Assembly: GCA_964556485.1 (NCBI GenBank)
Contig: CAZKVV010000004.1
Span: 57,618 to 121,617, forward strand
Source: an uncultured Pseudomonadales bacterium
GTDB lineage: Bacteria; Patescibacteriota; Microgenomatia; UBA1400; PJMF01
Direction: 5' to 3'
Length of the DNA: 64,000 bases
Shown here: piece after piece, positions 1 to 64,000 of the stretch
Position numbering within the stretch: position 1 is the first letter of the stretch
Layout of the letters: every line of letters starts with the position of its first letter
Position numbers and translations under genes: made by a program
The notes under the pieces: generated by a model
Told to the model about the DNA's origin: nothing
Seen by the model: only the letters and a program-made list of their open reading frames with translations
Database searches by the model: none

Positions 1-53
1 TTAGGCTCAACGGCTTTGATTTGGTGCATGGCGATATATTATACGCGGTCTTT

Positions 54-668
54 CTAAATCCGCACGCAGAAAGCGGCGGTAAATACTTGGTGTCCTTGCT
101 GAGAAAGGGGGGCTATGCAACTGTGCAGTGTTGACCCAGTTGTCACCACGTCATCAAGGAGTAACACTGTTGTTTCTGGGGAAATTTTGCTCTGGTGAAC
201 ATACCTAAATAAATCTGGATTGTTTTTTCTTGCTAGCTTTGACGTATTGGCTGCTTGATGTTCGGTATGTTGCTTTTTTGCAAGTAGCTCAACAAGAGGC
301 ACTTGCAACTGAGTTGCAACACACCCCGCTACTTTGCGCATATGGTCAAAGCCGCGCTCATGGATTCTTTGGCTATGTGATGGGACCCAGGTGACCACAT
401 CAACTTTGGGGAGATTGATGTGATTGTACATAAGCGTACCGATGAGTGATGACAGTGCCCAGTAACCACTATATTTATATCGATGCATCAAGTGTTGTGA
501 TGCGGGGTTAAAGCGGCACACGGCTTGGAGGGGCAAGTCGGGATAATAAATGGCAGGCTCTGTCCCCGTTAAAAAATCGATGTAGTCAAAGCATCGGTAA
601 CACAGCTGTGAGCCTATTTTGCCACACAGTACGCAACTGTGGGGGATAAGTATATCCAACAATGACAT
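54..668 (-). CDS. comFC: ComF-family phosphoribosyltransferase (competence protein ComFC-like)
   Basis: N-terminal double CxxC zinc-finger (CVLCGK...CYRC) and C-terminal PRTase motif LLLDDVVTTGSTL. Confidence 0.7.
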   Translation of the reverse strand: MSLLDILIPHSCVLCGKIGSQLCYRCFDYIDFLTGTEPAIYYPDLPLQAVCRFNPASQHLMHRYKYSGYWALSSLIGTLMYNHINLPKVDVVTWVPSHSQRIHERGFDHMRKVAGCVATQLQVPLVELLAKKQHTEHQAANTSKLARKNNPDLFRYVHQSKISPETTVLLLDDVVTTGSTLHSCIAPLSQQGHQVFTAAFCVRI

Positions 669-708
669 ACCAAAAGCCTACAACAGGTTTCTTACACCAA
701 CCGTAACC

Positions 709-2355
709 TTATGGAGTGTCTTGCAGAAGTGACTGAGCAGTTTTTCGTAGTGCAGCCACGGACTCATTACCTGGAACCAACGCTTCAAGCTGTTGTAGAT
801 ATGTTTCAGCTAAGTCTTGATTTTTTTGTTGAGCGTACAAGAGTATCAGCGGTTGGTAGGCATACATAAAGTGAGGATCGATTTCTAAAGCCGCGGTGTA
901 TTCGACTAAAGCTTCAGTAATTTGACCTTGGGCAACATATGCCTGTGCAAGGTTGTAGTGAGTTTGTGGGTAGGTGTCAGTGATGGAAAGCGATTTTTTA
1001 TACTCTTCAACAGCTTTTTGTGTTTGACCTTTATCTGCGTATGACATTGCAAGGTTGTTACGCAGCCTGGCAGTCTCTGAGTGTGAAAGTGTGTAGGAAT
1101 AAAATCGAATAGCATTTCCCCAAAGGTAGTTTTGTCGAAGGGTAAGTAGTACATATATTGAAAAAAGAATGGCGAGAATTGGGGTTTTCAATTTTAAAAT
1201 AATTATTGTGAGATTTTTTGGCAAAAGCTGAAACATACCATAGCAACAGATCAGTACTCCAACCAGCGGGGTGTATAACCAATGTTCATAAAACATGCCA
1301 TTTACTGGTAGTACTCCAGATACAGGACCAAGCAGGGCAAAAAACCAGTAGGTTCCGAACCAAATCCAGATTGCTTGTTTTTTTTGTAGCTCTTTTAAAC
1401 CAAGTAGAAAAAGTACCGCTATACCAACCGTCGAAGCTATGACTGCAGGATGAAGTGCGGTGGTAATGACAGAGATGGATCTTTCCATATGCAGTGGGAA
1501 TGGAACTAAGATGAGTTTTAGATACAGCCAGAGGCTTGCTGCAAAGGTGAAAATTCTCACCAATACGCTGTCTCCATATTCAGAACCCGCGTAGTAGTTA
1601 ATAAATGGACCTAGGTTAACAAAGTAGTGTCGCAGTAAAAAGTAGGCACCAACACTCAGAGCTATAAGTGAAATGGTGGCAAATTGATAACGGGTATTTT
1701 TTGACGTGGCTTTTGATTTGGTATGAATCTTCTGAAGCAGTAGTACAGCAGGGAAGAGCAGCAAACCACCCAGCGCAATTTCTTTTGCTAGGACTGCACA
1801 AATAAAGGTAGATACGGTTCCAAGCAGCAGCTGCCACTTTTGTACAGTGAAGCTAATGTTATACAAAGCGAGAGTACTTTTTTTAGTTCTTAGAAGTAGA
1901 GAAAACAGAAAAAGGCTGGTAAAAAGCCAAAAAGCATACTGTGAATCTCCACGTGAATTTGCATACACAACAGACTCGGTTTGGAGTGGATGAGCAATAA
2001 ATACTGCAGCGATAGTGAGCGCATATTTTTTACGAATGCCAATTTCAGTCAAAAACAGGAATAGCAAAACTGCAGCGAAAGCATGGAGTAGTGTATTGGT
2101 CAGGTGAAAGCCAATCGGGTTGTTCCCCCAAATTTGATAGTCGAACGCAAAACTAAGAGTGGTAAGCGGGCGGTAATATTGGCTTATCTCACCCGCGCCA
2201 GCAATGGTGTTTTGAGTAACGATATTTTTGACGTCAAAAGCTTTGACGTAGGTGTTGTTATAAATAAATTGTTCATCATCCCAGAAAAGATCATTATTGA
2301 ATGACGGCAGATAAAGAAAAAAAGCAAATCCGAGAAGTAACAAACAATAACGCAT
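709..2355 (-). CDS. Polytopic membrane protein with C-terminal TPR repeats (PMT/GT39- or O-antigen-ligase-like N-terminal membrane domain)
   Basis: About 400 aa with multiple hydrophobic helices followed by TPR-like repeats (AYVAQGQITEALVEY, AYQPLILLYAQQ). Overlapping small ORFs in other frames are judged spurious. Confidence 0.5.
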   Translation of the reverse strand: MRYCLLLLGFAFFLYLPSFNNDLFWDDEQFIYNNTYVKAFDVKNIVTQNTIAGAGEISQYYRPLTTLSFAFDYQIWGNNPIGFHLTNTLLHAFAAVLLFLFLTEIGIRKKYALTIAAVFIAHPLQTESVVYANSRGDSQYAFWLFTSLFLFSLLLRTKKSTLALYNISFTVQKWQLLLGTVSTFICAVLAKEIALGGLLLFPAVLLLQKIHTKSKATSKNTRYQFATISLIALSVGAYFLLRHYFVNLGPFINYYAGSEYGDSVLVRIFTFAASLWLYLKLILVPFPLHMERSISVITTALHPAVIASTVGIAVLFLLGLKELQKKQAIWIWFGTYWFFALLGPVSGVLPVNGMFYEHWLYTPLVGVLICCYGMFQLLPKNLTIIILKLKTPILAILFSIYVLLTLRQNYLWGNAIRFYSYTLSHSETARLRNNLAMSYADKGQTQKAVEEYKKSLSITDTYPQTHYNLAQAYVAQGQITEALVEYTAALEIDPHFMYAYQPLILLYAQQKNQDLAETYLQQLEALVPGNESVAALRKTAQSLLQDTP

Positions 2356-2404
2356 GCTACTAGCATACCAGTTTGTTTGCCCAAAATTGAAATTGTATTG
2401 TGGT

Positions 2405-2442
2405 AAAAAAAAGAGCTACAAGTTTTTTTGAACTTGTAGCTC
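2405..2442 (-). terminator. Intrinsic terminator of cassette 1 (GAGCTACAAGTT ... AACTTGTAGCTC plus U-tract on minus strand)
   Basis: Perfect 12-bp inverted repeat followed by an A8 run on the plus strand (U-tract on the minus transcript), immediately after the stop of the 2449-2778 gene. Confidence 0.7.
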
Positions 2443-2448
2443 GAAATT

Positions 2449-2778
2449 TTATTCTGTTTTGTCAGTTGTATCCGTTTTTTTGGTCATTATTATGACCGAA
2501 AGTCGAATTATGTACATGACGTATATCATCAAGCACACAACTGCGACAAATACAAAATACAAACCAAATAAAACAAGCAAACCTCCAACTCCAAGGAGAT
2601 AATAGCAGTCCTTGATGTTTTGTTTTGCTTTCTCATTTCTGCTGTTGGGTGTGCTTTTAATTTCATTCACCCAGATGATTAAATCTACCACTCCTGTTAG
2701 CAGGAATGGAAAGCTGAAGAGTGTGAAAAAAAAGTGTAACGCTTCCATCCACTCTGGTCCAAAAAATAAAGGTATCAT
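2449..2778 (-). CDS. Small membrane protein, paralog 1 of 3 (MIPLFFGPEW family, ~110 aa)
   Basis: Start placed at internal MIPLFFGPEW, which aligns with the starts of paralogs 2 and 3 and sits 8 nt after an AAGGAG RBS. The upstream part of the 170-aa track ORF is the conserved leader, not coding. Hydrophobic core and conserved C-terminus IIRLSVIIMTKKTD..KTE. Confidence 0.6.
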   Translation of the reverse strand: MIPLFFGPEWMEALHFFFTLFSFPFLLTGVVDLIIWVNEIKSTPNSRNEKAKQNIKDCYYLLGVGGLLVLFGLYFVFVAVVCLMIYVMYIIRLSVIIMTKKTDTTDKTE

Positions 2779-2930
2779 TTTTTTCGCTCCTTGCGATTTT
2801 TTGATGAGTTCGACTGACTGACAGAGAATTATGCAAAACACTATCACAACCCTGCTTGAGGGTGGATACTGTTTAGCTTGTTCTCTGCAAGAGATATTAA
2901 GGTGCGGTGTTTGTTGTCTTCCAAACCCAA
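2779..2930 (-). promoter_or_regulatory. Conserved ~150-nt transcribed leader of cassette 1 (candidate cis-regulatory RNA)
   Basis: Near-identical to the leader of cassette 2 (core ACACCGCACCUUAAUAUCUCUUGCAGAGAACAAGCUAAACAGUAUCCACCCU-loop-AGGGUUGUGAUAGUG). The loop sequence differs between copies while the CCCU/AGGG stem is kept. Confidence 0.4.
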
Positions 2931-2932
2931 TA

Positions 2933-2961
2933 ATTATACCATAAAAGACCATATTTTGCAA
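2933..2961 (-). promoter_or_regulatory. Sigma70-like promoter of cassette 1 (TTGCAA-17-TATAAT on minus strand)
   Basis: Minus-strand sequence TTGCAAaatatggtcttttatggTATAAT with a 17-nt spacer. Confidence 0.6.
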
Positions 2962-3005
2962 GTTATAGGACTAAAAATTAATGCTTCGTGCGGTTGGTTG
3001 CGTTA

Positions 3006-3074
3006 TAAAAAAACGAGCTACAAGTTTTATGATGCTTAGGGGTTGAAAACCCATCAGCATGCTACTTGTAGCTC
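3006..3074 (-). terminator. Intrinsic terminator of cassette 2 (same GAGCTACAAGT stem, larger loop)
   Basis: CGAGCTACAAGT...ACTTGTAGCTC inverted repeat with an A7 run on the plus strand, immediately after the stop of the 3080-3397 gene. Confidence 0.65.
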
Positions 3075-3079
3075 TAATT

Positions 3080-3397
3080 TTATTCTGTCTTGTCAAAGTC
3101 GCTTTTGTCAGTCATTATGATGACCGACAATCTGATGATGTACGCAAAATAAATCGATGCGCACAAAAAACCTATAAAGATCACATAGATTCCAAACAGC
3201 GACATCAACATTCCAGCTACCATGTAGCCAAAAAATGTATTTATGTTTTCTTTCACCTCTTTACTGGGACGATGTTTATATTCATCTACCCATACTTTCA
3301 ATCCAACTAGTCCTACAATTAAGGGAACTAGTCCCGAAATTGTTATTCCATAGCTAACTGCATGCAACCATTCTGATCCAAAAATATAAGGAATCAT
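3080..3397 (-). CDS. Small membrane protein, paralog 2 of 3 (MIPYIFGSEW..., 105 aa)
   Basis: ORF with a conserved N-terminus and C-terminus (IIRLSVIIMTDKSDFDKTE) shared with paralog 1. RBS GGAGAG upstream. Confidence 0.65.
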   Translation of the reverse strand: MIPYIFGSEWLHAVSYGITISGLVPLIVGLVGLKVWVDEYKHRPSKEVKENINTFFGYMVAGMLMSLFGIYVIFIGFLCASIYFAYIIRLSVIIMTDKSDFDKTE

Positions 3398-3581
3398 TTT
3401 TCACTCTCCTCGAGTTGATTTTTTGACTTACAAAATTGACAGAGAATTGTGCTAAACACTATAACAATCCCTACATTAGGGTGGATACTGTTTAGCTTGT
3501 TCTCTGCAAGAGATATTAAGGTGCGGTGTTGGGAAGTTCCAGTCTCTTTTCAGAGGTTCTAGTTGTGTTCCAAACCTGGTA

Positions 3582-3610
3582 ATTATACCATAAAAGACCA
3601 CATTTTGCAA
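3582..3610 (-). promoter_or_regulatory. Sigma70-like promoter of cassette 2 (TTGCAA-17-TATAAT)
   Basis: Minus-strand TTGCAAaatgtggtcttttatggTATAAT, nearly identical to the cassette 1 promoter. Confidence 0.6.
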
Positions 3611-3654
3611 GTTATAGGACTAAAATACATTCTTCATGCGGTTGGATCTGTTCT

Positions 3655-3693
3655 AGAAAAAAAAGAGCTACAAGTATCATAATACTTGTAGCT
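3655..3693 (-). terminator. Intrinsic terminator of cassette 3
   Basis: GAGCTACAAGTAT-cat-AATACTTGTAGCTC inverted repeat preceded by an A10 run on the plus strand (U-tract on the minus transcript). Confidence 0.65.
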
Positions 3694-3714
3694 CGAAATG
3701 TTACACTTTGCCAA

Positions 3715-3990
3715 TCAGGATCGTACCTTCTTCACTAGAAGGTATCCTAGAAAAAATAAGATAGCAATAGGAATTATATAGATTCCTAAAAAGCATATTG
3801 CCAGACCCAGACAAATGAAAAACAGACCTTCTGAAATATGCTTATTCGCCGCAAGACTGTCTGTTTTTAGTTTTGGTAGCCATACTAGCAGTCTCCCAAT
3901 ACCAAACACTCCAGCAACTATTAGTCCTATTGTAGAAATAAAATTGTGGAATGGCTCAAGCCATTCCGGTCCAAAAAATAATGGAATCAT
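3715..3990 (-). CDS. Small membrane protein, paralog 3 of 3 (MIPLFFGPEWLEPF..., 91 aa)
   Basis: Shares the MIPLFFGPEW N-terminus with the other two paralogs and is hydrophobic. RBS AAAGGAG 7 nt upstream. Confidence 0.6.
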   Translation of the reverse strand: MIPLFFGPEWLEPFHNFISTIGLIVAGVFGIGRLLVWLPKLKTDSLAANKHISEGLFFICLGLAICFLGIYIIPIAILFFLGYLLVKKVRS

Positions 3991-4092
3991 TTTTCACGCT
4001 CCTTTAATTTTTTTTGATTGACAGTGAATTAATGTGCTTTGTTTAGAAGTTACTATTTTGTAAAAGGGAGTAGTTGTCTTCCAAACATGCCG

Positions 4093-4121
4093 ATTGTACC
4101 ATGAAAGACCACTTTTTGTGA
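4093..4121 (-). promoter_or_regulatory. Weaker sigma70-like promoter of cassette 3 (TCACAA-17-TACAAT)
   Basis: Minus-strand TCACAAaaagtggtctttcatggTACAAT. The leader is shorter and diverged from cassettes 1 and 2. Confidence 0.4.
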
Positions 4122-4146
4122 GTTATAGGATTAAATAATAAAGTTG

Positions 4147-4219
4147 TGGTCGCTACAGGACTCGAACCTGTGACAACCGCAATGTGAATGCGGTGCTCTA
4201 CCAACTGAGCTAAGCGACC
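4147..4219 (-). tRNA. tRNA-Val (anticodon CAC)
   Basis: Minus-strand sequence GGUCGCUUAGCUCAGUUGGUAGAGCACCGCAUUCACAUUGCGGUUGUCACAGGUUCGAGUCCUGUAGCGACCA folds as a cloverleaf. Anticodon loop UUCACAU. CCA is not encoded. Confidence 0.85.
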
Positions 4220-4220
4220 A

Positions 4221-5291
4221 TTAGAGGAGATTATACTCCTTCAATACCATTTCTACATCTGCAGCAGAGTTTGCAGTAAACAATTTTGCTCTCACTTCTT
4301 TTGCAGCATCAAAGCCCCTGCAGTACCAGCCCAAATGTTTACGCATTGGCATAAACGAGTATCTTTCCCAGTTGCCGTACGTTTGTTCAAACAGTTGGCT
4401 ATGTTCGACTGCGATCTGAAAGAGTGTAGGTGAATCACTTGGCTTAGTAGTACAAAAGATGAATGGATTGCCAAAACTTGCTCTTCCAATCAGTACACCG
4501 TCAAGTTGGTACATGTCGATTTTATTTTTAGCATCTTCTAAACTTGCAATGTCACCATTCCCCAGAAGTTTGATTTTTGAGTTTTTGACAACCTGTGCGG
4601 CGATCCCGATTTGATCCCAGCTTGCAAAACCAGAGTACTGTTGTTTGAGAGTTCTGCCATGGAGGGCAATTGCCGCAGGTTCAAGCTCAAGCAAAGTTGG
4701 TATCCATTCTTCAATAACTGGTTTGTCATATCCAATTCGAGTTTTAATTGAAACAGGTATGCTTTTTTCGGCCTGGTGTTCTGCAGGAAGCAACGCATGT
4801 CTTTTTTCAATTTCACGCACAATTTTGGGACTAATATCACTGCAGTCCTTTGTTCTTTTGCCATTTGCATAATCCTCAACGCCAGCTTTGACCGCGATAA
4901 CGATTTGGCATGCAAGATCGGGGTTTTTAATCAGCGCAGCACCCGCACCAGAGCTAGCAACTGTTTTGGCAGGACAGCCCATGTTGATATCGATGCCATC
5001 AAATCCGAGTTCACAGAGCAGCGTTGCCGCTTGTCTGAAGTACAGTGGTGTGGTGCCATAAATTTGGGCAATTATTTTTCGTTGTGACTCATCATATAAA
5101 AAGTCTGTGAGGAGTTTTTCTGCGCCATGGCACAGGCCTTCAACATTTGTAAATTCAGTATAGATCAGATCTGGATTGCCGTATTTTTTTTGAATATGTC
5201 TGTATGGATGATCTGTTACACCATCCATTGGAGAAAGTCCGATGATTGGAGCAGAAAATGATTGCCAGAGTTGTTGTTCACTTTTAGTCAC
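4221..5291 (-). CDS. dus: tRNA-dihydrouridine synthase (Dus family)
   Basis: Motifs SPMDGVTD, FDGIDINMGCP and KTRIG are typical of the Dus FMN-binding TIM barrel. Located 1 nt from tRNA-Val. Confidence 0.85.
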   Translation of the reverse strand: MTKSEQQLWQSFSAPIIGLSPMDGVTDHPYRHIQKKYGNPDLIYTEFTNVEGLCHGAEKLLTDFLYDESQRKIIAQIYGTTPLYFRQAATLLCELGFDGIDINMGCPAKTVASSGAGAALIKNPDLACQIVIAVKAGVEDYANGKRTKDCSDISPKIVREIEKRHALLPAEHQAEKSIPVSIKTRIGYDKPVIEEWIPTLLELEPAAIALHGRTLKQQYSGFASWDQIGIAAQVVKNSKIKLLGNGDIASLEDAKNKIDMYQLDGVLIGRASFGNPFIFCTTKPSDSPTLFQIAVEHSQLFEQTYGNWERYSFMPMRKHLGWYCRGFDAAKEVRAKLFTANSAADVEMVLKEYNLL

Positions 5292-6985
5292 GAGGTATTA
5301 TACCCTGACAAGTAAACCCAGGTGTCATCTGTAATAGTTGCTCTTCTTTTTTCCAAAATGGTTTTAAACTGTTGAAGTATCGCGACCGCTTGAGATTGCG
5401 TAGTTTGTGCCATGGTGAGCATTCTGAGTAGTTCATAACGAGTAAAGGGAGAGGAGATGTATCCAAGTTGGTAGAGCGTTGTGACCTCACGGGTGAGTGT
5501 TGCAAATGAAATTATTTTCCGTATGTCAGAAGTGTTTGATTTTGAATAGGTAATTTCAAATAACTGTGGCTGAGTGCCAAACATGCCAGTCAAGTTTTCA
5601 ATCTGTACGCTTCCATCTTGAGTGTAGAAATAGACAGTAACGTTGTAGGGTGACAACGGTTGGCCACTCAACTCAAGGACGTATTCACCACTTTCTGGTT
5701 TTGCAAATTCGTATGTTACCACCTTTGGTTTTGGTTGTTTCGTTTCCAGACTTTGGAAGTCCTCAGTTTCAGTCACAAGTGGCAGCAGGTCATTTTGTTT
5801 TTTGAGTGTTATAGATGTGTCCGTATTTGTTGCAAAAAGCAGGTAGCTTAAATCGGTAAAACTGGGGGTGAAGGTTCTTAGTGAAAGTGGTGCGTCAAGA
5901 TGCTCGCTTAGTTTGGTGTAGGAATACCCTGGGTCATTAATATAAATGTCTGTTTGTTCATCAGTATTGCTTGACATGCCAGTTGCAACCACAAAATGAC
6001 TGGGAATGTGCACTATGGTAGGTTGCTGGGCATTGAGTTGCTCAGTGAGGGTAGTGGTGATGTTTTGCAGCACACGTTTGAACTCAAGTTTAGGGCTGCC
6101 AAACTGTTCACTCAGCTCGCGGCTGAGTCTGGTAGCAGCAAGCCAATTTACGTTTCCATCTGGAATATAGCCATCTGGTTGGGAGAGTAACCAGTTGTTG
6201 AATGTTGCTGGAGTGATGGGCGTGCCATCAGCAAAATGTGTCAGGCCGTAGTACTGAAAAAGCATGGTCAGTGAGGTAAGCGCACATCCCCATCGACCAA
6301 TGGTGGGTGGCTCCGTCAAGCTCCACGCGGTCGCTAAGTCATACTCATTCTCAGACCACTGTGGATCGGTCTGTTTAATGAGCGGTACTGCAAGATTTGA
6401 GGTGGTTTCTATGGTTTCAACCAGCACATTATCAATGGCAATTTTTGTTGGCACCACACTGCCTGTTCCAGCTTTAATACCGACTTTGCCATAGTTGTTG
6501 TTGAAGGTGGGGTCAATCTGAGTAAAAAAGTGTTGATCATTGATGCTCAGTGAAATGGTTGCTCCCTGAAGCGTGATTTCAATATGGTGCGTATTTCCAT
6601 TAGGAATGCTCACCCCATGCCGCACTGACCAAGGCACTGTACCGTTTTGTACTCTCACCAACTCAACGTTTCCTCCAGCAAAGTGCAGTTCATACCAATT
6701 ATTCAGGTTCTCAAAGTGAAAAGAAATGTTCTTATCAATCCCGGCTAAGCCGGTGAAGTCGAGAGAGTAGCGAATGTCTTGCCAGTTTTCATTCCAGTAG
6801 GCATCTTTTGGTATCAATTCAGTAACAGTAAATGGAGTAAGGACTTCGGCGACTGCTGTTCCATCTTGTATAGTCCAGTAGCTGCCATCATCTCTGGTTG
6901 CTTCCCACTTGGTGAAGTCTTGAGAAAAATCGTCAAAGAAAACAGTAGCTGCAACTGCTGGTCGAGTAGAACCGAGCAAAAGCAT
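5288..6985 (-). CDS. Secreted protein with C39-like (papain-fold, PF13529-type) peptidase domain and N-terminal beta-rich, lectin-like domain
   Basis: Motif RWGCALTSLTMLFQYYG matches the C39_2 catalytic-Cys region CGPTSLAMVLxYYG. N-terminal hydrophobic signal-like segment. Start set at ATG 6985 (MLLLGS...) to avoid overlap with the divergent methyltransferase. An upstream alternative start is possible. Confidence 0.5.
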   Translation of the reverse strand: MLLLGSTRPAVAATVFFDDFSQDFTKWEATRDDGSYWTIQDGTAVAEVLTPFTVTELIPKDAYWNENWQDIRYSLDFTGLAGIDKNISFHFENLNNWYELHFAGGNVELVRVQNGTVPWSVRHGVSIPNGNTHHIEITLQGATISLSINDQHFFTQIDPTFNNNYGKVGIKAGTGSVVPTKIAIDNVLVETIETTSNLAVPLIKQTDPQWSENEYDLATAWSLTEPPTIGRWGCALTSLTMLFQYYGLTHFADGTPITPATFNNWLLSQPDGYIPDGNVNWLAATRLSRELSEQFGSPKLEFKRVLQNITTTLTEQLNAQQPTIVHIPSHFVVATGMSSNTDEQTDIYINDPGYSYTKLSEHLDAPLSLRTFTPSFTDLSYLLFATNTDTSITLKKQNDLLPLVTETEDFQSLETKQPKPKVVTYEFAKPESGEYVLELSGQPLSPYNVTVYFYTQDGSVQIENLTGMFGTQPQLFEITYSKSNTSDIRKIISFATLTREVTTLYQLGYISSPFTRYELLRMLTMAQTTQSQAVAILQQFKTILEKRRATITDDTWVYLSGYNTS

Positions 6986-7060
6986 ACCAATGAGCGAAAT
7001 GCTGGTAATCAGTTTGATAATCAGTTTTTGACTGCAACTGTAGTAAAATGCACTCGAGAT

Positions 7061-7792
7061 ATGAATACACTTGAATCGTTTTATAATCGTTATCACGCCA
7101 AAAATGCCTTCTTTTTTAAAACTATTGATGCTTCTAACTGCACCTACTTTTATATTCTGCAACTCTTACAACAAGCTGACGCACTCACTGGTGCAACAGT
7201 ACTCGATTTGGGCTGTGGAGTTGGCGCAGTTTCGTTTTTTATGGCTCAACATGGTGCAAAGGCCGTAATTGGTCTTGATGTATCAAGTAGAGCCATTGGT
7301 ATTGCCCAGGCGGCACAGCAACAAGTTCAGCAACCAAACTTGATCTTTAAGTGTGGCGAGCTGGTTACAAAGATGCATGGTTTTGACACCATTTTTTGTA
7401 GTGAAGTTATTGAACATGTGAAAGATGATGCCCATTTTTTAGATGTCATACACTCAAATTTGAAAGTGGGCGGCACACTCATTTTAACGACACCTTCAAA
7501 AGAAAATGTACTTTTTAAACTGGGATTTTATCGCTCTTTTGATTCAGAAGTTGGCCATTATCGACGCTACACTAAAGAATCATTGCAGCAATTACTCAAA
7601 GCACACGGTTTTGATGTCAAGAGTATTCGAGCTGTTGAAGGTCCATTGCGTAATATTCTCTACACCACAAAACTAGGTTTCCTGATTCGATTTATTAGAG
7701 GTCCTCTGGTCCCTGTATTTCATTTTTTTGACAGCATTTCTGCACAACTTTTTGGCGCCAGTGACATTCAAGTCATTGCAAAAAAAATATGA
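7061..7792 (+). CDS. Class I SAM-dependent methyltransferase
   Basis: Motif I VLDLGCGVGAVS and post-I GGTLILTTP. Start set at the internal ATG (MNTLESF...). The 5' part of the track ORF overlaps the convergent gene and is judged non-coding. Confidence 0.7.
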   Translation: MNTLESFYNRYHAKNAFFFKTIDASNCTYFYILQLLQQADALTGATVLDLGCGVGAVSFFMAQHGAKAVIGLDVSSRAIGIAQAAQQQVQQPNLIFKCGELVTKMHGFDTIFCSEVIEHVKDDAHFLDVIHSNLKVGGTLILTTPSKENVLFKLGFYRSFDSEVGHYRRYTKESLQQLLKAHGFDVKSIRAVEGPLRNILYTTKLGFLIRFIRGPLVPVFHFFDSISAQLFGASDIQVIAKKI

Positions 7793-8799
7793 ACATACTC
7801 CATGTGTGCAAACGCTTTGCACCAAGTATCGGTGGGGTTGAAACGCACGTTTTAGAGGTTGCGCGCGAGCAAGTTGCTCGAGGTTTCACGGTGACTGTTC
7901 TCACGCAAGCAACAGCTGCTTCACAAAAACAAACTGAAATCATTGATGGCATTACCGTCATACGGATTCCTGTTAAAACTGCTGAAGAAAAAAAAGCTGT
8001 GTGGAAGGCGATTGGCACACATAGCAACTTGTTTAAAGCAGCCAATGTTATTCAAGTACATGACGTATTTTGGTGGTTGTTGCCGTACTACTTACTAATT
8101 ATTGGTAAGTGTTACACCACTTTTCATGGGTGGGAAACAGAGTATCCAATTCCTATTTCAGCAAAGTTGCAGAGATATGTGTATGCCCATTTGTCAAAAA
8201 AAACGGTGCATATTGGCAGTTGGATTCAAAAGTACTATTGGGACAAACCATCAGTGGTGATGTATGGCGGAACAACTATCCCAAAAAAAGTGCCAGTACA
8301 TACCGGTAAACTAAAAAAAGCTGTCTTTTTAGGTAGACTTTCTCACGATAATGATATCGAGAACTATGTGTTTTTAGCTAACATTCTCAAAGAAGAATTT
8401 TCTGGATTTTCAATACAATGGATTGGTGATGGTGAGTGCAAAAAAATGTGTTCAGAAGTTGGTGTGGTAACTGGTTTTGTTTCAAATCCTACTGACTACA
8501 TTGCAAAAGCAGATGTTGTTTTTGCAGCTTCATATTTGTCAATTTTGCAAGCGCAAGCATATGGCAAACCAGTGGTGAGTCTCTACAGTAACCCTCTCAA
8601 GTATGAGTATTTGCAGTCACTTCCCACACGAGTGTCTTTGATTTGTAGAGATCAAGCGGTCGATGCCTATGCAGAGTTGTCAATTTTATTTGAATATCCA
8701 GAGCGTGTTTTGCAAATTAGTGAAACCGCAGCAAGACTCACTAAAGACTATAGTTGGCAAAAAATAGTAGATGTGTACCAATCACTATGGCAAAAGTAA
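7789..8799 (+). CDS. Glycosyltransferase family 4-like
   Basis: N-terminus MNILHVCKRFAPSIGGVETHV is typical of the GT4 N-domain. ATGA overlap with the upstream gene. Confidence 0.65.
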   Translation: MNILHVCKRFAPSIGGVETHVLEVAREQVARGFTVTVLTQATAASQKQTEIIDGITVIRIPVKTAEEKKAVWKAIGTHSNLFKAANVIQVHDVFWWLLPYYLLIIGKCYTTFHGWETEYPIPISAKLQRYVYAHLSKKTVHIGSWIQKYYWDKPSVVMYGGTTIPKKVPVHTGKLKKAVFLGRLSHDNDIENYVFLANILKEEFSGFSIQWIGDGECKKMCSEVGVVTGFVSNPTDYIAKADVVFAASYLSILQAQAYGKPVVSLYSNPLKYEYLQSLPTRVSLICRDQAVDAYAELSILFEYPERVLQISETAARLTKDYSWQKIVDVYQSLWQK

Positions 8800-10430
8800 A
8801 AAAACTAAAGCTTAATTTGGGATGTGGCCTTGATCATAAAAAAGGTTGGATAAATATTGATGCTGTTGCAGCGGTTGCTCCAGATCTTATCCATAATTTA
8901 CACCAGCCACTACCATTTCCAGATGCTGCAGCTGATGAACTTTTGGCGCAGGATATTTTGGAGCATTTTACTAAAGAAGATGGTCGCACGGTTGTAGCAG
9001 AACTATCTCGGGTGTTATGTGAGGGAGGAACTGCCCGATTTAGAGTACCAAATATTGATGCCATTATTTCTCAGTTTGAGACTGATCCGGAAGTGCGCAA
9101 TGAATTTTTGTATGGCACTACCAAAGATACTGGTGAATTTGGGGCACATAAAGTTGGATTTTCAAAAGCATCTTTTTTTGAGTTGTGTCTAAGTGCCAAT
9201 TTAGTACCTACATCATTTAGCACCGTTGATACTAACATGGAGATTGTGTGTACCAAACAACAGACAATTTCCAAAAAAATGAGCCTCCTATTTTTTATTC
9301 ATACCTTTGGCATGGGAGGTGCAGAACAATTTATGTTAGATCTTTGTGTTGCACTCAAAAACAGAGGACATCACTGCACTATTGCAACTAACCATGTTCC
9401 TTTTTTAGAAATGTGTAAAAGAAACAAGGTGGAAGTGCTACCACAAAACATTTCAATTGATGTGATTGGGGATTGGAAAGGAGTGGTTAAATCTTTTGCT
9501 TTAGCACCTTTTGCAGCTGTCGAGTACTTCCGTTTGATACAAAAAGTAAAACCAACAGTTGTTATTGCTGTAGGATTTTCTGACAAATTCTTCGCAAGCT
9601 TTTTTGCATGGGTGCAACAGCTTCCGCTCGTGTGGATTGAATTTGGTCCACTGGATGCTGTGTTTTCAAAGTTTTTACGACTGCCTAAAGTACTCTATTT
9701 TTTGGTGAAGTGGATGCCACACAAAGTTGTGGTGCCATCACAAAATTCACTTAATAAACTAACCACAGGCGCACGAATTTCACTTGCTAAGTTGGAGCGA
9801 GTTGCCTGTGGAACAACTATTCCTAAAACCACAGTGGTACCAAATGCAAAAAAAGTGCTCCTTTGCGTTTCTCGTTTTGCTAAAGGTAAAGGGCAAGAAG
9901 TATTGCTCAAAGCATATGCATTAAAAAAGACGCAACTTGCGGGATATCAGCTGGTATTTGTAGGTGAAGGGGAAACGCTGGAGCAGTGCAAACAATTAGC
10001 AATGGAGCTGGGTATTACTGAAAAAACAGTATTTAAAGGTTGGGTGAAAGATAGCAAAAAAGAAATAGCAGCAGCAACAATTTGTGTGTTTCCTTCAGCA
10101 TGGGAACTAGAGGGTTTTGGACTTGTTACAATTGAAGCAATGGCACATGCTAAACCAGTCATAGCGTTTGCAACGGGACCGACCCCAGAGATTGTTCAAC
10201 AGGGAGTGACAGGGTTGTTGGTTACTAAAATTTCAGCACAAGCATTAGCAGACGCGTTACTACAACTTTCTCAAGATGCTGAAGGCAGAAAAAAAATGGG
10301 TATTGCTGCAAAAAAGAGAGCTTTGGATCTGTTCAGTATTGAGAATTCTGCAAAAGAATATGAACAAGTATTTGTGCGCGGGATAGCTCGCAGCTTGGCG
10401 GAAAAGAGTAGTGCAAAGATGAGCAAGTAA
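8787..10430 (+). CDS. Fusion protein: N-terminal class I methyltransferase domain plus C-terminal GT1/GT4 glycosyltransferase
   Basis: N-terminal LNLGCGLDHKKGWINID (Methyltransf_11-like). C-terminal FGMGGAEQF...EGFGLVTIEAMAHAKPVIA (GT1 EX7E region). Confidence 0.7.
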   Translation: MAKVKKLKLNLGCGLDHKKGWINIDAVAAVAPDLIHNLHQPLPFPDAAADELLAQDILEHFTKEDGRTVVAELSRVLCEGGTARFRVPNIDAIISQFETDPEVRNEFLYGTTKDTGEFGAHKVGFSKASFFELCLSANLVPTSFSTVDTNMEIVCTKQQTISKKMSLLFFIHTFGMGGAEQFMLDLCVALKNRGHHCTIATNHVPFLEMCKRNKVEVLPQNISIDVIGDWKGVVKSFALAPFAAVEYFRLIQKVKPTVVIAVGFSDKFFASFFAWVQQLPLVWIEFGPLDAVFSKFLRLPKVLYFLVKWMPHKVVVPSQNSLNKLTTGARISLAKLERVACGTTIPKTTVVPNAKKVLLCVSRFAKGKGQEVLLKAYALKKTQLAGYQLVFVGEGETLEQCKQLAMELGITEKTVFKGWVKDSKKEIAAATICVFPSAWELEGFGLVTIEAMAHAKPVIAFATGPTPEIVQQGVTGLLVTKISAQALADALLQLSQDAEGRKKMGIAAKKRALDLFSIENSAKEYEQVFVRGIARSLAEKSSAKMSK

Positions 10431-10431
10431 C

Positions 10432-11370
10432 ATGCCAAAAGTTTCACTTATTATTACAGTATTCAACGAAGAGCATTCAATTGAAGAACTTTTAAAAAGT
10501 ATTTCTGAGCAGACGCGATTGCCAAATGAAACCATTATTGTGGACGGTGGTTCATCTGATGATACGCTGTCATTACTCAAAAAAGCCAAAAAAAAGTTTC
10601 CTACCATTGGTCTTAAACACTATCTACATCCATCTAATAGAAGTGCTGGCAGAAATTTTGCCATTCAAAAAGCTCAACACGATTGGATTGCAGTCACCGA
10701 CGCGGGATGTGTTCTCGAACCTACTTGGTTACAAGAATTACTTAAAAAGCATTTGCAAACTAAGGCAGTCGTTGTTGCTGGATACTATCGGGCAGAGTCG
10801 AAGTCAGCATTTGAAGAAGCCGTTGCCCCCTACGTGTTAGTAATGCCTGATGCAGTTGATCCAGAACATTTTTTGCCGGCAACACGATCGGTGCTGTTTC
10901 ATAAACAAACCGTTTTAGACGTTGGCGGATTTGATGAATCATTAGCTGTAAGTGAAGATTATGCGTTGGCACAGAAACTGTTCCACAGTGGTGCTCAGAT
11001 GGTTTTCACAAAGGAAGCGGTAGTAATATGGCGACCAAGATCATCTCTTGCTGATTTTTTTATCATGGTTGTTAGTATGTCTCGAGGAGATGTTGTTGCG
11101 GGAGTGTTGAGAAAAAAAGCAGTATTAGTTTTAACTCGCTACGCACTCGGTGTTTTTTGGCTTGTCATAATTGCTCATTATTCAGCGTTGTTAGCAAGTT
11201 GCGCAGCATTGTTGGTAGTGGCAGCATATGTGATTTGGGCTGTGCTGAAAAACAAAAAATATGCACCACGAGGTTTCTATTATTTGCCCGTATTGCAAAT
11301 GACCGCTGACCTTGGTGTTATGGTGGGATTAGTGCAAGGGTTTTTGAAACGATTGCAAAAATCTAGGTAA
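10432..11370 (+). CDS. Glycosyltransferase family 2 with C-terminal TM helices
   Basis: SLIITVFNEE...IIVDGGSSDDT and AVTDAGCV (DxD-like) motifs. Hydrophobic C-terminus. Confidence 0.75.
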   Translation: MPKVSLIITVFNEEHSIEELLKSISEQTRLPNETIIVDGGSSDDTLSLLKKAKKKFPTIGLKHYLHPSNRSAGRNFAIQKAQHDWIAVTDAGCVLEPTWLQELLKKHLQTKAVVVAGYYRAESKSAFEEAVAPYVLVMPDAVDPEHFLPATRSVLFHKQTVLDVGGFDESLAVSEDYALAQKLFHSGAQMVFTKEAVVIWRPRSSLADFFIMVVSMSRGDVVAGVLRKKAVLVLTRYALGVFWLVIIAHYSALLASCAALLVVAAYVIWAVLKNKKYAPRGFYYLPVLQMTADLGVMVGLVQGFLKRLQKSR

Positions 11371-12241
11371 AGACTTCACCTGGCCAGCCGGGGGAAATGT
11401 AGAGCTGATTAGCAGGTGTGAGTACAAGGTATTCACAATCTAAGCTGGTTTTGTAGTACTCTTGATATTTTTCTGGCTGTGTGAGCATAAGCAGAGCTGT
11501 CATGCCATCAGCTTCCATTGCCGTATTAGCAACCGCAACTGCTCCAACAACCGTTGCTTGCGGTTTTTTCTCCGACAAATTAATGAGGTGATGCCAGTCT
11601 TTCCATGAGCGTTTAAAGACATCAGATGCAGCAAAGCCTTGATTGACGAGACCGACTGTTCCTAGTGCGGTATCAGTTTTGCCCGGATACTCAATAGCAA
11701 TGCGCCAGGGTTCTCCACTAGCCTTAGTGGTAGCGAACATATCTCCACCGCCATCAACAAGATGGAAGGGGTACTGGTGAGTTAATAAAAGGGCAGATAC
11801 TTGATCTATCCAAAATCCTTTAGCAAATCCGCCTAAGTCAAAAACAAGTGGCCCGGTAATCGTTAGCTTTGTGCCGGAGAGGTGCCATTGTGGAAGTTGC
11901 CAAGATGCAATCTGTGCTTCATTTTGATTGAAGCTATAGCCCGAATCATAGCCAGCATGTTCGAGTAGTGATCCAACTGCTGGATCAAAAAGACCATCAC
12001 TTTTTATTTTCAAATTTTGGGCAAATTGGAGTAATGTCGCGAACTCTGGTGAAATACCATAGGTGCCAGATTGGGCGTTTCGCCACTGTGACACTTCACT
12101 ATCTGCAATAAAGCGTGAAAATCGTTTCTCAAACGCGGCCGTTTTCGCACTAATATCTTGCACGCAGGCATCAGACACGCTCGCTGAATCCACACTCAAA
12201 TGCCAAATAGTTCCCATCGCTGAAAATGCATGCGTCCACAT
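11363..12241 (-). CDS. apbE: FAD:protein FMN transferase (ApbE family)
   Basis: N-terminal AMGTIWHLSV, central GFAKGFWIDQV and C-terminal MEADGMTTALM-like motifs of ApbE. No obvious signal peptide. Confidence 0.8.
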   Translation of the reverse strand: MWTHAFSAMGTIWHLSVDSASVSDACVQDISAKTAAFEKRFSRFIADSEVSQWRNAQSGTYGISPEFATLLQFAQNLKIKSDGLFDPAVGSLLEHAGYDSGYSFNQNEAQIASWQLPQWHLSGTKLTITGPLVFDLGGFAKGFWIDQVSALLLTHQYPFHLVDGGGDMFATTKASGEPWRIAIEYPGKTDTALGTVGLVNQGFAASDVFKRSWKDWHHLINLSEKKPQATVVGAVAVANTAMEADGMTALLMLTQPEKYQEYYKTSLDCEYLVLTPANQLYISPGWPGEVFT

Positions 12242-12249
12242 GCAGCTGA

Positions 12250-12696
12250 TTATAGCTGATTTTGCAACTCTGGCAGGACAGCATTAAATGCGCCAGTTGT
12301 TAGTGAAGAACCACCAACTCTATCAACATTAGTGAGATCGGCAAGCTTTTTACCAACTACCGCAGTTGGTAATTCGGCAGCAAAACTTTCTTGTCTTGTT
12401 ATTGAAATAGGAGCTTTGCCCAGGACCTCAGTTTGAGCCTCTGTGATTATGCCTTCATTATCGACCATTAGAATAAAGCTCACCTCTTCTTCACCAGCAG
12501 GTGATTCGTAACTGGTGGTAGTACGAACCTCAGTAGTTATGTCTTCAGAAGGTTGTGATTCTTGCATGATTGTTTCCTCGGGTACTTCTGTAGGTTGAGT
12601 AGTTGGAGTAGCGGTTGGGGTTGTTGAAGTACAAGCACTGACTAGTAATGAAAATGCGAAGACTGTGGTTATGGGAAGAAAGGTGGTTTTAGGCAT
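12250..12696 (-). CDS. Lipoprotein with C-terminal FMN-binding (FMN_bind) domain, likely ApbE substrate
   Basis: Lipobox LLVSAC after an N-terminal hydrophobic segment, then a P/T-rich linker and a ~90-aa domain ending VDRVGGSSLTTGAF that resembles the flavinylation motif D-x-V-S-G-A-T-x-T-S. Eight nt upstream of apbE. Confidence 0.6.
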   Translation of the reverse strand: MPKTTFLPITTVFAFSLLVSACTSTTPTATPTTQPTEVPEETIMQESQPSEDITTEVRTTTSYESPAGEEEVSFILMVDNEGIITEAQTEVLGKAPISITRQESFAAELPTAVVGKKLADLTNVDRVGGSSLTTGAFNAVLPELQNQL

Positions 12697-12792
12697 GCAG
12701 GGATTTCCAAGTTTATTAGTACAAATTTTATATTCTGATGATGGTAACATGCTGATCGTTGTGAGGCTACCACAACATATGGGTTAAAAACA

Positions 12793-13770
12793 TCAATTAG
12801 TCATTTTTTTGCGCATCAGTAAAAGTGTCAGCAGCACTGTGAGTGTCCAGACAAATCCAATACCAAAAAGGTGAAGTGGTTCGAGTTGCTTTTGGTGGAA
12901 CGCAGAAATAATTCTCAGAAATAAAGTGTGCGAAAGATATAGTACAAAAGAATTTTTACCTATAAATGAGAGTAGTGGTAGTTGGGGAATATTTTTGGTG
13001 AAAAAAAACAAACAGGCTGGAATAGTGAAAAAGAGCAAATCAAAGCGAGTAAACTTGAGGGCGTAAAGTGGATCAATGCCATCAATAGTTCGCACCCAAG
13101 CAATGATGGTAACTGCTACAAGTGCAAGTACTGACCATTTGGGCAAGTGCAAAGCTACTTTTTTCGAAATCTCATTACTACTCAGCCAAATTCCCAGAGC
13201 AAAATATCCAATCCAAGATGTGAGGATGGTGTATTCAAAACCATCAGTAAACGTTTGCTGCTTAAAATAATAAAAAGTGAGTAGTTGGATTGCGAAAATT
13301 CCCCACACCGCAAGAGGTTTTTTTCTAATGAACATATACATTAGGGGAAAAAGGAGATACAGCTGCAAAATGATGGGCACAAAATATAAATGATAATCTC
13401 CATGACCTAAAAAAAATTGCTCCCAAAGTGGTGGAGGCCATCCTGCATAGGTCCACTGCGGAGTGTGCCAATTAATCAGAATGGTAATAGAGGTCCACAA
13501 TACATAGGCAGGGATCAAAGCTATAAATCGAGCGAAGAGAAACGGTAAAATGTTTGTTTTTTTTGATTCAAAACTTTTGCTTAACCCATATCCAGAAACC
13601 ATTAAGAAAAGAGGAACGGAAATTCTGCTCGCTTGATCAAGAAAGAATACCACCAAATTAAATGGTCGATCGGTATAGATGCCTTTGACTGTGGCTAGTG
13701 TGTGAATTAGTAGCACACAGACGATTGCTATTCCCCTGAGTTGCTGGGTATGCTTTTTGGTAAGTGTCAT
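12793..13770 (-). CDS. Acyltransferase family 3 membrane protein (OafA/YrhL-like)
   Basis: N-terminal RGIAIVCVLLIHT..., about 10 TM helices, typical of acyltransferase_3. Confidence 0.7.
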   Translation of the reverse strand: MTLTKKHTQQLRGIAIVCVLLIHTLATVKGIYTDRPFNLVVFFLDQASRISVPLFLMVSGYGLSKSFESKKTNILPFLFARFIALIPAYVLWTSITILINWHTPQWTYAGWPPPLWEQFFLGHGDYHLYFVPIILQLYLLFPLMYMFIRKKPLAVWGIFAIQLLTFYYFKQQTFTDGFEYTILTSWIGYFALGIWLSSNEISKKVALHLPKWSVLALVAVTIIAWVRTIDGIDPLYALKFTRFDLLFFTIPACLFFFTKNIPQLPLLSFIGKNSFVLYLSHTLFLRIISAFHQKQLEPLHLFGIGFVWTLTVLLTLLLMRKKMTN

Positions 13771-13829
13771 GCGGTAATCAAAAAAGTTTATAGTGTGATT
13801 TAGGAATTGTACCCTATACTGTCTTTACT

Positions 13830-14291
13830 ATGGCAGATTCAAAAATACCGTTTACTAAAGCAGCATATGAAGCAATGCAGGAGCATGTTGTAAAGTTGCA
13901 GACCGAACTTGGAGAGGTGCTTGTTCGCCTTAAGGATGCCCGCGAGATGGGTGATTTATCCGAAAATGGTGCGTATAAATATGCAAAGTTTGAGTTGGGA
14001 AATATTCGTAGAGAGTTGCGCAGATTAGGTTATTTGATCAATAACGGTGAAGTGGTAGTACCTGCCTCTGGCGAAATTGTTCAATTTGGTAGTACGGTGA
14101 TTGTTGTGTCTGCAGATGGTGTCACAAAGGAGTTTCAATTGGTTTCTAAACATGAAACAAATCCTGCTGTGGGTAAAATTTCACTGGCAAGTCCCATTGG
14201 CACTGTACTCTCGGGAAAAAAGGCGGGTGACACTGTAACTGTTGAAACTCCGAGAGGTCAACAAAAATATCTCATTGAGGAGGTGCGCTAG
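13830..14291 (+). CDS. greA: Transcription elongation factor GreA
   Basis: GDLSENGAYKYAKFELGNIRRELRRL coiled-coil and C-terminal FKBP-like domain. 153 aa. Confidence 0.9.
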   Translation: MADSKIPFTKAAYEAMQEHVVKLQTELGEVLVRLKDAREMGDLSENGAYKYAKFELGNIRRELRRLGYLINNGEVVVPASGEIVQFGSTVIVVSADGVTKEFQLVSKHETNPAVGKISLASPIGTVLSGKKAGDTVTVETPRGQQKYLIEEVR

Positions 14292-15645
14292 CTTTTTGCT
14301 TTTGCTTCTGAATTTCAATGTATTCTCGCTCAAGTTGCCTAATGTTAGTTGCTGCCAATCTGACATAACACTGTATATCTAACAAAATTTCCTTCCTAGT
14401 AAGAAAATTTGACGGATAATCTGGGCAACAAATAAGCGAAATTTCTGTGAGGTAATCTGATAGTAAATAGGCCATTGAATCTTTGCAGTGTTCGACTTGC
14501 GTTGAATAATCAGCCGAGTTAACAACATACGGTTTCTCTGCAAGTTCGAAATCATACTGCTTTAATGAATAATCTCTGTCTTTTCCATAAAAATAGCATG
14601 TCAATATACCTGTAAATTGTGGATTATCCTTAATTGTTGCAAGTACGCCACGATAATCTAAAAGTAGGAGATTATATAAAAAATGTTGTAAAGTATTAAA
14701 CTCAGCAATAGTCACTAATTGACGTTGCTCAATTTTTTGCAAGCAATTCTCCAGTTCTTCAGCATCTATTTTAGTTGCATAATCAAGTAATTGTGGATTC
14801 TGCTTGCATTCAGCAGTCCAAATTTTAGCAGCTAGTCGAATTTCACTGGCAACCAACCTTTTTGTAACGACATCTTCTTCTGCATTAAAGTCAGCATATA
14901 TTTGTAAGCGTTTATAATCATTTCTTCTGATTGTCCCACCTGTTCTAAAAAGGCACACAGGAACGTCGCCATTTTGCACAACTTGCGCAACAGCTGTGTG
15001 CAAGATGTTTGCTGTTTCAGAGTCAACACTGCCCCAATAGGTATCAATGAAAGTATGCAAAGCATCTATGTCGAATTCTAAGTATGCAAATGATAATGCT
15101 GCATAACATCCGTGATTGATGAGTTGCTTCGAACATTCGATATCTCTAATAGCCTCCTTTTTACCAAAAAGGCCATGAGGTGTGTTGAAACTAAGTTTAA
15201 GATCTTGAACTATTCCACTTTTGTTTTGAGATATGGGATATCGCGCCCCACTAATGAGTCCGCCTTTGCTAGTGATGCTAGTTGAAAAAAGTTTTCCATT
15301 CACGAGAAAATCAACTAATGCATTTGGGAGCGCTCTACCATGGGTGCCGGCAGTTAAAATTCTCTTGATTTCACCGGTCAGGGACAAATTTGACTTAGTG
15401 TTCAGTTCTGTGGAAACCGACAATCTCACAAGCTCTAAAAATTTTTCTGGCGTGAGTTGATCTTGCAATTCTTGAGGCAGAAGTGCCATTGCCTCATGAT
15501 CTATGTGTATTGTAGTAAATAATCCTTTAGGAGCTTCCACTACATCCACGACGATGTTTTTATGCGAATCAATCATGCTAGTAGGAGGGAATTTTGCTTG
15601 GCGAGTGCTTTCTGGTGGTAATTTGAGTGGGTATTCATCTCTCAT
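14272..15645 (-). CDS. Hypothetical 457-aa cytoplasmic protein (no recognised domain)
   Basis: Long uninterrupted ORF with typical codon usage. Its 3' end overlaps the greA 3' end by 20 nt. Confidence 0.5.
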   Translation of the reverse strand: MRDEYPLKLPPESTRQAKFPPTSMIDSHKNIVVDVVEAPKGLFTTIHIDHEAMALLPQELQDQLTPEKFLELVRLSVSTELNTKSNLSLTGEIKRILTAGTHGRALPNALVDFLVNGKLFSTSITSKGGLISGARYPISQNKSGIVQDLKLSFNTPHGLFGKKEAIRDIECSKQLINHGCYAALSFAYLEFDIDALHTFIDTYWGSVDSETANILHTAVAQVVQNGDVPVCLFRTGGTIRRNDYKRLQIYADFNAEEDVVTKRLVASEIRLAAKIWTAECKQNPQLLDYATKIDAEELENCLQKIEQRQLVTIAEFNTLQHFLYNLLLLDYRGVLATIKDNPQFTGILTCYFYGKDRDYSLKQYDFELAEKPYVVNSADYSTQVEHCKDSMAYLLSDYLTEISLICCPDYPSNFLTRKEILLDIQCYVRLAATNIRQLEREYIEIQKQKQKASAPPQ

Positions 15646-15931
15646 TCTAGACAGTATAGAGATGAATGATGACTAGAGCAAGATTGGTAATATTTCACTA
15701 TCATGCTTAAAAAATACCGTCTACTTAGAATTATCCACACCTGCTACTAGTTGATTTGCGTAAGGTGGATAAGACTCTTTGGTTTTATAAGAACATATTT
15801 CTATTTTCTACATGTCATTTTGACAGCGGGAGCATGTGTGGTAGTATTTTTGGCGACCATCACTTCAATAGGTTGGAAAAGAAGTTAGTAGTTCAATTAG
15901 TGTTCCACTGCGACCAATTTTAGCAACTAAG

Positions 15932-15960
15932 TTGCAAAATTTGTATTTTCCCACTATAAT
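15932..15960 (+). promoter_or_regulatory. Sigma70-like promoter upstream of znuA (TTGCAA-17-TATAAT) overlapped by a GCAACT-a-AGTTGC palindrome
   Basis: TTGCAAaatttgtattttcccacTATAAT. The 6-1-6 palindrome at 15923-15935 overlaps the -35. Confidence 0.45.
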
Positions 15961-15968
15961 TGATCTTT

Positions 15969-16901
15969 ATGAAAAAGCACATACATACATTTCTTTTTGT
16001 TTGTAGTATTTTGATTGGATTGTTTATTGCAGTTTTTGCTTTCAAACAAAATAACCCAGTTAATGAATCGAATACTAAACAACAATTATTAGTCAGTATT
16101 CTCCCACAAAAGCAAATTGTTGAAAGAATTGTAGGGGATACTAATTATGCGGTTGACGTGTTAATTCCACCAGGATTTAGTCCAGAAACATACGATCCTA
16201 CCACACAAGAAATGCAAAAAGTTTCACAGGCAAAGATGTATTTTAGAATCGGAAAAATTCCCTTTGAAATGGTGCATATTAAAAAGCTAATTGAGGTTAA
16301 TCCAAATATGATAGTTGTTGATACTTCAATTAATAACACATTCAGAAATTTAGAAGAACACACCCATGGTGTTGAAGATTTGCACGAGGGTGAAGAGATT
16401 CATACTGAAGAAGCGGAGATTGATCCTCACACTTGGCTTTCTCCTAAAATGGTCAAAGAGCAGGCAGAAGTAATATATACTGAATTAGTAAAAAAGTATC
16501 CAGAACATGCAGATACTTTTTCAGCAAATTTTGCACAATTGCAAAAAGATTTAGATACCTTAGATCAGGAATTATCTCTCGCTTTTGCTCATATCGAAGG
16601 GAAAACTATGTTGGTGTACCACCCCGCATTTGGCTATTTGGCTAGAGATTATAATTTTAATCAAGAGCACATTCAAATCGAAGGAAAAGATCCATCTATA
16701 GCTGATCTTCGTGATATTTTAACAGAAGCAAAAAATGATGGTGTCCGGGTAATTTTTGTGCAAAAGCAGTTTAGTAAAGATAGCGCTCAGGCAATTGCGG
16801 ACCATATTAATGGAGTGGTTGTTGAGGTAGATCCACTTGATCCAGATTATTTTACTAATATGAGAACAATTGCTCACATAATTAGCGATAATTTAAAGTA
16901 G
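15969..16901 (+). CDS. znuA: Metal (zinc) ABC transporter substrate-binding protein ZnuA/TroA family
   Basis: Signal peptide, cluster 9 SBP fold, His/Glu-rich loop EEHTHGVEDLHEGEEIHTEE. The track ORF uses a TTG at 15960; ATG 15969 is preferred. Confidence 0.8.
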   Translation: MKKHIHTFLFVCSILIGLFIAVFAFKQNNPVNESNTKQQLLVSILPQKQIVERIVGDTNYAVDVLIPPGFSPETYDPTTQEMQKVSQAKMYFRIGKIPFEMVHIKKLIEVNPNMIVVDTSINNTFRNLEEHTHGVEDLHEGEEIHTEEAEIDPHTWLSPKMVKEQAEVIYTELVKKYPEHADTFSANFAQLQKDLDTLDQELSLAFAHIEGKTMLVYHPAFGYLARDYNFNQEHIQIEGKDPSIADLRDILTEAKNDGVRVIFVQKQFSKDSAQAIADHINGVVVEVDPLDPDYFTNMRTIAHIISDNLK

Positions 16902-16904
16902 TTC

Positions 16905-17684
16905 ATGACTGAAAAAAAACAAGACAACATTGTTTTAGAAATCGTACATTTGGATTATTCTTATCCGGGTGTTACTGAGCCAACTTTATATAATATTAGT
17001 TTTTCTTTACTTTCACACACTATTAATATGATTATTGGACCGAACGGCTCTGGCAAATCAACTTTGATAAAAGTACTATTAGGAATTTATCCAAGTAATG
17101 CAGAAATCAATTTTTATAAAAATCAAAAAAAAATTTCTGTGAGTGAGGCGCATATAGGTTATGTGCCTCAAAAAAGAAGCATTGATCTAAGTATTCCAGT
17201 TACCGTCAACGAGTTTTTGTCACTGACTCAAAAAAGTTGTAAAAGATGTGCGAGCAAAAGCAAATCGGAAATCAATGATGTGTTAGCGAAGGTGAATGCA
17301 CTTGAATATCGATATAAAAAATTAGGAGAATTGTCTGGGGGGCAACTTCAGCGCATTATTTTGGCCAGAGCTTTGCTGAACAATCCAAAAATATTAATTT
17401 TAGATGAACCTGAAGCAGGAATTGACATTCAAGGTGAAAGATTTTTTTATGAAGTGTTGGAAAAATTAGTTAAAAATGAAGGCTTGACTGCATTGATAGC
17501 AACCCATGAAATGGGTGTTGTTAGCAAATATGCAGATCAAGTTTTATGTTTGAACAAAACTCTGATTTGTGCGGGCTCAGCTCAAGCGACGCTAACAAAC
17601 GAAACATTTAAAAAACTGTACGGAGTAGATACAGTGCAATATCACCACGCACACGCAGGAACACATCATGAACACACTCATTGA
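16905..17684 (+). CDS. znuC: Metal ABC transporter ATP-binding protein ZnuC with His-rich C-terminal tail
   Basis: Walker A GPNGSGKST, signature LSGGQLQR, Walker B ILILDEP. C-terminus HHAHAGTHHEHTH. Confidence 0.85.
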   Translation: MTEKKQDNIVLEIVHLDYSYPGVTEPTLYNISFSLLSHTINMIIGPNGSGKSTLIKVLLGIYPSNAEINFYKNQKKISVSEAHIGYVPQKRSIDLSIPVTVNEFLSLTQKSCKRCASKSKSEINDVLAKVNALEYRYKKLGELSGGQLQRIILARALLNNPKILILDEPEAGIDIQGERFFYEVLEKLVKNEGLTALIATHEMGVVSKYADQVLCLNKTLICAGSAQATLTNETFKKLYGVDTVQYHHAHAGTHHEHTH

Positions 17685-18489
17685 GCTTTTTTCGCTGGCT
17701 TTTATTCAGAGAGCTCTAATTGCCGGAGTGATTCTTGCCATCTTGGCTGGGATAGTGGGAGTAATGACATTGATTAGAAAGACAGCTTTCTATGGTGATG
17801 CAATTGCTCATTCTTCGCTAGCCGGAATTGCCATTGGACTTGCATTAGGTGTCTATCCCTTGCTAACCGCTCTTGTTTATTCGACTATTGTGGCACTTTT
17901 TCTTCCGAGTGTACGCAAAATTTTCTCTCTTTCATTTGATAATGTTTTAGGCATACTTTTGCCATTTTCGATGGGATTGGGAATTCTCATTTTTTCCTTA
18001 CTTCCGGGATATCAGCCTCAAATGATGAGTTTTTTATTTGGCAATATTTTAACTATTCAGCTCCAGGAATTATATCTAATAGTAGGCATATTCTTCATCA
18101 CTACTGCAATTTTTTACAAATTACTTCCACAACTATTGATGACATCTCTTGACGAAGAGTACGCAACCTTGCTTGGCTTGAATACCAAGTGGCTGCAAAG
18201 ACTTTATGAGGTGATGTTGACAATAATTATTGTAGCCGGAGTCAAGCTACTTGGAGTGGTGTTGATTAACGCACTTTTAATTATTCCCGCAAGTGCGGCT
18301 AAAAATCTTTCCTCGTCTTTAAGGCAATGGTTGATTATTAGTCCAATTATTAGTGTCATTTGTATTTTGGGTGGAATAATTGCTTCAGTATTCTTCGATA
18401 CTCCTCCAGGAGCTACTATTGCAGTTTTTGCCGGAGTGATTTTTATAATTTCGCAACTGTATATCAAACTCAAGCAAGCGCATAGCTAG
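17668..18489 (+). CDS. znuB: Metal ABC transporter permease ZnuB
   Basis: Polytopic ABC-3 family permease. Overlaps the znuC end. Confidence 0.85.
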   Translation: MNTLIELFSLAFIQRALIAGVILAILAGIVGVMTLIRKTAFYGDAIAHSSLAGIAIGLALGVYPLLTALVYSTIVALFLPSVRKIFSLSFDNVLGILLPFSMGLGILIFSLLPGYQPQMMSFLFGNILTIQLQELYLIVGIFFITTAIFYKLLPQLLMTSLDEEYATLLGLNTKWLQRLYEVMLTIIIVAGVKLLGVVLINALLIIPASAAKNLSSSLRQWLIISPIISVICILGGIIASVFFDTPPGATIAVFAGVIFIISQLYIKLKQAHS

Positions 18490-18839
18490 CATTTCCGCAT
18501 GTTTCTTCAGTATCATTAGCTTATTGATATCAGGCATTCATTAGTGTGTTTTTCTTTCGTTTTTGATCTTTTTTGTAGTTTTCCTTACAGCACTTTTTAG
18601 CACTATTTCTCAGGTAAATTCTGTAGAAGGAGAAGTTACTTATACTGGCACAAATACAAATTTGATTGGAGATGATAGTTCAGCCAGTCCTTATTACCAA
18701 GGGTTTACATTCAACTATTTTGGAACAGATTACACTCAAGTATTAATGGGACACTCAATTTTTGTTCTGCTTCTTCTGCATGCTCTAATGCCGCCTAAAA
18801 TGGTAGTGGAGCTAATACATCAATTTATCTTCTCTTTTC

Positions 18840-19661
18840 TTAATTTTCCTCATCATCAACGTAGGTAATTTTTTTTGGATCACCGCTCAAAATGTTTAAA
18901 ATACGTCTTTCTATGGTTGGCAAGAAAGCTATCATATCAAATGATTCAGGCCTAATTAATTGACGTTCCGGATGTAATTCTCCAGAACTCGAAAATCGCT
19001 GTGAAATAAAAATGCTAGCGTACCTACCGGGTAAAGACAGCATCTCTTGACTTGTATCAACCCTCTTTGCGAGCATTTCATTTGTATGCATGAAGTGCAG
19101 CGCAACTGATCCAATTCGAAGTTCTTGTATAAGCAAGGAGGCTGCGCTTGGATAATCATAATCTTTGTTTTGCTCTCTGAGATCTCTGATGTGAATTCCG
19201 CCTTTATTGCAATGATTGGATCCGCCAATGAAGATACCGACAGAGCCAGGATTTTTTTTCATAACCATTTTTATATTATTTGCTATTGCAACGTCTCTTT
19301 CTGGATAGAGTCCAGGATCACCAACTATAGGTATATTTGCAGTATCTACAGCATGATATGGAATTCCATGTTCTAGACAGTACCTTACCACGTAATCATA
19401 ATGCTTCATTATGGTTGTATCACTAGCTTCAAGAAAAATCACAGGATTTCTATCAACTAAAGTCAGAACAGATTCAATAATTAGTTTAGAGTACTTCTTT
19501 GCGTCTATATCAAAGTGATTACCTTCGCCCAACATAATCACATCTGATGATCTTACAAGAGTGCCAAGTTGTTGATTCAAGGGAGCCAACTCATTTCTCA
19601 TTTGTGCAACTTGCTCCTGTTTGGCATTCTCGAAGCTTATGTTTAAAAAATCTTTTGTCAT
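18840..19661 (-). CDS. ChaN/Tiki/TraB-superfamily (PF04187-like) protein, possibly heme/iron-related
   Basis: N-terminal VIMLGEGNHFD resembles the conserved ChaN LGExH motif. Otherwise weak. Confidence 0.4.
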   Translation of the reverse strand: MTKDFLNISFENAKQEQVAQMRNELAPLNQQLGTLVRSSDVIMLGEGNHFDIDAKKYSKLIIESVLTLVDRNPVIFLEASDTTIMKHYDYVVRYCLEHGIPYHAVDTANIPIVGDPGLYPERDVAIANNIKMVMKKNPGSVGIFIGGSNHCNKGGIHIRDLREQNKDYDYPSAASLLIQELRIGSVALHFMHTNEMLAKRVDTSQEMLSLPGRYASIFISQRFSSSGELHPERQLIRPESFDMIAFLPTIERRILNILSGDPKKITYVDDEEN

Positions 19662-19796
19662 ACTTTTAAATAATATATATTATTCTTTACACCTGGCACC
19701 ATATTTTTTAATTGTCTTTGTAGTTCGAATCCTCGATGCGGGGAGAGCGTGGGACGAAATTGGAACTTTGTTAATCTAGTGATAGTATAGACTTTA

Positions 19797-20528
19797 ATGA
19801 ACTTATTTGAATCTGTCTTCACACGCCTAAAGCCCAAAGAACAACTTCCTTCAAAAGAGGCTTTTGCAAGTGTTAGAGAGAAATATGTCAAGAATCGCTC
19901 GCAGCACTACTATCAACTTTTAACAAAGGATGAAGATTTTATTACATTTCTAGAGTGGAAAACTGATTCAAGCTTTGCAGAAGTTGCTGAACAAGTTCGG
20001 GAACTCTCAAACTATTTAGCTCATTTTGAGTTAGGTATAACTTTAGTCCATAAAAAAATGGCTACTAAGTTTTCGAGTAGTGACATTGTTTTGTCTGCCG
20101 ACACTATAGCCGTTGATCATGATGCTTTTATGTATGCATCTAAAGATGCAGAAGTTGAAAAAAGATACCAAGGTAAGTACTTGTGTCAATTAAAGAAGGC
20201 ATTTGATTTAGCTTTTTCCCCGGAATCACTCGATAAAGTTAGGAATCATTGGGGCGTACCTGCAATTAGAACAGAAGATCTTTTTTTACTTATTGGTGTA
20301 GAAGAAGCTGCTCATAAACAGTACGATCAAAAAAGTAACAAAAATGCTCAAATATCTGAAGTTGACTCTCCTGATGAGTACCACATAACAGACATTGAGT
20401 TTAGAGCGCTTCTTTGGAAATTAAACATAGTGCTAAGATATTTTCCAGAATATGTTGATGCGTTTAAGAAATTCTTTTCAGAGAAAAAGAAGCAGCGGGC
20501 GGCACGTGGGGGAGTTGTTGGGAAATGA
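19797..20528 (+). CDS. Hypothetical protein (243 aa)
   Basis: Clean ORF followed by a bidirectional terminator. No recognised motif. Confidence 0.5.
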   Translation: MNLFESVFTRLKPKEQLPSKEAFASVREKYVKNRSQHYYQLLTKDEDFITFLEWKTDSSFAEVAEQVRELSNYLAHFELGITLVHKKMATKFSSSDIVLSADTIAVDHDAFMYASKDAEVEKRYQGKYLCQLKKAFDLAFSPESLDKVRNHWGVPAIRTEDLFLLIGVEEAAHKQYDQKSNKNAQISEVDSPDEYHITDIEFRALLWKLNIVLRYFPEYVDAFKKFFSEKKKQRAARGGVVGK

Positions 20529-20666
20529 TTTTTCTGCTAAGCAAGGGGGATTCGGGACTCGCTACTATTTGTAACTACTGGGTGAAGCTCTCATGCACTA
20601 AGCAGGAAGTTTGCAGGCTTCACTTCTTGTTGGTGCGAACTATTTTCCGCATTTTGCCACTTCGTC

Positions 20667-20699
20667 ATAAAAAAATACCCAAGTTGGGTATTTTTTTTG
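20667..20699. terminator. Bidirectional intrinsic terminator (AAAAAAATACCCAAGTTGGGTATTTTTTTT)
   Basis: Perfect TACCCAA/TTGGGTA hairpin flanked by A7 and T8 runs, between the 19797-20528 gene (+) and tRNA-Ser (-). Confidence 0.6.
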
Positions 20700-20782
20700 C
20701 GGAGAGCGAGGGATTCGAACCCACGGGCCCCGAAGGGCGCGGTTTTCAAGACCGATGCGATTGACCACTCTGCCAGCTCTCC
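20700..20782 (-). tRNA. tRNA-Ser (anticodon UGA), class II with long variable arm
   Basis: Minus-strand GGAGAGCUGGCAGAGUGG...CGGUCUUGAAAACCGC...GCCCUUCGGGGC...GGGUUCGAAUCCCUCGCUCUCCG. Anticodon loop CUUGAAA. One U-U mismatch in the T stem. Confidence 0.8.
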
Positions 20783-20839
20783 ACGTGACAAGGGGTACAT
20801 TATAACCTTCCTTGTCTACTTTTTCGAGTCTCTTTTATA

Positions 20840-21595
20840 GTGTACACTTTACATATGGATAGTAATTCTCAACCAACATCACTGTTCGCAAACTCACCGG
20901 GTGTTGTGGTGTCAAATAATCCTGGTGGTGTACTGCCGATTCAACCTGCCCAACCTATACAATCACCTGCGCAAACACAACCAACCCAACAGATCCGAGA
21001 ATCGCAAGTTGTCCAACCAAGCCAGTCACTTCCCACAAACATCAGCGCGGATGAAGATGACTTGAACAACTATGAATATCAATCTATTTTTCCAGATTAT
21101 ATGAGACCAACACAAGAAGAATTAATTTTTGAGTGGCGCGCGGACAGCAGACCATTTAAAAAGCATAAGCGTAATTTTTATACTACTGGGACTGTAATTG
21201 TAGTGCTCATTTCTCTTATTCTTTTCTTCTCAGGTCAATTTTTACCTATCGCAGTGGTCATCGCAGTAACCTTTCTTGCTTACGTGTTAACCTCGATACC
21301 ACCTCAAGAAATCACTTATCAAGTTACCACGTTTGGCGTCCGTATCGAAGACAAATTGTATGAATGGGATCTGATGAACCGTTTTTGGTTTACCGAAAAA
21401 TACAGTCAAGAATTGGTGCACGTTGAAGTTGCGCAATTTCCAGAACGCCTCACACTTGTGCTAGGTGCAACCAGCAAAGATATCATTGCAGCACTTTTTT
21501 CGGAGGTGTTAATTATGCAAACGCCCGCACCAACAATCTATGAACGAGTTGCAGCTTGGTTACAAGAAAAAATCCCTCTAGATCTCGATTCATAA
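20840..21595 (+). CDS. Hypothetical membrane protein (Q/P-rich N-terminus, 2 TM helices, C-terminal PH-like region)
   Basis: ORF with a hydrophobic hairpin VIVVLISLILFF...IAVVIAVTFLAYVL. Confidence 0.5.
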   Translation: MYTLHMDSNSQPTSLFANSPGVVVSNNPGGVLPIQPAQPIQSPAQTQPTQQIRESQVVQPSQSLPTNISADEDDLNNYEYQSIFPDYMRPTQEELIFEWRADSRPFKKHKRNFYTTGTVIVVLISLILFFSGQFLPIAVVIAVTFLAYVLTSIPPQEITYQVTTFGVRIEDKLYEWDLMNRFWFTEKYSQELVHVEVAQFPERLTLVLGATSKDIIAALFSEVLIMQTPAPTIYERVAAWLQEKIPLDLDS

Positions 21596-21617
21596 ACGTC
21601 ATTTCATTTGGTATAAT
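21589..21617 (+). promoter_or_regulatory. Sigma70-like promoter for the tRNA-Arg/tRNA-Ser pair (TTCATA-17-TATAAT)
   Basis: TTCATAaacgtcatttcatttggTATAAT ends 14 nt before the tRNA-Arg 5' end. Confidence 0.5.
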
Positions 21618-21631
21618 ATGAGCTTGTTATC

Positions 21632-21705
21632 GCGTCCATAGCTCAGTTGGATAGAGCATCAGTTTGCGGAATTGAAGGTCGCAGGTTCGAGCCCTGCTGG
21701 GCGCA
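21632..21705 (+). tRNA. tRNA-Arg with anticodon GCG
   Basis: GCGUCCAUAGCUCAGUUGGAUAGAGCAUCAGUUUGCGGAAUUGAAGGUCGCAGGUUCGAGCCCUGCUGGGCGCA aligns arm-for-arm with E. coli tRNA-Arg(ACG). Anticodon loop UUGCGGA. Confidence 0.75.
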
Positions 21706-21735
21706 CAACTTTTATTGAATTTCCCACAACTTCCT

Positions 21736-21824
21736 GGAGGGATGTCGGAGCGGTTTAACGGCCAGCTCTCGAAAAGCTTGGGGGACTCTGTCCCACGGGG
21801 GTTCGAATCCCCCTCCCTCCGCCA
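21736..21824 (+). tRNA. tRNA-Ser (anticodon CGA), class II, CCA encoded
   Basis: GGAGGGAUGUCGGAGCGGUUUAACGGCCAGCUCUCGAAAAGCU...GGGGGACUCUGUCCCAC GGGGGUUCGAAUCCCCCUCCCUCCGCCA. Anticodon loop CUCGAAA. Confidence 0.85.
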
Positions 21825-22298
21825 AAATAATTTTACTATAAGTGAGTTACTTTCAAATGTTTTTTACAAAAAGAAATGTAAGCCTTATGATCATCGTTTG
21901 AGAGTACTCTCAAATCATATGAATGCTCAGAAACAAGCCGAATTTGCTGACTTCTAATCCCATCAATTAAAGCGTCTAAAGACAACTAATAAATTACAGG
22001 ATCAACAGATTCGGATGTTTTGACGCTATTAATTAGCCATTCTCTTTTATCATTTTTCAACTCGATCAAAGCTATTTGAACTATTTGTTCTAAGAGGGAT
22101 TGCCGCACTTCGTTTTTCTGAATTGCTTTTTCATTCACAACACTGCTCTCAGAAAATCAAAATAACGATACAACCTCATACTACTGTTCAAAATGTGGAT
22201 AAATTGAGAAATATGTAGATTGAAATTATCTTTGTCGTTTTCTCCTTTACATCCCATACCCCCCAGGAGTATATTGCAGATAGCAACAAGGAGCAAAA

Positions 22299-23492
22299 AT
22301 GGATACCAATTCCCTAAATCAACAAGCGGTAACACTACATAGACAACACCAAGGAAAACTTGGAACAGTCGCACTTATTCCTGTCACAAGCAAAGAAGAT
22401 TTGTCATTGGCATATACGCCAGGTGTGGCAGAACCTTGCCGAGTGATCCAGAAAAATCCAGAAGAATCGTTTGCACTTACGTCTCGTGGTAGAACAGTCG
22501 CGGTTATTTCTGATGGTTCAGCAGTTTTAGGGCTGGGAAACATAGGTGCAGAGGCAGCAATGCCAGTTATGGAGGGTAAAGCTCTCCTGATGAAAACATT
22601 TGCTGGTATTGATGCGGTTCCACTCGTGATTAACACCCAAGAACCTGAAGAAATTATTCGTTTTGTGAAAGCTGTGGCACCAAGTTTTGTGGGAATTAAC
22701 TTAGAAGATATTGCCGCGCCAAATTGTTTTCAGGTTGAAGAAGCACTGCAAGATATTGGTATAGCGGTGTTTCATGACGATCAACATGGTACAGCTATCG
22801 TTGTGACAGCTGCACTGCAAAATGCGGCCAAAGTGGTAGGTAAAAAGTTTGAGGATCTGAGCGTTGTGGTCGTAGGCGCTGGTTCGGCAGGTATTGCGAT
22901 TTCACGGATGTTACTTGGTATTGAATGTATGACTGAAGGATGTAGCCTGGTTGATGGTGCTTGTTCAGTCAAAGATGTCATATTGGTAGATAGCCAAGGA
23001 GCAATTAGCAAATATCGCTCTGGCATGAATGTCTATAAACAAGTGATGGCAGGCTTTTCAAATAAAGAAGGAAAAACTGGTGATTTAGCTGCGGTTATTG
23101 GTGGCGCAGACGTGGTAATTGGAGTGTCTCGCCCAAATACCATCACAGCCGAGATGGTGAAAAGCATGGCAAAAGATGCCATAGTGTTTGCCCTAGCTAA
23201 TCCAGATTCAGAAATTTTGCCAGAAGTTGCCAGAGCTGCAGGTGCATCTGTGGTAGCAACCGGCAGAAGTGACTATCCTAATCAAATAAACAATGTGCTT
23301 GCATTTCCAGGTGTTTTTAAAGCAGTTGTAGATGGCAGACTGCCCAGAATTACAACGGTAATGAAACAAGCAGCTGCAAAAAAACTGGCACAGTTAGTAG
23401 AAAACCCTACGGCTGATCAAGTGTTACCAATGCCATTTTCGCCAGGTATTGCAGAAGCTGTGAGCCAAGCGATTCTCGCTGTAGCTGATTAG
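22299..23492 (+). CDS. NAD(P)-dependent malic enzyme (short form, ~400 aa)
   Basis: Motifs LSLAYTPGVAEPC, VISDGSAVLGLGNIG, FHDDQHGTA and GAGSAGIA typical of malic enzymes. RBS AAGGAG. Confidence 0.85.
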   Translation: MDTNSLNQQAVTLHRQHQGKLGTVALIPVTSKEDLSLAYTPGVAEPCRVIQKNPEESFALTSRGRTVAVISDGSAVLGLGNIGAEAAMPVMEGKALLMKTFAGIDAVPLVINTQEPEEIIRFVKAVAPSFVGINLEDIAAPNCFQVEEALQDIGIAVFHDDQHGTAIVVTAALQNAAKVVGKKFEDLSVVVVGAGSAGIAISRMLLGIECMTEGCSLVDGACSVKDVILVDSQGAISKYRSGMNVYKQVMAGFSNKEGKTGDLAAVIGGADVVIGVSRPNTITAEMVKSMAKDAIVFALANPDSEILPEVARAAGASVVATGRSDYPNQINNVLAFPGVFKAVVDGRLPRITTVMKQAAAKKLAQLVENPTADQVLPMPFSPGIAEAVSQAILAVAD

Positions 23493-23507
23493 TGCTACAA
23501 TTACGGC

Positions 23508-23909
23508 ATGAAGTATTCACACCTTGCTCAATTCTTTATTTTTTTAGCATTTGGTTTTTTTGTCTCGGGATGTTCGATAAACGTCGATCCAGCGACAGGC
23601 AAATACAGCTTAGAAGTTGATTGGAGCAGTATGATGAACTCTAACAAAAAAAAGACAGATGTGTGTGAAGTTTCAAACTGTCATGGCATGGAAGTGACTT
23701 GCGGTGAACCAGTTGAAGCCTGCACCATGGAATATGCACTCGGTGATTTTTGTAGAGATTTTGCTAGTTGTCAACTTAATGATGGGTATTGCGATTTGGA
23801 AAAACAACCCAGATTTGATAGTTGTGTGTCATGTGTAACAAAATGTTTAGAACTTGATCCCATTGATGGATTTGAGTGCGAAAATGAGTGCCGCTCGCAG
23901 TTGCTCTAA
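23508..23909 (+). CDS. Cys-rich secreted lipoprotein, hypothetical
   Basis: Signal peptide with lipobox FFVSGC. 14 Cys in the ~100-aa mature part. Confidence 0.45.
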   Translation: MKYSHLAQFFIFLAFGFFVSGCSINVDPATGKYSLEVDWSSMMNSNKKKTDVCEVSNCHGMEVTCGEPVEACTMEYALGDFCRDFASCQLNDGYCDLEKQPRFDSCVSCVTKCLELDPIDGFECENECRSQLL

Positions 23910-23926
23910 GGTGCTAGAATATCCCC

Positions 23927-24502
23927 ATGATTGTTGTTTTAGCATCTCAGTCAAAACAGCGTAAAGCATTAATGGATTCTTTGGGAATCGAATATGTAGT
24001 GTCTCCCGCTGATGTTGATGAAAAGGCAATTACTCACCCAGACCCGTATGTTCGAGCCCAAATGGTCGCTGAAGCCAAAGCGCGCAAGGTGGCGCCACAG
24101 TTTCCCGATGCATGCATCATTTCTGCAGATACCTTTTTGCTCTATGGCGCTGAATGTTTAGAAAAGCCAAAAAGTAAGGTTGAGGCCAAAGAAATGTTGC
24201 AAAAAGTAGCAGGCAAAGAAGTTTTAACCATCTCCGGTGTCTGTTGTCTATTCACCAACACAGATGAGCTTTTTTCGCAAAGCATTACCACCATTTGTTT
24301 GTTTCGTGAATTAACCACAAAGCAGATTAATCACTATGTTAAACACAATTCTGTTACAGAGTGGTCTGGAGGTTTTTCGCCAGCATATCATGCTGGAGCC
24401 GCACTGATTGCAGATGTTTCAGGCTCACTTACCAGTTTTACTCACGGATTACCTATGGAGTTGGTTGCTCCACAGTTACAGAAGGCAGGATTACTCAAAT
24501 GA
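23927..24502 (+). CDS. maf: Maf-like nucleoside triphosphate pyrophosphatase
   Basis: N-terminus VVLASQSKQRKALMDSLGI matches the Maf family motif (L)ASxSPRRxxLL. Confidence 0.8.
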   Translation: MIVVLASQSKQRKALMDSLGIEYVVSPADVDEKAITHPDPYVRAQMVAEAKARKVAPQFPDACIISADTFLLYGAECLEKPKSKVEAKEMLQKVAGKEVLTISGVCCLFTNTDELFSQSITTICLFRELTTKQINHYVKHNSVTEWSGGFSPAYHAGAALIADVSGSLTSFTHGLPMELVAPQLQKAGLLK

Positions 24503-24960
24503 GCAGCCAACTCAAAAAAAGATACCCATTTGTAACAGCTGTACACTGGTTTGCATTCAATCCTCAGGGTGAAGTCTTGCTATCCAGAAGATTTCAAACG
24601 GGGTATAAAGATGGTCAGTTTTCTTTACCAGCTGGACATGTTGAAGGTGGTGAAACAGCAACTGAGGCACTCATTCGTGAAGTTCGAGAAGAAGTGGGAG
24701 TTGTTCTTTCTCCTCAAGACTTGACGTTTGCACATGTGATGCATCGAAATAATGTAACAGAACCGTTTGAGCGGATTGATTTCTTTTTCACCACTCATAA
24801 TTTTGTAGGTGAGTTTGAAAATAAAGAACCACAAAAGTGTGATTTACTTGCTTGGTACCATCCAAACAAGTTACCTGCTACTATGGTTGAGTATGTGGAA
24901 AATGCGCTGGGGCAAGTTCTTCAAAAAAAAGCGTTTAGCGAATTTCTGGAAGAAATATAG
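24499..24960 (+). CDS. NUDIX hydrolase
   Basis: Nudix box GHVEGGETATEALIREVREEVGV. ATGA overlap with the maf stop. Confidence 0.8.
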   Translation: MSSQLKKRYPFVTAVHWFAFNPQGEVLLSRRFQTGYKDGQFSLPAGHVEGGETATEALIREVREEVGVVLSPQDLTFAHVMHRNNVTEPFERIDFFFTTHNFVGEFENKEPQKCDLLAWYHPNKLPATMVEYVENALGQVLQKKAFSEFLEEI

Positions 24961-26038
24961 CTTTCTTTCTCGACTCATTTTGATATCATTTTTTCTGGGA
25001 CTAAATGTTGCGTTGGGTAAAGGATTTGTTGATCAAAATCCCATTCGCATTCCTGCACCAATCTTGAGTTTGTTGCTACGCTTTGGCATTATTCCTGGAG
25101 AGAAAATTTTATTAGATAAACTCACTAATCCCTATGCACCTGAGATTGAGTTAAAAGCGCAAGACATCATAACGGTCATTAATGCTGAACGGGTTGCGAA
25201 AGCATTACCATCGCTCACTGAAAATGTGAAATTAGCATCAGTAGCAGCACAGTTGCTCAAAGAACTGAAAGATGACGATTTTGATCTTGAAGGTGATGGT
25301 TTTTCAAGCAATCTTGAAGCAAAGATGAAATCCGTTGGTTATTCATATAGCTGGGTTCATCATAACTCGTTGGTGGGTCCTCTCTCTGCCGAGGCAGCAC
25401 TTACCGCATGGTTGTCTGACGCAAAGCAGTCAGAAGCGTTGTTAAACAAGAATTTTACGGAAATTGGCTTAGCAACAATTGTTGAAGATACTAAGGTGAT
25501 GGGTAAAGCAGGGGTGATTGTCCAGTTGTTAGCACAACCTCAAGTAGTACCAGAGTTAGCTACGCCTTCAGCTGCAGCAGGTGTGGGCAAAGTTCAGCCT
25601 AAGCCGCCTCCAAAACTTGCTGAAATTGGTGATTATGACATTTTCACTGCGCTCAATGTCTACCGTCAGTCACATGGAGTGCACCAACTTACAGAAAATA
25701 AACATCTGTGTATATATGCTGAAAAAAGAGTGCAAGACTTAGTTGCTTTTGGTTCATTAGATGGACATCAGGGATTTCAAAAAGATTTTAGTAGTAACAA
25801 TAAGCCAGTAGGTATCAAAGATTATCCTGGACAAGGCATTGGTGAGAATTTAGCTTCGCAGTACTGTTTAAATGGTACAACTGGTGATGTTATTTATGCC
25901 ACCACTCCGCAGCAACTCATCGAGTGGTGTTTTGACTCCTCCCAAAGAGGGCATCGCGAAGCGCAACTTAATTCTGAGTATAACAACGTGTGTGTGAGGC
26001 ATGGCAACAACATGTATGTGGTTATTTTTGGTGAGTAA
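24893..26038 (+). CDS. Secreted protein with two CAP (SCP/PR-1-like) domains
   Basis: Signal-like KKYSFLSRLILISFFLGLNVALG. Two repeats with CAP-like HWxxLV.../GENLA motifs (VHHNSLVG...TEIGLA and GHQGFQ...IGENLA). Start uncertain (ATG 24893 or 24902, which overlaps the NUDIX 3' end, or a downstream non-ATG). Confidence 0.55.
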   Translation: MWKMRWGKFFKKKRLANFWKKYSFLSRLILISFFLGLNVALGKGFVDQNPIRIPAPILSLLLRFGIIPGEKILLDKLTNPYAPEIELKAQDIITVINAERVAKALPSLTENVKLASVAAQLLKELKDDDFDLEGDGFSSNLEAKMKSVGYSYSWVHHNSLVGPLSAEAALTAWLSDAKQSEALLNKNFTEIGLATIVEDTKVMGKAGVIVQLLAQPQVVPELATPSAAAGVGKVQPKPPPKLAEIGDYDIFTALNVYRQSHGVHQLTENKHLCIYAEKRVQDLVAFGSLDGHQGFQKDFSSNNKPVGIKDYPGQGIGENLASQYCLNGTTGDVIYATTPQQLIEWCFDSSQRGHREAQLNSEYNNVCVRHGNNMYVVIFGE

Positions 26039-26106
26039 TCATTTTATTTCTTGCTAGTTGTGTAACAAACACTAATCTGTAACTATGGTTGTAGTTATTG
26101 AGTTTT

Positions 26107-26481
26107 TTACCAAATTGTTTGTTGCTTCATAAAGCAGGTATTAGTGGTGAGGTTGATTCCAAGCTTCTTGGCGAGTGCTTCAGATTCTTCTGATTCTGCA
26201 CCCGGTTGCATCCAAACTTCAGTAATGCCCAGTTGAGCACATTCTTTCAGTACAGTGATACCTGCAGTTGGTGGTACTACGATGATAACTAACTCTGGAA
26301 CCTGTGGAAGGTCTGCAAGAGTGCTATAGAGTTGTTTATCAGCTATCTGACCGCCTTTGGGATTGATGCCTTCTACAGAGTATCCTGCAGCAAGCAAGTC
26401 AGACATAATTCTATTGCCGTACTTTTGAGGATCAGTTGAAGCGCCAACAACAGCAATACGAGTGTTTTGAGTAAATGACAT
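26107..26481 (-). CDS. CoA-binding domain protein (YccU/YneT family)
   Basis: TRIAVVGASTDPQKYGNRIMSDLLAAGYSV...VIIVVPP is typical of a CoA-binding Rossmann fold. Confidence 0.7.
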   Translation of the reverse strand: MSFTQNTRIAVVGASTDPQKYGNRIMSDLLAAGYSVEGINPKGGQIADKQLYSTLADLPQVPELVIIVVPPTAGITVLKECAQLGITEVWMQPGAESEESEALAKKLGINLTTNTCFMKQQTIW

Positions 26482-26557
26482 ACACTTAGTGTATACCATC
26501 AGATACCAAAGAGGCCACCCATTGGGTGGCCTCTTTTCAGTTCATAACAAAAAGATG

Positions 26558-26914
26558 TTAGTTTCTGCGGTAACCGCCACGGTTATTGTCTCGGCCGCCA
26601 CCACCAAAACTTCTCTGTGGTCTGAAACCACCACTTTCTCTTGGAGCTTGTGGGCGAGCAATGTTTACTACTAAAGCACGACCATCGATTTCTCGATTGT
26701 TAAGAGCTTCAATAGCTGCATTTGCTGCTGACTCTTCAGCGAATTCTACAAAACCGAAACCTTTTGATCGGCCACTCATTTTGTCAGTGATGAGAGTCAC
26801 ACTGGTTGTTTCACCAAACTCGGCTACGAGGTTAGCGATGTCGTCTTGGGTCATTGAGAACGGTAAGTTCCCGATGTAGACTTTTTTATTATTTTGTTCT
26901 TGAGAAGGTTGCAT
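26558..26914 (-). CDS. RRM-domain RNA-binding protein with Gly/Arg-rich C-terminal tail
   Basis: RNP2 VYIGNL and RNP1 KGFGFVEF motifs. C-terminal GGGGRDNNRGGYRRN. Start at MQPSQ (RBS AAAGGG). Confidence 0.8.
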   Translation of the reverse strand: MQPSQEQNNKKVYIGNLPFSMTQDDIANLVAEFGETTSVTLITDKMSGRSKGFGFVEFAEESAANAAIEALNNREIDGRALVVNIARPQAPRESGGFRPQRSFGGGGRDNNRGGYRRN

Positions 26915-27073
26915 TGTGCCCTTTTCAACAAGTGTCGCTAGACTAAACGACAATTATTTTTATATACACTGACACGTTGCCTGAAATACTATGATCACGA
27001 GGAAAGGCCAAGTCTATGACTCTACATTATACAGCAAAGTATGCAATTTGTCAGGTCCAGTTGAGTTTTATGG

Positions 27074-28150
27074 CTACTTTTCCCCGAAAAAAGCTTTGAT
27101 TCCAGGAATGCGTACAGCAACAAAAGTGACCGCAAAAGAGATCGAGAGTGCCAGAACACTTCGCTCTAGCAAGTACTGCAGCAGTGGCTTATTTAAAAGT
27201 TCAATGGCATAGTCATATCTAAGATCGAGTATGTTTAAGACACAGACGTGAATGAGGTACATGCCAAATGCAGACTTTGCAATCTGGGAAACAGCAGTTT
27301 TTGCCAAGTCTGGTACTTTTGTAAACGTTCCAGTAACGAGCAGTGAAAATAAGCCAACAGATAACAGCACCACATTTGGGCTGAGGAATACGTCAAAGTA
27401 CGAAGTGCCACTGCCTTGCCAAAATGTACGAACTTCTTTGCCAAGCATGTCCAAACTAATGTATCCCAAGGCCAGCGTGGCAAGGTAGCCCACTCCAAAA
27501 AGAGTCACCGCTGTTTTAGGTGCAAGGGTTTTTTGAGCAAACACCCCGCCAAGTAAAAAGTACCCAGCATAGGGAATCCATAGCGTAAACGAGTTAAACA
27601 GGGTTTGACCTGGAATCACAAAATACTGAAGCCAATACATCAACACGCCAACGCACATAAATACCACTGCTGCTTTTGTAAGTGAAGATACAGACCAGCG
27701 GGAATATGCCAATCGAAACACTGGCAACAGCAAGTAGAGTCCCACCATAATTACCAAAAAATAGAGATGGAACATGTTTGAAAGAATCAGCATTTGAAGC
27801 ATCTCAGGCACAGGGTGGGGTTTACTCAAAAAGTGTCCTTCCCACAAACCATAAAAAACAAACCAAGCCAGCAGTGGAATAACGATTCTAAATATAACCC
27901 TAGAAAGTATTCTCGGAAAGGACTCTTTCTTTGGCAGTAATAAGTAGCCACTCAGCATGATAAACATCGGGATTGAGGACCGGGCAAATGCGCTGAGCGC
28001 ATTTGCAATCCACCAGGTTGTGCCACCCAAGAAATCTGGTCGACTATACACAGGATATAGCAAATGAATTCCTATAGCACCCAAAATGGCAACAAAGCGA
28101 ATTGCATCTGCAAAGAATAGTCTATTTGAAGTGGTGTCACTATCTTTCAT
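27074..28150 (-). CDS. Acyltransferase family 3 membrane protein (second copy)
   Basis: FADAIRFVAILGAIGIHLL N-terminus and multiple TM helices. Same family as 12793-13770 but diverged. Confidence 0.7.
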   Translation of the reverse strand: MKDSDTTSNRLFFADAIRFVAILGAIGIHLLYPVYSRPDFLGGTTWWIANALSAFARSSIPMFIMLSGYLLLPKKESFPRILSRVIFRIVIPLLAWFVFYGLWEGHFLSKPHPVPEMLQMLILSNMFHLYFLVIMVGLYLLLPVFRLAYSRWSVSSLTKAAVVFMCVGVLMYWLQYFVIPGQTLFNSFTLWIPYAGYFLLGGVFAQKTLAPKTAVTLFGVGYLATLALGYISLDMLGKEVRTFWQGSGTSYFDVFLSPNVVLLSVGLFSLLVTGTFTKVPDLAKTAVSQIAKSAFGMYLIHVCVLNILDLRYDYAIELLNKPLLQYLLERSVLALSISFAVTFVAVRIPGIKAFFGEK

Positions 28151-28196
28151 AATACAGATTATACATAGGAAACTGAGTAAAAATAACGCAACAATG

Positions 28197-28225
28197 TTGC
28201 TTTATTTAGCGTTCTGCGTTATGAT
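28197..28225 (+). promoter_or_regulatory. Sigma70-like promoter (TTGCTT-17-TATGAT) bracketed by an ATAACGCA...TGCGTTAT inverted repeat
   Basis: Inverted 8-mers at 28183-28190 and 28215-28222. The distal arm overlaps the -10. Confidence 0.4.
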
Positions 28226-28257
28226 ATCTAACATACTTGTTATTCAAAGGAAAATAT

Positions 28258-28551
28258 ATGTCATCACCAGACTTAATCAATGTCAATCATCATTCAGCTC
28301 ATCCCCATGTTTGTTCTGCATGTAGGAGGGGTTTAATGGGTGAACCAGGCGCACATGCCAGATTAATGGAACTTGAAGATACATTAGGATTAGAATTTGA
28401 TGGCCCTTTAGCATCTCAAGTAATTGCGCTCATCGAGCACATGACCGCAGAAGCATATAGTGAATTGCTTCAGGCAGTAGAGAAACATTCGTTAGCAGCA
28501 TTAATTCAATTGATTGCACTACAAAATGAAGATAGTCAATTAGAGGTCTAA
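28258..28551 (+). CDS. Hypothetical small protein (98 aa, helical) upstream partner of the 982-aa protein
   Basis: ATG with an AAAGGA RBS. Gene ends 8 nt before the large ORF. Contains HPHVCSACRRG. Confidence 0.45.
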   Translation: MSSPDLINVNHHSAHPHVCSACRRGLMGEPGAHARLMELEDTLGLEFDGPLASQVIALIEHMTAEAYSELLQAVEKHSLAALIQLIALQNEDSQLEV

Positions 28552-28559
28552 ACCTATTT

Positions 28560-31508
28560 ATGTTCCCTGCAGAGCGACAATTTTTTCGAAGGCACACAGA
28601 GCTTAGCAACTTGCCAAAGCGAAGTTCTATTGCTGTTGAAGAAAGAGTAGAAGTACCGCTCGCAGGATTGCAAGAAAAAAATATTTCAATCATCGATGGT
28701 GTTTATCGCGTTCCACTTCCATATGGAAAGATAACGTCATTGATGAATCAAACAGTAGAAACTGTTCATTGTCTGCTCACCTCTCCTGCATGGGTGAACG
28801 ATAACTCACATCCAAAATACCTCAGGCTTTGTGCATTTGCAAAAACAGTTGGTCGTGGAATTGATTTAGAACAGCGGAATGCAACAGTTGGTACAATACT
28901 TTATTGGGGATTACGTGAAAATCAAATACCCGCACTAAGTGAGCCGCTTTTGAGATTTTTGACGCAACCTCCTGAATACGTGGCTCAAGTTTTAAAAAAT
29001 AATCGACAGATTAGAACAGAACATGTCGATGCTGCATTTCTGACACTGCCTGATAGTGGGGAAATATTAGAGATTCCAGAAGGAGATAGTACAGACTCGG
29101 CTAGAAAAGCGCTCATAACGCTCGCTCTGCTTGCGGATGATCCTCAATCTGGACCCGAACAAGTATTGCGGTTCTTATATAATGCTTCAACAAGATCTTC
29201 TCAGTTTCGTCGTAGGAATAGTAGTAATACTGATGATTCATTTTTAGATTCGTTAGTATCGCAATCGGTTGCAGAGCATAATTTTTTATGGCAAGCTACA
29301 TCAAAAGCTAGTCAAATAAAAGAAAAAATGCGGGTTTTTGAAACGCATGACGCAATTGCAAGCAGCATTGGTTCATTAATAACAGTAATTGCTGAGGAAG
29401 CTTCAAACACTCATGCCCCCTCTTCCGAGATACTGGAAAGTACGCGGTTGCAAAATAAAATCCTCAATCAACAGTACTATCATATTTCTAAAAAAAAACC
29501 AAATTTAGTGACAAAACAAGAAGTACTCACAGGTGAAAAAAGTGCTTCTCCAGAAGACAAAAAAAGATTTACAAGAGAGGAATTAAGTAGGGCCTTGCAA
29601 AACTATTTAACAATTCAAAGAGCTCAAATGACTTTGGAAGGAGCGACTTCCGAACAATATTTGCATGCATTATTACAGTTTCAAAGAGGAATATTTAAGC
29701 TAGATGAAATTAATACATATAAAAGAGATGTCAAGTTGGCAATGCAGAAAGAAGTATCTGAATTGAGTCATCAGGAGGTCGCGCTTATTCTTTCAATGGA
29801 AATGGAAATACTGTCTAGACCGATTGGTACCACTCAATTGTTTCGTCAACCATTGTTAGAACAACAAGTACTGGAAGTTGCTGAAAAAATACATGAATAT
29901 GGCTTGTACTTTATTAATTCAAAATTGAGTGATGTACACAACCCAATGAACTTGCATATGTCAAATGGTCAGCTTTGCCTTACTCATACTCCAGCGCAAC
30001 TGGTGATGTTGAGTAATTTAGCAAGTCGAGCGCAAAACATGACTTCAATACTGCAAACAGCTACACCTAGAGCTCGTATTAATTTTTCAATGCCTTTAGA
30101 TTTTGGAACATCATTAATTGCTAGGAGCGTTCTGTCCATTGGATCTAGCTCTGCGGCAGGTATAGAGTTGATGAGTAATGCATCTGCAAAGCAAAAATCA
30201 ACTAAATCGAAGCTCAAATTGACGCAAGAATCTCGAATAATAAAGAAGATGGCAAAAGAAAGACCACTTACATTATTGACTGGTACAAAAAGGCAAGATG
30301 CTGCGCATCCATCAAAAAAAATCGAGAGGAAAAATAAAAAAAATATACAAACACAAGGTATCGAAAAATCAAAAAAATCTGATGTAGTTGCCGTTAAAAA
30401 AAATACGCCTACAAAACCGAAGCTTCATTTGTATTATGGACCGGCCAAAGAGGTCCATAATATCCAAATTATAAGAAAACGGCGAATAAAAAATGAAGTT
30501 GCAGCTAAAGTCGATAAAATTAAAATTCCTGCTAAAAAAATATTTAAAAAAAGTATGGTGCTCCCAAGAGCAGTTAATAAACAGAATAGAGAAACCAACA
30601 CTAATGGCTTTATTGCATTGCCTTTGGTTGATGTGGTGAATAGCATTCAACAAACAAAAAAAACGAAATCATTTTCTATAAAAAAACATACTGTTTTTAA
30701 AAGTAAAAGGAAATTGCTTGAAAATCATCAAGTTTTGGCAATAAATAGAAATGAAGGTATTCAACTTAAAAAAAGTATGGCTCAATCGATAGTAGCGATT
30801 GGAGTTGAAAAAATCAGACCTGCAGTACGCTTAGCTACAAAGGTAGTACTTAATGCATCTAGAAGAATGCAAAAAGTTTCTTTACAGCAGACAAGTAAAA
30901 AATCTGAGTTGGTTCAACTGCAAAACGACATTGAAAACACATTCACAAAAACAGTACGTGAAAAAAAGCACTTGCAAAAAATTAGACAGGTTAATGTAAG
31001 TAGGGTGATGGAAAAAAAGAATAAAAGATTATCTGATGTCGATACAATCACAACTTCTTCAGAAAATGAGTTTTATCAAAATACGGTTGTTGAAAAGAGT
31101 GAAAAAGATGAAATTGCAATGGTAGATGGCTTGGGTGTCAAAAAAAATGTTGGTGTAAAGAAGGACGCAATTGTCCATACAAAAGTTGATGTATCGTTTG
31201 CTGAAAATCTAGCTTTGGAGGACAGTTCGAGTGTTAATTCAACAATTGAGATTAATGCAAAAATAAATGCTGTCAATCAAGTTGAAGATATTTCTAGATT
31301 GTCTACAAAAAGTTATAAACACGTAAAAAAATCAGCTAAATCAGTTGCATTACTAGTTAACACTAGGGCATCAAATACTATGATTACTTTGCCAACACAT
31401 GCAATTGTTGATGTTAGTGATTCTTTTAATACAGCTCGTGAAGTAAAAATGTGGATTCAGGAGGCGATTGCATATCCAAGGCTTATAGAACGATACTATG
31501 CAACGTAA
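28560..31508 (+). CDS. Hypothetical 982-aa protein with Lys-rich basic C-terminal half, no recognised domain
   Basis: Single uninterrupted ORF. The C-terminal ~450 aa has extreme K/R content (KKIERKNKKNIQTQGIEKSKKSD...). No TM or signal peptide. Confidence 0.55.
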   Translation: MFPAERQFFRRHTELSNLPKRSSIAVEERVEVPLAGLQEKNISIIDGVYRVPLPYGKITSLMNQTVETVHCLLTSPAWVNDNSHPKYLRLCAFAKTVGRGIDLEQRNATVGTILYWGLRENQIPALSEPLLRFLTQPPEYVAQVLKNNRQIRTEHVDAAFLTLPDSGEILEIPEGDSTDSARKALITLALLADDPQSGPEQVLRFLYNASTRSSQFRRRNSSNTDDSFLDSLVSQSVAEHNFLWQATSKASQIKEKMRVFETHDAIASSIGSLITVIAEEASNTHAPSSEILESTRLQNKILNQQYYHISKKKPNLVTKQEVLTGEKSASPEDKKRFTREELSRALQNYLTIQRAQMTLEGATSEQYLHALLQFQRGIFKLDEINTYKRDVKLAMQKEVSELSHQEVALILSMEMEILSRPIGTTQLFRQPLLEQQVLEVAEKIHEYGLYFINSKLSDVHNPMNLHMSNGQLCLTHTPAQLVMLSNLASRAQNMTSILQTATPRARINFSMPLDFGTSLIARSVLSIGSSSAAGIELMSNASAKQKSTKSKLKLTQESRIIKKMAKERPLTLLTGTKRQDAAHPSKKIERKNKKNIQTQGIEKSKKSDVVAVKKNTPTKPKLHLYYGPAKEVHNIQIIRKRRIKNEVAAKVDKIKIPAKKIFKKSMVLPRAVNKQNRETNTNGFIALPLVDVVNSIQQTKKTKSFSIKKHTVFKSKRKLLENHQVLAINRNEGIQLKKSMAQSIVAIGVEKIRPAVRLATKVVLNASRRMQKVSLQQTSKKSELVQLQNDIENTFTKTVREKKHLQKIRQVNVSRVMEKKNKRLSDVDTITTSSENEFYQNTVVEKSEKDEIAMVDGLGVKKNVGVKKDAIVHTKVDVSFAENLALEDSSSVNSTIEINAKINAVNQVEDISRLSTKSYKHVKKSAKSVALLVNTRASNTMITLPTHAIVDVSDSFNTAREVKMWIQEAIAYPRLIERYYAT

Positions 31509-31762
31509 AAAACTTCGAGTTATTGTCAGGCCATGGCAACCGAGAAATGTGCCTTATGCGATAAATCAATCACTTCTTAAGATGTTCATTCAGACTCATG
31601 TATCGTTTTTTGATGAAGTTATTTATTTAGGATGGGTTAGAAGATTGGAAAAGAGTAAGAGAGTGGTGAAGTTTATGGTTGCAACCGGGCCAACTAGATT
31701 GATTGCAAAAAAAAGATTTAAGGAAGATAGTCCTAAAGTAGGTGAATTATGGGAAATATATC

Positions 31763-33745
31763 CTAGTATACAATCACCCCTCCAGGGCTCACTTGATCCT
31801 GAATGATCATTTCCACAATTGGATTTTCTAGTTTTTCTTGAATAACTCGTTGCAAGCCTCGAGCTCCATACTTTGGATCATAAGCAGACTCTGCTAAAAA
31901 TTGTATTGTTTCAGGTTTCACTTCAAGTGTTATGCCGCGGGCATAAAGTTCGATTGCAAGCTTGCGAATTTGTAATTCTGCTATTCCAATTAGTGACTCT
32001 ACATCTAGGGCTTTAAATACTACGACATCATCAAAACGATTTAAGAACTCTATTCTGAAATAATCTTGCATTATTTCTTTGATTTCTTTTTCAATTTCAT
32101 ACTGTTGCTTTCCTTCTTCTATCAAGTCTAATATATCTTCTATACCTGCATTTGATGTAGCAATGATCATGGTATTGCGAAAATCTACCAACTTTCCTCT
32201 TCCATCCGTGAGCCTGCCGTCATCTAGAATTTGCAAAAAAACATCGAATACTTTTGGGTGTGCTTTTTCGATTTCATCAAGTAAAACTAGCGAGTAGGGT
32301 TTATTTTTTACAGGATTAGTAAGTTGTCCACCCTCTTCAAACCCTACATATCCTGGAGGTGCGCCAATGAGTCTTTGCACAGTATGTGGTTCAGAATATT
32401 CAGACATATCAATTCTAATCATATTTTCTTCATCACCAAAAATCTCATGTGCTAATACTTTTGCAAGTTCGGTTTTTCCAACTCCAGATGGACCTACTAA
32501 TAGAAATGAACCGATAGGCTTGTTCATTTTATTCAAACCTAAACGAGAGCGCTGAATGCTCCTTGCGATTTTGGTGATAGCATGGTTTTGTCCTTTTACT
32601 CTTTGTGAAATACGTTCGTCTAATTGCGAGAGGTCTTTTTTATCATAATCGGTTAAAGATGCGATTGGTATGTTTGCTTTTTGAGATACGACGACGCGCA
32701 CTAATTCAGGAGTAACTTCTGTTTCATTTTGATTTTTTGTAAAATGAGCAACTTCTTCCATGAGACTAATTCCTTTAGCAGGAAATGAAAGTTCGCTGAT
32801 GTGTTGTCTTGTTAACTTAATTATTTCTTCAAGTGAGTTGTCTGCGTACACAACTTGCGTTTGATTTGCAATGCGTTCTTGATGTACTGACAAAATTGCT
32901 CTAAGTTCGTTTTGGTCTGGCTCACTTAGTATTGAGACGTCAAATTTGGATATCATTCCCGGTTGTTCTGCTGCAAATTTTCGATAAGATGTTTCACTTG
33001 AGGTGGCAATGACTTGCGTTTTGTCAATTAAAAAACTAATTTGAGCAGTAGAAAATGAGAACAGTTCATCAAGGAAAAATAAACTCTTTCCCTCAGAAGA
33101 AGAAAGAATATTGAGCACTTGATCTTCAAGAGTGTCAGACCCTGGGAACAGTTGAAAGGTTTGTCGTGAGCCCGCAAGCCGCATCACAGTTTTAGCAAGT
33201 GCTGTTTTTCCAACACCAGCAGGCCCAATAATGAGTACGTTGTTTCTTTCACTCAAGTGCAGTACACGAAGAGCGTTGTTAATTTCTTGTTTTCTACCAA
33301 TAAAATCTACATCACTAGCGAAATCATGTAGTTTGTGCAAATTCTTCCTAAGTAATTCTTTAAGGACATTTGAATAATGTGAATCGAGTTTTTCTTGCTC
33401 TAATATTTTAAGGGCGGCTAAGAATACAACATGCTCGTCTGTATCAGGGCAAGATAATACTCTTCGTTGGATAGCGCATTCGTGTAAAAAGTCTTGATGA
33501 TATTTTTTTTCTTTTGTTAATCCAAATTGAAAGTGATTTTTTGGTTGATTTTGTTCGGAAATGATTCTTTCTAACTTTTCGGAAAGAGAATCAGTGGAAA
33601 AAAGAGATTGTAGAGTTGGGCTTGCGCTCAATGATTCCTGTGCAAAATGAGCAGCGAACTGCGCTTTTGATTGCCCAATCTCAAGTGTGGTATCTGAAAG
33701 TGAGTGAAAATAGTCCATAGTAAGTGAATAAATTATTATACGCAA
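31763..33745 (-). CDS. Clp/Hsp100-family AAA+ ATPase (ClpC/ClpA-like, two AAA modules, lacks canonical N-domain and ClpB middle domain)
   Basis: D1 Walker A GPAGVGKT and Walker B FFLDELF. D2 Walker A GPSGVGKT, Walker B LVLLDEIEKAH, sensor ATSN and the C-terminal GARGLQRVIQ motif. Confidence 0.8.
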   Translation of the reverse strand: MRIIIYSLTMDYFHSLSDTTLEIGQSKAQFAAHFAQESLSASPTLQSLFSTDSLSEKLERIISEQNQPKNHFQFGLTKEKKYHQDFLHECAIQRRVLSCPDTDEHVVFLAALKILEQEKLDSHYSNVLKELLRKNLHKLHDFASDVDFIGRKQEINNALRVLHLSERNNVLIIGPAGVGKTALAKTVMRLAGSRQTFQLFPGSDTLEDQVLNILSSSEGKSLFFLDELFSFSTAQISFLIDKTQVIATSSETSYRKFAAEQPGMISKFDVSILSEPDQNELRAILSVHQERIANQTQVVYADNSLEEIIKLTRQHISELSFPAKGISLMEEVAHFTKNQNETEVTPELVRVVVSQKANIPIASLTDYDKKDLSQLDERISQRVKGQNHAITKIARSIQRSRLGLNKMNKPIGSFLLVGPSGVGKTELAKVLAHEIFGDEENMIRIDMSEYSEPHTVQRLIGAPPGYVGFEEGGQLTNPVKNKPYSLVLLDEIEKAHPKVFDVFLQILDDGRLTDGRGKLVDFRNTMIIATSNAGIEDILDLIEEGKQQYEIEKEIKEIMQDYFRIEFLNRFDDVVVFKALDVESLIGIAELQIRKLAIELYARGITLEVKPETIQFLAESAYDPKYGARGLQRVIQEKLENPIVEMIIQDQVSPGGVIVY

Positions 33746-33789
33746 CTTAGTTGCATTTCACAAGTGACAGTATTGCAGTTTGGGAGAAG

Positions 33790-34107
33790 TTACCTAAAAA
33801 TAATAAAATTCTCTAATAGAGAAGCAATTAGGATTGAAGTGAGTAGAAAAGTGGTTGCTTGAACGATTGAGACAACTTTAGGGTAAAGCTCTTTTTCCGG
33901 CAGAATAAGCAGATGAGTTATTTTGGCTACATTTTGAAATAACAGAAAAGTAGTTATTCCAATTAGAACGCTAAGTGCTATTACGAACTCAATTTTTGTC
34001 GAAAATCCCCTCATAGAAATGAGATGTCCCGCAAGTGTGACTAATCTGAAAAACAAGTAAATGTGTAAGCCTGAAAAGCTAAAAAAATAAAGATCCCTAG
34101 TTTTCAT
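33790..34107 (-). CDS. Hypothetical small membrane protein
   Basis: Three hydrophobic helices. Weak call. Confidence 0.35.
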   Translation of the reverse strand: MKTRDLYFFSFSGLHIYLFFRLVTLAGHLISMRGFSTKIEFVIALSVLIGITTFLLFQNVAKITHLLILPEKELYPKVVSIVQATTFLLTSILIASLLENFIIFR

Positions 34108-34293
34108 AGCTTCTGTTTTTTCTTAATTTTAGTTTGTATCCAAACGGATGTACTCCCAACACTAGCAATAATTGAAAAAGAAATTAATTGAATGAATTGG
34201 GGAATATTTTGAATACATACCCCACCCGAATTACAAATTGGGATACGAATGGCTGAGCAAACTGCACACATAGGTAGTATTGTACTACTTATT

Positions 34294-35490
34294 TTATCCA
34301 GATAAAACTTTCTTTAAATAAGATGTGTATTGTTTTTTTACAATTAAAGATATTTGTTGTTGTTGAATATGGGTGATATGCGTACCAAGTGGCAGATAGA
34401 TAATTTTTTGATTATCACTCCACTTTGATTCATTTAACTCTAAACGCAGTAACAGTCCAGAGGATCTAATGTCTGATACAATTTTTTCAGCTCTATGCTT
34501 TGGAAGTAGAAGTGGCCAGCCTCGGAGTTCGCCGCGGTCACTTGAGGGATAGAGTGGTTGAACCAATGGAAAGGCTTTTTCATAGTACAGAACTTGTGCA
34601 GTTTTGACTTTTTTGATTGCCTCAAAGTTTGTTTTCATATATGCAGCAAAAAAAGGCTTCCAGCCTGCAGCAGGTTTTTTTGCATCGCCAATGAGATGGT
34701 ACCCCTGCAACATTGACCATTCAGCAGATCTTGCAAAACAAATTGACAGCTTTGGAGTTGAAGAGAAAAAATGCGACAGTTTCCACAGTATGAGCATTAT
34801 CAGCCACAAGGCTGTTGCTTCAATAGCGTAGGGAAGCGATTGCCAGATACTGGGAGCTTTCCAAATCAGACTTTGCTTTGATCCATACAACACACTGCCT
34901 TGCAGCGGCACTACTTTACGTAAACTCGAGAGTAAAAAATGGTTAGTGTGGAGAAATCGCACTTGGCGGGGTTCAACAATTCGATGCACGCAGTCTTCTA
35001 TCAGTATTGTTTCCGGTGAGAAATCTGGTAACCAGGATGTGCTTTGTTCAAATAGAGAGTTCGTTATACCAACCGCATGTAAAATAACCACAACTTGGGG
35101 TTGATACTTTGTAAGAGCAGATTTAAAAACTTTTACTGGGGTTTGTAGGTCAGCAGATACCGAGTACCAAGCAATATTGTATCCATGATCTTTGATATTT
35201 CCTTCAACATCACCACAAAAAAAAGTTGGCACCAGTACGGTGCTACCAAAAGGAACTTTTTTCTTTTCAAGAATGTCCCACAATGCATCTTCCCAGGAGA
35301 GGTAAAAAAGTGAGGTAGCGTTGTTTGGAAATGGTTGCGGTGCACTTTTATTTGAGACTTTGGGTAGAAAAATGGGTTGAACAGATAACATAGTTTTTTG
35401 ATCTCGAACTGCTATTGTACCAAAGACTTGACAACAATTTGGCAGTCGTTGTATTATTCTGCCAATTGTGCATTTTAGTACTAAGCACAA
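34294..35490 (-). CDS. Hypothetical protein (~360-398 aa)
   Basis: Long ORF, start uncertain (MCLV... or internal MLSVQP). No recognised motif. Confidence 0.45.
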   Translation of the reverse strand: MCLVLKCTIGRIIQRLPNCCQVFGTIAVRDQKTMLSVQPIFLPKVSNKSAPQPFPNNATSLFYLSWEDALWDILEKKKVPFGSTVLVPTFFCGDVEGNIKDHGYNIAWYSVSADLQTPVKVFKSALTKYQPQVVVILHAVGITNSLFEQSTSWLPDFSPETILIEDCVHRIVEPRQVRFLHTNHFLLSSLRKVVPLQGSVLYGSKQSLIWKAPSIWQSLPYAIEATALWLIMLILWKLSHFFSSTPKLSICFARSAEWSMLQGYHLIGDAKKPAAGWKPFFAAYMKTNFEAIKKVKTAQVLYYEKAFPLVQPLYPSSDRGELRGWPLLLPKHRAEKIVSDIRSSGLLLRLELNESKWSDNQKIIYLPLGTHITHIQQQQISLIVKKQYTSYLKKVLSG

Positions 35491-35526
35491 CAGTAAAAAG
35501 TACCTATATAGAAAGGAATAAGTGGT

Positions 35527-35946
35527 ATGTCAAATATTGTTCCACTTCGATCGATGCTTAATACATTTGGACGTTTGCCAAACTTTTGGGATGACGAAGA
35601 TCTCTCGCTTTTTTCAGGTCCTGTAGGTCGAGATGTCGATGTGTTTGAAACTGAAAATCAAGTGACGGTTAAAGCTAATGTTGCAGGTGTAGACACAAAA
35701 GATATTGATGTGACTTTTGAAAAGGGTGTGCTGTGGATTCAAGCCAAATCAGAAGTTCAAGAAGAAGATAAGAAGAACAAGTATTACGCTAAATCCTCTT
35801 GGAACTACTCATACAAGGTTGCAGTTCCCGGTTTCATCGATCATAGTAAAGAACCAGAAGTGTCGCTGACCAATGGAGTCTTAACTGCAACGTTTAGCAA
35901 GTCGGAGGCTTCAAAACCCAAAAAACTTACGGTAAAACAAAAGTAG
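35527..35946 (+). CDS. Hsp20/alpha-crystallin small heat-shock protein
   Basis: Alpha-crystallin domain DVFETENQVTVKANVAGV...GVLTATF. 139 aa. Confidence 0.85.
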   Translation: MSNIVPLRSMLNTFGRLPNFWDDEDLSLFSGPVGRDVDVFETENQVTVKANVAGVDTKDIDVTFEKGVLWIQAKSEVQEEDKKNKYYAKSSWNYSYKVAVPGFIDHSKEPEVSLTNGVLTATFSKSEASKPKKLTVKQK

Positions 35947-35972
35947 AATCATAACAAAAAAGGAGCTGAGGT

Positions 35973-37166
35973 ATGTCATCACCTTTTTCTAGAGGTCTAT
36001 TCTTAGGTTTAGGTATTACAGCTATTGTGCTGGGCAGCTTTTTTGCCGGCGCTTGGGCAGATAGAGTATTTGTGGTCACACCTGTTGATTATTTTGCTGC
36101 TAGATCTCAAAAAATGGGTGATGACACTCAATCCCCTTTACTTGGTCAACCTGCATCAGAGCAATCGGTGGTGGGAATTGCCGAGTCTGCTTCAAAATCA
36201 GTAGTAACTGTGGCTGTTAAACGAAAATTACCGGTATATTCGTCTGGCAACTCGCTTTTTGGGTTACAACAATTCTTTGGTTTTCAAGTTCCACAGCAAG
36301 TGCCTGATTCATTTAAAGAATCCCAAGAAGATATTGGAACTGGTTTTGTGGTGGATTCAGCAGGACTAGTGATTACCAATAAACATGTAGTTGGAGCAGT
36401 GGGTGAAACGTACTTAGTTATTGATAATGATAATAAAGAGTATGAAGTAACCAAAATATATCGCGATCCCATTAACGATTTGGCTATTTTGCAGATAGAA
36501 GCGCAACTGCCTCCACTTGGATTAGGAGATTCAGATACGCTCAAAGTTGGAGAAGGTGTCGTAGCAATTGGGACTGCGTTGGGAGAGTTTAGACACACGG
36601 TTACAACTGGAGTGGTATCAGGACTTGGTCGTGGTATTACTGCTGGTGATGGGTATGGTTTTGAAACGGAGTCGCTTGAAAATGTGATCCAAACAGATGC
36701 TGCAATTAACCCGGGAAATTCTGGTGGTCCGTTGATTAATTTTAAAGGTGAAGTAATTGGAGTGAATGTGGCAGTTTCTCAAGGGGCAGAAAATATTGGA
36801 TTTGCACTGCCCATTAATACAATACGAGCATCGCTCGAAAATTTTGCACAGACTGGTAGTTTTGAAAGAGCATTCCTTGGTGTGAAATATCAAGTTATTA
36901 CTAAGGAGTCAGCGTTGCTTAATGAGGTTCCCCATGGTGCATACGTTGTTGAAATTTCGGAGGATTCTCCAGCTGCAAAGGCAGGAATACAACAAGGGGA
37001 TATTATTACTGCTTTTGAAGGTGTAAAGCTTGAGGGTGACAATGATCTTATAGAGCAAATCGGTAAAAAACGAGTCGGGGATACTGTAACGATTGAAGTG
37101 TATAAGATTGCATTAAAAGAGAAAAAAACACTGCAAGTGTTATTGGAAGAGTCAAAAGGGAATTAA
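35973..37166 (+). CDS. htrA: HtrA/DegP-family serine protease with C-terminal PDZ domain
   Basis: Catalytic motifs TNKHVV (His), D, GNSGGPL (Ser). PDZ GAYVVEISEDSPAAKAGIQQGD. N-terminal TM anchor. Confidence 0.85.
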   Translation: MSSPFSRGLFLGLGITAIVLGSFFAGAWADRVFVVTPVDYFAARSQKMGDDTQSPLLGQPASEQSVVGIAESASKSVVTVAVKRKLPVYSSGNSLFGLQQFFGFQVPQQVPDSFKESQEDIGTGFVVDSAGLVITNKHVVGAVGETYLVIDNDNKEYEVTKIYRDPINDLAILQIEAQLPPLGLGDSDTLKVGEGVVAIGTALGEFRHTVTTGVVSGLGRGITAGDGYGFETESLENVIQTDAAINPGNSGGPLINFKGEVIGVNVAVSQGAENIGFALPINTIRASLENFAQTGSFERAFLGVKYQVITKESALLNEVPHGAYVVEISEDSPAAKAGIQQGDIITAFEGVKLEGDNDLIEQIGKKRVGDTVTIEVYKIALKEKKTLQVLLEESKGN

Positions 37167-37172
37167 ACAGAA

Positions 37173-37196
37173 AAGCGCGCTCTTTCGAGCGCGCTT
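37173..37196. terminator. GC-rich bidirectional terminator (AAGCGCGCTC-TTTC-GAGCGCGCTT)
   Basis: Perfect 10-bp stem between the convergent htrA (+) and 37224-37688 (-) genes. Confidence 0.7.
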
Positions 37197-37223
37197 CCAA
37201 TACAAACATATTATTTTTTTAAT

Positions 37224-37688
37224 TTACTTGCCAGTGACAACCAACTCCGGGTTTGGCCCGGTTACGGTTACCCATAACCTTCCAAATCGTTGATTGATGC
37301 CAGGACCTGAAGTCGAGGCATACCAAGTTCGTAATGTACAGTCGCTATTGCAAGCGACGTCAATTTCAAACATGGTTTCAACAACCTGGAATTGAGCGCC
37401 GTCCGCGCGAATGAGATCTGAACACTTGTAGACATCAACCGGTGTAGGATAACCGCCTCCTGATGTCGTCATAGAAATTGAATCTGTCGGAGATGTCCCC
37501 GCTTCACTGCACAGGAGCTCAAAAGCACCTAGATTTTGAGCTTCTTCGATCTCGTATCCGCTGAGATAATCAGAGGAACCAGCGGAATAAATATTGGCAT
37601 ACACATCCCCATTATCGGGGACTACTGTTGCTGTAACAGGCTGGGTCATCCCCATCAAAAACATAATTATAGCGATTAAAAGATCCAT
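37224..37688 (-). CDS. Hypothetical secreted protein (154 aa)
   Basis: N-terminal signal peptide MDLLIAIIMFLMGMTQPVTA. Four Cys. Confidence 0.5.
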   Translation of the reverse strand: MDLLIAIIMFLMGMTQPVTATVVPDNGDVYANIYSAGSSDYLSGYEIEEAQNLGAFELLCSEAGTSPTDSISMTTSGGGYPTPVDVYKCSDLIRADGAQFQVVETMFEIDVACNSDCTLRTWYASTSGPGINQRFGRLWVTVTGPNPELVVTGK

Positions 37689-37950
37689 TCATTCACCCCT
37701 TTTTTATTTGAAAGTTAATAAAGTAAGTCCAACATAAAAATCTTATTAATGACCTTTATGTCAGACTCACTCCTTTTGGCAAGTTGTTAATGTATGTCTA
37801 GTTTTTTGTAAGTAATGATAAGCGCAATGCTTTATTACTGTGTTGTAGCCAAGCTAGAGAAAGTCTACAACCTATATATTATAGGCTATTTATAGTCTTT
37901 TGTCAAGATTTGGCGTGCCATTTTTTATTTCGTTACCGTACAATGAAAGT

Positions 37951-39420
37951 ATGAAGCCTTCAAGATTAGTTGCCGTTTTACTTTTTTTTGCAGCAAGTTT
38001 TGTATTTCTGTATCGTTTGGATTACACATCGTTGCAGAGTTTTGATGAGGCATGGTATGCCGTTATTGCGCGTGAGGTTTCACTGAAGGCAAACATACTT
38101 GAGCTTCACTACAATGGGGTTCGCTTTACCGACCATCCACCATTACTCTTTTGGATTATGTCTATTTCGCAAGCAGTATTTAGCAACTATTTCTCTCCAG
38201 AATTTGCTGCCAGATTTCCTTCTGCTGTAATGGGAATTGCTACAGTGCTTCTTGTGTACAAAATGGGTTTGCAGCTTTCCAAAAAATGGTGGGTAGGATT
38301 AGTTGCTTCACTTTTTTTACTTACTTCACTATGGTTTTTATTACGTGCTAAATCTGGAAACTTAGATGTTCCTGTAGTCTTTTTTATGACACTGACAATG
38401 TACTTTGGTCAACAAATACAGATTTTATTGCAAGAAAAAAAACAGCATCTTGCAGTGCAACAATTACTTCCGCTTACAGTTTCTTTTAGTTTGCTTTTAA
38501 TATCAAAAGCTGTTGTTGGGCTTACTTTGATCCCTGCACTTATTGTTGTACTGTTTCCATTATTGTCACAGCTAAAAAATGAAAAAATGAGAAAAGCATT
38601 TCTGCTTTCAGCACTTACTATGGCTGTAATTGTTGCACCTTGGTATGTCTATAATGCCGTTTTAGATTCGAACTTTTTATATCATCATTTTGTTGAGATT
38701 GGTTTGAGAGGTGTTGCTGGATCATCAACTCAGCAATTTGCACTATGGCAAAATCTACTCTATCTGCGCAGCGGCATTGGTGTGTGGTATTGGCCATCAG
38801 TTTTTGGAGTAATTGCTAGTACTTTTGCTATTTGTATAGTAAAAGAGTACCGGCAAAAGGTACTCCCACTATTTTTGTGGTTTCTCATTCCTGCACTATT
38901 GCTGTTATTAAATGCAAAAACACAGATATGGCATTTGCTTCCGCTTTATGTTCCATTGTTTTTAGTAACGAGTTTTACATTAACAGAAGCTATACATTTG
39001 GTAGCATCAAAACTTAAACTTCCTAAGAGATTCAGCATACTACTGCAACTTTTGTTTACCCTATGCGTGTTGCTTTTAGCTAGTAATCAAACAAGAAAAA
39101 GTTTTTCATTGTTCATGCCATCAGTTGTTTCTAAACAGCCTGAGGCGGTACTAGGTGCCCTTGCAAAAGACATTCCAGGAGAACTCTATGTTCTTACTGG
39201 TGAAGGTCCTTCTGCATCTTTTTATGCTGGCAGGAAGGTAACTCCAATTGGTATTCGTCCTAATGCTTATCAGGAAATGGTTGCAATTATGTCATCAGAT
39301 CAAACTGCATTATTCATGGTGCTGGGTGAGCATCTCAATCAGTTCGCTGTAGATGGCGTTGCTTTTGAGACAGTGCATGCTACTCCGTTGCTCACATTAG
39401 TCAGAGGAGTTTCACCTTGA
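37951..39420 (+). CDS. Glycosyltransferase family 39/83 (PMT/ArnT-like) membrane protein
   Basis: N-terminal DEAWYAVIAREV...DHPPLLFWIMSIS is typical of the GT-C ArnT/PMT fold. About 11 TM helices. Confidence 0.7.
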   Translation: MKPSRLVAVLLFFAASFVFLYRLDYTSLQSFDEAWYAVIAREVSLKANILELHYNGVRFTDHPPLLFWIMSISQAVFSNYFSPEFAARFPSAVMGIATVLLVYKMGLQLSKKWWVGLVASLFLLTSLWFLLRAKSGNLDVPVVFFMTLTMYFGQQIQILLQEKKQHLAVQQLLPLTVSFSLLLISKAVVGLTLIPALIVVLFPLLSQLKNEKMRKAFLLSALTMAVIVAPWYVYNAVLDSNFLYHHFVEIGLRGVAGSSTQQFALWQNLLYLRSGIGVWYWPSVFGVIASTFAICIVKEYRQKVLPLFLWFLIPALLLLLNAKTQIWHLLPLYVPLFLVTSFTLTEAIHLVASKLKLPKRFSILLQLLFTLCVLLLASNQTRKSFSLFMPSVVSKQPEAVLGALAKDIPGELYVLTGEGPSASFYAGRKVTPIGIRPNAYQEMVAIMSSDQTALFMVLGEHLNQFAVDGVAFETVHATPLLTLVRGVSP

Positions 39421-39437
39421 TATTTCAAAAAAATATT

Positions 39438-40355
39438 TTAGAACGACAACTGAAAAAGTTTGCCGTATGTTTCGTCATACCTATCTGGAGAATGAATATC
39501 TAAACCAGCGTTTGGGGTAAAGGTTAATTCACCAAAGTATATTTTTCCATCAACATTGTAGAGATCAACCCGTACATAGGGGAATGGGGCAGCAAGTTTT
39601 TCAACAATCGCTATCATTTGCTCGAAGTTTTTTGGCTTTGCAACAATTGCTGCTGGCGCAGGTTTTCCATCTCTACTATTCAAGTAGTTACAGGGTGCTA
39701 ACTGCCAGTCCAGTGTGTATGAACTTTTTTTAATTTCCGTACTTCTTCCAACCATAACTCTAACAAATGCAGGTTTGCCAGCAAAACAATGGAATTTGTA
39801 ATCGGTTAAACCTTCAGAATTGCCTATGTATTCTTCACAAACAATACGTGGCTGCATCTTTCTGTATTGGCGTTCAGCAAAGTGCTCATAGAATGAACTG
39901 GATAGCCAAGTTGTTAGTTTTTCTTTTTGTGCATCCCAGTCCATTTTGGCTTTATCTGCGCAAATGACATTCCAGTTTGAGCCATGGGTACACTTTAAGA
40001 CAAATGAATTGGGTAATTTATAGAGGTTAATCTCTGTTGGAGATGCGTATACACCAAGTAAAGGGATGAGATACTCTTTACCTATGGTTTTGGTGACATA
40101 CTCTCGCACTTGATACTTATCAGCAAATTGGGTGACTTGTTCCGCCTTTACTGACATCTTAAAAAGATGCATTTTTTCAGAAAATCGTGTTGGATTTTTC
40201 CAGTTTAGTTTCCTGCCAAATCGGTGAAGATACAAGGTAAATGCTTGTTTAACTAACTTAGCATGTTTGATTGTGGCTGGAATGGATGCGAGGTATAGAT
40301 ACTTTGAGTCTAAGACTACCAAGATAGAGAGGATTTGCTTTAGAATAGACATAAT
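39438..40355 (-). CDS. TupA-like ATP-grasp family protein (teichuronic-acid-biosynthesis-type)
   Basis: GRKLNWKNPTRFSEKMHLFK and FVLKCTHGSNWN motifs resemble PF14305. Start set at MSILKQ, divergent from the GT4 gene. Confidence 0.55.
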   Translation of the reverse strand: MMSILKQILSILVVLDSKYLYLASIPATIKHAKLVKQAFTLYLHRFGRKLNWKNPTRFSEKMHLFKMSVKAEQVTQFADKYQVREYVTKTIGKEYLIPLLGVYASPTEINLYKLPNSFVLKCTHGSNWNVICADKAKMDWDAQKEKLTTWLSSSFYEHFAERQYRKMQPRIVCEEYIGNSEGLTDYKFHCFAGKPAFVRVMVGRSTEIKKSSYTLDWQLAPCNYLNSRDGKPAPAAIVAKPKNFEQMIAIVEKLAAPFPYVRVDLYNVDGKIYFGELTFTPNAGLDIHSPDRYDETYGKLFQLSF

Positions 40356-41538
40356 GAGTAACAGGAATCCAAAAGTCCTTTTCTTTTTCCACACCAATGA
40401 GCTTGGTGGTGCTGAGAAATCTGCACTCACTATTATACAAGAGTGCAGCGCAAAAGGGTTTAGCGTCGAAGCGGTTGTGCCAAGTAATGGTGCGCTTAAG
40501 GAAGAGTTAACAAAACTGACCACCAAAGTAAGCGTAGTTAATTATCGATGGTGGTGTTCTGTAAATAGTAACGTCACTTGGTATCGGTATTGGGAAATGC
40601 TTTTTTCATTTTGGAATATTTTGTTATTTTGGATTACCAATCTCCGTAGCCGTCCAGATGTTGTTGTGACAAATACACTCACGATTCCATGGGGAATTGT
40701 GTATAGCAAACTAGCAGGCAGACCTCATATTCAGTTAATTAGAGAGTTTGGGTCGCTTGATTTTGGTTTCCATTTTATTTTAGGGTATACGCTATCAATG
40801 CATATTTTGGGCGCATGTTCTCACTATGTTTTCACAAACTCATTGACCATGAGTGAATTCTATAAATCATATATTGATGCACAAAAACTTGATTACATGT
40901 ATCCTACTATTTTTAAAAGTTGCGTGAGCAAAGCTAGAATTGGTAGAAACTATTTTAGGTCGAAAAAATCTTTGAAATTATTGGTGTTAGGAACAATTAT
41001 CGAAGCAAAAGGACAACTTGAAGCAGTGCGAGCATTAACTCACTTAGCTAAGCTAGGGTATACAGATATTGAATTGATTCTCGCCGGAAAAAGAAATTCA
41101 GAAGAGTATTCACACCAAATTCTTGCTGAAAGTGTTAGTAATCTGGATGCATTGCGAAACATTACCATATTGGAACACTTGGTCAATCCATTCAAGTTAC
41201 TCCGCGAAGCTGACGTGGTATTAATTTGTTCAAAAAATGAGGCATTTGGCAGGATTGCAGCTGAAGCTATGCTTTTTAATAAAGCAATTATTGCCAGCGA
41301 TTCTGGTGCCAATCGTGAGATTCTCGCAGATGGCAGGTGTGGTTTGCTCTATATTCCTGGTGATACTGAAGACTTGGCAGCAAAAATCAAAGCACTGCAT
41401 GATGATAGAAATGCACTACAACAACTTGGGGAAAAAGCATTCGACAACTACGTTCAAAAATTACAACCAAAAATGAACGCAAAGCCGCTTATATCTAGTG
41501 TGATGCAACTTGCTAATGCTCAATTTAGTGCTAATTAA
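40354..41538 (+). CDS. Glycosyltransferase family 4 (GT1 fold)
   Basis: N-terminal KVLFFFHTNELGGAEKSA. C-terminal EAFGRIAAEAMLFNKAIIASDSGANREIL (EX7E). Confidence 0.7.
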   Translation: MSNRNPKVLFFFHTNELGGAEKSALTIIQECSAKGFSVEAVVPSNGALKEELTKLTTKVSVVNYRWWCSVNSNVTWYRYWEMLFSFWNILLFWITNLRSRPDVVVTNTLTIPWGIVYSKLAGRPHIQLIREFGSLDFGFHFILGYTLSMHILGACSHYVFTNSLTMSEFYKSYIDAQKLDYMYPTIFKSCVSKARIGRNYFRSKKSLKLLVLGTIIEAKGQLEAVRALTHLAKLGYTDIELILAGKRNSEEYSHQILAESVSNLDALRNITILEHLVNPFKLLREADVVLICSKNEAFGRIAAEAMLFNKAIIASDSGANREILADGRCGLLYIPGDTEDLAAKIKALHDDRNALQQLGEKAFDNYVQKLQPKMNAKPLISSVMQLANAQFSAN

Positions 41539-42245
41539 AGCGGATGCATAGTCGCGCAGCTGTTATTGTTAAGAGAATGAGTGTTGCCGAATAGTTGCTT
41601 TGTTGCGCAGTCTTGACCAGTTTGCATCGATTGACTTTGTTGAATCCAAGGCGACTTCGACCATGCCCATAGTCCTAGTGCGAGAAATACTACGATGAAA
41701 AGCTGCAACATTGTTACTTTTTGAATAGATTCTTTTTGGCGCACTTCACATACGCCACCAGGACAATATTTTGCTTTTTTTGAGTGTAATGCGTTGTAGA
41801 GCCAGCACCCAATGCATATGCCAAAAGCTGTTTCAAAAAAGAGAAAAAAGAGGCAAACGACACACATAACGCAAGTTAACAATGTTGCTTGATTCATGAT
41901 CACAAGGGTATAAAACATAAATAGAGACATCATGAAGCCTATAGTCCAAGCAAAACGTTTTTGGGGAGCACCTGTATACTCTACTTTTTGTCGCTGAACC
42001 ATCCATCTTCCCAGTATGAGGGATGGTGAATAGCGTGGACTAAGAAAAAGTCTAATTGAAAAATCAACCAAAAAACCTGAAATAAATACTTTAATAAAAA
42101 AATAATTGCCAACTAGCCAAACATTCATAAATGCAAAGATTGCAGCTAAAAATAGTAAGCCTGCTGCCGCTCTAGCCTCTCGTTCGTTTAGGACCCTAAC
42201 TTCATATCCGGGTACTTTTTCACCAAATCCAAAAAGAGTTTTCAT
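41535..42245 (-). CDS. DUF4395-family membrane protein
   Basis: N-terminal VPGYEVRVLNEREARAAAGLLF matches the DUF4395 signature. C-terminal Cys cluster CPGGVCEV. Confidence 0.55.
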   Translation of the reverse strand: MKTLFGFGEKVPGYEVRVLNEREARAAAGLLFLAAIFAFMNVWLVGNYFFIKVFISGFLVDFSIRLFLSPRYSPSLILGRWMVQRQKVEYTGAPQKRFAWTIGFMMSLFMFYTLVIMNQATLLTCVMCVVCLFFLFFETAFGICIGCWLYNALHSKKAKYCPGGVCEVRQKESIQKVTMLQLFIVVFLALGLWAWSKSPWIQQSQSMQTGQDCATKQLFGNTHSLNNNSCATMHPL

Positions 42246-42373
42246 ATAGTTTCTCCAAGCTTCAACATATCAAAATATTACTGTATTTCGTACATCAATC
42301 ATCAGTTTATTTTTGTTGGCAAGCAAGCATCAAAAGAGCTAGCGTTCAGTTTAAAATCATGTTATGACTCATG

Positions 42374-43441
42374 CTATTTAAGTAAGCTAAAGGCCATATA
42401 AAGTACGTAGAGTATATAAAGGCCAATCAACCCAAAGCCCGCATGTCTTCCAATGGTCCATTTGCGCGTGATAAGAATAAACAGTATTGCAACTACGGTG
42501 GCAAACAGTAAGAAAACACTACTGAGTAAATTGTCTGTGCCTACTTTGACAGTTTCGCCTTTAAGACTGAGAACAATAATCCAGGGTAGTCCTAAACCAA
42601 AGAGAATATCAAAAATATTTGAACCAACGGCATTGCTTACTGCCATATCTCCACGACCTTGTTTAGCAACTACAATTGAAGAAAGAAGGTCGGGAATGGA
42701 GGTTCCAGCAGCTAGAACGGTAAGTGCAATGAGTGTTGGGTTTATATTTAGGATTGTTCCAATTCCTACGGCAGACTCTACTAAGACGTAGCTTAATCCT
42801 GCTAAACCTAATATTGATACACCAAATGTTACAAGATATAAATGTGGTTTGGTTTGTGGGTCGGGAATAATGGAGCTAAGTAGTTGTTTTGAAAGCTTGG
42901 AGAGCTTATTTTTTTTCAATCCAGTTTCAAGTACTTCAATAGCATCGGCATCTTTGTAGGGTAGAATTTTTTTCCATTGTGTGACAGCAAAAATATAGAA
43001 TCCATACATACCTAGGAAGGATAGAGATTCGCCAATTGTAATCTGTCCATCCCAGAATGAAATCAACAACAGAATGATGGTAAAAATATAGAAAAGCATA
43101 TCTCTAATAACGGGTTGCCAAGTTAACTTTGCTTGCCTAAAGGTCGCTGCCGCACCAATGATTACTAATATATTAAAAATAGCTGAACCCACAATTGTTC
43201 CCGCACCGACATCTGCGTGATCACCTGCTTTAAGCACTGCGAATAGAGCAGTGAATAATTCAGGAGCACTTGACCCAACTGCCATAAAGGTTGCCCCAGC
43301 AACATCTGAAGGGAGTTTGAGTTTTGCTGAAATAATATCCAACGAAGACACGAAGAAATCTTCACAAATTACCGCGAGTAAATAAAATGCTACTATGAGG
43401 ACGAGGATGTATATAAAAATCATGTACTTACTATAACACAA
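42374..43441 (-). CDS. Na+/Ca2+ exchanger (CaCA/YrbG family)
   Basis: Two alpha-repeats GSSAPELFTALFAV and GTSIPDLLSSIVVAKQG. About 10 TM helices. Confidence 0.8.
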   Translation of the reverse strand: MCYSKYMIFIYILVLIVAFYLLAVICEDFFVSSLDIISAKLKLPSDVAGATFMAVGSSAPELFTALFAVLKAGDHADVGAGTIVGSAIFNILVIIGAAATFRQAKLTWQPVIRDMLFYIFTIILLLISFWDGQITIGESLSFLGMYGFYIFAVTQWKKILPYKDADAIEVLETGLKKNKLSKLSKQLLSSIIPDPQTKPHLYLVTFGVSILGLAGLSYVLVESAVGIGTILNINPTLIALTVLAAGTSIPDLLSSIVVAKQGRGDMAVSNAVGSNIFDILFGLGLPWIIVLSLKGETVKVGTDNLLSSVFLLFATVVAILFILITRKWTIGRHAGFGLIGLYILYVLYMAFSLLK

Positions 43442-44177
43442 AAGACACTTCTTGTTTCCTCTCAGTCAGTAAAGATTTTGCTATTTGCTTACCAATGGTT
43501 GTCACAAAGTAGTCATCAAGGTCTACTTCAAGGCTTTCAAGATATGTTTGTGGAGAAATATTTTTTCTTACGGTATCTTGCCAAAAATTAAGGTGAGTAA
43601 ATGACCACAAATGATCAAGATCAGCAAGCAGCTGCACTTCTATTGGCATGGTATGTTGAATACCAGCAACTTCACTAGGTTTGTCATGAAATCGTATGGC
43701 TTTGCAGATAAGATCGATTTCAGGTTGTGATAATCCCAACGCTGACTGTTTTTCTGTAAGTATGGTCCTTGCTCTTTTTTCACCTAACACAGCATGTTTT
43801 TCTTTTGGTCCCATGGCTTTTTCGGTGAGGACAAGACCTGTTACGCCCAAACTAGCTGCTATTTCTTCTTGTGACATTTCACTCCATCCAGAGTCATGCA
43901 ACATCAGTGCATAGGCAAGTACGTTTCGATTTACCGTATTTCCTGCTGATTCTGCTTTATGAATAAACTCATCAAGATACTGCATACAAAATGCAGTATG
44001 AACATCAGTGGTTCGGGCAGACAAAAAAGGGAGTATTTCGGTGTAAAAATTTCTAAATTCTGCAGGAACAAAATCGAGATACTTTTCTTCCCAAGGAATA
44101 TAGAATAGGAAATGAAGATCTTCAGGTTTAAGGGTGGAATTTTCAGGTAGTTTAAGTTGAAAGTCTTGTATTAGCAT
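43431..44177 (-). CDS. HD-domain phosphohydrolase
   Basis: LMLHDSGW H..HD motif and downstream His/Asp. Confidence 0.6.
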   Translation of the reverse strand: MLIQDFQLKLPENSTLKPEDLHFLFYIPWEEKYLDFVPAEFRNFYTEILPFLSARTTDVHTAFCMQYLDEFIHKAESAGNTVNRNVLAYALMLHDSGWSEMSQEEIAASLGVTGLVLTEKAMGPKEKHAVLGEKRARTILTEKQSALGLSQPEIDLICKAIRFHDKPSEVAGIQHTMPIEVQLLADLDHLWSFTHLNFWQDTVRKNISPQTYLESLEVDLDDYFVTTIGKQIAKSLLTERKQEVSFVL

Positions 44178-44207
44178 CGGATTGTGTGAAGTAAATATTT
44201 TTTAAGA

Positions 44208-45677
44208 TTAAAATGAAAATAAGTAAACAATCCACTCAGAGTCTTCAATGTACCAAGTTTGTAATAACTTTTCATATCTAAATCGTTCCATTTCTGGCGA
44301 AATATCGTTTCTTAAATTTTCTTCTGTCTGAGTAGAAACAACAAACAAATAGTTATTTGTGAAGTACTCATACTTACTTTTTAGTTGAACGCCCTTTATT
44401 TCTAACAGGCTTCTATATTTCCATCCATACCTATTTGGATCGGGACTACCAAGCACTGCAATATTTGCTCCTGAAATATTATTTTGGGTTACTTCGTGGT
44501 ACAGAATGTTGGTGATAGCATCAGCTGTTCTAATATTTGGTTGCCACATAGCTGGCATATATTTTTGGGTAGTGATTTGCGGAACAATACTCAACAATGA
44601 TCCATTTATGAGAATAAAAGTCGAGACAAGCACGATGTTAACTTTTATAATTTTTCTTGGTAAGTAAAGGTAGATAACAAAGAAAACTAATCCCGGTAAA
44701 AAGTAGTGGGTGTATGCATCTTTAATAAAAGTTACACCAAGTATTTGTAGGAACCATACGATGATAAACAACAAATGTTTTTTTGACTTCTTAAAGTCAA
44801 AGAGCATGAGTGCGAGTAAGTAGATAGCCAAAAGGGCTCCAGAAAAAGAAGGACCTGCGTAGTGACGGACGACGGTGTAAAAGTTATGAAAGAAATCAAA
44901 AATAAACGTCACAAGATTGCGATTAACATTGTTTTGTTGATACATCATCAAACGGCTAAAAAATAATCCAGGTGGATGGGTGAGATCAAATGCGATGAAG
45001 GGAAGTATTGCAAAAGCAAATCCTGGAACTAACCAAAGATACGTTTTGAAGTCTCTAGATTTGTATTTTTGTAGCAAGGTAAGAAATATAAATGCAGCAG
45101 TGGCAATAAAACTCAAATAATGATGATGTATTGATAAGCCTAAAAATAATCCAGATAAAAACAGGGTGAGTTTTGTTTTTCGCTGAAAGAAAAGCAGTCC
45201 TAAGGCAATCCAAATCAGCACCAGGTGTGGATTCCAAGCCCAGCGACTTGTTTCAATCAAAGGAAACCAAATTGCAGCAACCAGAGCAGCACCAAGCCAT
45301 GCTTTTTTATTTATTTTGGTGATGAGTACCACCAAGAACACAGCTGAGAGTAAGCCATAGACTGCAGCACCATATGTTGTTGAGACTGTACTAAACTTCC
45401 CAAGAACCGCAAAGGGCAGCAACATGTAGTACGTGAGTGAACTATATACTTTGTCACCTTCTTCGGAAATAGGACCGATTAAGGAAATTCTTTTTTCAGT
45501 ATAAAAAAGTTGTATTTGCCTTAAATCGTAGGCCTGATCCCAAAAAAAGGTTGCAGTAGTTTTAAGTGCATAAAATCGTGTGAAAATTGCCAAGCTAAGT
45601 ATGATGATTACTAACCAAAATTCAAACTTGGTGAGGATTTTTTTAACGTTTATTTTTTGCATCTTTTTACAAGTCAA
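44208..45677 (-). CDS. GT39/ArnT-like polytopic membrane glycosyltransferase (third copy in window)
   Basis: N-terminal FWDQAYDL and multi-TM architecture similar to the GT-C family. Confidence 0.5.
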   Translation of the reverse strand: MTCKKMQKINVKKILTKFEFWLVIIILSLAIFTRFYALKTTATFFWDQAYDLRQIQLFYTEKRISLIGPISEEGDKVYSSLTYYMLLPFAVLGKFSTVSTTYGAAVYGLLSAVFLVVLITKINKKAWLGAALVAAIWFPLIETSRWAWNPHLVLIWIALGLLFFQRKTKLTLFLSGLFLGLSIHHHYLSFIATAAFIFLTLLQKYKSRDFKTYLWLVPGFAFAILPFIAFDLTHPPGLFFSRLMMYQQNNVNRNLVTFIFDFFHNFYTVVRHYAGPSFSGALLAIYLLALMLFDFKKSKKHLLFIIVWFLQILGVTFIKDAYTHYFLPGLVFFVIYLYLPRKIIKVNIVLVSTFILINGSLLSIVPQITTQKYMPAMWQPNIRTADAITNILYHEVTQNNISGANIAVLGSPDPNRYGWKYRSLLEIKGVQLKSKYEYFTNNYLFVVSTQTEENLRNDISPEMERFRYEKLLQTWYIEDSEWIVYLFSF

Positions 45678-45831
45678 ATGTTAGACCAGCCACTTCAATC
45701 AATTTGAGATATTCAGTTAGATACGAAAATCCTAATATCTGCGCATGATTTGACATGCGTCTTGTTCCTACCCGCATTCTACTAGTATTGATTGCGCAAG
45801 ACTAGCTGAAAATTCCCCAATATTTTTATGA

Positions 45832-47019
45832 GTGCTATTTGAGTACAATAAGCTTGTGCCAATAGATATGCCAATACCCATCCCACCTGAAGATGAATTA
45901 CTTTATCGTTATTGGGATTTTTTTGGAAATAAGCCTATTGACCCAAGTAAAGAGGCTCAAAAAATTACTGTTGAGTTCTCTTTACAAGAAAAAGTGCTCT
46001 TAAAAGCACTGATTGCATATTTTGAAAACAGAGAAGAAAGAAAATCTGCTTTGAGTATAGTCATAGGGTATGATTTAGATTCTCAAGAGAGGACTCGTAC
46101 CCACGATGTTTCTAATGTGACTAATGAGAAAATTAATGAAATAGTTACTCATCATAAACAGAATCCAACTGAAGCAGCTCTTTTTTTAAGACAAGCTTTA
46201 ACAACTATTTTTAATGATCCCATGATTTCTTCCACTACAAAAAAAACAGATCGCTTAACTCGTTATTTGCAGTCCAGTTTAACCTTGCAAGTTAAGTTGG
46301 ATAGATTAAGCTTTTTGCCCAGTGACAAAGTGATAAACAAAGTGCCAAGCTATGTACCTGATGGTTTAAGTGATATGGGTGGGGATCCTACTATTAATCC
46401 ATCTGAAAGAGAACGGGAAAAAATCCGAGTTGATAAAGCTAAGATATTTTCTAAATACTCAGCTCAGCTTACTAAGCTTTATTTGGAAATCTCAAACTCT
46501 AAGTTGGATCCGGATGACTTGAAAATTCAAGGCTACATTGCTGAAAGAGTTTCTCATATGGTTTATGAAGCATTACCGTATGACCGACAGTGCAGAGCTG
46601 GAATTGAAGGTGCATTCTTAGGCAGATCAATAGGTGTTGATGATATCCATGATAAAAAAATGGCAGTATGTAGACATCATGCCCTTGAAACCCAAGTGTT
46701 GCTTCAGGCTATGGGAATTCAAGCTCAGCTCTTTAAATGTAATGTGCAATTTGGAAATGGTCGATTTGGAGGTCATGCTGCAAATTTGGTAGAACTAGAT
46801 GGTGAATGGTTTATTTTAGATACAACCAATCCTGAAGCGATTGATCGTAGTGCAAAAGTGTATTTGAAAAAAATAGATGGCGTTACACAAAATCCTTATA
46901 GCGATGGCGAGGAACACACCTATGTAATGGATCAAAACTCAGATGCGCAGAGAACATACGTGTTGAGGGATAAAATGTATTACAGAGTTCGTGATAATAA
47001 AAATAATAGATTAAATTAA
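45832..47019 (+). CDS. Hypothetical protein with C-terminal transglutaminase-like (Cys-His-Asp) domain
   Basis: MAVCRHHALETQVLLQAMGI (Cys), GGHAANLVELDGEWFILDTT (His/Asp). GTG start at 45832 or ATG at 45868. Confidence 0.5.
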   Translation: MLFEYNKLVPIDMPIPIPPEDELLYRYWDFFGNKPIDPSKEAQKITVEFSLQEKVLLKALIAYFENREERKSALSIVIGYDLDSQERTRTHDVSNVTNEKINEIVTHHKQNPTEAALFLRQALTTIFNDPMISSTTKKTDRLTRYLQSSLTLQVKLDRLSFLPSDKVINKVPSYVPDGLSDMGGDPTINPSEREREKIRVDKAKIFSKYSAQLTKLYLEISNSKLDPDDLKIQGYIAERVSHMVYEALPYDRQCRAGIEGAFLGRSIGVDDIHDKKMAVCRHHALETQVLLQAMGIQAQLFKCNVQFGNGRFGGHAANLVELDGEWFILDTTNPEAIDRSAKVYLKKIDGVTQNPYSDGEEHTYVMDQNSDAQRTYVLRDKMYYRVRDNKNNRLN

Positions 47020-47020
47020 C

Positions 47021-47239
47021 ATGAGAAATTTTCAAACCGGTATCTATCAACACTACAAAGGCAACAAGTATATAGTGCTTGGTGTTGCAAAACATAGTGA
47101 AACTCTTGAAGAGTTAGTGGTATATGTGACTTTATATGAAAATGAAGAGAGTAGCATTTGGGTTCGACCCTTAGCAATGTTTACTGAGAATGTGGTTGTT
47201 GATGGGAATAGTGTGCCAAGGTTTAAAAAGGTTGACTAA
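47021..47239 (+). CDS. DUF1653-family small protein
   Basis: GIYQHYKGNKYIVLGVAKHSETLEELVVY...WVRPLAMF matches the DUF1653 consensus. Confidence 0.7.
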   Translation: MRNFQTGIYQHYKGNKYIVLGVAKHSETLEELVVYVTLYENEESSIWVRPLAMFTENVVVDGNSVPRFKKVD

Positions 47240-47242
47240 TAT

Positions 47243-47626
47243 ATGACAGGTTATCTACAAAACATCGAAGAAATTACACTGAAAAATGAGGCTTTCCGCC
47301 AGGTCTTATTCACCAGTCAACATGCGCAACTGGTAGTTATGTCACTAAAACCAAATGAAGAAATTGGCACTGAAACTCACGAAATTGTTGATCAATTTTT
47401 TAGAATTGAATCTGGTGAGGGCAAAGTCATTATGAATGGTGAGGTTCAGCTAATTAAAGACGGTGATGCGATAGTAGTGCCTGCTGGCATTCAGCATAAT
47501 GTCATTAATACTTCTTCAGAAAATCCACTTAAACTGTATACCGTTTATTCACCTCCTCACCACAAAGATGGAACGGTTCATGCGACAAAAGCTGAGGCAG
47601 AGTCTGACACAGCGGATCACATTTAA
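47243..47626 (+). CDS. Cupin-domain protein
   Basis: Two-motif cupin pattern GTETHEIVDQFFRIESG ... DGDAIVVPAGIQHNVIN. Confidence 0.7.
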   Translation: MTGYLQNIEEITLKNEAFRQVLFTSQHAQLVVMSLKPNEEIGTETHEIVDQFFRIESGEGKVIMNGEVQLIKDGDAIVVPAGIQHNVINTSSENPLKLYTVYSPPHHKDGTVHATKAEAESDTADHI

Positions 47627-47857
47627 AGGTTTTTCACCTATTTATCTTTTGATGCGATGGCAGTTTCTTGCGCCCATATAGCTCATGAATGCTAGAGCTA
47701 CGCCAGTAATGAGTAGTCCTAACGGTTGAGACATCATTTCCATGAAAGGTGTATCTTGCTTAAAAACTAAGTGAAATACAACTGAAAGAGGGAACATCCA
47801 CCACAGCCATGCTTTCCAAGAAGTCTGTGTAATATCCATTCTTACACCGTACACCCA

Positions 47858-48223
47858 TTAGGTATTCTTTTTATGGCCAATGAGCAAAGGTAATCCGAAT
47901 GTTAGTCCGTAATAAAAATATACAGCTGGTTTGTAATAACCAACTGGATTCAATAGTTTTACGATAAAGAAGTAGTCAAGTACGACCGCCATTACTGTCC
48001 ACACGATTGCTATAAGTAAGTATTGTTTTAGTTGATACTTTGTAACTTTTTTTAGTAAAACGTAGCTAGTAAGTGCAGTACCAATTGGAGCAATAATCCA
48101 GCCGATCATTGATGGTGGGACTATGAAGAATAAAATGAAACTTACCACATAGCCAAAAAGCCATAAAATAAAACCCCATATAAAAGCATCCTTTAACAGG
48201 GTTTTTTTGTTTCCTTGCATCAA
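47858..48223 (-). CDS. Hypothetical 4-TM membrane protein
   Basis: Hydrophobic ORF. The neighbouring 70-aa ORF 47642-47854 is also hydrophobic and weakly supported. Confidence 0.45.
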   Translation of the reverse strand: MMQGNKKTLLKDAFIWGFILWLFGYVVSFILFFIVPPSMIGWIIAPIGTALTSYVLLKKVTKYQLKQYLLIAIVWTVMAVVLDYFFIVKLLNPVGYYKPAVYFYYGLTFGLPLLIGHKKNT

Positions 48224-48421
48224 AAATAACTATATGATTTTTTAGTGTAGTTGTCTACATTGTGACGGTAAGCAATTAGTGCTGTTCATTAATATATCTT
48301 AGCAGGCGCCTACTCTGATGAACAAAATTTTGAATTTTTGCAAAGCTTATCAGACTATTTAAATTAAGAATAATTAAGTGTATTATTTATACAGCCTGTA
48401 TAAAATATTGCGAGGAAAAAT

Positions 48422-48823
48422 ATGTTTAGTGATGAAAGAAGAATTGAATTTAGAGCTTTAGACCGAAAAGTTTCGAATGCAGCAGATGTAGATGTCATCC
48501 ACCCTAATGAACAAATGACTAAGCGAAAAGAAGGGATAGCAGCACTTTTTAAAAAAGTTGATGATTTTGAAGCCACAGGACATCATGATATTGCCGCGGA
48601 ATTGAGATCTCAGGTTGAGGTTATCAAAAGCATAATTCAAGATCCAAGTATTTCTATATCTGAAAAACCTGAAGCAAAACTTGCTCTTGCAACTGTTCAA
48701 ATTAATTTGCTAACTCAAACACTGTACGATATTTGTAAATCACTTACTGACGGTATAAATACCAAGCAAGAATTGCGTTATGCTCTGATGAGCTTTGGCA
48801 CCTTTGTCGCTTCGTTAATGTGA
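48422..48823 (+). CDS. Hypothetical protein (133 aa)
   Basis: ATG with an AGGAAAAA RBS. Preceded by the TATACAGcCTGTATA palindrome. Confidence 0.45.
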   Translation: MFSDERRIEFRALDRKVSNAADVDVIHPNEQMTKRKEGIAALFKKVDDFEATGHHDIAAELRSQVEVIKSIIQDPSISISEKPEAKLALATVQINLLTQTLYDICKSLTDGINTKQELRYALMSFGTFVASLM

Positions 48824-48840
48824 TGATGTTTGTTGTATCA

Positions 48841-49482
48841 TTACATTTCATGGTATGGATACGTTATTGGAGAAATCAAAAATGAGATATTGCTTGTGTG
48901 TTCAGAGACATTGTCAACAAAACTGGTAACACAACCAGTGGGTAAATGTAGTTGTCCGGCAGCTACCACTTTTTTACATTGTAATTGCTCTAATCTATTT
49001 GCAATATCTTCGTAAGTAAGACCAGCATCTGGATTTGGACTCGTTTGTGTTGTTGGATACCAAAGTATTGTTCCAGAAAAACCTAAAGCCCTAAGCAAGT
49101 CAAAGCTTTTCTTTTGATATCTTTTCTCTTCACCCACAAGCAATACAGGTACTGCTTTGAGCATATTTTTAAGACGTGAGAAATACCCCATTGAGTTAAT
49201 ACGACTTCTAGATTGTTCAGGTATAAGCAATCGCTGGTTACCTTTGGGCAACTCATAGCCAAATCCTGTTTCTTGTTGTTGAAATGTGTTGATAAGCTCA
49301 TCGATCCCTAATGTATTTAGGTTTTCATCCTTAATTTGCATGTAGAACGGGTGAATAAGTGCAAGCAGAATTCCTGATTTACTTGCAATTTCTGCTTGTA
49401 ATTGAGGTACTGCTGCTTCGAATGTCTGAATATCATTCAAAGAAATTTCAGTTTGAATATGTGGCCGTAACTTTTCGTTCAT
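48841..49482 (-). CDS. Hypothetical protein (213 aa), last gene of the large minus-strand operon
   Basis: ORF 17 nt downstream of the ABC exporter gene. No recognised motif. Confidence 0.45.
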   Translation of the reverse strand: MNEKLRPHIQTEISLNDIQTFEAAVPQLQAEIASKSGILLALIHPFYMQIKDENLNTLGIDELINTFQQQETGFGYELPKGNQRLLIPEQSRSRINSMGYFSRLKNMLKAVPVLLVGEEKRYQKKSFDLLRALGFSGTILWYPTTQTSPNPDAGLTYEDIANRLEQLQCKKVVAAGQLHLPTGCVTSFVDNVSEHTSNISFLISPITYPYHEM

Positions 49483-49499
49483 ACACTGCTAGTTTTGTT

Positions 49500-51389
49500 C
49501 TATGCTACTAGATCCCATTCTCTGAGTTTCTCAACATCTCCAGATTGAATTTTGAATAAACTAGCGTATAAATCGTCTCGCTTCATTAACTCTGCGTGAG
49601 TGCCTTGCTCAAGAATTTTTTGTTCTTTGAAAACAATAATATTATCAGCTCTTTGTATTGTTGAAAGCCTATGGGCAATAATAATTGCTGTCCGGTTGGA
49701 GAGCAATTTCTTTAATGCTTGCTGAATATACATTTCAGATTCTGAGTCTAAGGCGCTGGTAGCTTCATCTAAAATAATTATTTTAGGATCGCGAAGAACC
49801 GTGCGAGCTAGTGACAATCGCTGTCTTTGGCCGCCAGATAACTTTACACCGCGCTCACCAATAATGGTTTTCAATCCTTCGGGGAGTTGAGAAATAAACT
49901 CATCTGCATGTGCTACTTTGCAGGCATCCAACATTTCTGCTTCAGTAGCAGTAGGTTTTGCATATCGTAAATTTTCTTCAATTGTTTCGGCAAATAAATT
50001 TGAATCTTGGCTTACTAATCCTAAATGCAAACGCAAATCATGTTGCTTCATTTCTCTAATATCCACGCCATCAAGCATAATTGAACCTTCTGATACATCG
50101 AAAAATCTCATGATTAAACTGGCAATGGTAGATTTGCCAACTCCGGATGGACCAACTAAAGCAGTAGTTTTATTTGGTTCAATAGTAAATGAAATGTCAT
50201 CGAAAACTTTGAGATTTTCAATCCTAGATGGTTTAACTTCCCGTCCTTTATTAATTTCAGAGTCAAACTCAACAATTTGTTGTGGTTCATAAATAAAGGA
50301 AACATTTTTGAACTCAATTTTGCCTTCAACAGTTTTCAAAGTTACTGGCTTACTGGGGTCAGTAACACGAGGTTGGATGGAAATAATTTTCATGAAATCT
50401 TTAGCACCAATTTGTGCACGTTTAATTTCCCAAAAAATCCAGTTAATTTGCCAGAGTGGTCCACGAATGAGCTGAATTAGTCCGACAAGTAATATCAATG
50501 TTCCCACTGTAATATCTCCCAGCCATGTTAAATACACGATGTATGCGTACATGCTCCAACTGAAAGCTTCTAAAATTAGGTCAGCGCTCACAGCTTTAAA
50601 ACTGTTCCACTGCATTTGGGTACGTAGCGCTAAGTATTCTTTGAAAAAAGCAATGAATTTTTTACGTTCAAAATCTTCCGAACGAAAGGCTTTTATAAGC
50701 TGCATTGAACTAATGACTTCAAAGAAGTGACTATATTGTTCATCGTATAGTTTGTATTCTTGTCTTTCTAAGACCTCATCTTTCTTAAAACGCCAACGAC
50801 TAATGAGGGCGTAAGGAATAAAAGCTATAACAGTTAAAATGGCAACTCTCCATTCATGAAAAACCACAATGCTAAAAGCAACTACGGCAGTGGTAATACT
50901 TGGCAAAGAGTGAATTCCAAAATTACTGACTATTCCAGAGAGTCTGTTTACACCTCTGTCTAACTTGCTCATAACTTTGCCACTTGGCTGGTCATGAAAA
51001 AAATCGAGTGAGAGTCTCATTAAGTGATCAAAACCAATTTGTTTGAGATGCGATTCGAGTTTAACCGAAAATATGTTTGTTATAAAAAAGGAAGTCGCGT
51101 TGAGAATACTTTGAATGATTTTAACCGTAAGTAGGATAAGTAAGGTTGTAAAAATACTTGACCATGCAATACTCGCTTCTTTTTCCACTAAGATGTCGGT
51201 AATTTCTTTTGTAATAAATGGTTCGACCTGATTCAATCCTGCCATAACCACAATTAAAAGTGTTATTGTCAGTAACATTTTCCAATATGGTTTTGCAAAT
51301 GACATTGCACTAAGAAACATAGTTGTGATTTCCGCTATACAATTCCAAATAATGCTTGGAGTTATACCTACACTATACACTTGCTTCAC
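49500..51389 (-). CDS. ABC transporter, fused permease/ATPase (type I exporter, MsbA/bacteriocin-exporter-like, no C39 domain)
   Basis: Six TM helices plus NBD. Walker A GPSGVGKST, signature LSGGQRQRLSLAR, Walker B IIILDEATSALD. Confidence 0.85.
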   Translation of the reverse strand: MKQVYSVGITPSIIWNCIAEITTMFLSAMSFAKPYWKMLLTITLLIVVMAGLNQVEPFITKEITDILVEKEASIAWSSIFTTLLILLTVKIIQSILNATSFFITNIFSVKLESHLKQIGFDHLMRLSLDFFHDQPSGKVMSKLDRGVNRLSGIVSNFGIHSLPSITTAVVAFSIVVFHEWRVAILTVIAFIPYALISRWRFKKDEVLERQEYKLYDEQYSHFFEVISSMQLIKAFRSEDFERKKFIAFFKEYLALRTQMQWNSFKAVSADLILEAFSWSMYAYIVYLTWLGDITVGTLILLVGLIQLIRGPLWQINWIFWEIKRAQIGAKDFMKIISIQPRVTDPSKPVTLKTVEGKIEFKNVSFIYEPQQIVEFDSEINKGREVKPSRIENLKVFDDISFTIEPNKTTALVGPSGVGKSTIASLIMRFFDVSEGSIMLDGVDIREMKQHDLRLHLGLVSQDSNLFAETIEENLRYAKPTATEAEMLDACKVAHADEFISQLPEGLKTIIGERGVKLSGGQRQRLSLARTVLRDPKIIILDEATSALDSESEMYIQQALKKLLSNRTAIIIAHRLSTIQRADNIIVFKEQKILEQGTHAELMKRDDLYASLFKIQSGDVEKLREWDLVA

Positions 51390-53047
51390 CGCAAATCACA
51401 AAACATTTTATTTTTGAATGCTTCGTTTCTATCCCCCCAATATTTCTCGATAAAGTTGCGGAATTCTTTATCTTCTGAGTGTGAGAGACTATGCACTCTA
51501 AGGTTGCTTAATTCATTTAGTATAACAGGCAGCTGGGACGATAATCTCAGTCCAATATGTGATAAAACTATGCTCAATCGATATATTTCTTCTCTATTTC
51601 TAGATTCATAAGTATCAAGAACTAGATTTGTTTTGGCAGATAACAAGGTATGTAGTTGTTTTAAGTATTCAATCATATCTTTTTGCATTCTCGTTAGGGT
51701 TAATCTTTCAAGCCTTGCGAATTTTTCCTCAATTTCCAAGCATTTTTGTTGCAATTGTTCTTTAGCTAGGGCAACAAATTCGCCCAACTGATGGTTTGGA
51801 ATATCTAGGCTGCAAAAGTGAGCTAGGGTTTCTTCAAAATATTGAATTCCAAGCGCATCTCTAGAAATACCCACTAAAATTTCATCTAATCGATTCGTTC
51901 GTTCTTCATCATTCCATTCCGAGTCATCACCATAGATCTCACCAGAATTTGTCATAATAGGCTGCATAAAAATGATTTTATGATCAAGAAATCGTCGTAT
52001 TTCATTTCTACTTTCGTTTTTATCACTTTTAATTTTTAAGTACATCCATATTGAATCGAACATAAACAATCGACCATCTTGGATGGGCAATTCAAAATTT
52101 CCTGTTCGATTTATTGGTGTTGCTGCTACCATTGAAACTGAGCGAGAATTATCTGGTGAGAGAACAACCCCATCTAAACAAGCGGGTGAACCAATATCTT
52201 CCATTGCATCTTGTCGTTCTAAATTCTTTCCTACAAGCTGAAGACCTTTGCCACTTTTTGCATCTTTCGGTTTCACATCAATCATCTGTTTCATGAGAAA
52301 GTTAACATGATTTTTTGATAATCCACGTTCATATAATTTTTTTTCAATCAGCGCTAAACACACTTCTGCTCTTTGTGCATTGTGCCCACTAATGCTGAGG
52401 TTTATTTTGGTTGGACAAGAATAAGTTTCAATCGAAATGTCAACAATTCTTAGTGCCAAATCCACAAATACATCTTGAGAGCCAGTCGGTAAAGATGTAT
52501 TAATTGTTCTAGTCATCACGGGGCATTTGACTAATAGAAGTTGGTATACATCCAATGCAGTTTTCTCACCATCTCGATAATCTAAAAAATCGGTGTTGAA
52601 ATACGGATAGACTTTGTAAGGAGCATTGTCTTGAATTTGTTGTCCATATTTTGTAAAGAATGCTTGCATGGAATTAAAACTAAATGTATGAGTGATTCCC
52701 CTCGGTTTTTCGCCTAAGAAGCAATAACTACAACCGCCATTACATCCTCTGGTAAATTCAATTGCAACAATATTTTTTAAGATAAATTCTTTTGTTGAGT
52801 CGTCAAAATTTTCAAATGTTTTCAGTAGATCAATATGTTTTACGCGCTCTGCATTAGCACTGTGTTCTGGCTGTAAAAACCACATCTGTTCTAATGCAAC
52901 TCTAGCTTCATTTCGGACACCTTCGTCAAAACTTCCCGACATTGCCAGTAGATCTTGTTTACCAGCCTTTGGACTCACGCCCCACTCCATCATCATGAGG
53001 AATTCTGTTGCTAGTTGGGGGTTTACCTCACTGAGATCATTACACAT
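51386..53047 (-). CDS. Radical SAM enzyme (553 aa, non-SPASM), function unknown
   Basis: CxxxCxxC cluster motif in AIEFTRGCNGGCSYCFLG. 4-nt overlap with the ABC exporter gene. Confidence 0.7.
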   Translation of the reverse strand: MCNDLSEVNPQLATEFLMMMEWGVSPKAGKQDLLAMSGSFDEGVRNEARVALEQMWFLQPEHSANAERVKHIDLLKTFENFDDSTKEFILKNIVAIEFTRGCNGGCSYCFLGEKPRGITHTFSFNSMQAFFTKYGQQIQDNAPYKVYPYFNTDFLDYRDGEKTALDVYQLLLVKCPVMTRTINTSLPTGSQDVFVDLALRIVDISIETYSCPTKINLSISGHNAQRAEVCLALIEKKLYERGLSKNHVNFLMKQMIDVKPKDAKSGKGLQLVGKNLERQDAMEDIGSPACLDGVVLSPDNSRSVSMVAATPINRTGNFELPIQDGRLFMFDSIWMYLKIKSDKNESRNEIRRFLDHKIIFMQPIMTNSGEIYGDDSEWNDEERTNRLDEILVGISRDALGIQYFEETLAHFCSLDIPNHQLGEFVALAKEQLQQKCLEIEEKFARLERLTLTRMQKDMIEYLKQLHTLLSAKTNLVLDTYESRNREEIYRLSIVLSHIGLRLSSQLPVILNELSNLRVHSLSHSEDKEFRNFIEKYWGDRNEAFKNKMFCDLR

Positions 53048-53049
53048 TT

Positions 53050-53247
53050 TTATGCATCCCTCTTGATCATGCGCAGCTCAATCTCAGCCATTTTTTTTAT
53101 AGCATTCACCATTTGCCTAACGTATTCTTCTTGATTTGGGCAAAGCTTTTCTGTCTTCTGTTTAGGTTTGTAAGTTTGATTCATATAGTGTGATATCACA
53201 CTCTGATTTTTTTGAGAAAAATCGGAGTCATTTTTAGTTGTCCACAA
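53050..53247 (-). CDS. Small ORF (65 aa) translationally coupled to the radical SAM gene, possible precursor or accessory peptide
   Basis: TTG start 9 nt after a GAAGG. Its stop lies 2 nt before the rSAM ATG and the rSAM RBS AGAGGGA sits inside its 3' end. C-terminal amphipathic helix. Confidence 0.35.
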   Translation of the reverse strand: MWTTKNDSDFSQKNQSVISHYMNQTYKPKQKTEKLCPNQEEYVRQMVNAIKKMAEIELRMIKRDA

Positions 53248-53268
53248 CGTGTTGTTGCCTTCAGCTTA

Positions 53269-56200
53269 TTAAGCAGCATCAATCAATTGTTCAACCCTCT
53301 GTCGTTGTTCATATTCGCCGATTTTTGGCAAAACAACTAGCTTCACGGCATTTTTAACACTTTTTTGATCAAACTCCTCTAAGTCGAAGATGATTTCTTC
53401 GGTTTCACGCTGAGTGAATACAAACTCTACGATGTCGTTTGATTCATTTCGTTGATAAGCGCGGTAAGCTTGACGTACTTTGTTTGCAATTCTTACTAAG
53501 AGGTCTAAGGCACTAATGGCTTGTAACCGCTCTGGCGTAGCGAATATATCTCCGCCATTAACCGCATCACCATTAACCGCATGGTTCCACAACTTCGTAA
53601 ACTCCTCCTTATTGAGTGTTCTCAAATCCTCAGCTCGTTGAGCAAGAATGAAGGCTTCGTCAGGACGTTTTCTGACCTTTGTGAATCCTTCAGTTGATTT
53701 GCCACTTGGGACTGTTTGAGTTTCAACATTAACTCGCTCGTACTCTCCATTAACTTTTTCAATCACGTTGTAAGGTTGGTAATCTACTTCTATCACTCTG
53801 GCACGGCTCTTAAACTCTTGTGCCAATGGCTGAGTACCAATATAGTTTTCTGGATTCATGGTGCCAATGAGCAAATTATCTGGATGTACTTCAATCTTTT
53901 GTCCGATGCCATTGGTGTTAAGCTCAACATAATCAGGGTCTTCACCTTGAGTGAAGTACAACGTGCGGCGGTAGTCAAAAACCGAGTTTAACATTTTAGT
54001 TACTTCTGCAGGCATGGCGTTAATTTCAATCAAGTTGATAATTACACCAGGTTTAGAGAGAGCTTCAGCAAACTTAGCGGGTACGCGATAAGTGCCTTTC
54101 TTGGGATCGAATCTGAACTCTGAAGTAAGATCCTCGGGGTCCATTGTTTTGCGACAGGGAATATTAACTACTTCGTAATTTGTTAAGGCTCCAAATGCGT
54201 CAATATTAAAGTCTTTGCCCACACCAGCGTCACCTTGCATGATTAGCAATCCTCTTGGAGTTCTCACTCGGTTCAGTTGTTTATCCAAACCCAACTGTGC
54301 TCGCAAGTTACGCGCCATATTACCGAGTACTTCTAAAGTGTATTCGGTCATCCTAAGTTCGCGACTAAGTGGAGGAACTTCACGTTTGGGATTAAAGTGC
54401 GTTTCCGCACGAGCTTTAGCTTTTTGATAACGAGGATCACTGTCGTCGACCCTCATATTCATGTAGACACCACTGCGCCAAATCCCAGCATTCTGACTCT
54501 CGAAAGCTAGTTCACCTTTATACTCAGCTCTTTGGTCGGCAGTAAGTTTTGAGAAGTCAATTTTCTTACCATCTGTACCCCAAACGATGGGCGTTACCCA
54601 TCCTGGAGAGAAGAGTATCTGGCGATCCCTGAATGTTGGGAATGCTTCACCAGCTAGTACTCTAACTTTCTCGCGCTCTATTGTTTTAGTCGCTTCTTTT
54701 TCTTGTTCGAACCGCTGAACTCTTTCCCGAAGGAGAGAAAGATACTGTTGATCATAATCAGCACGGCGACTCTCAGGAAGATGATTGATCAACTGTCTAA
54801 CACGTTCAGAGCGTGGATGGTTAAATGCCCATGCTTCAAGATTAATTCTACCCTCAGTCTCACCCAAGACCGCATCAATATCTTCCTGAAGTTCGCGTAA
54901 AGCCTCGGCTATCTCTCGAACAACTTCCTCAACTCTTGCTTCTTGTTCTCTTTTTCTTTCATCTGTTTTTGTCTGAATCTCTGAGCGTTTCTTCTGGCGG
55001 ATCTCACCCCAAGCAACTCTCAAGCGTCGTCTTTCTTTAGCATCGGTAACGAGATTTAATCTAGAGTTAAACCGTTCGACGACAGGATCTTTCTCCAACT
55101 CACTTAATTCGTTGATGCTCAGCGCTGGTTGAATAGCGGCTTCCATTTCCGACAACATCCCTTCCAAAGAAGTGACGAGTTGGCCTTGGAACTCCTTCTG
55201 TAATTCAACAATTCTTTCGGAGGAATGCTCAAGGCTTGTTTGAACTTTATTTCTCAAATCACCTTCTAGCACCTGCAGGTTTGCTGACTGCCGCATTTGA
55301 CGAACTTCTTCAAGCCTTTGCGCTACAGCAATGCTTTGTTCTATGGTTGTTGCCAGGCGGACACGTTGTTCCAAATCCTCAACAGCTTCCACTAAGACCT
55401 TTGCCTTAAACTCGTTTCTTCTTCTTTCAAAAGCTTGTTGCACTGTGGCAAAAGCTTCTGGGTACTGCTGATAGGGGTCTTTTTTTCTTAAAACTGAGAG
55501 CTTTGCCTCTAGTTTAAGCAGAGCTTGTTCATCGGTTGCTGACTGAACTAATGGTAAAAATTCTCCCTCTAATTTAACCTTCAGAGCTTCCTTAATATCG
55601 TCATTACTGACTGTTTTTTCTTGTTTTCTCTGTAGTGCAGTTACCTTTTCTTCGAGATCATTCGCAACAATATTATCTATGTCTAATTGTTCGATCTCTG
55701 AAAGTAGTGCCTTCATCTTCTGTCGTTGCTCTTCTAACATTCGCGACATTTGCTCGGGATCAAACTGAGCAAAGTTGGTGGTAATAATTCTTAGTTGGTT
55801 GTTGTCGTCAACAAAGTAGAGATTGCCAGCCTTATCTGCGCCAACATTACTTTTAATTCCTGCAAATGCGTAGTGTTTAGTCCGAGATTTCTTATCGAAA
55901 ATAGTTAGCTGATTATCACCATGCTTAACAATAAGAAAATTGCCTCGAGGATCCATAATTACTTGTTGGATATTGTCTACATCGAGCAAATCAATTGTTT
56001 CCGAATTAAGAAAACCGCTTTCCATGCCAGTTAGTGAAAACTTATGAAGTTTTCCATTCTCCGTAAAATAAACAGTATCACCATCTGAAGGATCGAGCAC
56101 AGGGCGAGGATCAGACAATGCTCTAATTTGTCGCTCAAAGCCACTTTCATTTTTGTTATAGATTCGGGTTATTGTCTGACCATCAGACACTGCATAAATA

Positions 56201-56895
56201 CCTGTTTTATTCTTAAATAGTGGCAAAACTTCGCTTGGAGATTTTTTCCAGTTTTTTAGGTCAGGTCCATCGACAGCCAGTGCAACCGCCTCACCCATAA
56301 TTTCGAGTGTGACAATATTACCATCCACCGACATTACTGTTGTTGGTCTTTTAATTAACTGCTCGTCACTAACCATACCGATATGATGATCTTTTAAATC
56401 TGAGGGTGATAAAAACCACGAATCAACAGTTTTTTTTTGACTCAAACTAGTCTGTTGAAGTATCTTAACTGCAAGTTTCTGAATTTCTTCTCTATCCTTT
56501 GACGCATCTAGCCCGGGAACAAATTGGGCAATTATTTTATTAAGATTCACTCCGCCAAATTGTTTAACAAAAGCCTCTGTTCCGATAAAATTTCTGTCGC
56601 TTGTTTTTAATGCTACTAAAGCTAATTGAATAATTTTTCGGCATGTAAAGCTTGTCCTGATGTTTGGAAAAATTTCTTCCAAACTCTTCATCTGACCCTG
56701 TGGAGAAATAACGACTATGTGAGAGCTAGTACTTTTTGAAGCAAAAACCCATCCATTTTCAAGAACAGCCACCGATGATAAGTCTGTGTTTGTTTCTGAT
56801 GCTGATGTCTTGAAATAATCTGGAGAATGAAGGATGGTCTGTGGTGCAGGAACTTTTGTTTCATGCAAATTTTTGTTAAATTCTGTCATATTCAT
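53269..56895 (-). CDS. Giant protein: beta-propeller-like N-terminal region, ~500-aa coiled coil, C-terminal dynein-related AAA_5 (MoxR-like) ATPase domain with degenerate Walker motifs
   Basis: LLIMQGDAGVGKD (Walker A with Lys-Asp), VIINLIEINAMPAEVTKMLNSVFDYRRTLYF (AAA_5 llDEiNla...r region with IE for DE), LLIGTMNPENY...SRARVIEV (sensor1/Arg). Long heptad-like E/R/K/Q-rich stretch at aa ~370-800. Confidence 0.65.
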   Translation of the reverse strand: MNMTEFNKNLHETKVPAPQTILHSPDYFKTSASETNTDLSSVAVLENGWVFASKSTSSHIVVISPQGQMKSLEEIFPNIRTSFTCRKIIQLALVALKTSDRNFIGTEAFVKQFGGVNLNKIIAQFVPGLDASKDREEIQKLAVKILQQTSLSQKKTVDSWFLSPSDLKDHHIGMVSDEQLIKRPTTVMSVDGNIVTLEIMGEAVALAVDGPDLKNWKKSPSEVLPLFKNKTGIYAVSDGQTITRIYNKNESGFERQIRALSDPRPVLDPSDGDTVYFTENGKLHKFSLTGMESGFLNSETIDLLDVDNIQQVIMDPRGNFLIVKHGDNQLTIFDKKSRTKHYAFAGIKSNVGADKAGNLYFVDDNNQLRIITTNFAQFDPEQMSRMLEEQRQKMKALLSEIEQLDIDNIVANDLEEKVTALQRKQEKTVSNDDIKEALKVKLEGEFLPLVQSATDEQALLKLEAKLSVLRKKDPYQQYPEAFATVQQAFERRRNEFKAKVLVEAVEDLEQRVRLATTIEQSIAVAQRLEEVRQMRQSANLQVLEGDLRNKVQTSLEHSSERIVELQKEFQGQLVTSLEGMLSEMEAAIQPALSINELSELEKDPVVERFNSRLNLVTDAKERRRLRVAWGEIRQKKRSEIQTKTDERKREQEARVEEVVREIAEALRELQEDIDAVLGETEGRINLEAWAFNHPRSERVRQLINHLPESRRADYDQQYLSLLRERVQRFEQEKEATKTIEREKVRVLAGEAFPTFRDRQILFSPGWVTPIVWGTDGKKIDFSKLTADQRAEYKGELAFESQNAGIWRSGVYMNMRVDDSDPRYQKAKARAETHFNPKREVPPLSRELRMTEYTLEVLGNMARNLRAQLGLDKQLNRVRTPRGLLIMQGDAGVGKDFNIDAFGALTNYEVVNIPCRKTMDPEDLTSEFRFDPKKGTYRVPAKFAEALSKPGVIINLIEINAMPAEVTKMLNSVFDYRRTLYFTQGEDPDYVELNTNGIGQKIEVHPDNLLIGTMNPENYIGTQPLAQEFKSRARVIEVDYQPYNVIEKVNGEYERVNVETQTVPSGKSTEGFTKVRKRPDEAFILAQRAEDLRTLNKEEFTKLWNHAVNGDAVNGGDIFATPERLQAISALDLLVRIANKVRQAYRAYQRNESNDIVEFVFTQRETEEIIFDLEEFDQKSVKNAVKLVVLPKIGEYEQRQRVEQLIDAA

Positions 56896-56919
56896 TCACA
56901 TTATTAACTATTACTTTTT

Positions 56920-59235
56920 TTATTGGCCCTGCCTAAGTCTTTGACCTATTCTTCTCAAAATTGGCGTCATCACTCTCCTGGTTTCTATCGTCAGTTGACC
57001 CATGTTTTCGGGAATTATTACTCTATCTTCCCCAAAATATGTGTCTAAGCCAGCTTTTATTCGTTGCTTTTCATCCCGACTATTGGATAGACCAAAAGCG
57101 AAAAGCTCAAATACCTTTTTGATCTCGTCGATTTTTTCTACTAACGGTTGGCCGGTCAAACCACTGTTTGGTTCACCGTCTGTAAGAAACATAATAACAC
57201 CCTGTGAACCAGGAAATCTACGTCTTGAAGCGAGCAATTGTTCGTAGGCACTCACTACACCAGCTTCGTAGTTGGTACTACCATGCAATGATTTCGTTTG
57301 AGCAATGAGTTTGGCCTTAATTCGTTGTTCAGGAGAGGAGAATGGTTGATTAGGGTTTTTAAGCACTGATGAATTAGAACCCATAGTAATGATTCCAGAT
57401 GGAATGTTGTACTTCTCACACAACATCATCCACAAAATAAGATCTTTTAAAGATTCGTCTAACTTAGCGCCATGCATGCTGCCCGTAATATCGATAACAA
57501 ACCAAATGAATGTTTCAATTTTTTGCGATAATTCAATATCCTTTCTTGTATTAAAGCGACTGTCTCCAACGGGGAATTTACGAGCTGCCTGACGAGCGTC
57601 AGGTCTACCCGAATAGAAATAACCTTGCTGAGTCATGATCCACTCACGAGGGAATGCTTTCATCACTTGCTGATCCATCGATCTGAAATCAGCCATCATT
57701 TCGCGTTCCAACTCCTTGTATCGATCGTAGTTACCCTCTTCATCTTCTCTAAAACCAGCCTCTCTCATTTCGCGAAGTTTTCGTTCTTTTTGCTCGCGAG
57801 CTTTTTGTTTGGCTTCCTGTTTTTGTTGCTCAGCTTGTTGTTGTTGTATGTCGTGTTGTTCACGCTGTTGCTCTTCTTTCTCAAACTCTTCCAATTCCTT
57901 CTGGGCTTTTTCCACTTCTTTTTGATCAGCTGTTTGAATCTTTGGCTTGAATTCACCAGTTTCTTCATCTTGCTCCATCTGTATCATCTGTGGTGCTTCT
58001 TTATTAAGCTTTTCACTTTGTTTTTGATCGGTTTGTTTGCGAGCATCTTCTTCAAGTTTTTCTAATGCTTGAGGATTAAGATTTTTCAAAAAAAACTCCA
58101 GTTGCTCGCGTGTTTCAGTAGAGAGTTCATTCAAATCCATCTCACACTCACTTGTTTCTGGATTTTCTCCTTGGCTTCCCGGTCGTTGCTCATCAGGTTG
58201 AGCGCTAGATTGCCCCTCTGACTGTTGAGAACTTTGCAAGCCGCTTTGTCGTCCGGATTGTGATTGTTTAGATTGGCTAGAGCTTTGGCTTCCTTGCTGC
58301 ATTTCCTGTTTGATCTTTTGTTTCAAATCTTCAGGAAGTTGAGGTTGTCCGCTGCCACCCCGTCCATCTTGACCCTCATTGCCTTGCCGACCCTCCATGG
58401 CTTGTTGAGCCATATTCCTTTTTACTTGATCCTCAACTTCTTCCTTCTCGAGGTCTCTTACTTGCGGCCAAATCTCTTCAGAAAATGTGTGGAAATTTTC
58501 CAGTGCAGACTTACTGGCGTAAAAACGATCAAGTGCTGGTCGCACTTTATCCATAACTGCTTGTACTCGCTCGTCTATACTAGGCAAGTCTTGGCCTGTT
58601 AACCAGTAATTGATAGCGTTAACACCAAACTGACGTGGTAGGGGATCATGAGGAATCTGGGTGGCAATTTCCTTAAGTTTACGCAAGTACCCACGTTTTA
58701 GATCTTCAAGCGCCGCTTGGGATTCTCCGGCAGACATGGCGTTAACCCAACCATCTTCGGGACCATTAAGCAGCGATCCATAGGTCGATGGTAGGAATCC
58801 TTGTTCCTTAGCCAATCTCATCCCTTGAAAAAAGAATTTGAAATCTGAGTGAGCAGCGTGGGCAGCCTCGTGTCTTGTTTTCCTGGTAATTTCTATCTCA
58901 GGATCACGGTATAAATCGTTCTTTCTAAAAGTGATGAGATTGGGAACTAAAGCCTGAGGAGGCAGGTGATCTAGATTGTCAATTTTACCACAAATATATG
59001 CATCAACAGCTTGAGCGTATTCTGGGTCAATACCACAAGTCCATGGTCCTTCGCCATCTAGTGCCGCAATCTTAAGGTCATAACGACCACTGAAAACCCT
59101 TGAAAGCCATGAAATCTGTTTCATTACCCTTCGAATTTCTTCCGGCGATCGCCTTTCATCATCTAATAGTTTGTTTTCAGATATAGATGAAGGGCTAATA
59201 GCCTCACCCGGCATACGGGAGATTTTTTCAGACAT
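56920..59235 (-). CDS. vWA (MIDAS) domain protein with N-terminal HExxH zincin-like domain and central Q/E/K-rich coiled-coil linker (DUF2201-like architecture)
   Basis: HEAAHAAH near aa 110. About 250 aa of low-complexity QQ/EE/K repeats. C-terminal FVIDITGSM (DxTxS MIDAS) ... FLTDGEPN vWA fold. Confidence 0.7.
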   Translation of the reverse strand: MSEKISRMPGEAISPSSISENKLLDDERRSPEEIRRVMKQISWLSRVFSGRYDLKIAALDGEGPWTCGIDPEYAQAVDAYICGKIDNLDHLPPQALVPNLITFRKNDLYRDPEIEITRKTRHEAAHAAHSDFKFFFQGMRLAKEQGFLPSTYGSLLNGPEDGWVNAMSAGESQAALEDLKRGYLRKLKEIATQIPHDPLPRQFGVNAINYWLTGQDLPSIDERVQAVMDKVRPALDRFYASKSALENFHTFSEEIWPQVRDLEKEEVEDQVKRNMAQQAMEGRQGNEGQDGRGGSGQPQLPEDLKQKIKQEMQQGSQSSSQSKQSQSGRQSGLQSSQQSEGQSSAQPDEQRPGSQGENPETSECEMDLNELSTETREQLEFFLKNLNPQALEKLEEDARKQTDQKQSEKLNKEAPQMIQMEQDEETGEFKPKIQTADQKEVEKAQKELEEFEKEEQQREQHDIQQQQAEQQKQEAKQKAREQKERKLREMREAGFREDEEGNYDRYKELEREMMADFRSMDQQVMKAFPREWIMTQQGYFYSGRPDARQAARKFPVGDSRFNTRKDIELSQKIETFIWFVIDITGSMHGAKLDESLKDLILWMMLCEKYNIPSGIITMGSNSSVLKNPNQPFSSPEQRIKAKLIAQTKSLHGSTNYEAGVVSAYEQLLASRRRFPGSQGVIMFLTDGEPNSGLTGQPLVEKIDEIKKVFELFAFGLSNSRDEKQRIKAGLDTYFGEDRVIIPENMGQLTIETRRVMTPILRRIGQRLRQGQ

Positions 59236-59462
59236 GTTTTTATAGTATCAAAGTATGGGTGAAACTTACACGAATAGATCAAACGCGATTTTTTTAATAA
59301 GCCCATTACAGGTCTGTTAAATTGAAAATGTTTAAAATGAGGAAATTTAGCAAGCCCTGCCAACCCATTTGGCGGTATTAGACGGGTCTGTTAGAACTTT
59401 TCAACTGTTGCGGAGCACCCGGGTCTGGAACCTTTTTATCCTAATACTGAACTATGTAAGCT

Positions 59463-59657
59463 CTAGTCGTTTTCCAGCCATGGACCCTCTTTAATGATGT
59501 TCCTAAGAATTTTCATTTGTTGAACTGATAGTTTTAGTAACTCACCTAAATCTTTTTTGAAATCTTCATTAATAGCTATTTCTTGAAGAGATTCATATTT
59601 TTGAGCCAATCTAGATTCAGCTGCTAATGCTTCAGCGATGTCTGCAATGTTTGCCAT
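59463..59657 (-). CDS. Small helical protein (64 aa), hypothetical
   Basis: ATG ORF MANIADIAEALAAESRLAQKYESLQEIAINEDFKKDLGELLKLSVQQMKILRNIIKEGPWLEND. RBS AAAGGAG 6 nt upstream. Flanked by TCTGTTAGAAC direct repeats. Confidence 0.4.
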   Translation of the reverse strand: MANIADIAEALAAESRLAQKYESLQEIAINEDFKKDLGELLKLSVQQMKILRNIIKEGPWLEND

Positions 59658-59862
59658 AACAAGCTCCTTTCATATGTTAATCTAATTATAGATCACTGTA
59701 GTTTGGATCATCGGATGCGGAGACTAAGGAACTCTGTTAGAACCTGGTTTAAGTCCTCAGATCTAGACGGATTTTACATATACTCGCCATCCTTTGCATA
59801 GATTCAAGTTTATTTTAACTGGTTAGTCTTAATATTGGACACTTCGCACACGGGTTTGTGGA

Positions 59863-62800
59863 CTAAATCAGATAAAATGTGTGTACTGTCTTGGAACTTG
59901 AAATCTGGAATGAATGACTGATTCTTGCTTCAGGTTTATAAAATCTTAAGGCTAAATACTTATCAACTCCCTCGCCAACTCGATTTGTTAATGGATGCCA
60001 ACTGTCTTGTTCAGGAATCATCACCTGAGAGATTCCATTGTCTGCTGCGATCTGCATAACCATATCAACCATCTGATCGCATAAAACTGCAGTATTTGTC
60101 GAAGAAATAATACTAGAAGATGGATTGAAGCCTCTGAAAATCAAAGTTGGTTGATTATCAACGGTTGTTTGATATCCTTGAATATTCCCTACAACAATAC
60201 CTTGATTATTGACTAAATTAACATGAAAATGATCTGGTCGGTGATATAACTCTATATCATGAGCCGTACACACTCCTGCAGTAGTCTTCGCAAAATATGA
60301 GGCTGCGTTTTTTGTAACATATCCAGTTAATATTAAGGTTGGGTCAACCTCTTGCCCCGCTTTATCTCTAAGTACAACTTTTCCTAATTCTGTTTCTACA
60401 CGCTTCCTCAGTCCTTTTGATCCAGAAAACATTGTTCTTTCAGTCATGAATGCTAAAAGTTTGGCTAAGTGCTGGCGTTTTTCAACAACGGACTTATTTT
60501 CGCGTAAACCAGAAATAATTGATGCAAAAGAGGCTTTTTCCTCTTCTCTCATTATCCTTGATCCACCAATATTTTTCTCCAAAGTTGCAAGTTTTTTCTC
60601 AGTCAACATACTGAGCAAACGGTCAGACACCATTGGATTTTCATCTAAAAACTTTGCGACTGCTTCACCTGCATTATCTTTATAATAAACCCCAAATAGT
60701 TCTTTAGCTTTTGATAAAAGGTTATTTTTATCAGCAACTTGAGAAGTGTCTCCAGTCATTTTTTCTGTATATTGATCAATTTTATCTCCGAGCGATACAC
60801 GCAAGCATGCAATCACTTCTTGTAGAGAGGATGTAAATAAATCCTCAGTTTTGGTTGCACCTGCCTCGGTTAATAATCGAGTCCAGCCTTTTAAAGCCAT
60901 CGCAGTATCACCACCAGAGGCAATGTAATCAGACGTTTGTTCGTTTCTAAATATGACTTTAACTAAATTAACAACTCCTTCGTCAACTGGTTTGTCCGCA
61001 CTTCTTAATTCAGCTACTTTTTCTTTTGAAGCAATGCTTCCTCGATATCCACTCTCTCGAAAATGCATTCCACTAATATCATCACAATGATCACCAACTC
61101 TAGCTAGCTCTAACCTAACAGAATTAACATCTGTACTTGGAAATGTTAAGCAAATCATTTCAGCCATGAAGTCTATGCCACTACTTCCACTCGTTAAATC
61201 CATAAGTGGCACATTCCTATGAACATTTTTACGGAATGCTTTTACCCTATCCCTGTGATTTTCCCTAGAAAGCTCATCTGCTTCTAATATGTAACCCCTA
61301 ACTAATGATGGTGTGATATTTCTAAACTCTTCCATTGCTTCCAAAAGACGCTCTGTGTATAAGGGGTTAGTCATGATTCTAGCAACATCTTCGCCTGAAA
61401 TTGTCTGAAACGTTGTTACACAGCTATTAAAACTAGTGGGTTTGGTGTTTAGCATCCTTTTAAAGAATCTGGCGTACCCATCTTGTTCTAGGTTAGCTTG
61501 TAACCAATCTAATGACGACTTCGTTGTATAAAAAACATTTTGACTATTCAAGCCAATTGTCGCCCCCAATTGATGTAAGTAAGCTGGCCGAACTTGAGAC
61601 AAAATTTGATTGGTTTGAGGATTTTGTACTAAACTCCTAAATCGGTCGAAATCTGTTAATTTCCAGCCTGCGGACATCATGTGAGCCGACAAAACTCCGT
61701 TTTGCTCCCAATATGAGGCTCTATCTGGAATTAAAGCATCATATTTAGGATCGTTTGATTGGTCATGAAATCTTGCCAATGTTTGGATATATTCGACTGA
61801 TAATTCAAACCCATACGCAACTGCAAATGGCGCTATAAATGAATTACTCAGATTCCCGTTTTCAGCTAAGTCTTGTGATAGTGCATCATACACGTCATTA
61901 AAATGACGCGCACACATGTCTTTATCATTTTGTATTCCAATTATTAAACTTGCTCTAATTTCGCGTTTTTCAGCATTGTTGAATGTGGAAGCATCAAGAT
62001 TGTAGTCGGCGAGAAAACTTTGTGGCTGTTCTTTGGCAATTAGTCCCACTAAAGCAGATGTGGCTTTATGATCATCGACAAGAGTATTAAATATTTCTTT
62101 TTTGCCTATTAGTACTTTTTTAAGATATCCTTTCGCTCCCTTCCAATATCTCCAGTATTTCTGTGTTTCTTCTGGCATTTGTTCTAATGCCTGCTCAGTG
62201 ACCAAAGAGGCAAGAGTGTCTAACTCAACAGTCTGGCTTGTGGACAATTCTGTCAATAAATGTTCAGACGCCGATCCATTTACGACATACGTATTAATTT
62301 CTTCTCTTCTTTCTAGTATGAATCCATGCAACTCGTCCTCGTCATGTTGTCGCCAAAAATCCCAAAAGACCTTTCCTTCAGCCGTCATTCCTGCCAACGC
62401 TTCGTCGGAAATTAATGATGTAATTAATCTGTCGCCGACCCGCAATCTGTCTGATACTAAATTCTCTAATAATAGCTCCGTCGCCACACCATTAACAACC
62501 AATAAATCAAAATTCGATCTTTGCTTGATTAGATAATCATGCAAAACGTCAGCATCATGTTTCTTCCAGAAGCCCCAAAATTTTTCCCCTTCATCGCCCA
62601 TGGATTCCAAAGCGTCCTTTGTGATCATCCATGTCGCTTCTCTGAATATATTTTCTTTATTTCTATTACGAATAGTGTCACGACCAGATGATTCGTCTGC
62701 ACCTGAAATTAATTCATCGAGCCATTTTTGGGTTGGCACACCTTTTTCATTGACATAAGAGTCTATGTTGAAATCAGCTTCTCCCCGATGCCTAGTTAAT

Positions 62801-64000
62801 AATTCTATATAAGCATTAATCCCCGATGTTTTTGCTTTATTTCGACCATAATGTAGCTGAGGATTTGCATAAGAATCTGCCTGATGGTCAATGAGTAAAA
62901 ATAGCCTTTGACCGTAACTCTCATTACTGGCTAACTCGCATAAAAACCCCAAGGAAACTTTTCGATTGCCTCGGTTGTCTTCCATTTGAACACTAAATTC
63001 GGCGTCTTGATTTAGTTGATGAGCAAATTGCCACACGCATTGTCTACCAGTATCTTTGAGTCCAAAATACTCTCTAAGATCATTTGCCGATATTACGTTT
63101 TGACAATATAAACTTGGGATTTCAACTCCAACTCGTTTCAGTTCTGAAACCAATCTTTGCCTATCATCGTCGTTAACACCTGATAAAGTTTTAAATATTT
63201 CAACCGTCTGGCTGTTAAACGTTGCAAGAGGATTATTTAGTTCTTCCCTCAGTCTCAATATTTCATCATTAGGAATGGTTGCGAGTATTTTTAGTGTTAA
63301 TAAATCAGAGTTTGAGCGCACACAAAAACCGTCTGATGTTAATAATTTTTGTCTTTGAGCAATTATCTCGCGCTTTTTATATATACTAAGCCATTCATCT
63401 GGATTACGAAGAATAGTATCCCACTGTTCGCCTTGATTATTATTGTTTTGAAGTACGATACTAACAAACGCTCTATCTAGTCCCATCTGTCTTACTTCTG
63501 GTCTCAATAGTGTTTGTACTCTACCTTTCATTTCTTCAATAGTTATTTTTTCCTGGCCTATAACAGTTATCACATTCAACTTTGATGATTTTAAGTCATC
63601 AGATATCTCAGACAATGGTTTGAACACTTCCCGTACTTCTTCCAAAGAGAAATCCTTTAAAGAATCACCAATATCCTGCCATAAGTAATATCTGCTTAGC
63701 GCCCCATCTCCGCCGTCTTGATCCCTCGTCAAAGTTGTGCCTGTTAATTGCGTTATTAATAAAGATTTTTCTAATCTATCTGGATCAGATTTCCTAACAT
63801 AGTCTTTAAAATCGTATCCATCCGCACTCAAAGGCATTTTCCGACCGTATTTAGCTAGAACTCTAGCATTTTGTCTTAATGAGTCGTTTGCGCAAACAGC
63901 TTTAAAGCTAGCTTGATGATTTTCTACAAAAACTTTCGGGTTTGCGGAATCTGTAGTGCTGCGATCATTAAAATGAAATCCCCAACTTACATCAAACCCG
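59863..64000 (-). CDS. Giant hypothetical protein (over 1324 aa) with three internal ~65-aa repeats. Reading frame stays open to the window edge, so it is possibly N-terminally truncated here
   Basis: First ATG at 63837, but the frame has no stop from 63838 to 64000. Repeats contain (F/Y)WxFWK ... VVNGxAxELL motifs. No TM or signal peptide. Confidence 0.6.
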   Translation of the reverse strand, partial: GFDVSWGFHFNDRSTTDSANPKVFVENHQASFKAVCANDSLRQNARVLAKYGRKMPLSADGYDFKDYVRKSDPDRLEKSLLITQLTGTTLTRDQDGGDGALSRYYLWQDIGDSLKDFSLEEVREVFKPLSEISDDLKSSKLNVITVIGQEKITIEEMKGRVQTLLRPEVRQMGLDRAFVSIVLQNNNNQGEQWDTILRNPDEWLSIYKKREIIAQRQKLLTSDGFCVRSNSDLLTLKILATIPNDEILRLREELNNPLATFNSQTVEIFKTLSGVNDDDRQRLVSELKRVGVEIPSLYCQNVISANDLREYFGLKDTGRQCVWQFAHQLNQDAEFSVQMEDNRGNRKVSLGFLCELASNESYGQRLFLLIDHQADSYANPQLHYGRNKAKTSGINAYIELLTRHRGEADFNIDSYVNEKGVPTQKWLDELISGADESSGRDTIRNRNKENIFREATWMITKDALESMGDEGEKFWGFWKKHDADVLHDYLIKQRSNFDLLVVNGVATELLLENLVSDRLRVGDRLITSLISDEALAGMTAEGKVFWDFWRQHDEDELHGFILERREEINTYVVNGSASEHLLTELSTSQTVELDTLASLVTEQALEQMPEETQKYWRYWKGAKGYLKKVLIGKKEIFNTLVDDHKATSALVGLIAKEQPQSFLADYNLDASTFNNAEKREIRASLIIGIQNDKDMCARHFNDVYDALSQDLAENGNLSNSFIAPFAVAYGFELSVEYIQTLARFHDQSNDPKYDALIPDRASYWEQNGVLSAHMMSAGWKLTDFDRFRSLVQNPQTNQILSQVRPAYLHQLGATIGLNSQNVFYTTKSSLDWLQANLEQDGYARFFKRMLNTKPTSFNSCVTTFQTISGEDVARIMTNPLYTERLLEAMEEFRNITPSLVRGYILEADELSRENHRDRVKAFRKNVHRNVPLMDLTSGSSGIDFMAEMICLTFPSTDVNSVRLELARVGDHCDDISGMHFRESGYRGSIASKEKVAELRSADKPVDEGVVNLVKVIFRNEQTSDYIASGGDTAMALKGWTRLLTEAGATKTEDLFTSSLQEVIACLRVSLGDKIDQYTEKMTGDTSQVADKNNLLSKAKELFGVYYKDNAGEAVAKFLDENPMVSDRLLSMLTEKKLATLEKNIGGSRIMREEEKASFASIISGLRENKSVVEKRQHLAKLLAFMTERTMFSGSKGLRKRVETELGKVVLRDKAGQEVDPTLILTGYVTKNAASYFAKTTAGVCTAHDIELYHRPDHFHVNLVNNQGIVVGNIQGYQTTVDNQPTLIFRGFNPSSSIISSTNTAVLCDQMVDMVMQIAADNGISQVMIPEQDSWHPLTNRVGEGVDKYLALRFYKPEARISHSFQISSSKTVHTFYLI

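Follow-up and report, generated by a model that had tools for sequence, protein, structure and literature searches.

The closest described systems are the CbbQ-CbbO and NorQ-NorD pairs, in which an ATPase of ~260-380 aa, with GK[ST] and DE motifs in canonical form (CbbQ, NorQ), is encoded adjacent to a partner that carries a VWA domain with its MIDAS site. RavA-ViaA is another MoxR-VWA chaperone pair of this type. In NorD a long linker joins the N-terminal domain to a VWA domain at the C-terminus, and the mechanism described for NorQ-NorD places a VWA finger in the pore; the H2 insert, a beta-hairpin in helix 2, was defined as a feature in the same study (PMC13036017). The AAA_5 family also includes midasin/Rea1 and dynein, with six concatenated modules per chain and canonical GKT/DE in the active ones, and midasin has, besides its AAA_5 modules, a helical linker and an acidic region as well as a MIDAS domain. 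MoxR-vWA core pairs have in addition been described in ternary systems, one class of which includes beta-propellers (Kaur, Burroughs, Iyer, Aravind 2020; PMC7159879).

The Walker A Ser/Thr that follows the lysine (K+1) and the Walker B Asp are normally a hydrogen-bonded, strictly conserved pair, described as the sole strictly conserved, catalytically capable residues found in every P-loop NTPase; the K+1 side chain is a direct protein ligand of Mg2+, and substitution of either residue normally kills activity (PMC9599734). Natural replacements of the K+1 Ser/Thr occur in torsinA and E. coli DnaC, which carry Asn and are very weak, partner-dependent and switch-like ATPases (Kozlova et al. 2022, PMC9599734, suppl. 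Fig. S7). The K+1 Asn of torsinA preserves the hydrogen bond to the Walker B Asp, and Mg-ATP is bound in the crystal structure (PMC9599734). No described precedent for Asp at K+1, or for its combination with loss of the Walker B Asp, was found in a limited literature search.

The ATPase gene studied here lies in a 64,000-nucleotide stretch of DNA (the window) as a single open reading frame of 1208 aa. An earlier note on this DNA had given its size and coordinates correctly and had missed that it is on the minus strand; the plus-strand reading of the same interval is riddled with stops. The corresponding NCBI protein (P0001) is identical but 2 codons shorter at the start, with 1206 aa. The features of the gene are as follows.

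53269..56895, minus strand: whole ATPase open reading frame, 1208 aa, built from a propeller-like domain, a helical region, a small beta domain and, with its lid, a MoxR-class AAA+ module
55777..56838, minus strand: N-terminal beta-rich, propeller-like domain, aa 20-373 (AlphaFold2 secondary structure and family conservation)
54688..55752, minus strand: all-alpha E/L/R/Q-rich region, aa 382-736 (AlphaFold2 helices, composition, heptad test)
54463..54669, minus strand: small beta domain between the helical region and the ATPase, aa 743-811 (AlphaFold2 strands, model residues 735-803)
53668..54249, minus strand: AAA+ alpha/beta core, MoxR/CbbQ/NorQ-like, aa 883-1076 (Pfam, CbbQ alignment, AlphaFold2, Foldseek)
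54211..54234, minus strand: Walker A GDAGVGKD, aa 888-895 (CbbQ alignment, family comparison)
54019..54042, minus strand: Walker B strand IINLIEIN, aa 952-959 (CbbQ alignment, family comparison)
53848..53868, minus strand: sensor 1 IGTMNPE, aa 1010-1016, with Asn1014 (CbbQ alignment; invariant in the family)
53794..53811, minus strand: KSRARV, aa 1029-1034, with Arg1031 (CbbQ alignment; invariant in the family)
53275..53610, minus strand: C-terminal helical lid, aa 1096-1207 (AlphaFold2 and family conservation)

The ATPase module was identified as AAA_5 (PF07728; AAA+ clade 7, MoxR-like) by Pfam over aa 884-1031 (E=2.1e-13, with 50.9 bits where the curated cut-off is 22), and the same profile matched all 40 family members tested. 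Structure was modelled with AlphaFold2 as a monomer without ligand from 40 family sequences, giving a mean pLDDT of 79 with values above 90 across most of the ATPase module. The best PDB fold matches of this model by Foldseek were CbbQ and NorQ (E 2e-11 to 1e-9), namely CbbQ 6l1q_A (E=2e-11, target TM 0.77) and NorQ 9qh4/9qh9 (E ~1e-9 to 1e-10, target TM 0.77-0.80), followed by dynein and Rea1 modules; giant multi-AAA_5 proteins were likewise next among the HMMER matches. CbbQ and NorQ are the closest matches in both sequence and fold, with an identical motif order, and a DxRR motif preceding sensor 1 is common to CbbQ and this ATPase. A hairpin at the helix-2 insert position, after the Walker A helix and before the Walker B strand, was predicted at aa ~925-939, its strands covering aa 925-930 and 934-939 (917-922 and 926-931 in model numbering), and two clade-specific insertions occur in the AAA+ core at aa 984-997 and aa 1045-1072. 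The module is a genuine member of the MoxR/CbbQ-type AAA+ class, as the earlier note had proposed. With midasin/Rea1 and dynein it has in common that the second Walker A residue is Glu or Asp (GE.G.GK); in the present system, however, each chain has one AAA_5 module and a different protein supplies the MIDAS domain.

Within the nucleotide site, Lys894 of Walker A is retained while Asp895 occupies the K+1 position, and in Walker B Ile956 replaces the Asp while the catalytic Glu957 is retained, so that neither the canonical GxxGxGK[S/T] nor hhhhDE is present. The HMMER alignment to CbbQ placed GKD on GKS, LIE on LDE, NP on NP and SR on QR, and a canonical GK[ST] sought elsewhere in the 1208-aa protein was not found. 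The two substitutions had been noticed before, and the alignment shows that their register was not shifted. The sensor-1 TMNP and the following arginine region, previously reported as kept, also held, as Asn1014 and Arg1031 align with CbbQ and are invariant in the family. Arg1031 is presumed to be the arginine finger by homology with the conserved Arg of CbbQ and the motif order of NorQ, and the lid contributes two sensor-2 candidates, the invariant Arg1141 and the near-invariant Arg1163.

The ATPase is distinguished from CbbQ and NorQ, apart from its GKD and IE motifs, by ~880 additional N-terminal residues that form the propeller-like domain, a helical arm and the small beta domain. The N-terminal domain was modelled as ~20 strands arranged in 4-strand groups, with pLDDT of 84-92 at aa ~270-375 and a helical insert at aa 72-168, and its last blades carry the family motifs DPxGNFL, GNIYFxD and LRxxxTNF. 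Profile matches to solved propellers (lactonase, PQQ) were weak (E ~0.03). The WD/propeller-like repeats of the earlier note are beta-rich and propeller-like in the model, but neither WD40 nor any other Pfam family matched this domain, and across relatives WD40 gave sub-threshold matches only, in 2 of 40 relatives and in an Aquificaceae protein (locus L006). The adjoining region, previously described as a coiled coil of ~500 aa rich in E, R and K, is indeed all-alpha but spans ~355 aa and is composed of E 15%, L 12%, R 10% and Q 9%. One ~60-residue helix with heptad periodicity was located inside it at aa ~619-689, and a crude heptad test was clearly positive at aa 639-689 only. In the small beta domain that follows, the family consensus shows the conserved motifs FG..FP.F and W.P.

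An exhaustive HMMER search recovered 421 cluster representatives of this family at E<=1e-3, including 60 at E<=1e-30. Most were 1,100-1,300 aa with the same architecture and a C-terminal ATPase, and conservation spanned the full length of the proteins including the N-terminal propeller-like domain and the helical region, which is at odds with the earlier suggestion that these are unusual additions. Across 40 full-length members K894, E957, R977, N1014, R1031 and R1141 were invariant. The K+1 residue was Asn or Asp in nearly all members and GKT occurred in one member only. The departure from the canonical motifs is no accident, being retained in one relative of 86% and one of 54% identity, with variant forms family-wide. 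As judged from these alignments, Asn/Asp after the Walker A lysine is a hallmark of the whole family and not a lineage-specific decay. The earlier reading of an impaired or regulatory ATPase keeps its slow or regulatory component, for which torsinA and DnaC provide precedent, and loses the sense of degeneration.

The residues at K+1 and at the Walker B Asp position were found to co-vary. Among 121 sequences the pairs were (N,D) in 83, (D,N) in 24, (D,G) in 3, (D,I) in 2 and (D,V) in 1, with Asp at K+1 accompanied by a non-acidic Walker B residue in 30 sequences in all. Exactly one carboxylate was present across the two positions in 116 of the 121, the exceptions being (D,D) in 2, (N,N) in 2 and (N,T) in 1. 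On a quick neighbour-joining tree of ~160 columns each character required 6 Fitch steps, and 4 of the 6 fell on the same branches where simple arithmetic gives a chance expectation of ~0.15 given ~240 branches. The majority GKN with DE is the same solution as that of torsinA and DnaC, which belong to other AAA+ clades and are not close homologues, making this a resemblance in mechanism and not in homology. Unlike those proteins, with Asn and a Walker B Asp, the present ATPase has Asp895 and Ile956. Within the small clade to which it belongs, a hydrophobic residue (I/V) occupies the Walker B Asp position, and the amide-carboxylate pair of the family is therefore not kept there.

It could be argued from these replacements that the protein is a pseudo-ATPase that does not hydrolyse ATP, and perhaps does not bind Mg-ATP, its sole role being that of a scaffold for a VWA protein and the N-terminal domains, through oligomerisation or docking. 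Equivalent replacements abolish activity in tested NTPases and torsinA and DnaC, which carry Asn naturally, have hardly any activity (PMC9599734), and since single replacements normally abolish activity, the lack of both residues here counts against an active site, as does the hydrophobic Walker B position in this clade. A dead site would however be expected to drift, yet the Walker A Gly/Lys, the Walker B Glu, the sensor-1 Asn, the arginine-finger position and the lid arginines were invariant in relatives down to ~20% full-length identity, and the two deviant positions co-vary on at least 4 branches, which argues for selection on the site. This combination of invariance and covariation indicates a nucleotide site that is probably maintained and selected rather than dead, and we consider the pseudo-ATPase unlikely. 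An active site with an altered metal or nucleotide preference, for example for Mn2+ or Ca2+, or with tight ADP binding, could follow from a carboxylate or amide in place of the metal's hydroxyl ligand. Because K+1 is a direct Mg2+ ligand (PMC9599734), Asp or Asn changes the ligand chemistry, and the one-carboxylate covariation fits a charge constraint around the metal. The sequence is nevertheless silent on base specificity and torsinA with its K+1 Asn still binds Mg-ATP, and such a shift in preference appears rather improbable.

Beside the ATPase gene is a gene for a VWA protein. The description in the earlier note did not include this adjacent partner, which is the main functional clue at the locus.

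56920..59235, minus strand: VWA partner gene, 771 aa (Pfam VWA E=2e-7, ortholog alignment, PDB profile matches to VWA domains)
53200..53228, no strand assigned: palindromic hairpin with 13-bp stem, terminator-like (consensus scan only)

The partner gene is on the same strand and ends 24 nt upstream of the ATPase start; adjacency of the two genes is shared with CbbQ-CbbO and NorQ-NorD. At its N-terminus the protein has a conserved HExxH domain (HEAAH, aa 122-126); an acidic linker rich in Q, S and E leads from there to a VWA domain at the C-terminus, an order like that of NorD. Its MIDAS residues (D582-I-T584-G-S586, T654, D686) form an intact motif with one conservative Ser-to-Thr change, and the ortholog alignment showed MIDAS sequences of DISGT and DNSGS together with conservation of the HExxH, whose domain has a transglutaminase/papain-like core in a sister subfamily. 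The VWA-ATPase pairing recurs at the majority of related loci: L001, L002/L003, L012 and L013, and L004 with reversed gene order. No VWA gene was found within 8 kb of the Aquificaceae member at L006, and the pairing is therefore not universal. A terminator-like hairpin is located ~40 nt downstream of the ATPase stop, and this suggests that the pair may be transcribed separately from the downstream genes.

Neighbours of the pair differed at every related locus. No recognisable client enzyme gene was found near the pair, where the neighbours were ORFans, a radical-SAM-like protein, an ABC exporter and others; Rubisco and NOR client genes are absent nearby, unlike in CbbQ-CbbO and NorQ-NorD, and here the partner carries the HExxH domain. 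A large ORFan of 1324 aa lies upstream on the same strand across a gap of 627 nt. Given that MoxR-vWA pairs form the core of ternary conflict systems and that one class of these has beta-propellers (Kaur et al. 2020, PMC7159879), an anti-phage or conflict role might be considered, with the 1324-aa ORF as a variable third component or effector. Against this, PADLOC matched 0 of 5 proteins, bpMoxR (PF20030) was unmatched at E<=0.01, and the known class fuses the propeller to the vWA protein (PMC7159879) whereas here it is on the ATPase. The pair is also without a VMAP, iSTAND or FtsH third component or any conserved third gene, a counterpart of the 1324-aa ORF was absent beside the pair at L001, L002, L003, L012 and L013 where the neighbours were housekeeping genes, and phage records and viral contigs yielded no member of the family. 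A conflict system of this type is highly improbable.

The reading we favour, to which we assign a probability of roughly 60% in view of the observed fold, motifs, family, covariation and gene pairing, is that of a slow, partner-gated MoxR-VWA remodelling pair with a co-varying, non-canonical ATP site. The ATPase would be made together with the upstream VWA/MIDAS protein and, by analogy with NorQ-NorD, CbbQ-CbbO and midasin, would form a ring that engages this partner and whose nucleotide-driven movements remodel a protein client. The MIDAS site would hold this client, perhaps together with the propeller, and the HExxH domain of the partner might then process it. One carboxylate would be kept beside the Mg2+ site, here on Walker A as Asp895 with Ile956 at the Walker B position, and we infer that Asp895 takes part in Mg2+ ligation. 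The site would still bind and hydrolyse nucleotide, probably at a slow rate and as a partner-gated switch. It is possible, and we propose it only tentatively, that Asp895 performs both jobs, that of the Ser/Thr in Mg2+ ligation and that of the Walker B Asp as buried carboxylate and proton acceptor. If so, the family would include functional P-loop ATPases whose catalytic carboxylate has changed place, and the repeated switches from N/D to D/N, D/G and D/I would be natural reciprocal swaps that probe the Ser/Thr-Asp proton-trap proposal.

The family has replaced the K+1 Ser/Thr throughout, and the carboxylate has moved from Walker B to Walker A several times. If members hydrolyse ATP they represent an alternative active-site solution and a ready-made set of natural mutants for the study of mechanism, and if they do not, a large conserved switch-type or pseudo-AAA+ class exists within the MoxR group. 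The family is uncharacterised and unannotated, and can be recognised by the signature GxxGxGK[N/D] within a fixed four-part architecture; it is newly defined here together with a VWA partner bearing a peptidase-like domain. Its members, at present annotated just as 'AAA family ATPase' or 'hypothetical protein', belong to little-studied lineages: the records bear the names of Patescibacteria, Bdellovibrionales and Aquificaceae MAGs, and UGA-recoded genomes are probably among the sources as well.

The interval 53269-56895 held one long ORF of 1208 aa on the minus strand, while the plus-strand reading was rejected as it contained stops throughout. The NCBI protein P0001 (1206 aa, encoded on a 125-kb contig) was identical to this ATPase, with a start two codons later. 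All of the motifs quoted in the earlier note were present in the minus-strand ORF, at the following positions (ORF numbering):

aa 888-895, GDAGVGKD
aa 952-959, IINLIEIN
aa 1010-1016, IGTMNPE
aa 1029-1034, KSRARV

Neither a shifted register nor a missing AAA fold was found. Pfam AAA_5 matched significantly at aa 884-1031 (E=2.1e-13, well over the curated cut-off), and in a HMMER alignment with the solved MoxR-class ATPase CbbQ the GKD lay on GKS, LIE on LDE and NP on NP, all in register. In the same comparison the KSRAR arginine aligned with a conserved CbbQ arginine and a DYRR motif was common to both proteins. A scan of the whole protein gave no canonical GK[ST] elsewhere. The non-canonical motifs that had been described therefore stand as an observation. 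The protein had the profile, fold, helix-2 insert, sensor and arginine of a MoxR-class AAA+ ATPase and lacked both the canonical Walker A and the Walker B Asp.

Structure prediction from the single sequence gave a pLDDT of 38, and a usable model was obtained from an alignment of 40 full-length relatives (mean pLDDT 79; above 90 across most of the ATPase module). ORF numbering equals model numbering plus 8. The layout of the model was:

aa 20-373, beta-rich N-terminal domain with a helical insert at aa 72-168
aa 382-736, all-alpha region
aa 743-811, small beta domain
from aa 883, AAA+ alpha/beta core with a hairpin at aa 925-939
up to the C-terminus, helical lid

The hairpin was at the position of the helix-2 insert, which is the defining trait of MoxR-like AAA+ proteins (PMC13036017). 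Foldseek comparison of the model with the PDB returned CbbQ (6l1q, E=2e-11) and many chains of NorQ, another MoxR-class ATPase (E of about 1e-9 to 1e-10, target TM 0.74-0.82), followed by dynein and Rea1 modules. The N-terminal repeats had been called WD/propeller-like. The strands of this domain were arranged in groups of four like propeller blades and its family profile matched lactonase-type and PQQ-type propellers weakly (E of about 0.03); no WD40 or other Pfam family matched the domain, and nothing was found for the N-terminal part in NCBIfam, PADLOC or a relaxed Pfam search. Because the propeller matches were weak and a WD40 match was absent, "propeller-like" is a reasonable but unproven description of the predicted domain, and "WD" is unsupported. 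The coiled coil of about 500 aa that had been proposed was too long, as the helical region covered about 355 aa in the model. This region was rich in E, L, R and Q, and only aa 639-689 stood out in a crude heptad test, overlapping the model's one helix of 60 residues. A more fitting description would be a helical arm in which a single segment is coiled-coil-like.

An exhaustive HMMER search with the C-terminal 460 aa against 1.84 billion cluster representatives identified 421 proteins at E<=1e-3; 132 of them passed E<=1e-10 and 60 passed E<=1e-30. Most were 1,100-1,300 aa long with the ATPase match at the C-terminus. Word-indexed searches, whether with the full protein or its C-terminal 460 aa, yielded nothing but the ATPase itself or one fragment, and an alignment-based homology search returned mostly short fragments. 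Forty full-length members could be aligned end to end, the N-terminal domain and helical region included, and a genome-contig scan found at least two relatives in Aquificaceae and at least three distant ones. Organism labels of members included Patescibacteria-group, Bdellovibrionales and Aquificaceae MAGs. The source annotations were only "AAA family ATPase", "MoxR-like ATPase" or "hypothetical protein", and no NCBIfam or PADLOC model matched the window ATPase. Its own clade was rare, with three representatives in the HMMER search (100%, 86% and 54% identity) and no close relatives in metagenome scans. A phage or mobile origin was rejected, since the AAA_5 proteins in phage records and viral contigs were all distant (24-28% identity). 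The family is without annotation and consists of giant MoxR-like ATPases that have a VWA partner and in which the P-loop pair is systematically non-canonical and co-varying.

The family Walker A consensus was G[E/D/H]xG[T/V]GK[N/D], with Asn or Asp at K+1, the residue after the Walker A lysine, in nearly all members and GKT in one. The residues at K+1 and at the Walker B Asp position were counted in the 121 family sequences covering both motifs.

Residues at K+1 and at the Walker B Asp position (number of sequences)
Asn at K+1, Asp in Walker B: 83
Asp at K+1, Asn in Walker B: 24
Asp at K+1, Gly in Walker B: 3
Asp at K+1, Ile in Walker B: 2
Asp at K+1, Val in Walker B: 1
Thr at K+1, Asp in Walker B: 1
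Asn at K+1, Glu in Walker B: 1
Ser at K+1, Glu in Walker B: 1
Asp at K+1, Asp in Walker B: 2 (exception)
Asn at K+1, Asn in Walker B: 2 (exception)
Asn at K+1, Thr in Walker B: 1 (exception)

Exactly one carboxylate was present over the two positions in 116 of the 121 sequences. In the Asp/Asn state the amide and the carboxylate are swapped between the positions, while the window ATPase (Asp895 with Ile956; Val at the Walker B position in the 86% relative) retains the carboxylate alone, relocated to Walker A. On a neighbour-joining tree built with both columns left out, which is quick and approximate, each character required six parsimony steps and in four cases both changed on the same branch, against about 0.15 coincident steps expected by chance (about 240 branches; our own arithmetic). 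The joint changes were:

1, the clade of the window ATPase (Asp with Ile, Val or Asn)
2, the GCGKD clade (Asp/Gly)
3, a single sequence (Asp/Asn)
4, the large GHAGTGKD/GDTGTGKD clade (Asp/Asn)

These placements would correspond to three to five independent joint events.

The Ser/Thr after the Walker A lysine ligates Mg2+ and forms a hydrogen bond to the Walker B Asp, and replacement of either residue abolishes activity (Kozlova et al., PMC9599734). Eight residues were invariant in the 40 full-length members (K894, E957, R977, N1014, Y1018, R1031, E1080 and R1141; ORF numbering), and with the other catalytic residues unchanged throughout and the two deviant positions varying together, the ATP site would appear to be maintained by selection. 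Natural exceptions at K+1 are already known: nucleotide monophosphate kinases have Gly, and torsinA and E. coli DnaC have Asn. The latter two show very low ATPase activity and are possibly nucleotide-dependent switches, and the Asn of torsinA retains the hydrogen bond to the Walker B Asp (PMC9599734, suppl. Fig. S7). Their solution is the majority state of the family (GKN with DE), here inside a MoxR-class module, whereas the window ATPase has Asp895 and Ile956. In a limited literature search no described precedent was found for a natural GKD Walker A or Asp at K+1. The most likely reading is nucleotide binding with slow, partner-controlled hydrolysis; less probably, the module is a dead scaffold or the ATP site has a changed metal preference. 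Specialists in P-loop proteins would find the active-site pattern surprising, and the family is a source of natural swap mutants.

The partner gene, 56920-59235, encoded 771 aa on the same strand and ended 24 nt upstream of the ATPase. Its C-terminal VWA domain was detected by Pfam (E=2e-7) and by PDB profile matches to VWA domains, with MIDAS residues D582-x-T584-x-S586, T654 and D686. A long acidic linker rich in Q, S and E was also present, as was a conserved N-terminal domain with HExxH (RHEAAHAAHSDFK); this domain had no match in NCBIfam, PADLOC or Pfam, the last searched with relaxed settings. A VWA gene (720-995 aa) directly followed by the ATPase gene was found in loci L001, L002/L003, L012 and L013, and the contig of member P0018 had a 915-aa gene at the partner's position without a Pfam hit on record. 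Four of the examined partners retained HExxH. The GHAGTGKD subfamily, which is more distant (locus L004, 3887-7072 and 98-3856), had the reversed order, ATPase then VWA, and the 1061-aa VWA protein had a transglutaminase/papain-like core in place of the HExxH domain. From HExxH in some loci and this core in the subfamily, the VWA partner would often seem to carry a protein-modifying or peptidase-like domain. The other neighbours of the pair varied and were mostly housekeeping genes. A shorter member (935 aa, GDAGVGKN and FDEIN) was located in an Aquificaceae MAG (JBKBHW010000008.1; locus L006, 6042-8849) with no VWA gene within 8 kb. Its N-terminus had weak WD40-type matches, and it was flanked by a radical SAM gene upstream and by CO dehydrogenase and pyruvate:ferredoxin oxidoreductase genes downstream.

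In NorQ-NorD a VWA finger enters the hexamer pore, and the linker of the partner is stretched by movement that ATP drives (PMC13036017). The ATPase probably assembles into a ring and engages the VWA protein, by analogy with NorQ-NorD, CbbQ-CbbO and midasin; a client would be held by the MIDAS site and possibly also by the propeller-like domains on the helical arms, and the HExxH domain of the partner may process it. Membership in the MoxR-vWA ternary conflict systems was rejected as the third component, PF20030 and PADLOC hits were all absent; there the propeller is on another protein, whereas here the ATPase carries the propeller-like domain.

The genes surrounding the pair were:

49500-51389, minus strand, MsbA/HlyB-like ABC exporter gene, its start overlapped 4 nt by the 553-aa gene
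51386-53047, minus strand, 553-aa protein with a CNGGCSYC (CxxxCxxC) motif
53200-53228, perfect-looking hairpin with a 13-bp stem flanked by T/A runs, between the ATPase and the next gene
59863-63837, minus strand, 1324-aa ORFan

The 1324-aa ORF upstream (gap 627 nt) and the radical-SAM-like and ABC genes downstream (gap 220 nt with the hairpin) were rejected as system components because they were not conserved beside the pair in other loci and were also set off by gaps. Read on either strand, the hairpin resembles a terminator. The 553-aa protein matched radical-SAM (E 7e-5) and PoyD-like epimerase (E 0.02) models weakly and could form a peptide maturation and export pair with the exporter. 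The ORFan had no Pfam, NCBIfam or PADLOC match and included three tandem repeats of about 65 aa each (EGEKFWGFWKKHD..., EGKVFWDFWRQHD..., ETQKYWRYWKGAKG...) around aa 410-600; its exact sequence had no entry in the protein collection, probably because another start is used in the public annotation. A 213-aa neighbour was without a match in NCBIfam, PADLOC or the relaxed Pfam search. A 660-aa protein (31763-33745, minus strand) had a ClpB-type second AAA module (AAA_2 and ClpB_D2-small), and its N-terminal P-loop region scored best with AAA_16/nSTAND3-type models, not Clp D1, an unusual combination. GC content was about 39%, many large ORFs were without a family match, and all of the window proteins looked up represented their own 90%-identity clusters, eight of nine being singletons. 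The window seems to come from a sparsely sampled lineage.

At least twelve family representatives (P0082, P0092, P0095, P0098, P0111, P0118, P0119, P0121, P0126 and others) had Trp at conserved-Gly columns, such as WEAWVGKN for GEAGVGKN, in up to six of six such columns. This would be the expected signature of UGA=Gly genomes (genetic code 25, Gracilibacteria/Absconditabacteria) translated with UGA=Trp, and if so, those database proteins are mistranslated and the family is present in recoded candidate-phyla bacteria.

Follow-up and report, generated by a model that had tools for sequence, protein, structure and literature searches.

A CobT-like adaptor gene with a conserved zincin-like motif, beside an AAA_5 motor gene, as candidate half of a CobS/CobT-type machine in an uncultured bacterium

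Two-gene locus and its neighbourhood

The window (the whole stretch of 64,000 nucleotides analysed here) carries two adjoining minus-strand genes, termed the adaptor gene and the motor gene (Table 1). The adaptor is built, in order, of a zincin-like N-domain, a disordered Q/S/G tether, a helical extension, a pre-VWA segment and a VWA domain. A sequence-only reading had described an HExxH motif, a Q/E-rich middle, a C-terminal VWA domain with MIDAS and an AAA_5 gene nearby, and all of these were confirmed for the 771-residue ORF. Its placing of the AAA_5 module in the adjoining gene held likewise, and the two genes are regarded as functionally linked.

Table 1. Coordinates of the features of the adaptor and motor genes in the window
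Feature	Position	Strand	Description
Adaptor gene	56920..59235	minus	ORF, ATG start, 771 aa; CobT-like adaptor protein
Zincin-like N-domain	58384..59154	minus	Residues 28-284; CobT_N (PF06213) homologue
HExxH motif	58858..58872	minus	H122-E123-A-A-H126, on model helix 113-129
E160-D161	58753..58758	minus	Within N-[AG]-x-E-D, 34 residues past H126; candidate third metal ligand
Q/S/G-rich disordered tether	58138..58383	minus	Residues 285-366; 23% Q, 19.5% S, 14.6% G
Helical and beta-hairpin extension	57649..58137	minus	Residues 367-529, conserved; long charged helices
Candidate pore-inserting shaft	57511..57648	minus	Residues 530-575, conserved, pLDDT <50
VWA domain	56923..57510	minus	Residues 576-771; Pfam, Foldseek, hhalign
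MIDAS D582-I-T584-G-S586	57478..57492	minus	Intact pattern
MIDAS T654	57274-57276	minus	MIDAS residue of adaptor VWA
MIDAS D686	57178-57180	minus	MIDAS residue of adaptor VWA
Motor gene	53269..56895	minus	ORF, 1208 aa, begins 24 nt past adaptor stop codon
AAA_5 module of motor	53803..54246	minus	Residues 884-1031; PF07728, E 2.1e-13
Motor Walker A	54211-54234	minus	GDAGVGKD; deviant, conserved
Motor Walker B region	54025-54042	minus	IINLIE; deviant, conserved
NHL/Pizza-like beta-propeller repeats	55789..56115	minus	Residues 261-369, in motor extension
Long charged region of motor	54616..55758	minus	About residues 380-760; probably coiled coil, from composition and alignment
Terminator-like hairpin	53200..53228		13-bp stem then T run, in 221-nt gap past motor gene

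The adaptor has 11 close homologues at 47-74% identity. About 74 representative relatives, metagenomic for the most part, were found with the N-domain profile (E≤1e-3), and conservation counts for the adaptor motifs were taken over 53 family members. When the close-clade adaptor alignment was used for scanning, one species-representative genome and one metagenome contig were matched, and no relative was found in the viral contigs.

An AAA_5-type gene of at least 1133 codons lies directly 3' of the adaptor in the window and at loci L001-L005, L007, L008, L018 and L020; at L017 such a gene lies within 2 kb. Adaptor and motor are the only unit conserved over the related loci, and the flanks vary. 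The hairpin past the motor gene, only a consensus match and called on the plus strand, would fit an operon that closes after these two genes. The idea of a conserved third gene upstream was dropped: at L004, L005 and L008 the proteins encoded there, of 200-220 aa, are unrelated to each other. A Scabin-like match of the upstream 1324-aa protein (E 0.19, no relevant PDB match) was not significant. At L010 the adaptor relative directly follows a diversity-generating retroelement.

N-terminal domain

The N-domain was modelled with a pLDDT of 94.7 as a zincin-like fold, in which the active-site helix carries HExxH and an acidic residue follows downstream. The literal string HEAAHAAH occupies residues 122-129. 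H122 is kept in 48/53 members, E123 in 50/53 and H126 in 46/53; conservation of H129 is confined to the close clade. E160 is kept in 49 of the 53 and D161 in 45, and the complete HExxH...E pattern is intact in 43/53. Since both HExxH and the downstream E-D are kept so widely, the motif goes well beyond a chance HExxH, and the HExxH zincin-like domain claimed from sequence is real. The site is predicted to bind metal, and probably does so, with E160 inferred as the third ligand.

The profile of the N-domain gave no significant match to PDB sequences. Its core fold is that of the minigluzincins and M48 peptidases (projannalysin, selecase, HtpX, BepA), in which HExxH lies on the matching helix. 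CobT_N was reported from a crystal structure to be zincin-like (M48C-like). With hhalign, the N-domain alignment matched CobT_N (PF06213) at 97.4% probability (E 1.3e-11; negative control 0.1%). The CobT comparison alignments were small, at 6 sequences (six PF06213-positive proteins for the N-domain). The method was informative only as alignment against alignment; the family profile against single sequences gave too weak a signal (CobT-like 5%, CobS 6%, phage-plasmid MoxR 21%).

The N-domain had been likened to DUF2201_N. Proteins of the DUF2201 family, VWA-like putative metallopeptidases, consist according to their Pfam description of an HExxH domain and then a VWA-type domain, with a MoxR-type ATPase alongside, and this general layout is the one seen here. 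Neither PF13203 nor PF09967 was matched in a Pfam scan of the window protein (E≤1) or of the 53 members (E≤0.1), and significant assignments to CobT_N and CobT_C were obtained instead. Membership of DUF2201_N is therefore very unlikely, and that part of the sequence-only reading was dropped.

Tether and helical extension

Residues 285-530 contain 17.9% Q, 17.5% E, 5.3% D and 15% K+R, with a net charge of -18 over 246 residues. The description of this spacer as D/E/Q-rich and of low complexity stood as to Q and E but not as to D, at just 5%, and the truly low-complexity part is residues 285-366 only. These form the tether, with pLDDT <50 over most of its length (283-296, 317-364). The tether is the main insertion/deletion region between orthologues and varies in length; the disordered linker of CobT, at ~90 residues, is comparable (bioRxiv 10.64898/2026.07.21.739949).

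Residues 367-529 were modelled with strands at 419-422 and 429-432 and helices at 439-493 and 497-527, and the alignment shows invariant residues between L368 and Q434. We propose that its counterpart in CobT_C is the b0-a0'-a0 extension; hhalign aligned only the last part of these residues, from about 506, with CobT_C.

Pre-VWA segment and VWA domain

The C-terminal residues 577-723 matched VWA (PF00092) at 31.8 bits (cut-off 23.8) and VWA_2 at 27.7 bits. Foldseek matched the full-length model to VWA domains of solved PDB structures 210 times at E≤1e-3, NorD and Rea1-MIDAS among them. D582, S586 and D686 are present in all family members that cover those positions, and the full MIDAS pattern D-x-[ST]-x-[ST]...D is intact in 51/53. 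The VWA/MIDAS domain proposed for the C-terminus is thus borne out by Pfam, by fold and by a complete set of MIDAS residues. These aligned in hhalign with the MIDAS residues of CobT, which are D-x-S-x-S, N and D (bioRxiv 10.64898/2026.07.21.739949).

Between extension and VWA domain lies the pre-VWA segment, with highly conserved residues in or near it (F528, P529, G538, S542, G543, P545, A551, P555, G557, S570). It aligned in hhalign to the CobT segment that immediately precedes beta1, and in family members the region corresponds to positions 1-58 of Pfam CobT_C. From the structures of CobST and NorQD, residues 530-575 are inferred to serve as a shaft. Pre-VWA segment and VWA domain together matched CobT_C (PF11775) in hhalign at 99.65% probability (E 4.4e-25).

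Motor gene

The motor contains a single AAA_5 module and no other Pfam family at E≤1, so it does not match the bpMoxR model of conflict systems. Its sole PHROG match at E≤0.01 was phrog_249 (phage CobS, 'porphyrin biosynthesis'; E 4e-13). Its relatives were collected from the loci neighbouring the adaptor homologues; word-indexed protein searches with the full 1208-aa motor and with an AAA-only profile returned almost nothing but the motor itself, coiled-coil and P-loop words saturating the candidates.

The motor departs from both canonical motifs, GK[ST] for Walker A and hhhhDE for Walker B. Walker A reads GK[D/N] in 11/11 partner sequences and GK[S/T] in none. The Walker B Asp is replaced by I, V or N in several clades (Ile in that of the window), and the Glu is invariant. 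Conservation extends to the lysine of Walker A, the glutamate of Walker B and the residues at the positions of the sensor-1 Asn, the Arg finger and the sensor-2 Arg. With Asp in place of Ser/Thr in Walker A and Ile in place of Asp in Walker B, ATP hydrolysis is not certain. Strict covariation, GKD occurring with a non-Asp Walker B and GKN with DE, was rejected: L018 combines GKD with DE, so the relation is only a tendency.

A helix-2 insert hairpin, FxFDPKKGT[FY]RV, is conserved in the motor. The N-terminal extension of ~850 aa includes propeller repeats that matched the designed Pizza propeller 6ren in phmmer (E 4.8e-7), followed by the charged region.

Relation to CobT, phage-plasmid pairs and chelatases

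The window protein itself did not match Pfam CobT or CobT_C at E≤1, and in a direct Pfam scan PF06213 was found in 0/53 family members at E≤0.1. CobT_C (PF11775) matched 32/53 members (best E 1.1e-16), and 4/10 of the members scanned individually exceeded its 21-bit cut-off. The link to CobT therefore rests on the profile-profile comparisons and on other family members. On these sequence comparisons, both ends of the adaptor are distantly homologous to CobT, the N-domain lying beyond the curated boundary of PF06213. N-domain, disordered linker, pre-VWA shaft and VWA domain with MIDAS follow each other as in CobT, and, as with CobS/CobT, a single-module AAA_5 ATPase is encoded beside the adaptor.

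Several features set the pair apart from the true system. Linker and extension are far longer in the adaptor than in CobT, and the HExxH...E motif, lost in true CobT, is intact in the adaptor. In contrast to CobS, the motor has 1208 aa, the ~850-aa N-terminal extension and the GKD Walker A, and no CobS_N (PF12556). The adaptor precedes the motor here, whereas the motor precedes the adaptor at Methylobacterium locus L016, the one true CobS/CobT locus examined.

Phage-plasmid pairs of the SSU5/pHCM2/pMT1 type (phrog_1576, phrog_249) have the adaptor-motor order of the window, and, as there, cobalamin genes are absent from the regions examined. Their CobT-like N-domains keep HExxH, as here, and NALED, with which E160-D161 of the adaptor aligns. 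Their motors are of ~400 aa against 1208 aa here, and their adaptors, unlike that of the window, reach the Pfam CobT and CobT_C cut-offs directly. With tblastn at E≤1e-3, the window adaptor matched nothing in the phage and plasmid collections. Family member P0071 is more CobT-like and forms a bridge to annotated CobT, matching phrog_1576 (E 9e-20) and, in tblastn, phage-plasmid CobT genes (~1e-14).

Since both ends of the adaptor are homologous to CobT and the motor resembles CobS, the adaptor could be taken to have the function of CobT and to serve a true cobalt or other tetrapyrrole chelatase. The aerobic ATP-driven cobaltochelatase CobSTN includes CobN, and a CobN gene was not detected here: neither the five genes at 49500-63837 nor six more of the largest ORFs in the window matched CobN-Mg_chel, and no CobN-type gene was found in any related locus. 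With none detected nearby, cobalt chelation is unlikely. The genomic background is candidate-phyla-radiation-like, the closest named relative being Candidatus Shapirobacteria, and aerobic cobalamin synthesis is not expected in such bacteria. True CobT has, moreover, lost HExxH. A chelatase role is thus extremely improbable. A BchD/ChlD-type Mg-chelatase D subunit was also rejected: TIGR02442 scored just 23.7 bits where its cut-off is 779, and the zincin N-domain is no AAA+ domain.

Relation to midasin and other MoxR/VWA pairs

The two genes had been suggested to form, possibly, a split bacterial midasin-like pair, which would make them together the specific equivalent of eukaryotic midasin/Rea1. 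Midasin shares with the pair the AAA+ clade and a MIDAS-bearing VWA domain. The motor AAA profile matched midasin at E 9e-28, the VWA model matched Rea1-MIDAS in Foldseek at E 1.7e-6 (302 columns, target-normalised TM-score 0.62), and a charged linker lies between N-domain and MIDAS domain. The midasin score, however, sums six modules, the best single one reaching 27 bits against 34.5 bits for CbbQ (5c3c). The motor contains one AAA module, not the six fused modules of midasin, and the VWA protein none. The linker is Q/E/K-rich at the net charge given above, and, not being D-rich, is much less acidic than the strongly acidic D/E-rich linker of midasin, a protein of eukaryotic ribosome assembly. 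The N-terminal zincin domain and pre-VWA segment are CobT homologues, and we know of no counterpart of the zincin domain in midasin. An evolutionary relationship between midasin and MoxR-type AAA+/VWA pairs has already been recognised (PMC7159879), so the likeness, though real, is not new and does not single out midasin. That the pair belongs to the broad AAA+ clade of midasin was retained, and the split midasin as a specific relationship, for which the chances are very slim, was not. CobT is the specific relative of the adaptor, whose domain order and AAA_5 partner reproduce the architecture of CobT/CobS.

NorQ/NorD, CbbQ/CbbO and other MoxR-class pairs likewise combine an AAA_5 motor with a VWA/MIDAS adaptor that has an N-domain and a linker; the adaptor VWA model matched NorD (9qh6_G, 9qhd_G) and the motor matched CbbQ. 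Clients of these two pairs are cNOR and Rubisco, and motors of the NorQ/CbbQ class have ~270-380 aa against the 1208 aa found here. To our knowledge, the adaptor N-domains of the NorQ/NorD and CbbQ/CbbO pairs are not zincin-like. In midasin, a loop of the MIDAS domain enters the AAA ring (PMC13036017), and a finger in the pore is likely to be a principle common to NorQD-type pairs and the present adaptor and motor, by analogy with the structures (PMC13036017).

Proposed mechanism and the zincin site

The adaptor gene is best read, at a rough probability of 0.72, as the adaptor half of a two-gene CobS/CobT-type machine of MoxR-class AAA+ ATPase and VWA protein, working as follows. The structure of CobST has a shaft in the pore, and that of NorQD a finger in the pore and a stretching linker (PMC13036017). 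By analogy with these, the motor would assemble as a hexamer, the pre-VWA segment of the adaptor would sit as a shaft in the central pore, held by the FxFDPKKGT[FY]RV hairpin, and the N-domain would dock onto the ATPase lid domain. Hydrolysis of ATP would then turn the VWA domain against the N-domain docked on the lid, and this rotation would strain the tether and remodel a putative client at the MIDAS site. More speculatively, the beta-propeller and coiled-coil extension of the motor may be a client-binding platform.

A rare, mostly metagenomic protein family is thereby tied to the CobS/CobT motor-adaptor machine, itself structurally described only recently. The CobT N-domain family includes intact HExxH...E sites, here and in widespread phage-plasmid 'porphyrin biosynthesis' genes, which suggests a testable idea for non-chelatase CobST-like pairs, namely metal- or protease-coupled remodelling. 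The adaptor family also offers a view on the evolution of the chelatase adaptor. The current understanding of MoxR/VWA systems is not overturned.

The intact HExxH...E in 43/53 members on a zincin fold would also suit an ATP-gated metalloprotease of a conflict system, in which the zincin is an active peptidase effector, set free or turned on by the MoxR-type motor and VWA domain acting as a threshold switch. Activation by such a switch has been proposed for MoxR-vWA conflict systems (PMC7159879). A gene for MTES_1575 (restriction-endonuclease-like) lies beside adaptor relatives, at L008 and L018 only, and the retroelement at L010 points the same way. Against this, the flanks hold mainly housekeeping genes, and a conserved third component, as in the MoxR-vWA ternary conflict systems (VMAP, iSTAND, FtsH and beta-propeller types; PMC7159879), was not found across the loci. 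PADLOC matched neither adaptor nor motor. The zincin motif is lost in 10/53 members while nearly all keep the MIDAS, so the peptidase site is dispensable, and the homologous CobT_N domain serves for docking. A conflict-system protease is accordingly considered unlikely, and the CobS/CobT-type machine is preferred.

A further, doubtful reading would make the adaptors of uncultivated bacteria and phage-plasmids an ancestral CobT: an active zinc metallopeptidase gated by ATP-driven twisting, with a GK[D/N] site without precedent. If this were so, the peptidase would be coupled through VWA/MIDAS and tether to the AAA+ ring and would cleave a MIDAS-bound client. True CobT would be the later form, its protease site dead and the domain purely for docking. 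In the motor, Asp/Asn would replace the Mg-coordinating Ser/Thr of Walker A, and the Walker B Asp would be dispensable. The conserved GK[D/N] Walker A of the motor is a small enzymological curiosity that can be tested directly.

Domain organization of the adaptor

Pfam placed a VWA domain at residues 577-723 of the 771-aa adaptor (PF00092 31.8 bits, cut-off 23.8; VWA_2 27.7 bits), with MIDAS residues D582, T584, S586, T654 and D686. The string HEAAHAAH occupies residues 122-129, and the neighboring motor gene encodes one AAA_5 module (residues 884-1031, E 2.1e-13, Pfam). The VWA/MIDAS domain, HExxH motif and adjacent AAA_5 gene proposed in the sequence-only reading were thus all recovered. Its D/E/Q-rich spacer held in part: the middle of the protein (residues 285-530) is Q/E-rich (17.9% Q, 17.5% E, net charge −18) but not D-rich. 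The sole low-complexity stretch of this part is the Q/S/G-rich segment 285-366, whose length varies among orthologues, and residues 367-529 are a conserved structured extension, mostly helical in the model. The full-length model was moderate only (pLDDT 62); residues 530-575 are strongly conserved, yet were modeled at pLDDT <50.

In an exhaustive HMMER search with the N-domain profile, 74 representatives passed E<=1e-3. Most are 600-1000 aa long and compatible with the same overall architecture; the shorter sequences are probably fragments. Motif counts were taken over the 53 longest. The MIDAS pattern is intact in 51/53 and H-E-x-x-H with its downstream acidic residue in 43/53.

Residues 28-284 were modeled with AlphaFold2 from a 33-sequence alignment, giving a very confident structure (pLDDT 94.7, pTM 0.89) that comprises a single helix, a sheet of three strands and about eight helices. 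The helix spanning 113-129 carries HExxH, and an N-[AG]-x-E-D motif (E160, D161) lies on a helix 34 residues beyond HExxH. As modeled, this is a gluzincin arrangement in which E160 is a candidate metal ligand. The site is kept in most family members and lost in 10 of the 53 and also in true CobT; metal binding is therefore probably its ancestral state and the one that still predominates. Docking is probably the indispensable role of the domain. The proposed DUF2201_N identity, tested by HMM-versus-sequence scans only, found no support: in direct Pfam scans neither the window protein at E<=1 nor any of the 53 family members at E<=0.1 matched DUF2201_N (PF13203) or DUF2201 (PF09967). The same scans gave no match to CobT (PF06213) either.

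Relationship to CobT

Of the 53 family members, 32 were hit by CobT_C (PF11775), the best at E 1.1e-16; several scored higher than the curated cut-off, chiefly through the MIDAS loop and the stretch directly ahead of beta1. Profile-profile comparison, using alignments of six sequences each, gave 97.4% for the N-domain against CobT_N (E 1.3e-11, 194 aligned columns) and 99.65% for the C-terminal region including the pre-beta1 segment against CobT_C (E 4.4e-25, 235 aligned columns). An unrelated VWA profile, the negative control for the N-domain, gave 0.1% (E 0.53, 14 aligned columns). The two ends of the adaptor were shown to be homologous to CobT at the level of sequence profiles. True CobS and CobT references were taken from one Methylobacterium record (L016), in which CobT matched PF06213 at 328 bits and PF11775 at 391 bits, and CobS carried CobS_N plus AAA_5.

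P0071, the most CobT-like relative, matched at ~1e-14 genes annotated CobT or 'porphyrin biosynthesis protein' on Acinetobacter plasmids with phage-type genes. With the Acinetobacter protein as query, a second search brought up homologues on about 1,000 further plasmid records; most are enterobacterial, and plasmids of Yersinia pestis as well as Salmonella Typhi pHCM2 are among them. The CobT-like gene is followed by a ~400-aa MoxR/AAA ATPase gene in all five plasmid loci inspected. dnaE lies nearby downstream in three of these (L011, L013, L014). When six CobT N-domains were aligned, the phage-plasmid proteins read GFLDHEVAHxLFTD ... NALEDxxxER; the present family reads RHExGHAxHxD ... NAxEDxxxN, the same HExxH...ED pattern, which true CobT (L016:2478-4382) has lost. 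The motif is degenerate (QEVAK) in the Acinetobacter L011 protein, which is close to the phage-plasmid proteins.

The adaptor model and alignments reproduce, element by element, the CobT layout published in a July 2026 preprint on CobSTN. There the CobT N-domain is built from a helix, a three-stranded sheet and a further eight helices, is likened to peptidase family M48C, and sits docked on the lid domain of CobS; the linker is disordered over roughly 90 residues, the shaft enters the CobS pore, and the VWA MIDAS residues are D422, S424, S426, N518 and D546 (bioRxiv 10.64898/2026.07.21.739949). That MoxR-class AAA+/VWA pairs are kin of midasin, dynein and chelatases is textbook knowledge (PMC7159879). 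The suggested 'split midasin' restates this clade kinship and adds nothing new; the specific relative is CobS/CobT.

The AAA_5 motor

In the PDB the motor profile matched midasin at E 9e-28, but all six modules contribute to that score; taken one by one, the highest-scoring midasin module reached 27 bits versus 34.5 bits for CbbQ. The only PHROG match at E<=0.01 was phrog_249, the phage CobS family labeled 'porphyrin biosynthesis' (E 4e-13). Across six to eleven partner sequences the Walker A lysine and Walker B glutamate are conserved, as are Asn, Arg and Arg at the positions expected for sensor-1, arginine finger and sensor-2, and the helix-2 insert hairpin FxFDPKKGT[FY]RV.

Walker motifs were compared in the window, in related loci L001, L004, L005, L007, L008, L017 and L018, and in proteins P0088-P0090. 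In the partner sequences examined the Walker A lysine is always followed by D or N, never S/T (GK[D/N]), and several clades have I, V or N in place of the Walker B aspartate. GKN occurs with DE in 3/3 cases and GKD mostly with I, V or N then E; because L018 has GKD with DE, this covariation is only a tendency. NHL/Pizza-like propeller repeats were found N-terminal to the AAA module (residues 261-369; PDB 6ren, E 4.8e-7), and the ~380-residue charged region ahead of the module is a putative coiled coil.

What is new is a deeply divergent CobT-like family of uncultivated bacteria outside Pfam family boundaries, a zincin motif that both this family and the CobT-like proteins of phage-plasmids keep intact, a giant motor extended by a propeller and a putative coiled coil, and a deviant Walker A conserved in the motor family; a literature search found no paper on any of these.

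Proposed mechanism

CobT homology at both ends, strict AAA_5 pairing, and conserved MIDAS and ATPase residues are observed; the following steps were inferred from CobST and NorQD (PMC13036017). The motor would form a hexamer, adaptor residues 530-575 would act as a shaft inserted into its pore, and the zincin-like N-domain would dock on its lid. ATP hydrolysis would turn the VWA domain relative to the N-domain on the lid, putting strain on the tether, and a client bound at the MIDAS site would be remodeled. Chelatase function is unlikely, since neither the window ORFs scanned nor the related loci yielded a CobN gene; speculatively, the motor propeller and coiled coil may take the place of a separate effector subunit.

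Family distribution and genomic context

Among 5.8 billion proteins searched by word index, only 11 close homologues of the adaptor were found (47-74% identity), one annotated to a metagenome-assembled Candidatus Shapirobacteria genome; named sources of family members were one Shapirobacteria and one Elusimicrobia protein. No close relatives were found in the viral contigs searched, and tblastn with the window protein found nothing in phage or plasmid records.

An AAA_5-type gene of at least 1133 aa follows the adaptor after ~5-25 nt in L001-L005, L007 (partner truncated by the contig end), L008, L018 and L020. At L017:5429-14636, P0071 lies directly behind rplE within a ribosomal-protein operon and is separated by two small genes from an AAA_5 partner of only 592 aa, so giant motor size is not universal. 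The conserved unit is the two-gene pair only; flanks vary and hold mostly housekeeping genes. Candidates for a conserved third gene upstream were unrelated to each other and were rejected. At L008:9460-12693 and L018:6812-9313 the pair is followed by a third gene with a restriction-endonuclease-like MTES_1575 domain; both loci have a degenerate adaptor zincin motif and the motor Walker A SEAGxGKD. At L010:338-3542, the start of the gene for P0066 (618 aa) overlaps by 8 nt the end of a diversity-generating retroelement reverse-transcriptase gene, and a bAvd gene lies just upstream.

Features of the window and of phage-plasmid loci (L012-L015)
Feature	Position	Strand	Details
Five large genes	63837 down to 49500	-	all on one strand
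Orphan protein gene	59863-63837	-	1324 aa; 627-nt gap before adaptor gene
64-aa ORF	59463-59657	-	inside the 627-nt gap
Adaptor gene	56920..59235	-	ATG-initiated ORF, 771 aa
Motor gene	53269..56895	-	1208 aa; 24-nt gap after adaptor gene
Motor Walker A	54211-54234	-	
Motor Walker B region	54025-54042	-	
Terminator-like hairpin			within 221-nt gap, motor gene to radical-SAM-like gene
Radical-SAM-like and ABC exporter genes	49500-53047	-	overlap by 4 nt
ClpB/ClpC-type gene	31763-33745	-	660 aa
tRNA-Val-CAC	4146-4219		
tRNA-Ser-TGA	20699-20782		
tRNA-Arg-GCG	21632-21706		
tRNA-Ser-CGA	21736-21824		
Phage-plasmid CobT-like genes	L012:2501-4558; L013:2471-4786; L014:2465-4573; L015:2465-4822		HExxH...NALED inside PF06213 domain; Salmonella Typhi pHCM2 is among these phage-plasmids

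The 1324-aa protein has no significant family match and lies outside the conserved neighborhood of the pair. It contains three tandem ~75-aa repeats (residues 392-476, 470-531 and 545-597; BLAST E 6e-16, 2e-7); a Scabin-like identity for its C terminus was rejected, the match being weak and not significant (E 0.19). Phage-plasmid CobT-like genes, like the adaptor gene with its 64-aa ORF, have a 60-70-aa hypothetical gene ahead of them.

Beyond the four tRNAs, no Rfam family reached gathering score in the whole window. The radical-SAM-like protein (553 aa) has CNGGCSYC at residue 102 and matched a PoyD-type RiPP epimerase weakly, far below cut-off (E 7e-5); with the adjacent 629-aa ABC exporter of MsbA/bacteriocin-exporter type it may form a peptide maturation and export pair. 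The ClpB/ClpC-type protein carries AAA_2 and ClpB_D2-small, and its first ATPase domain also matches AAA_16 and STAND-type NTPase models.
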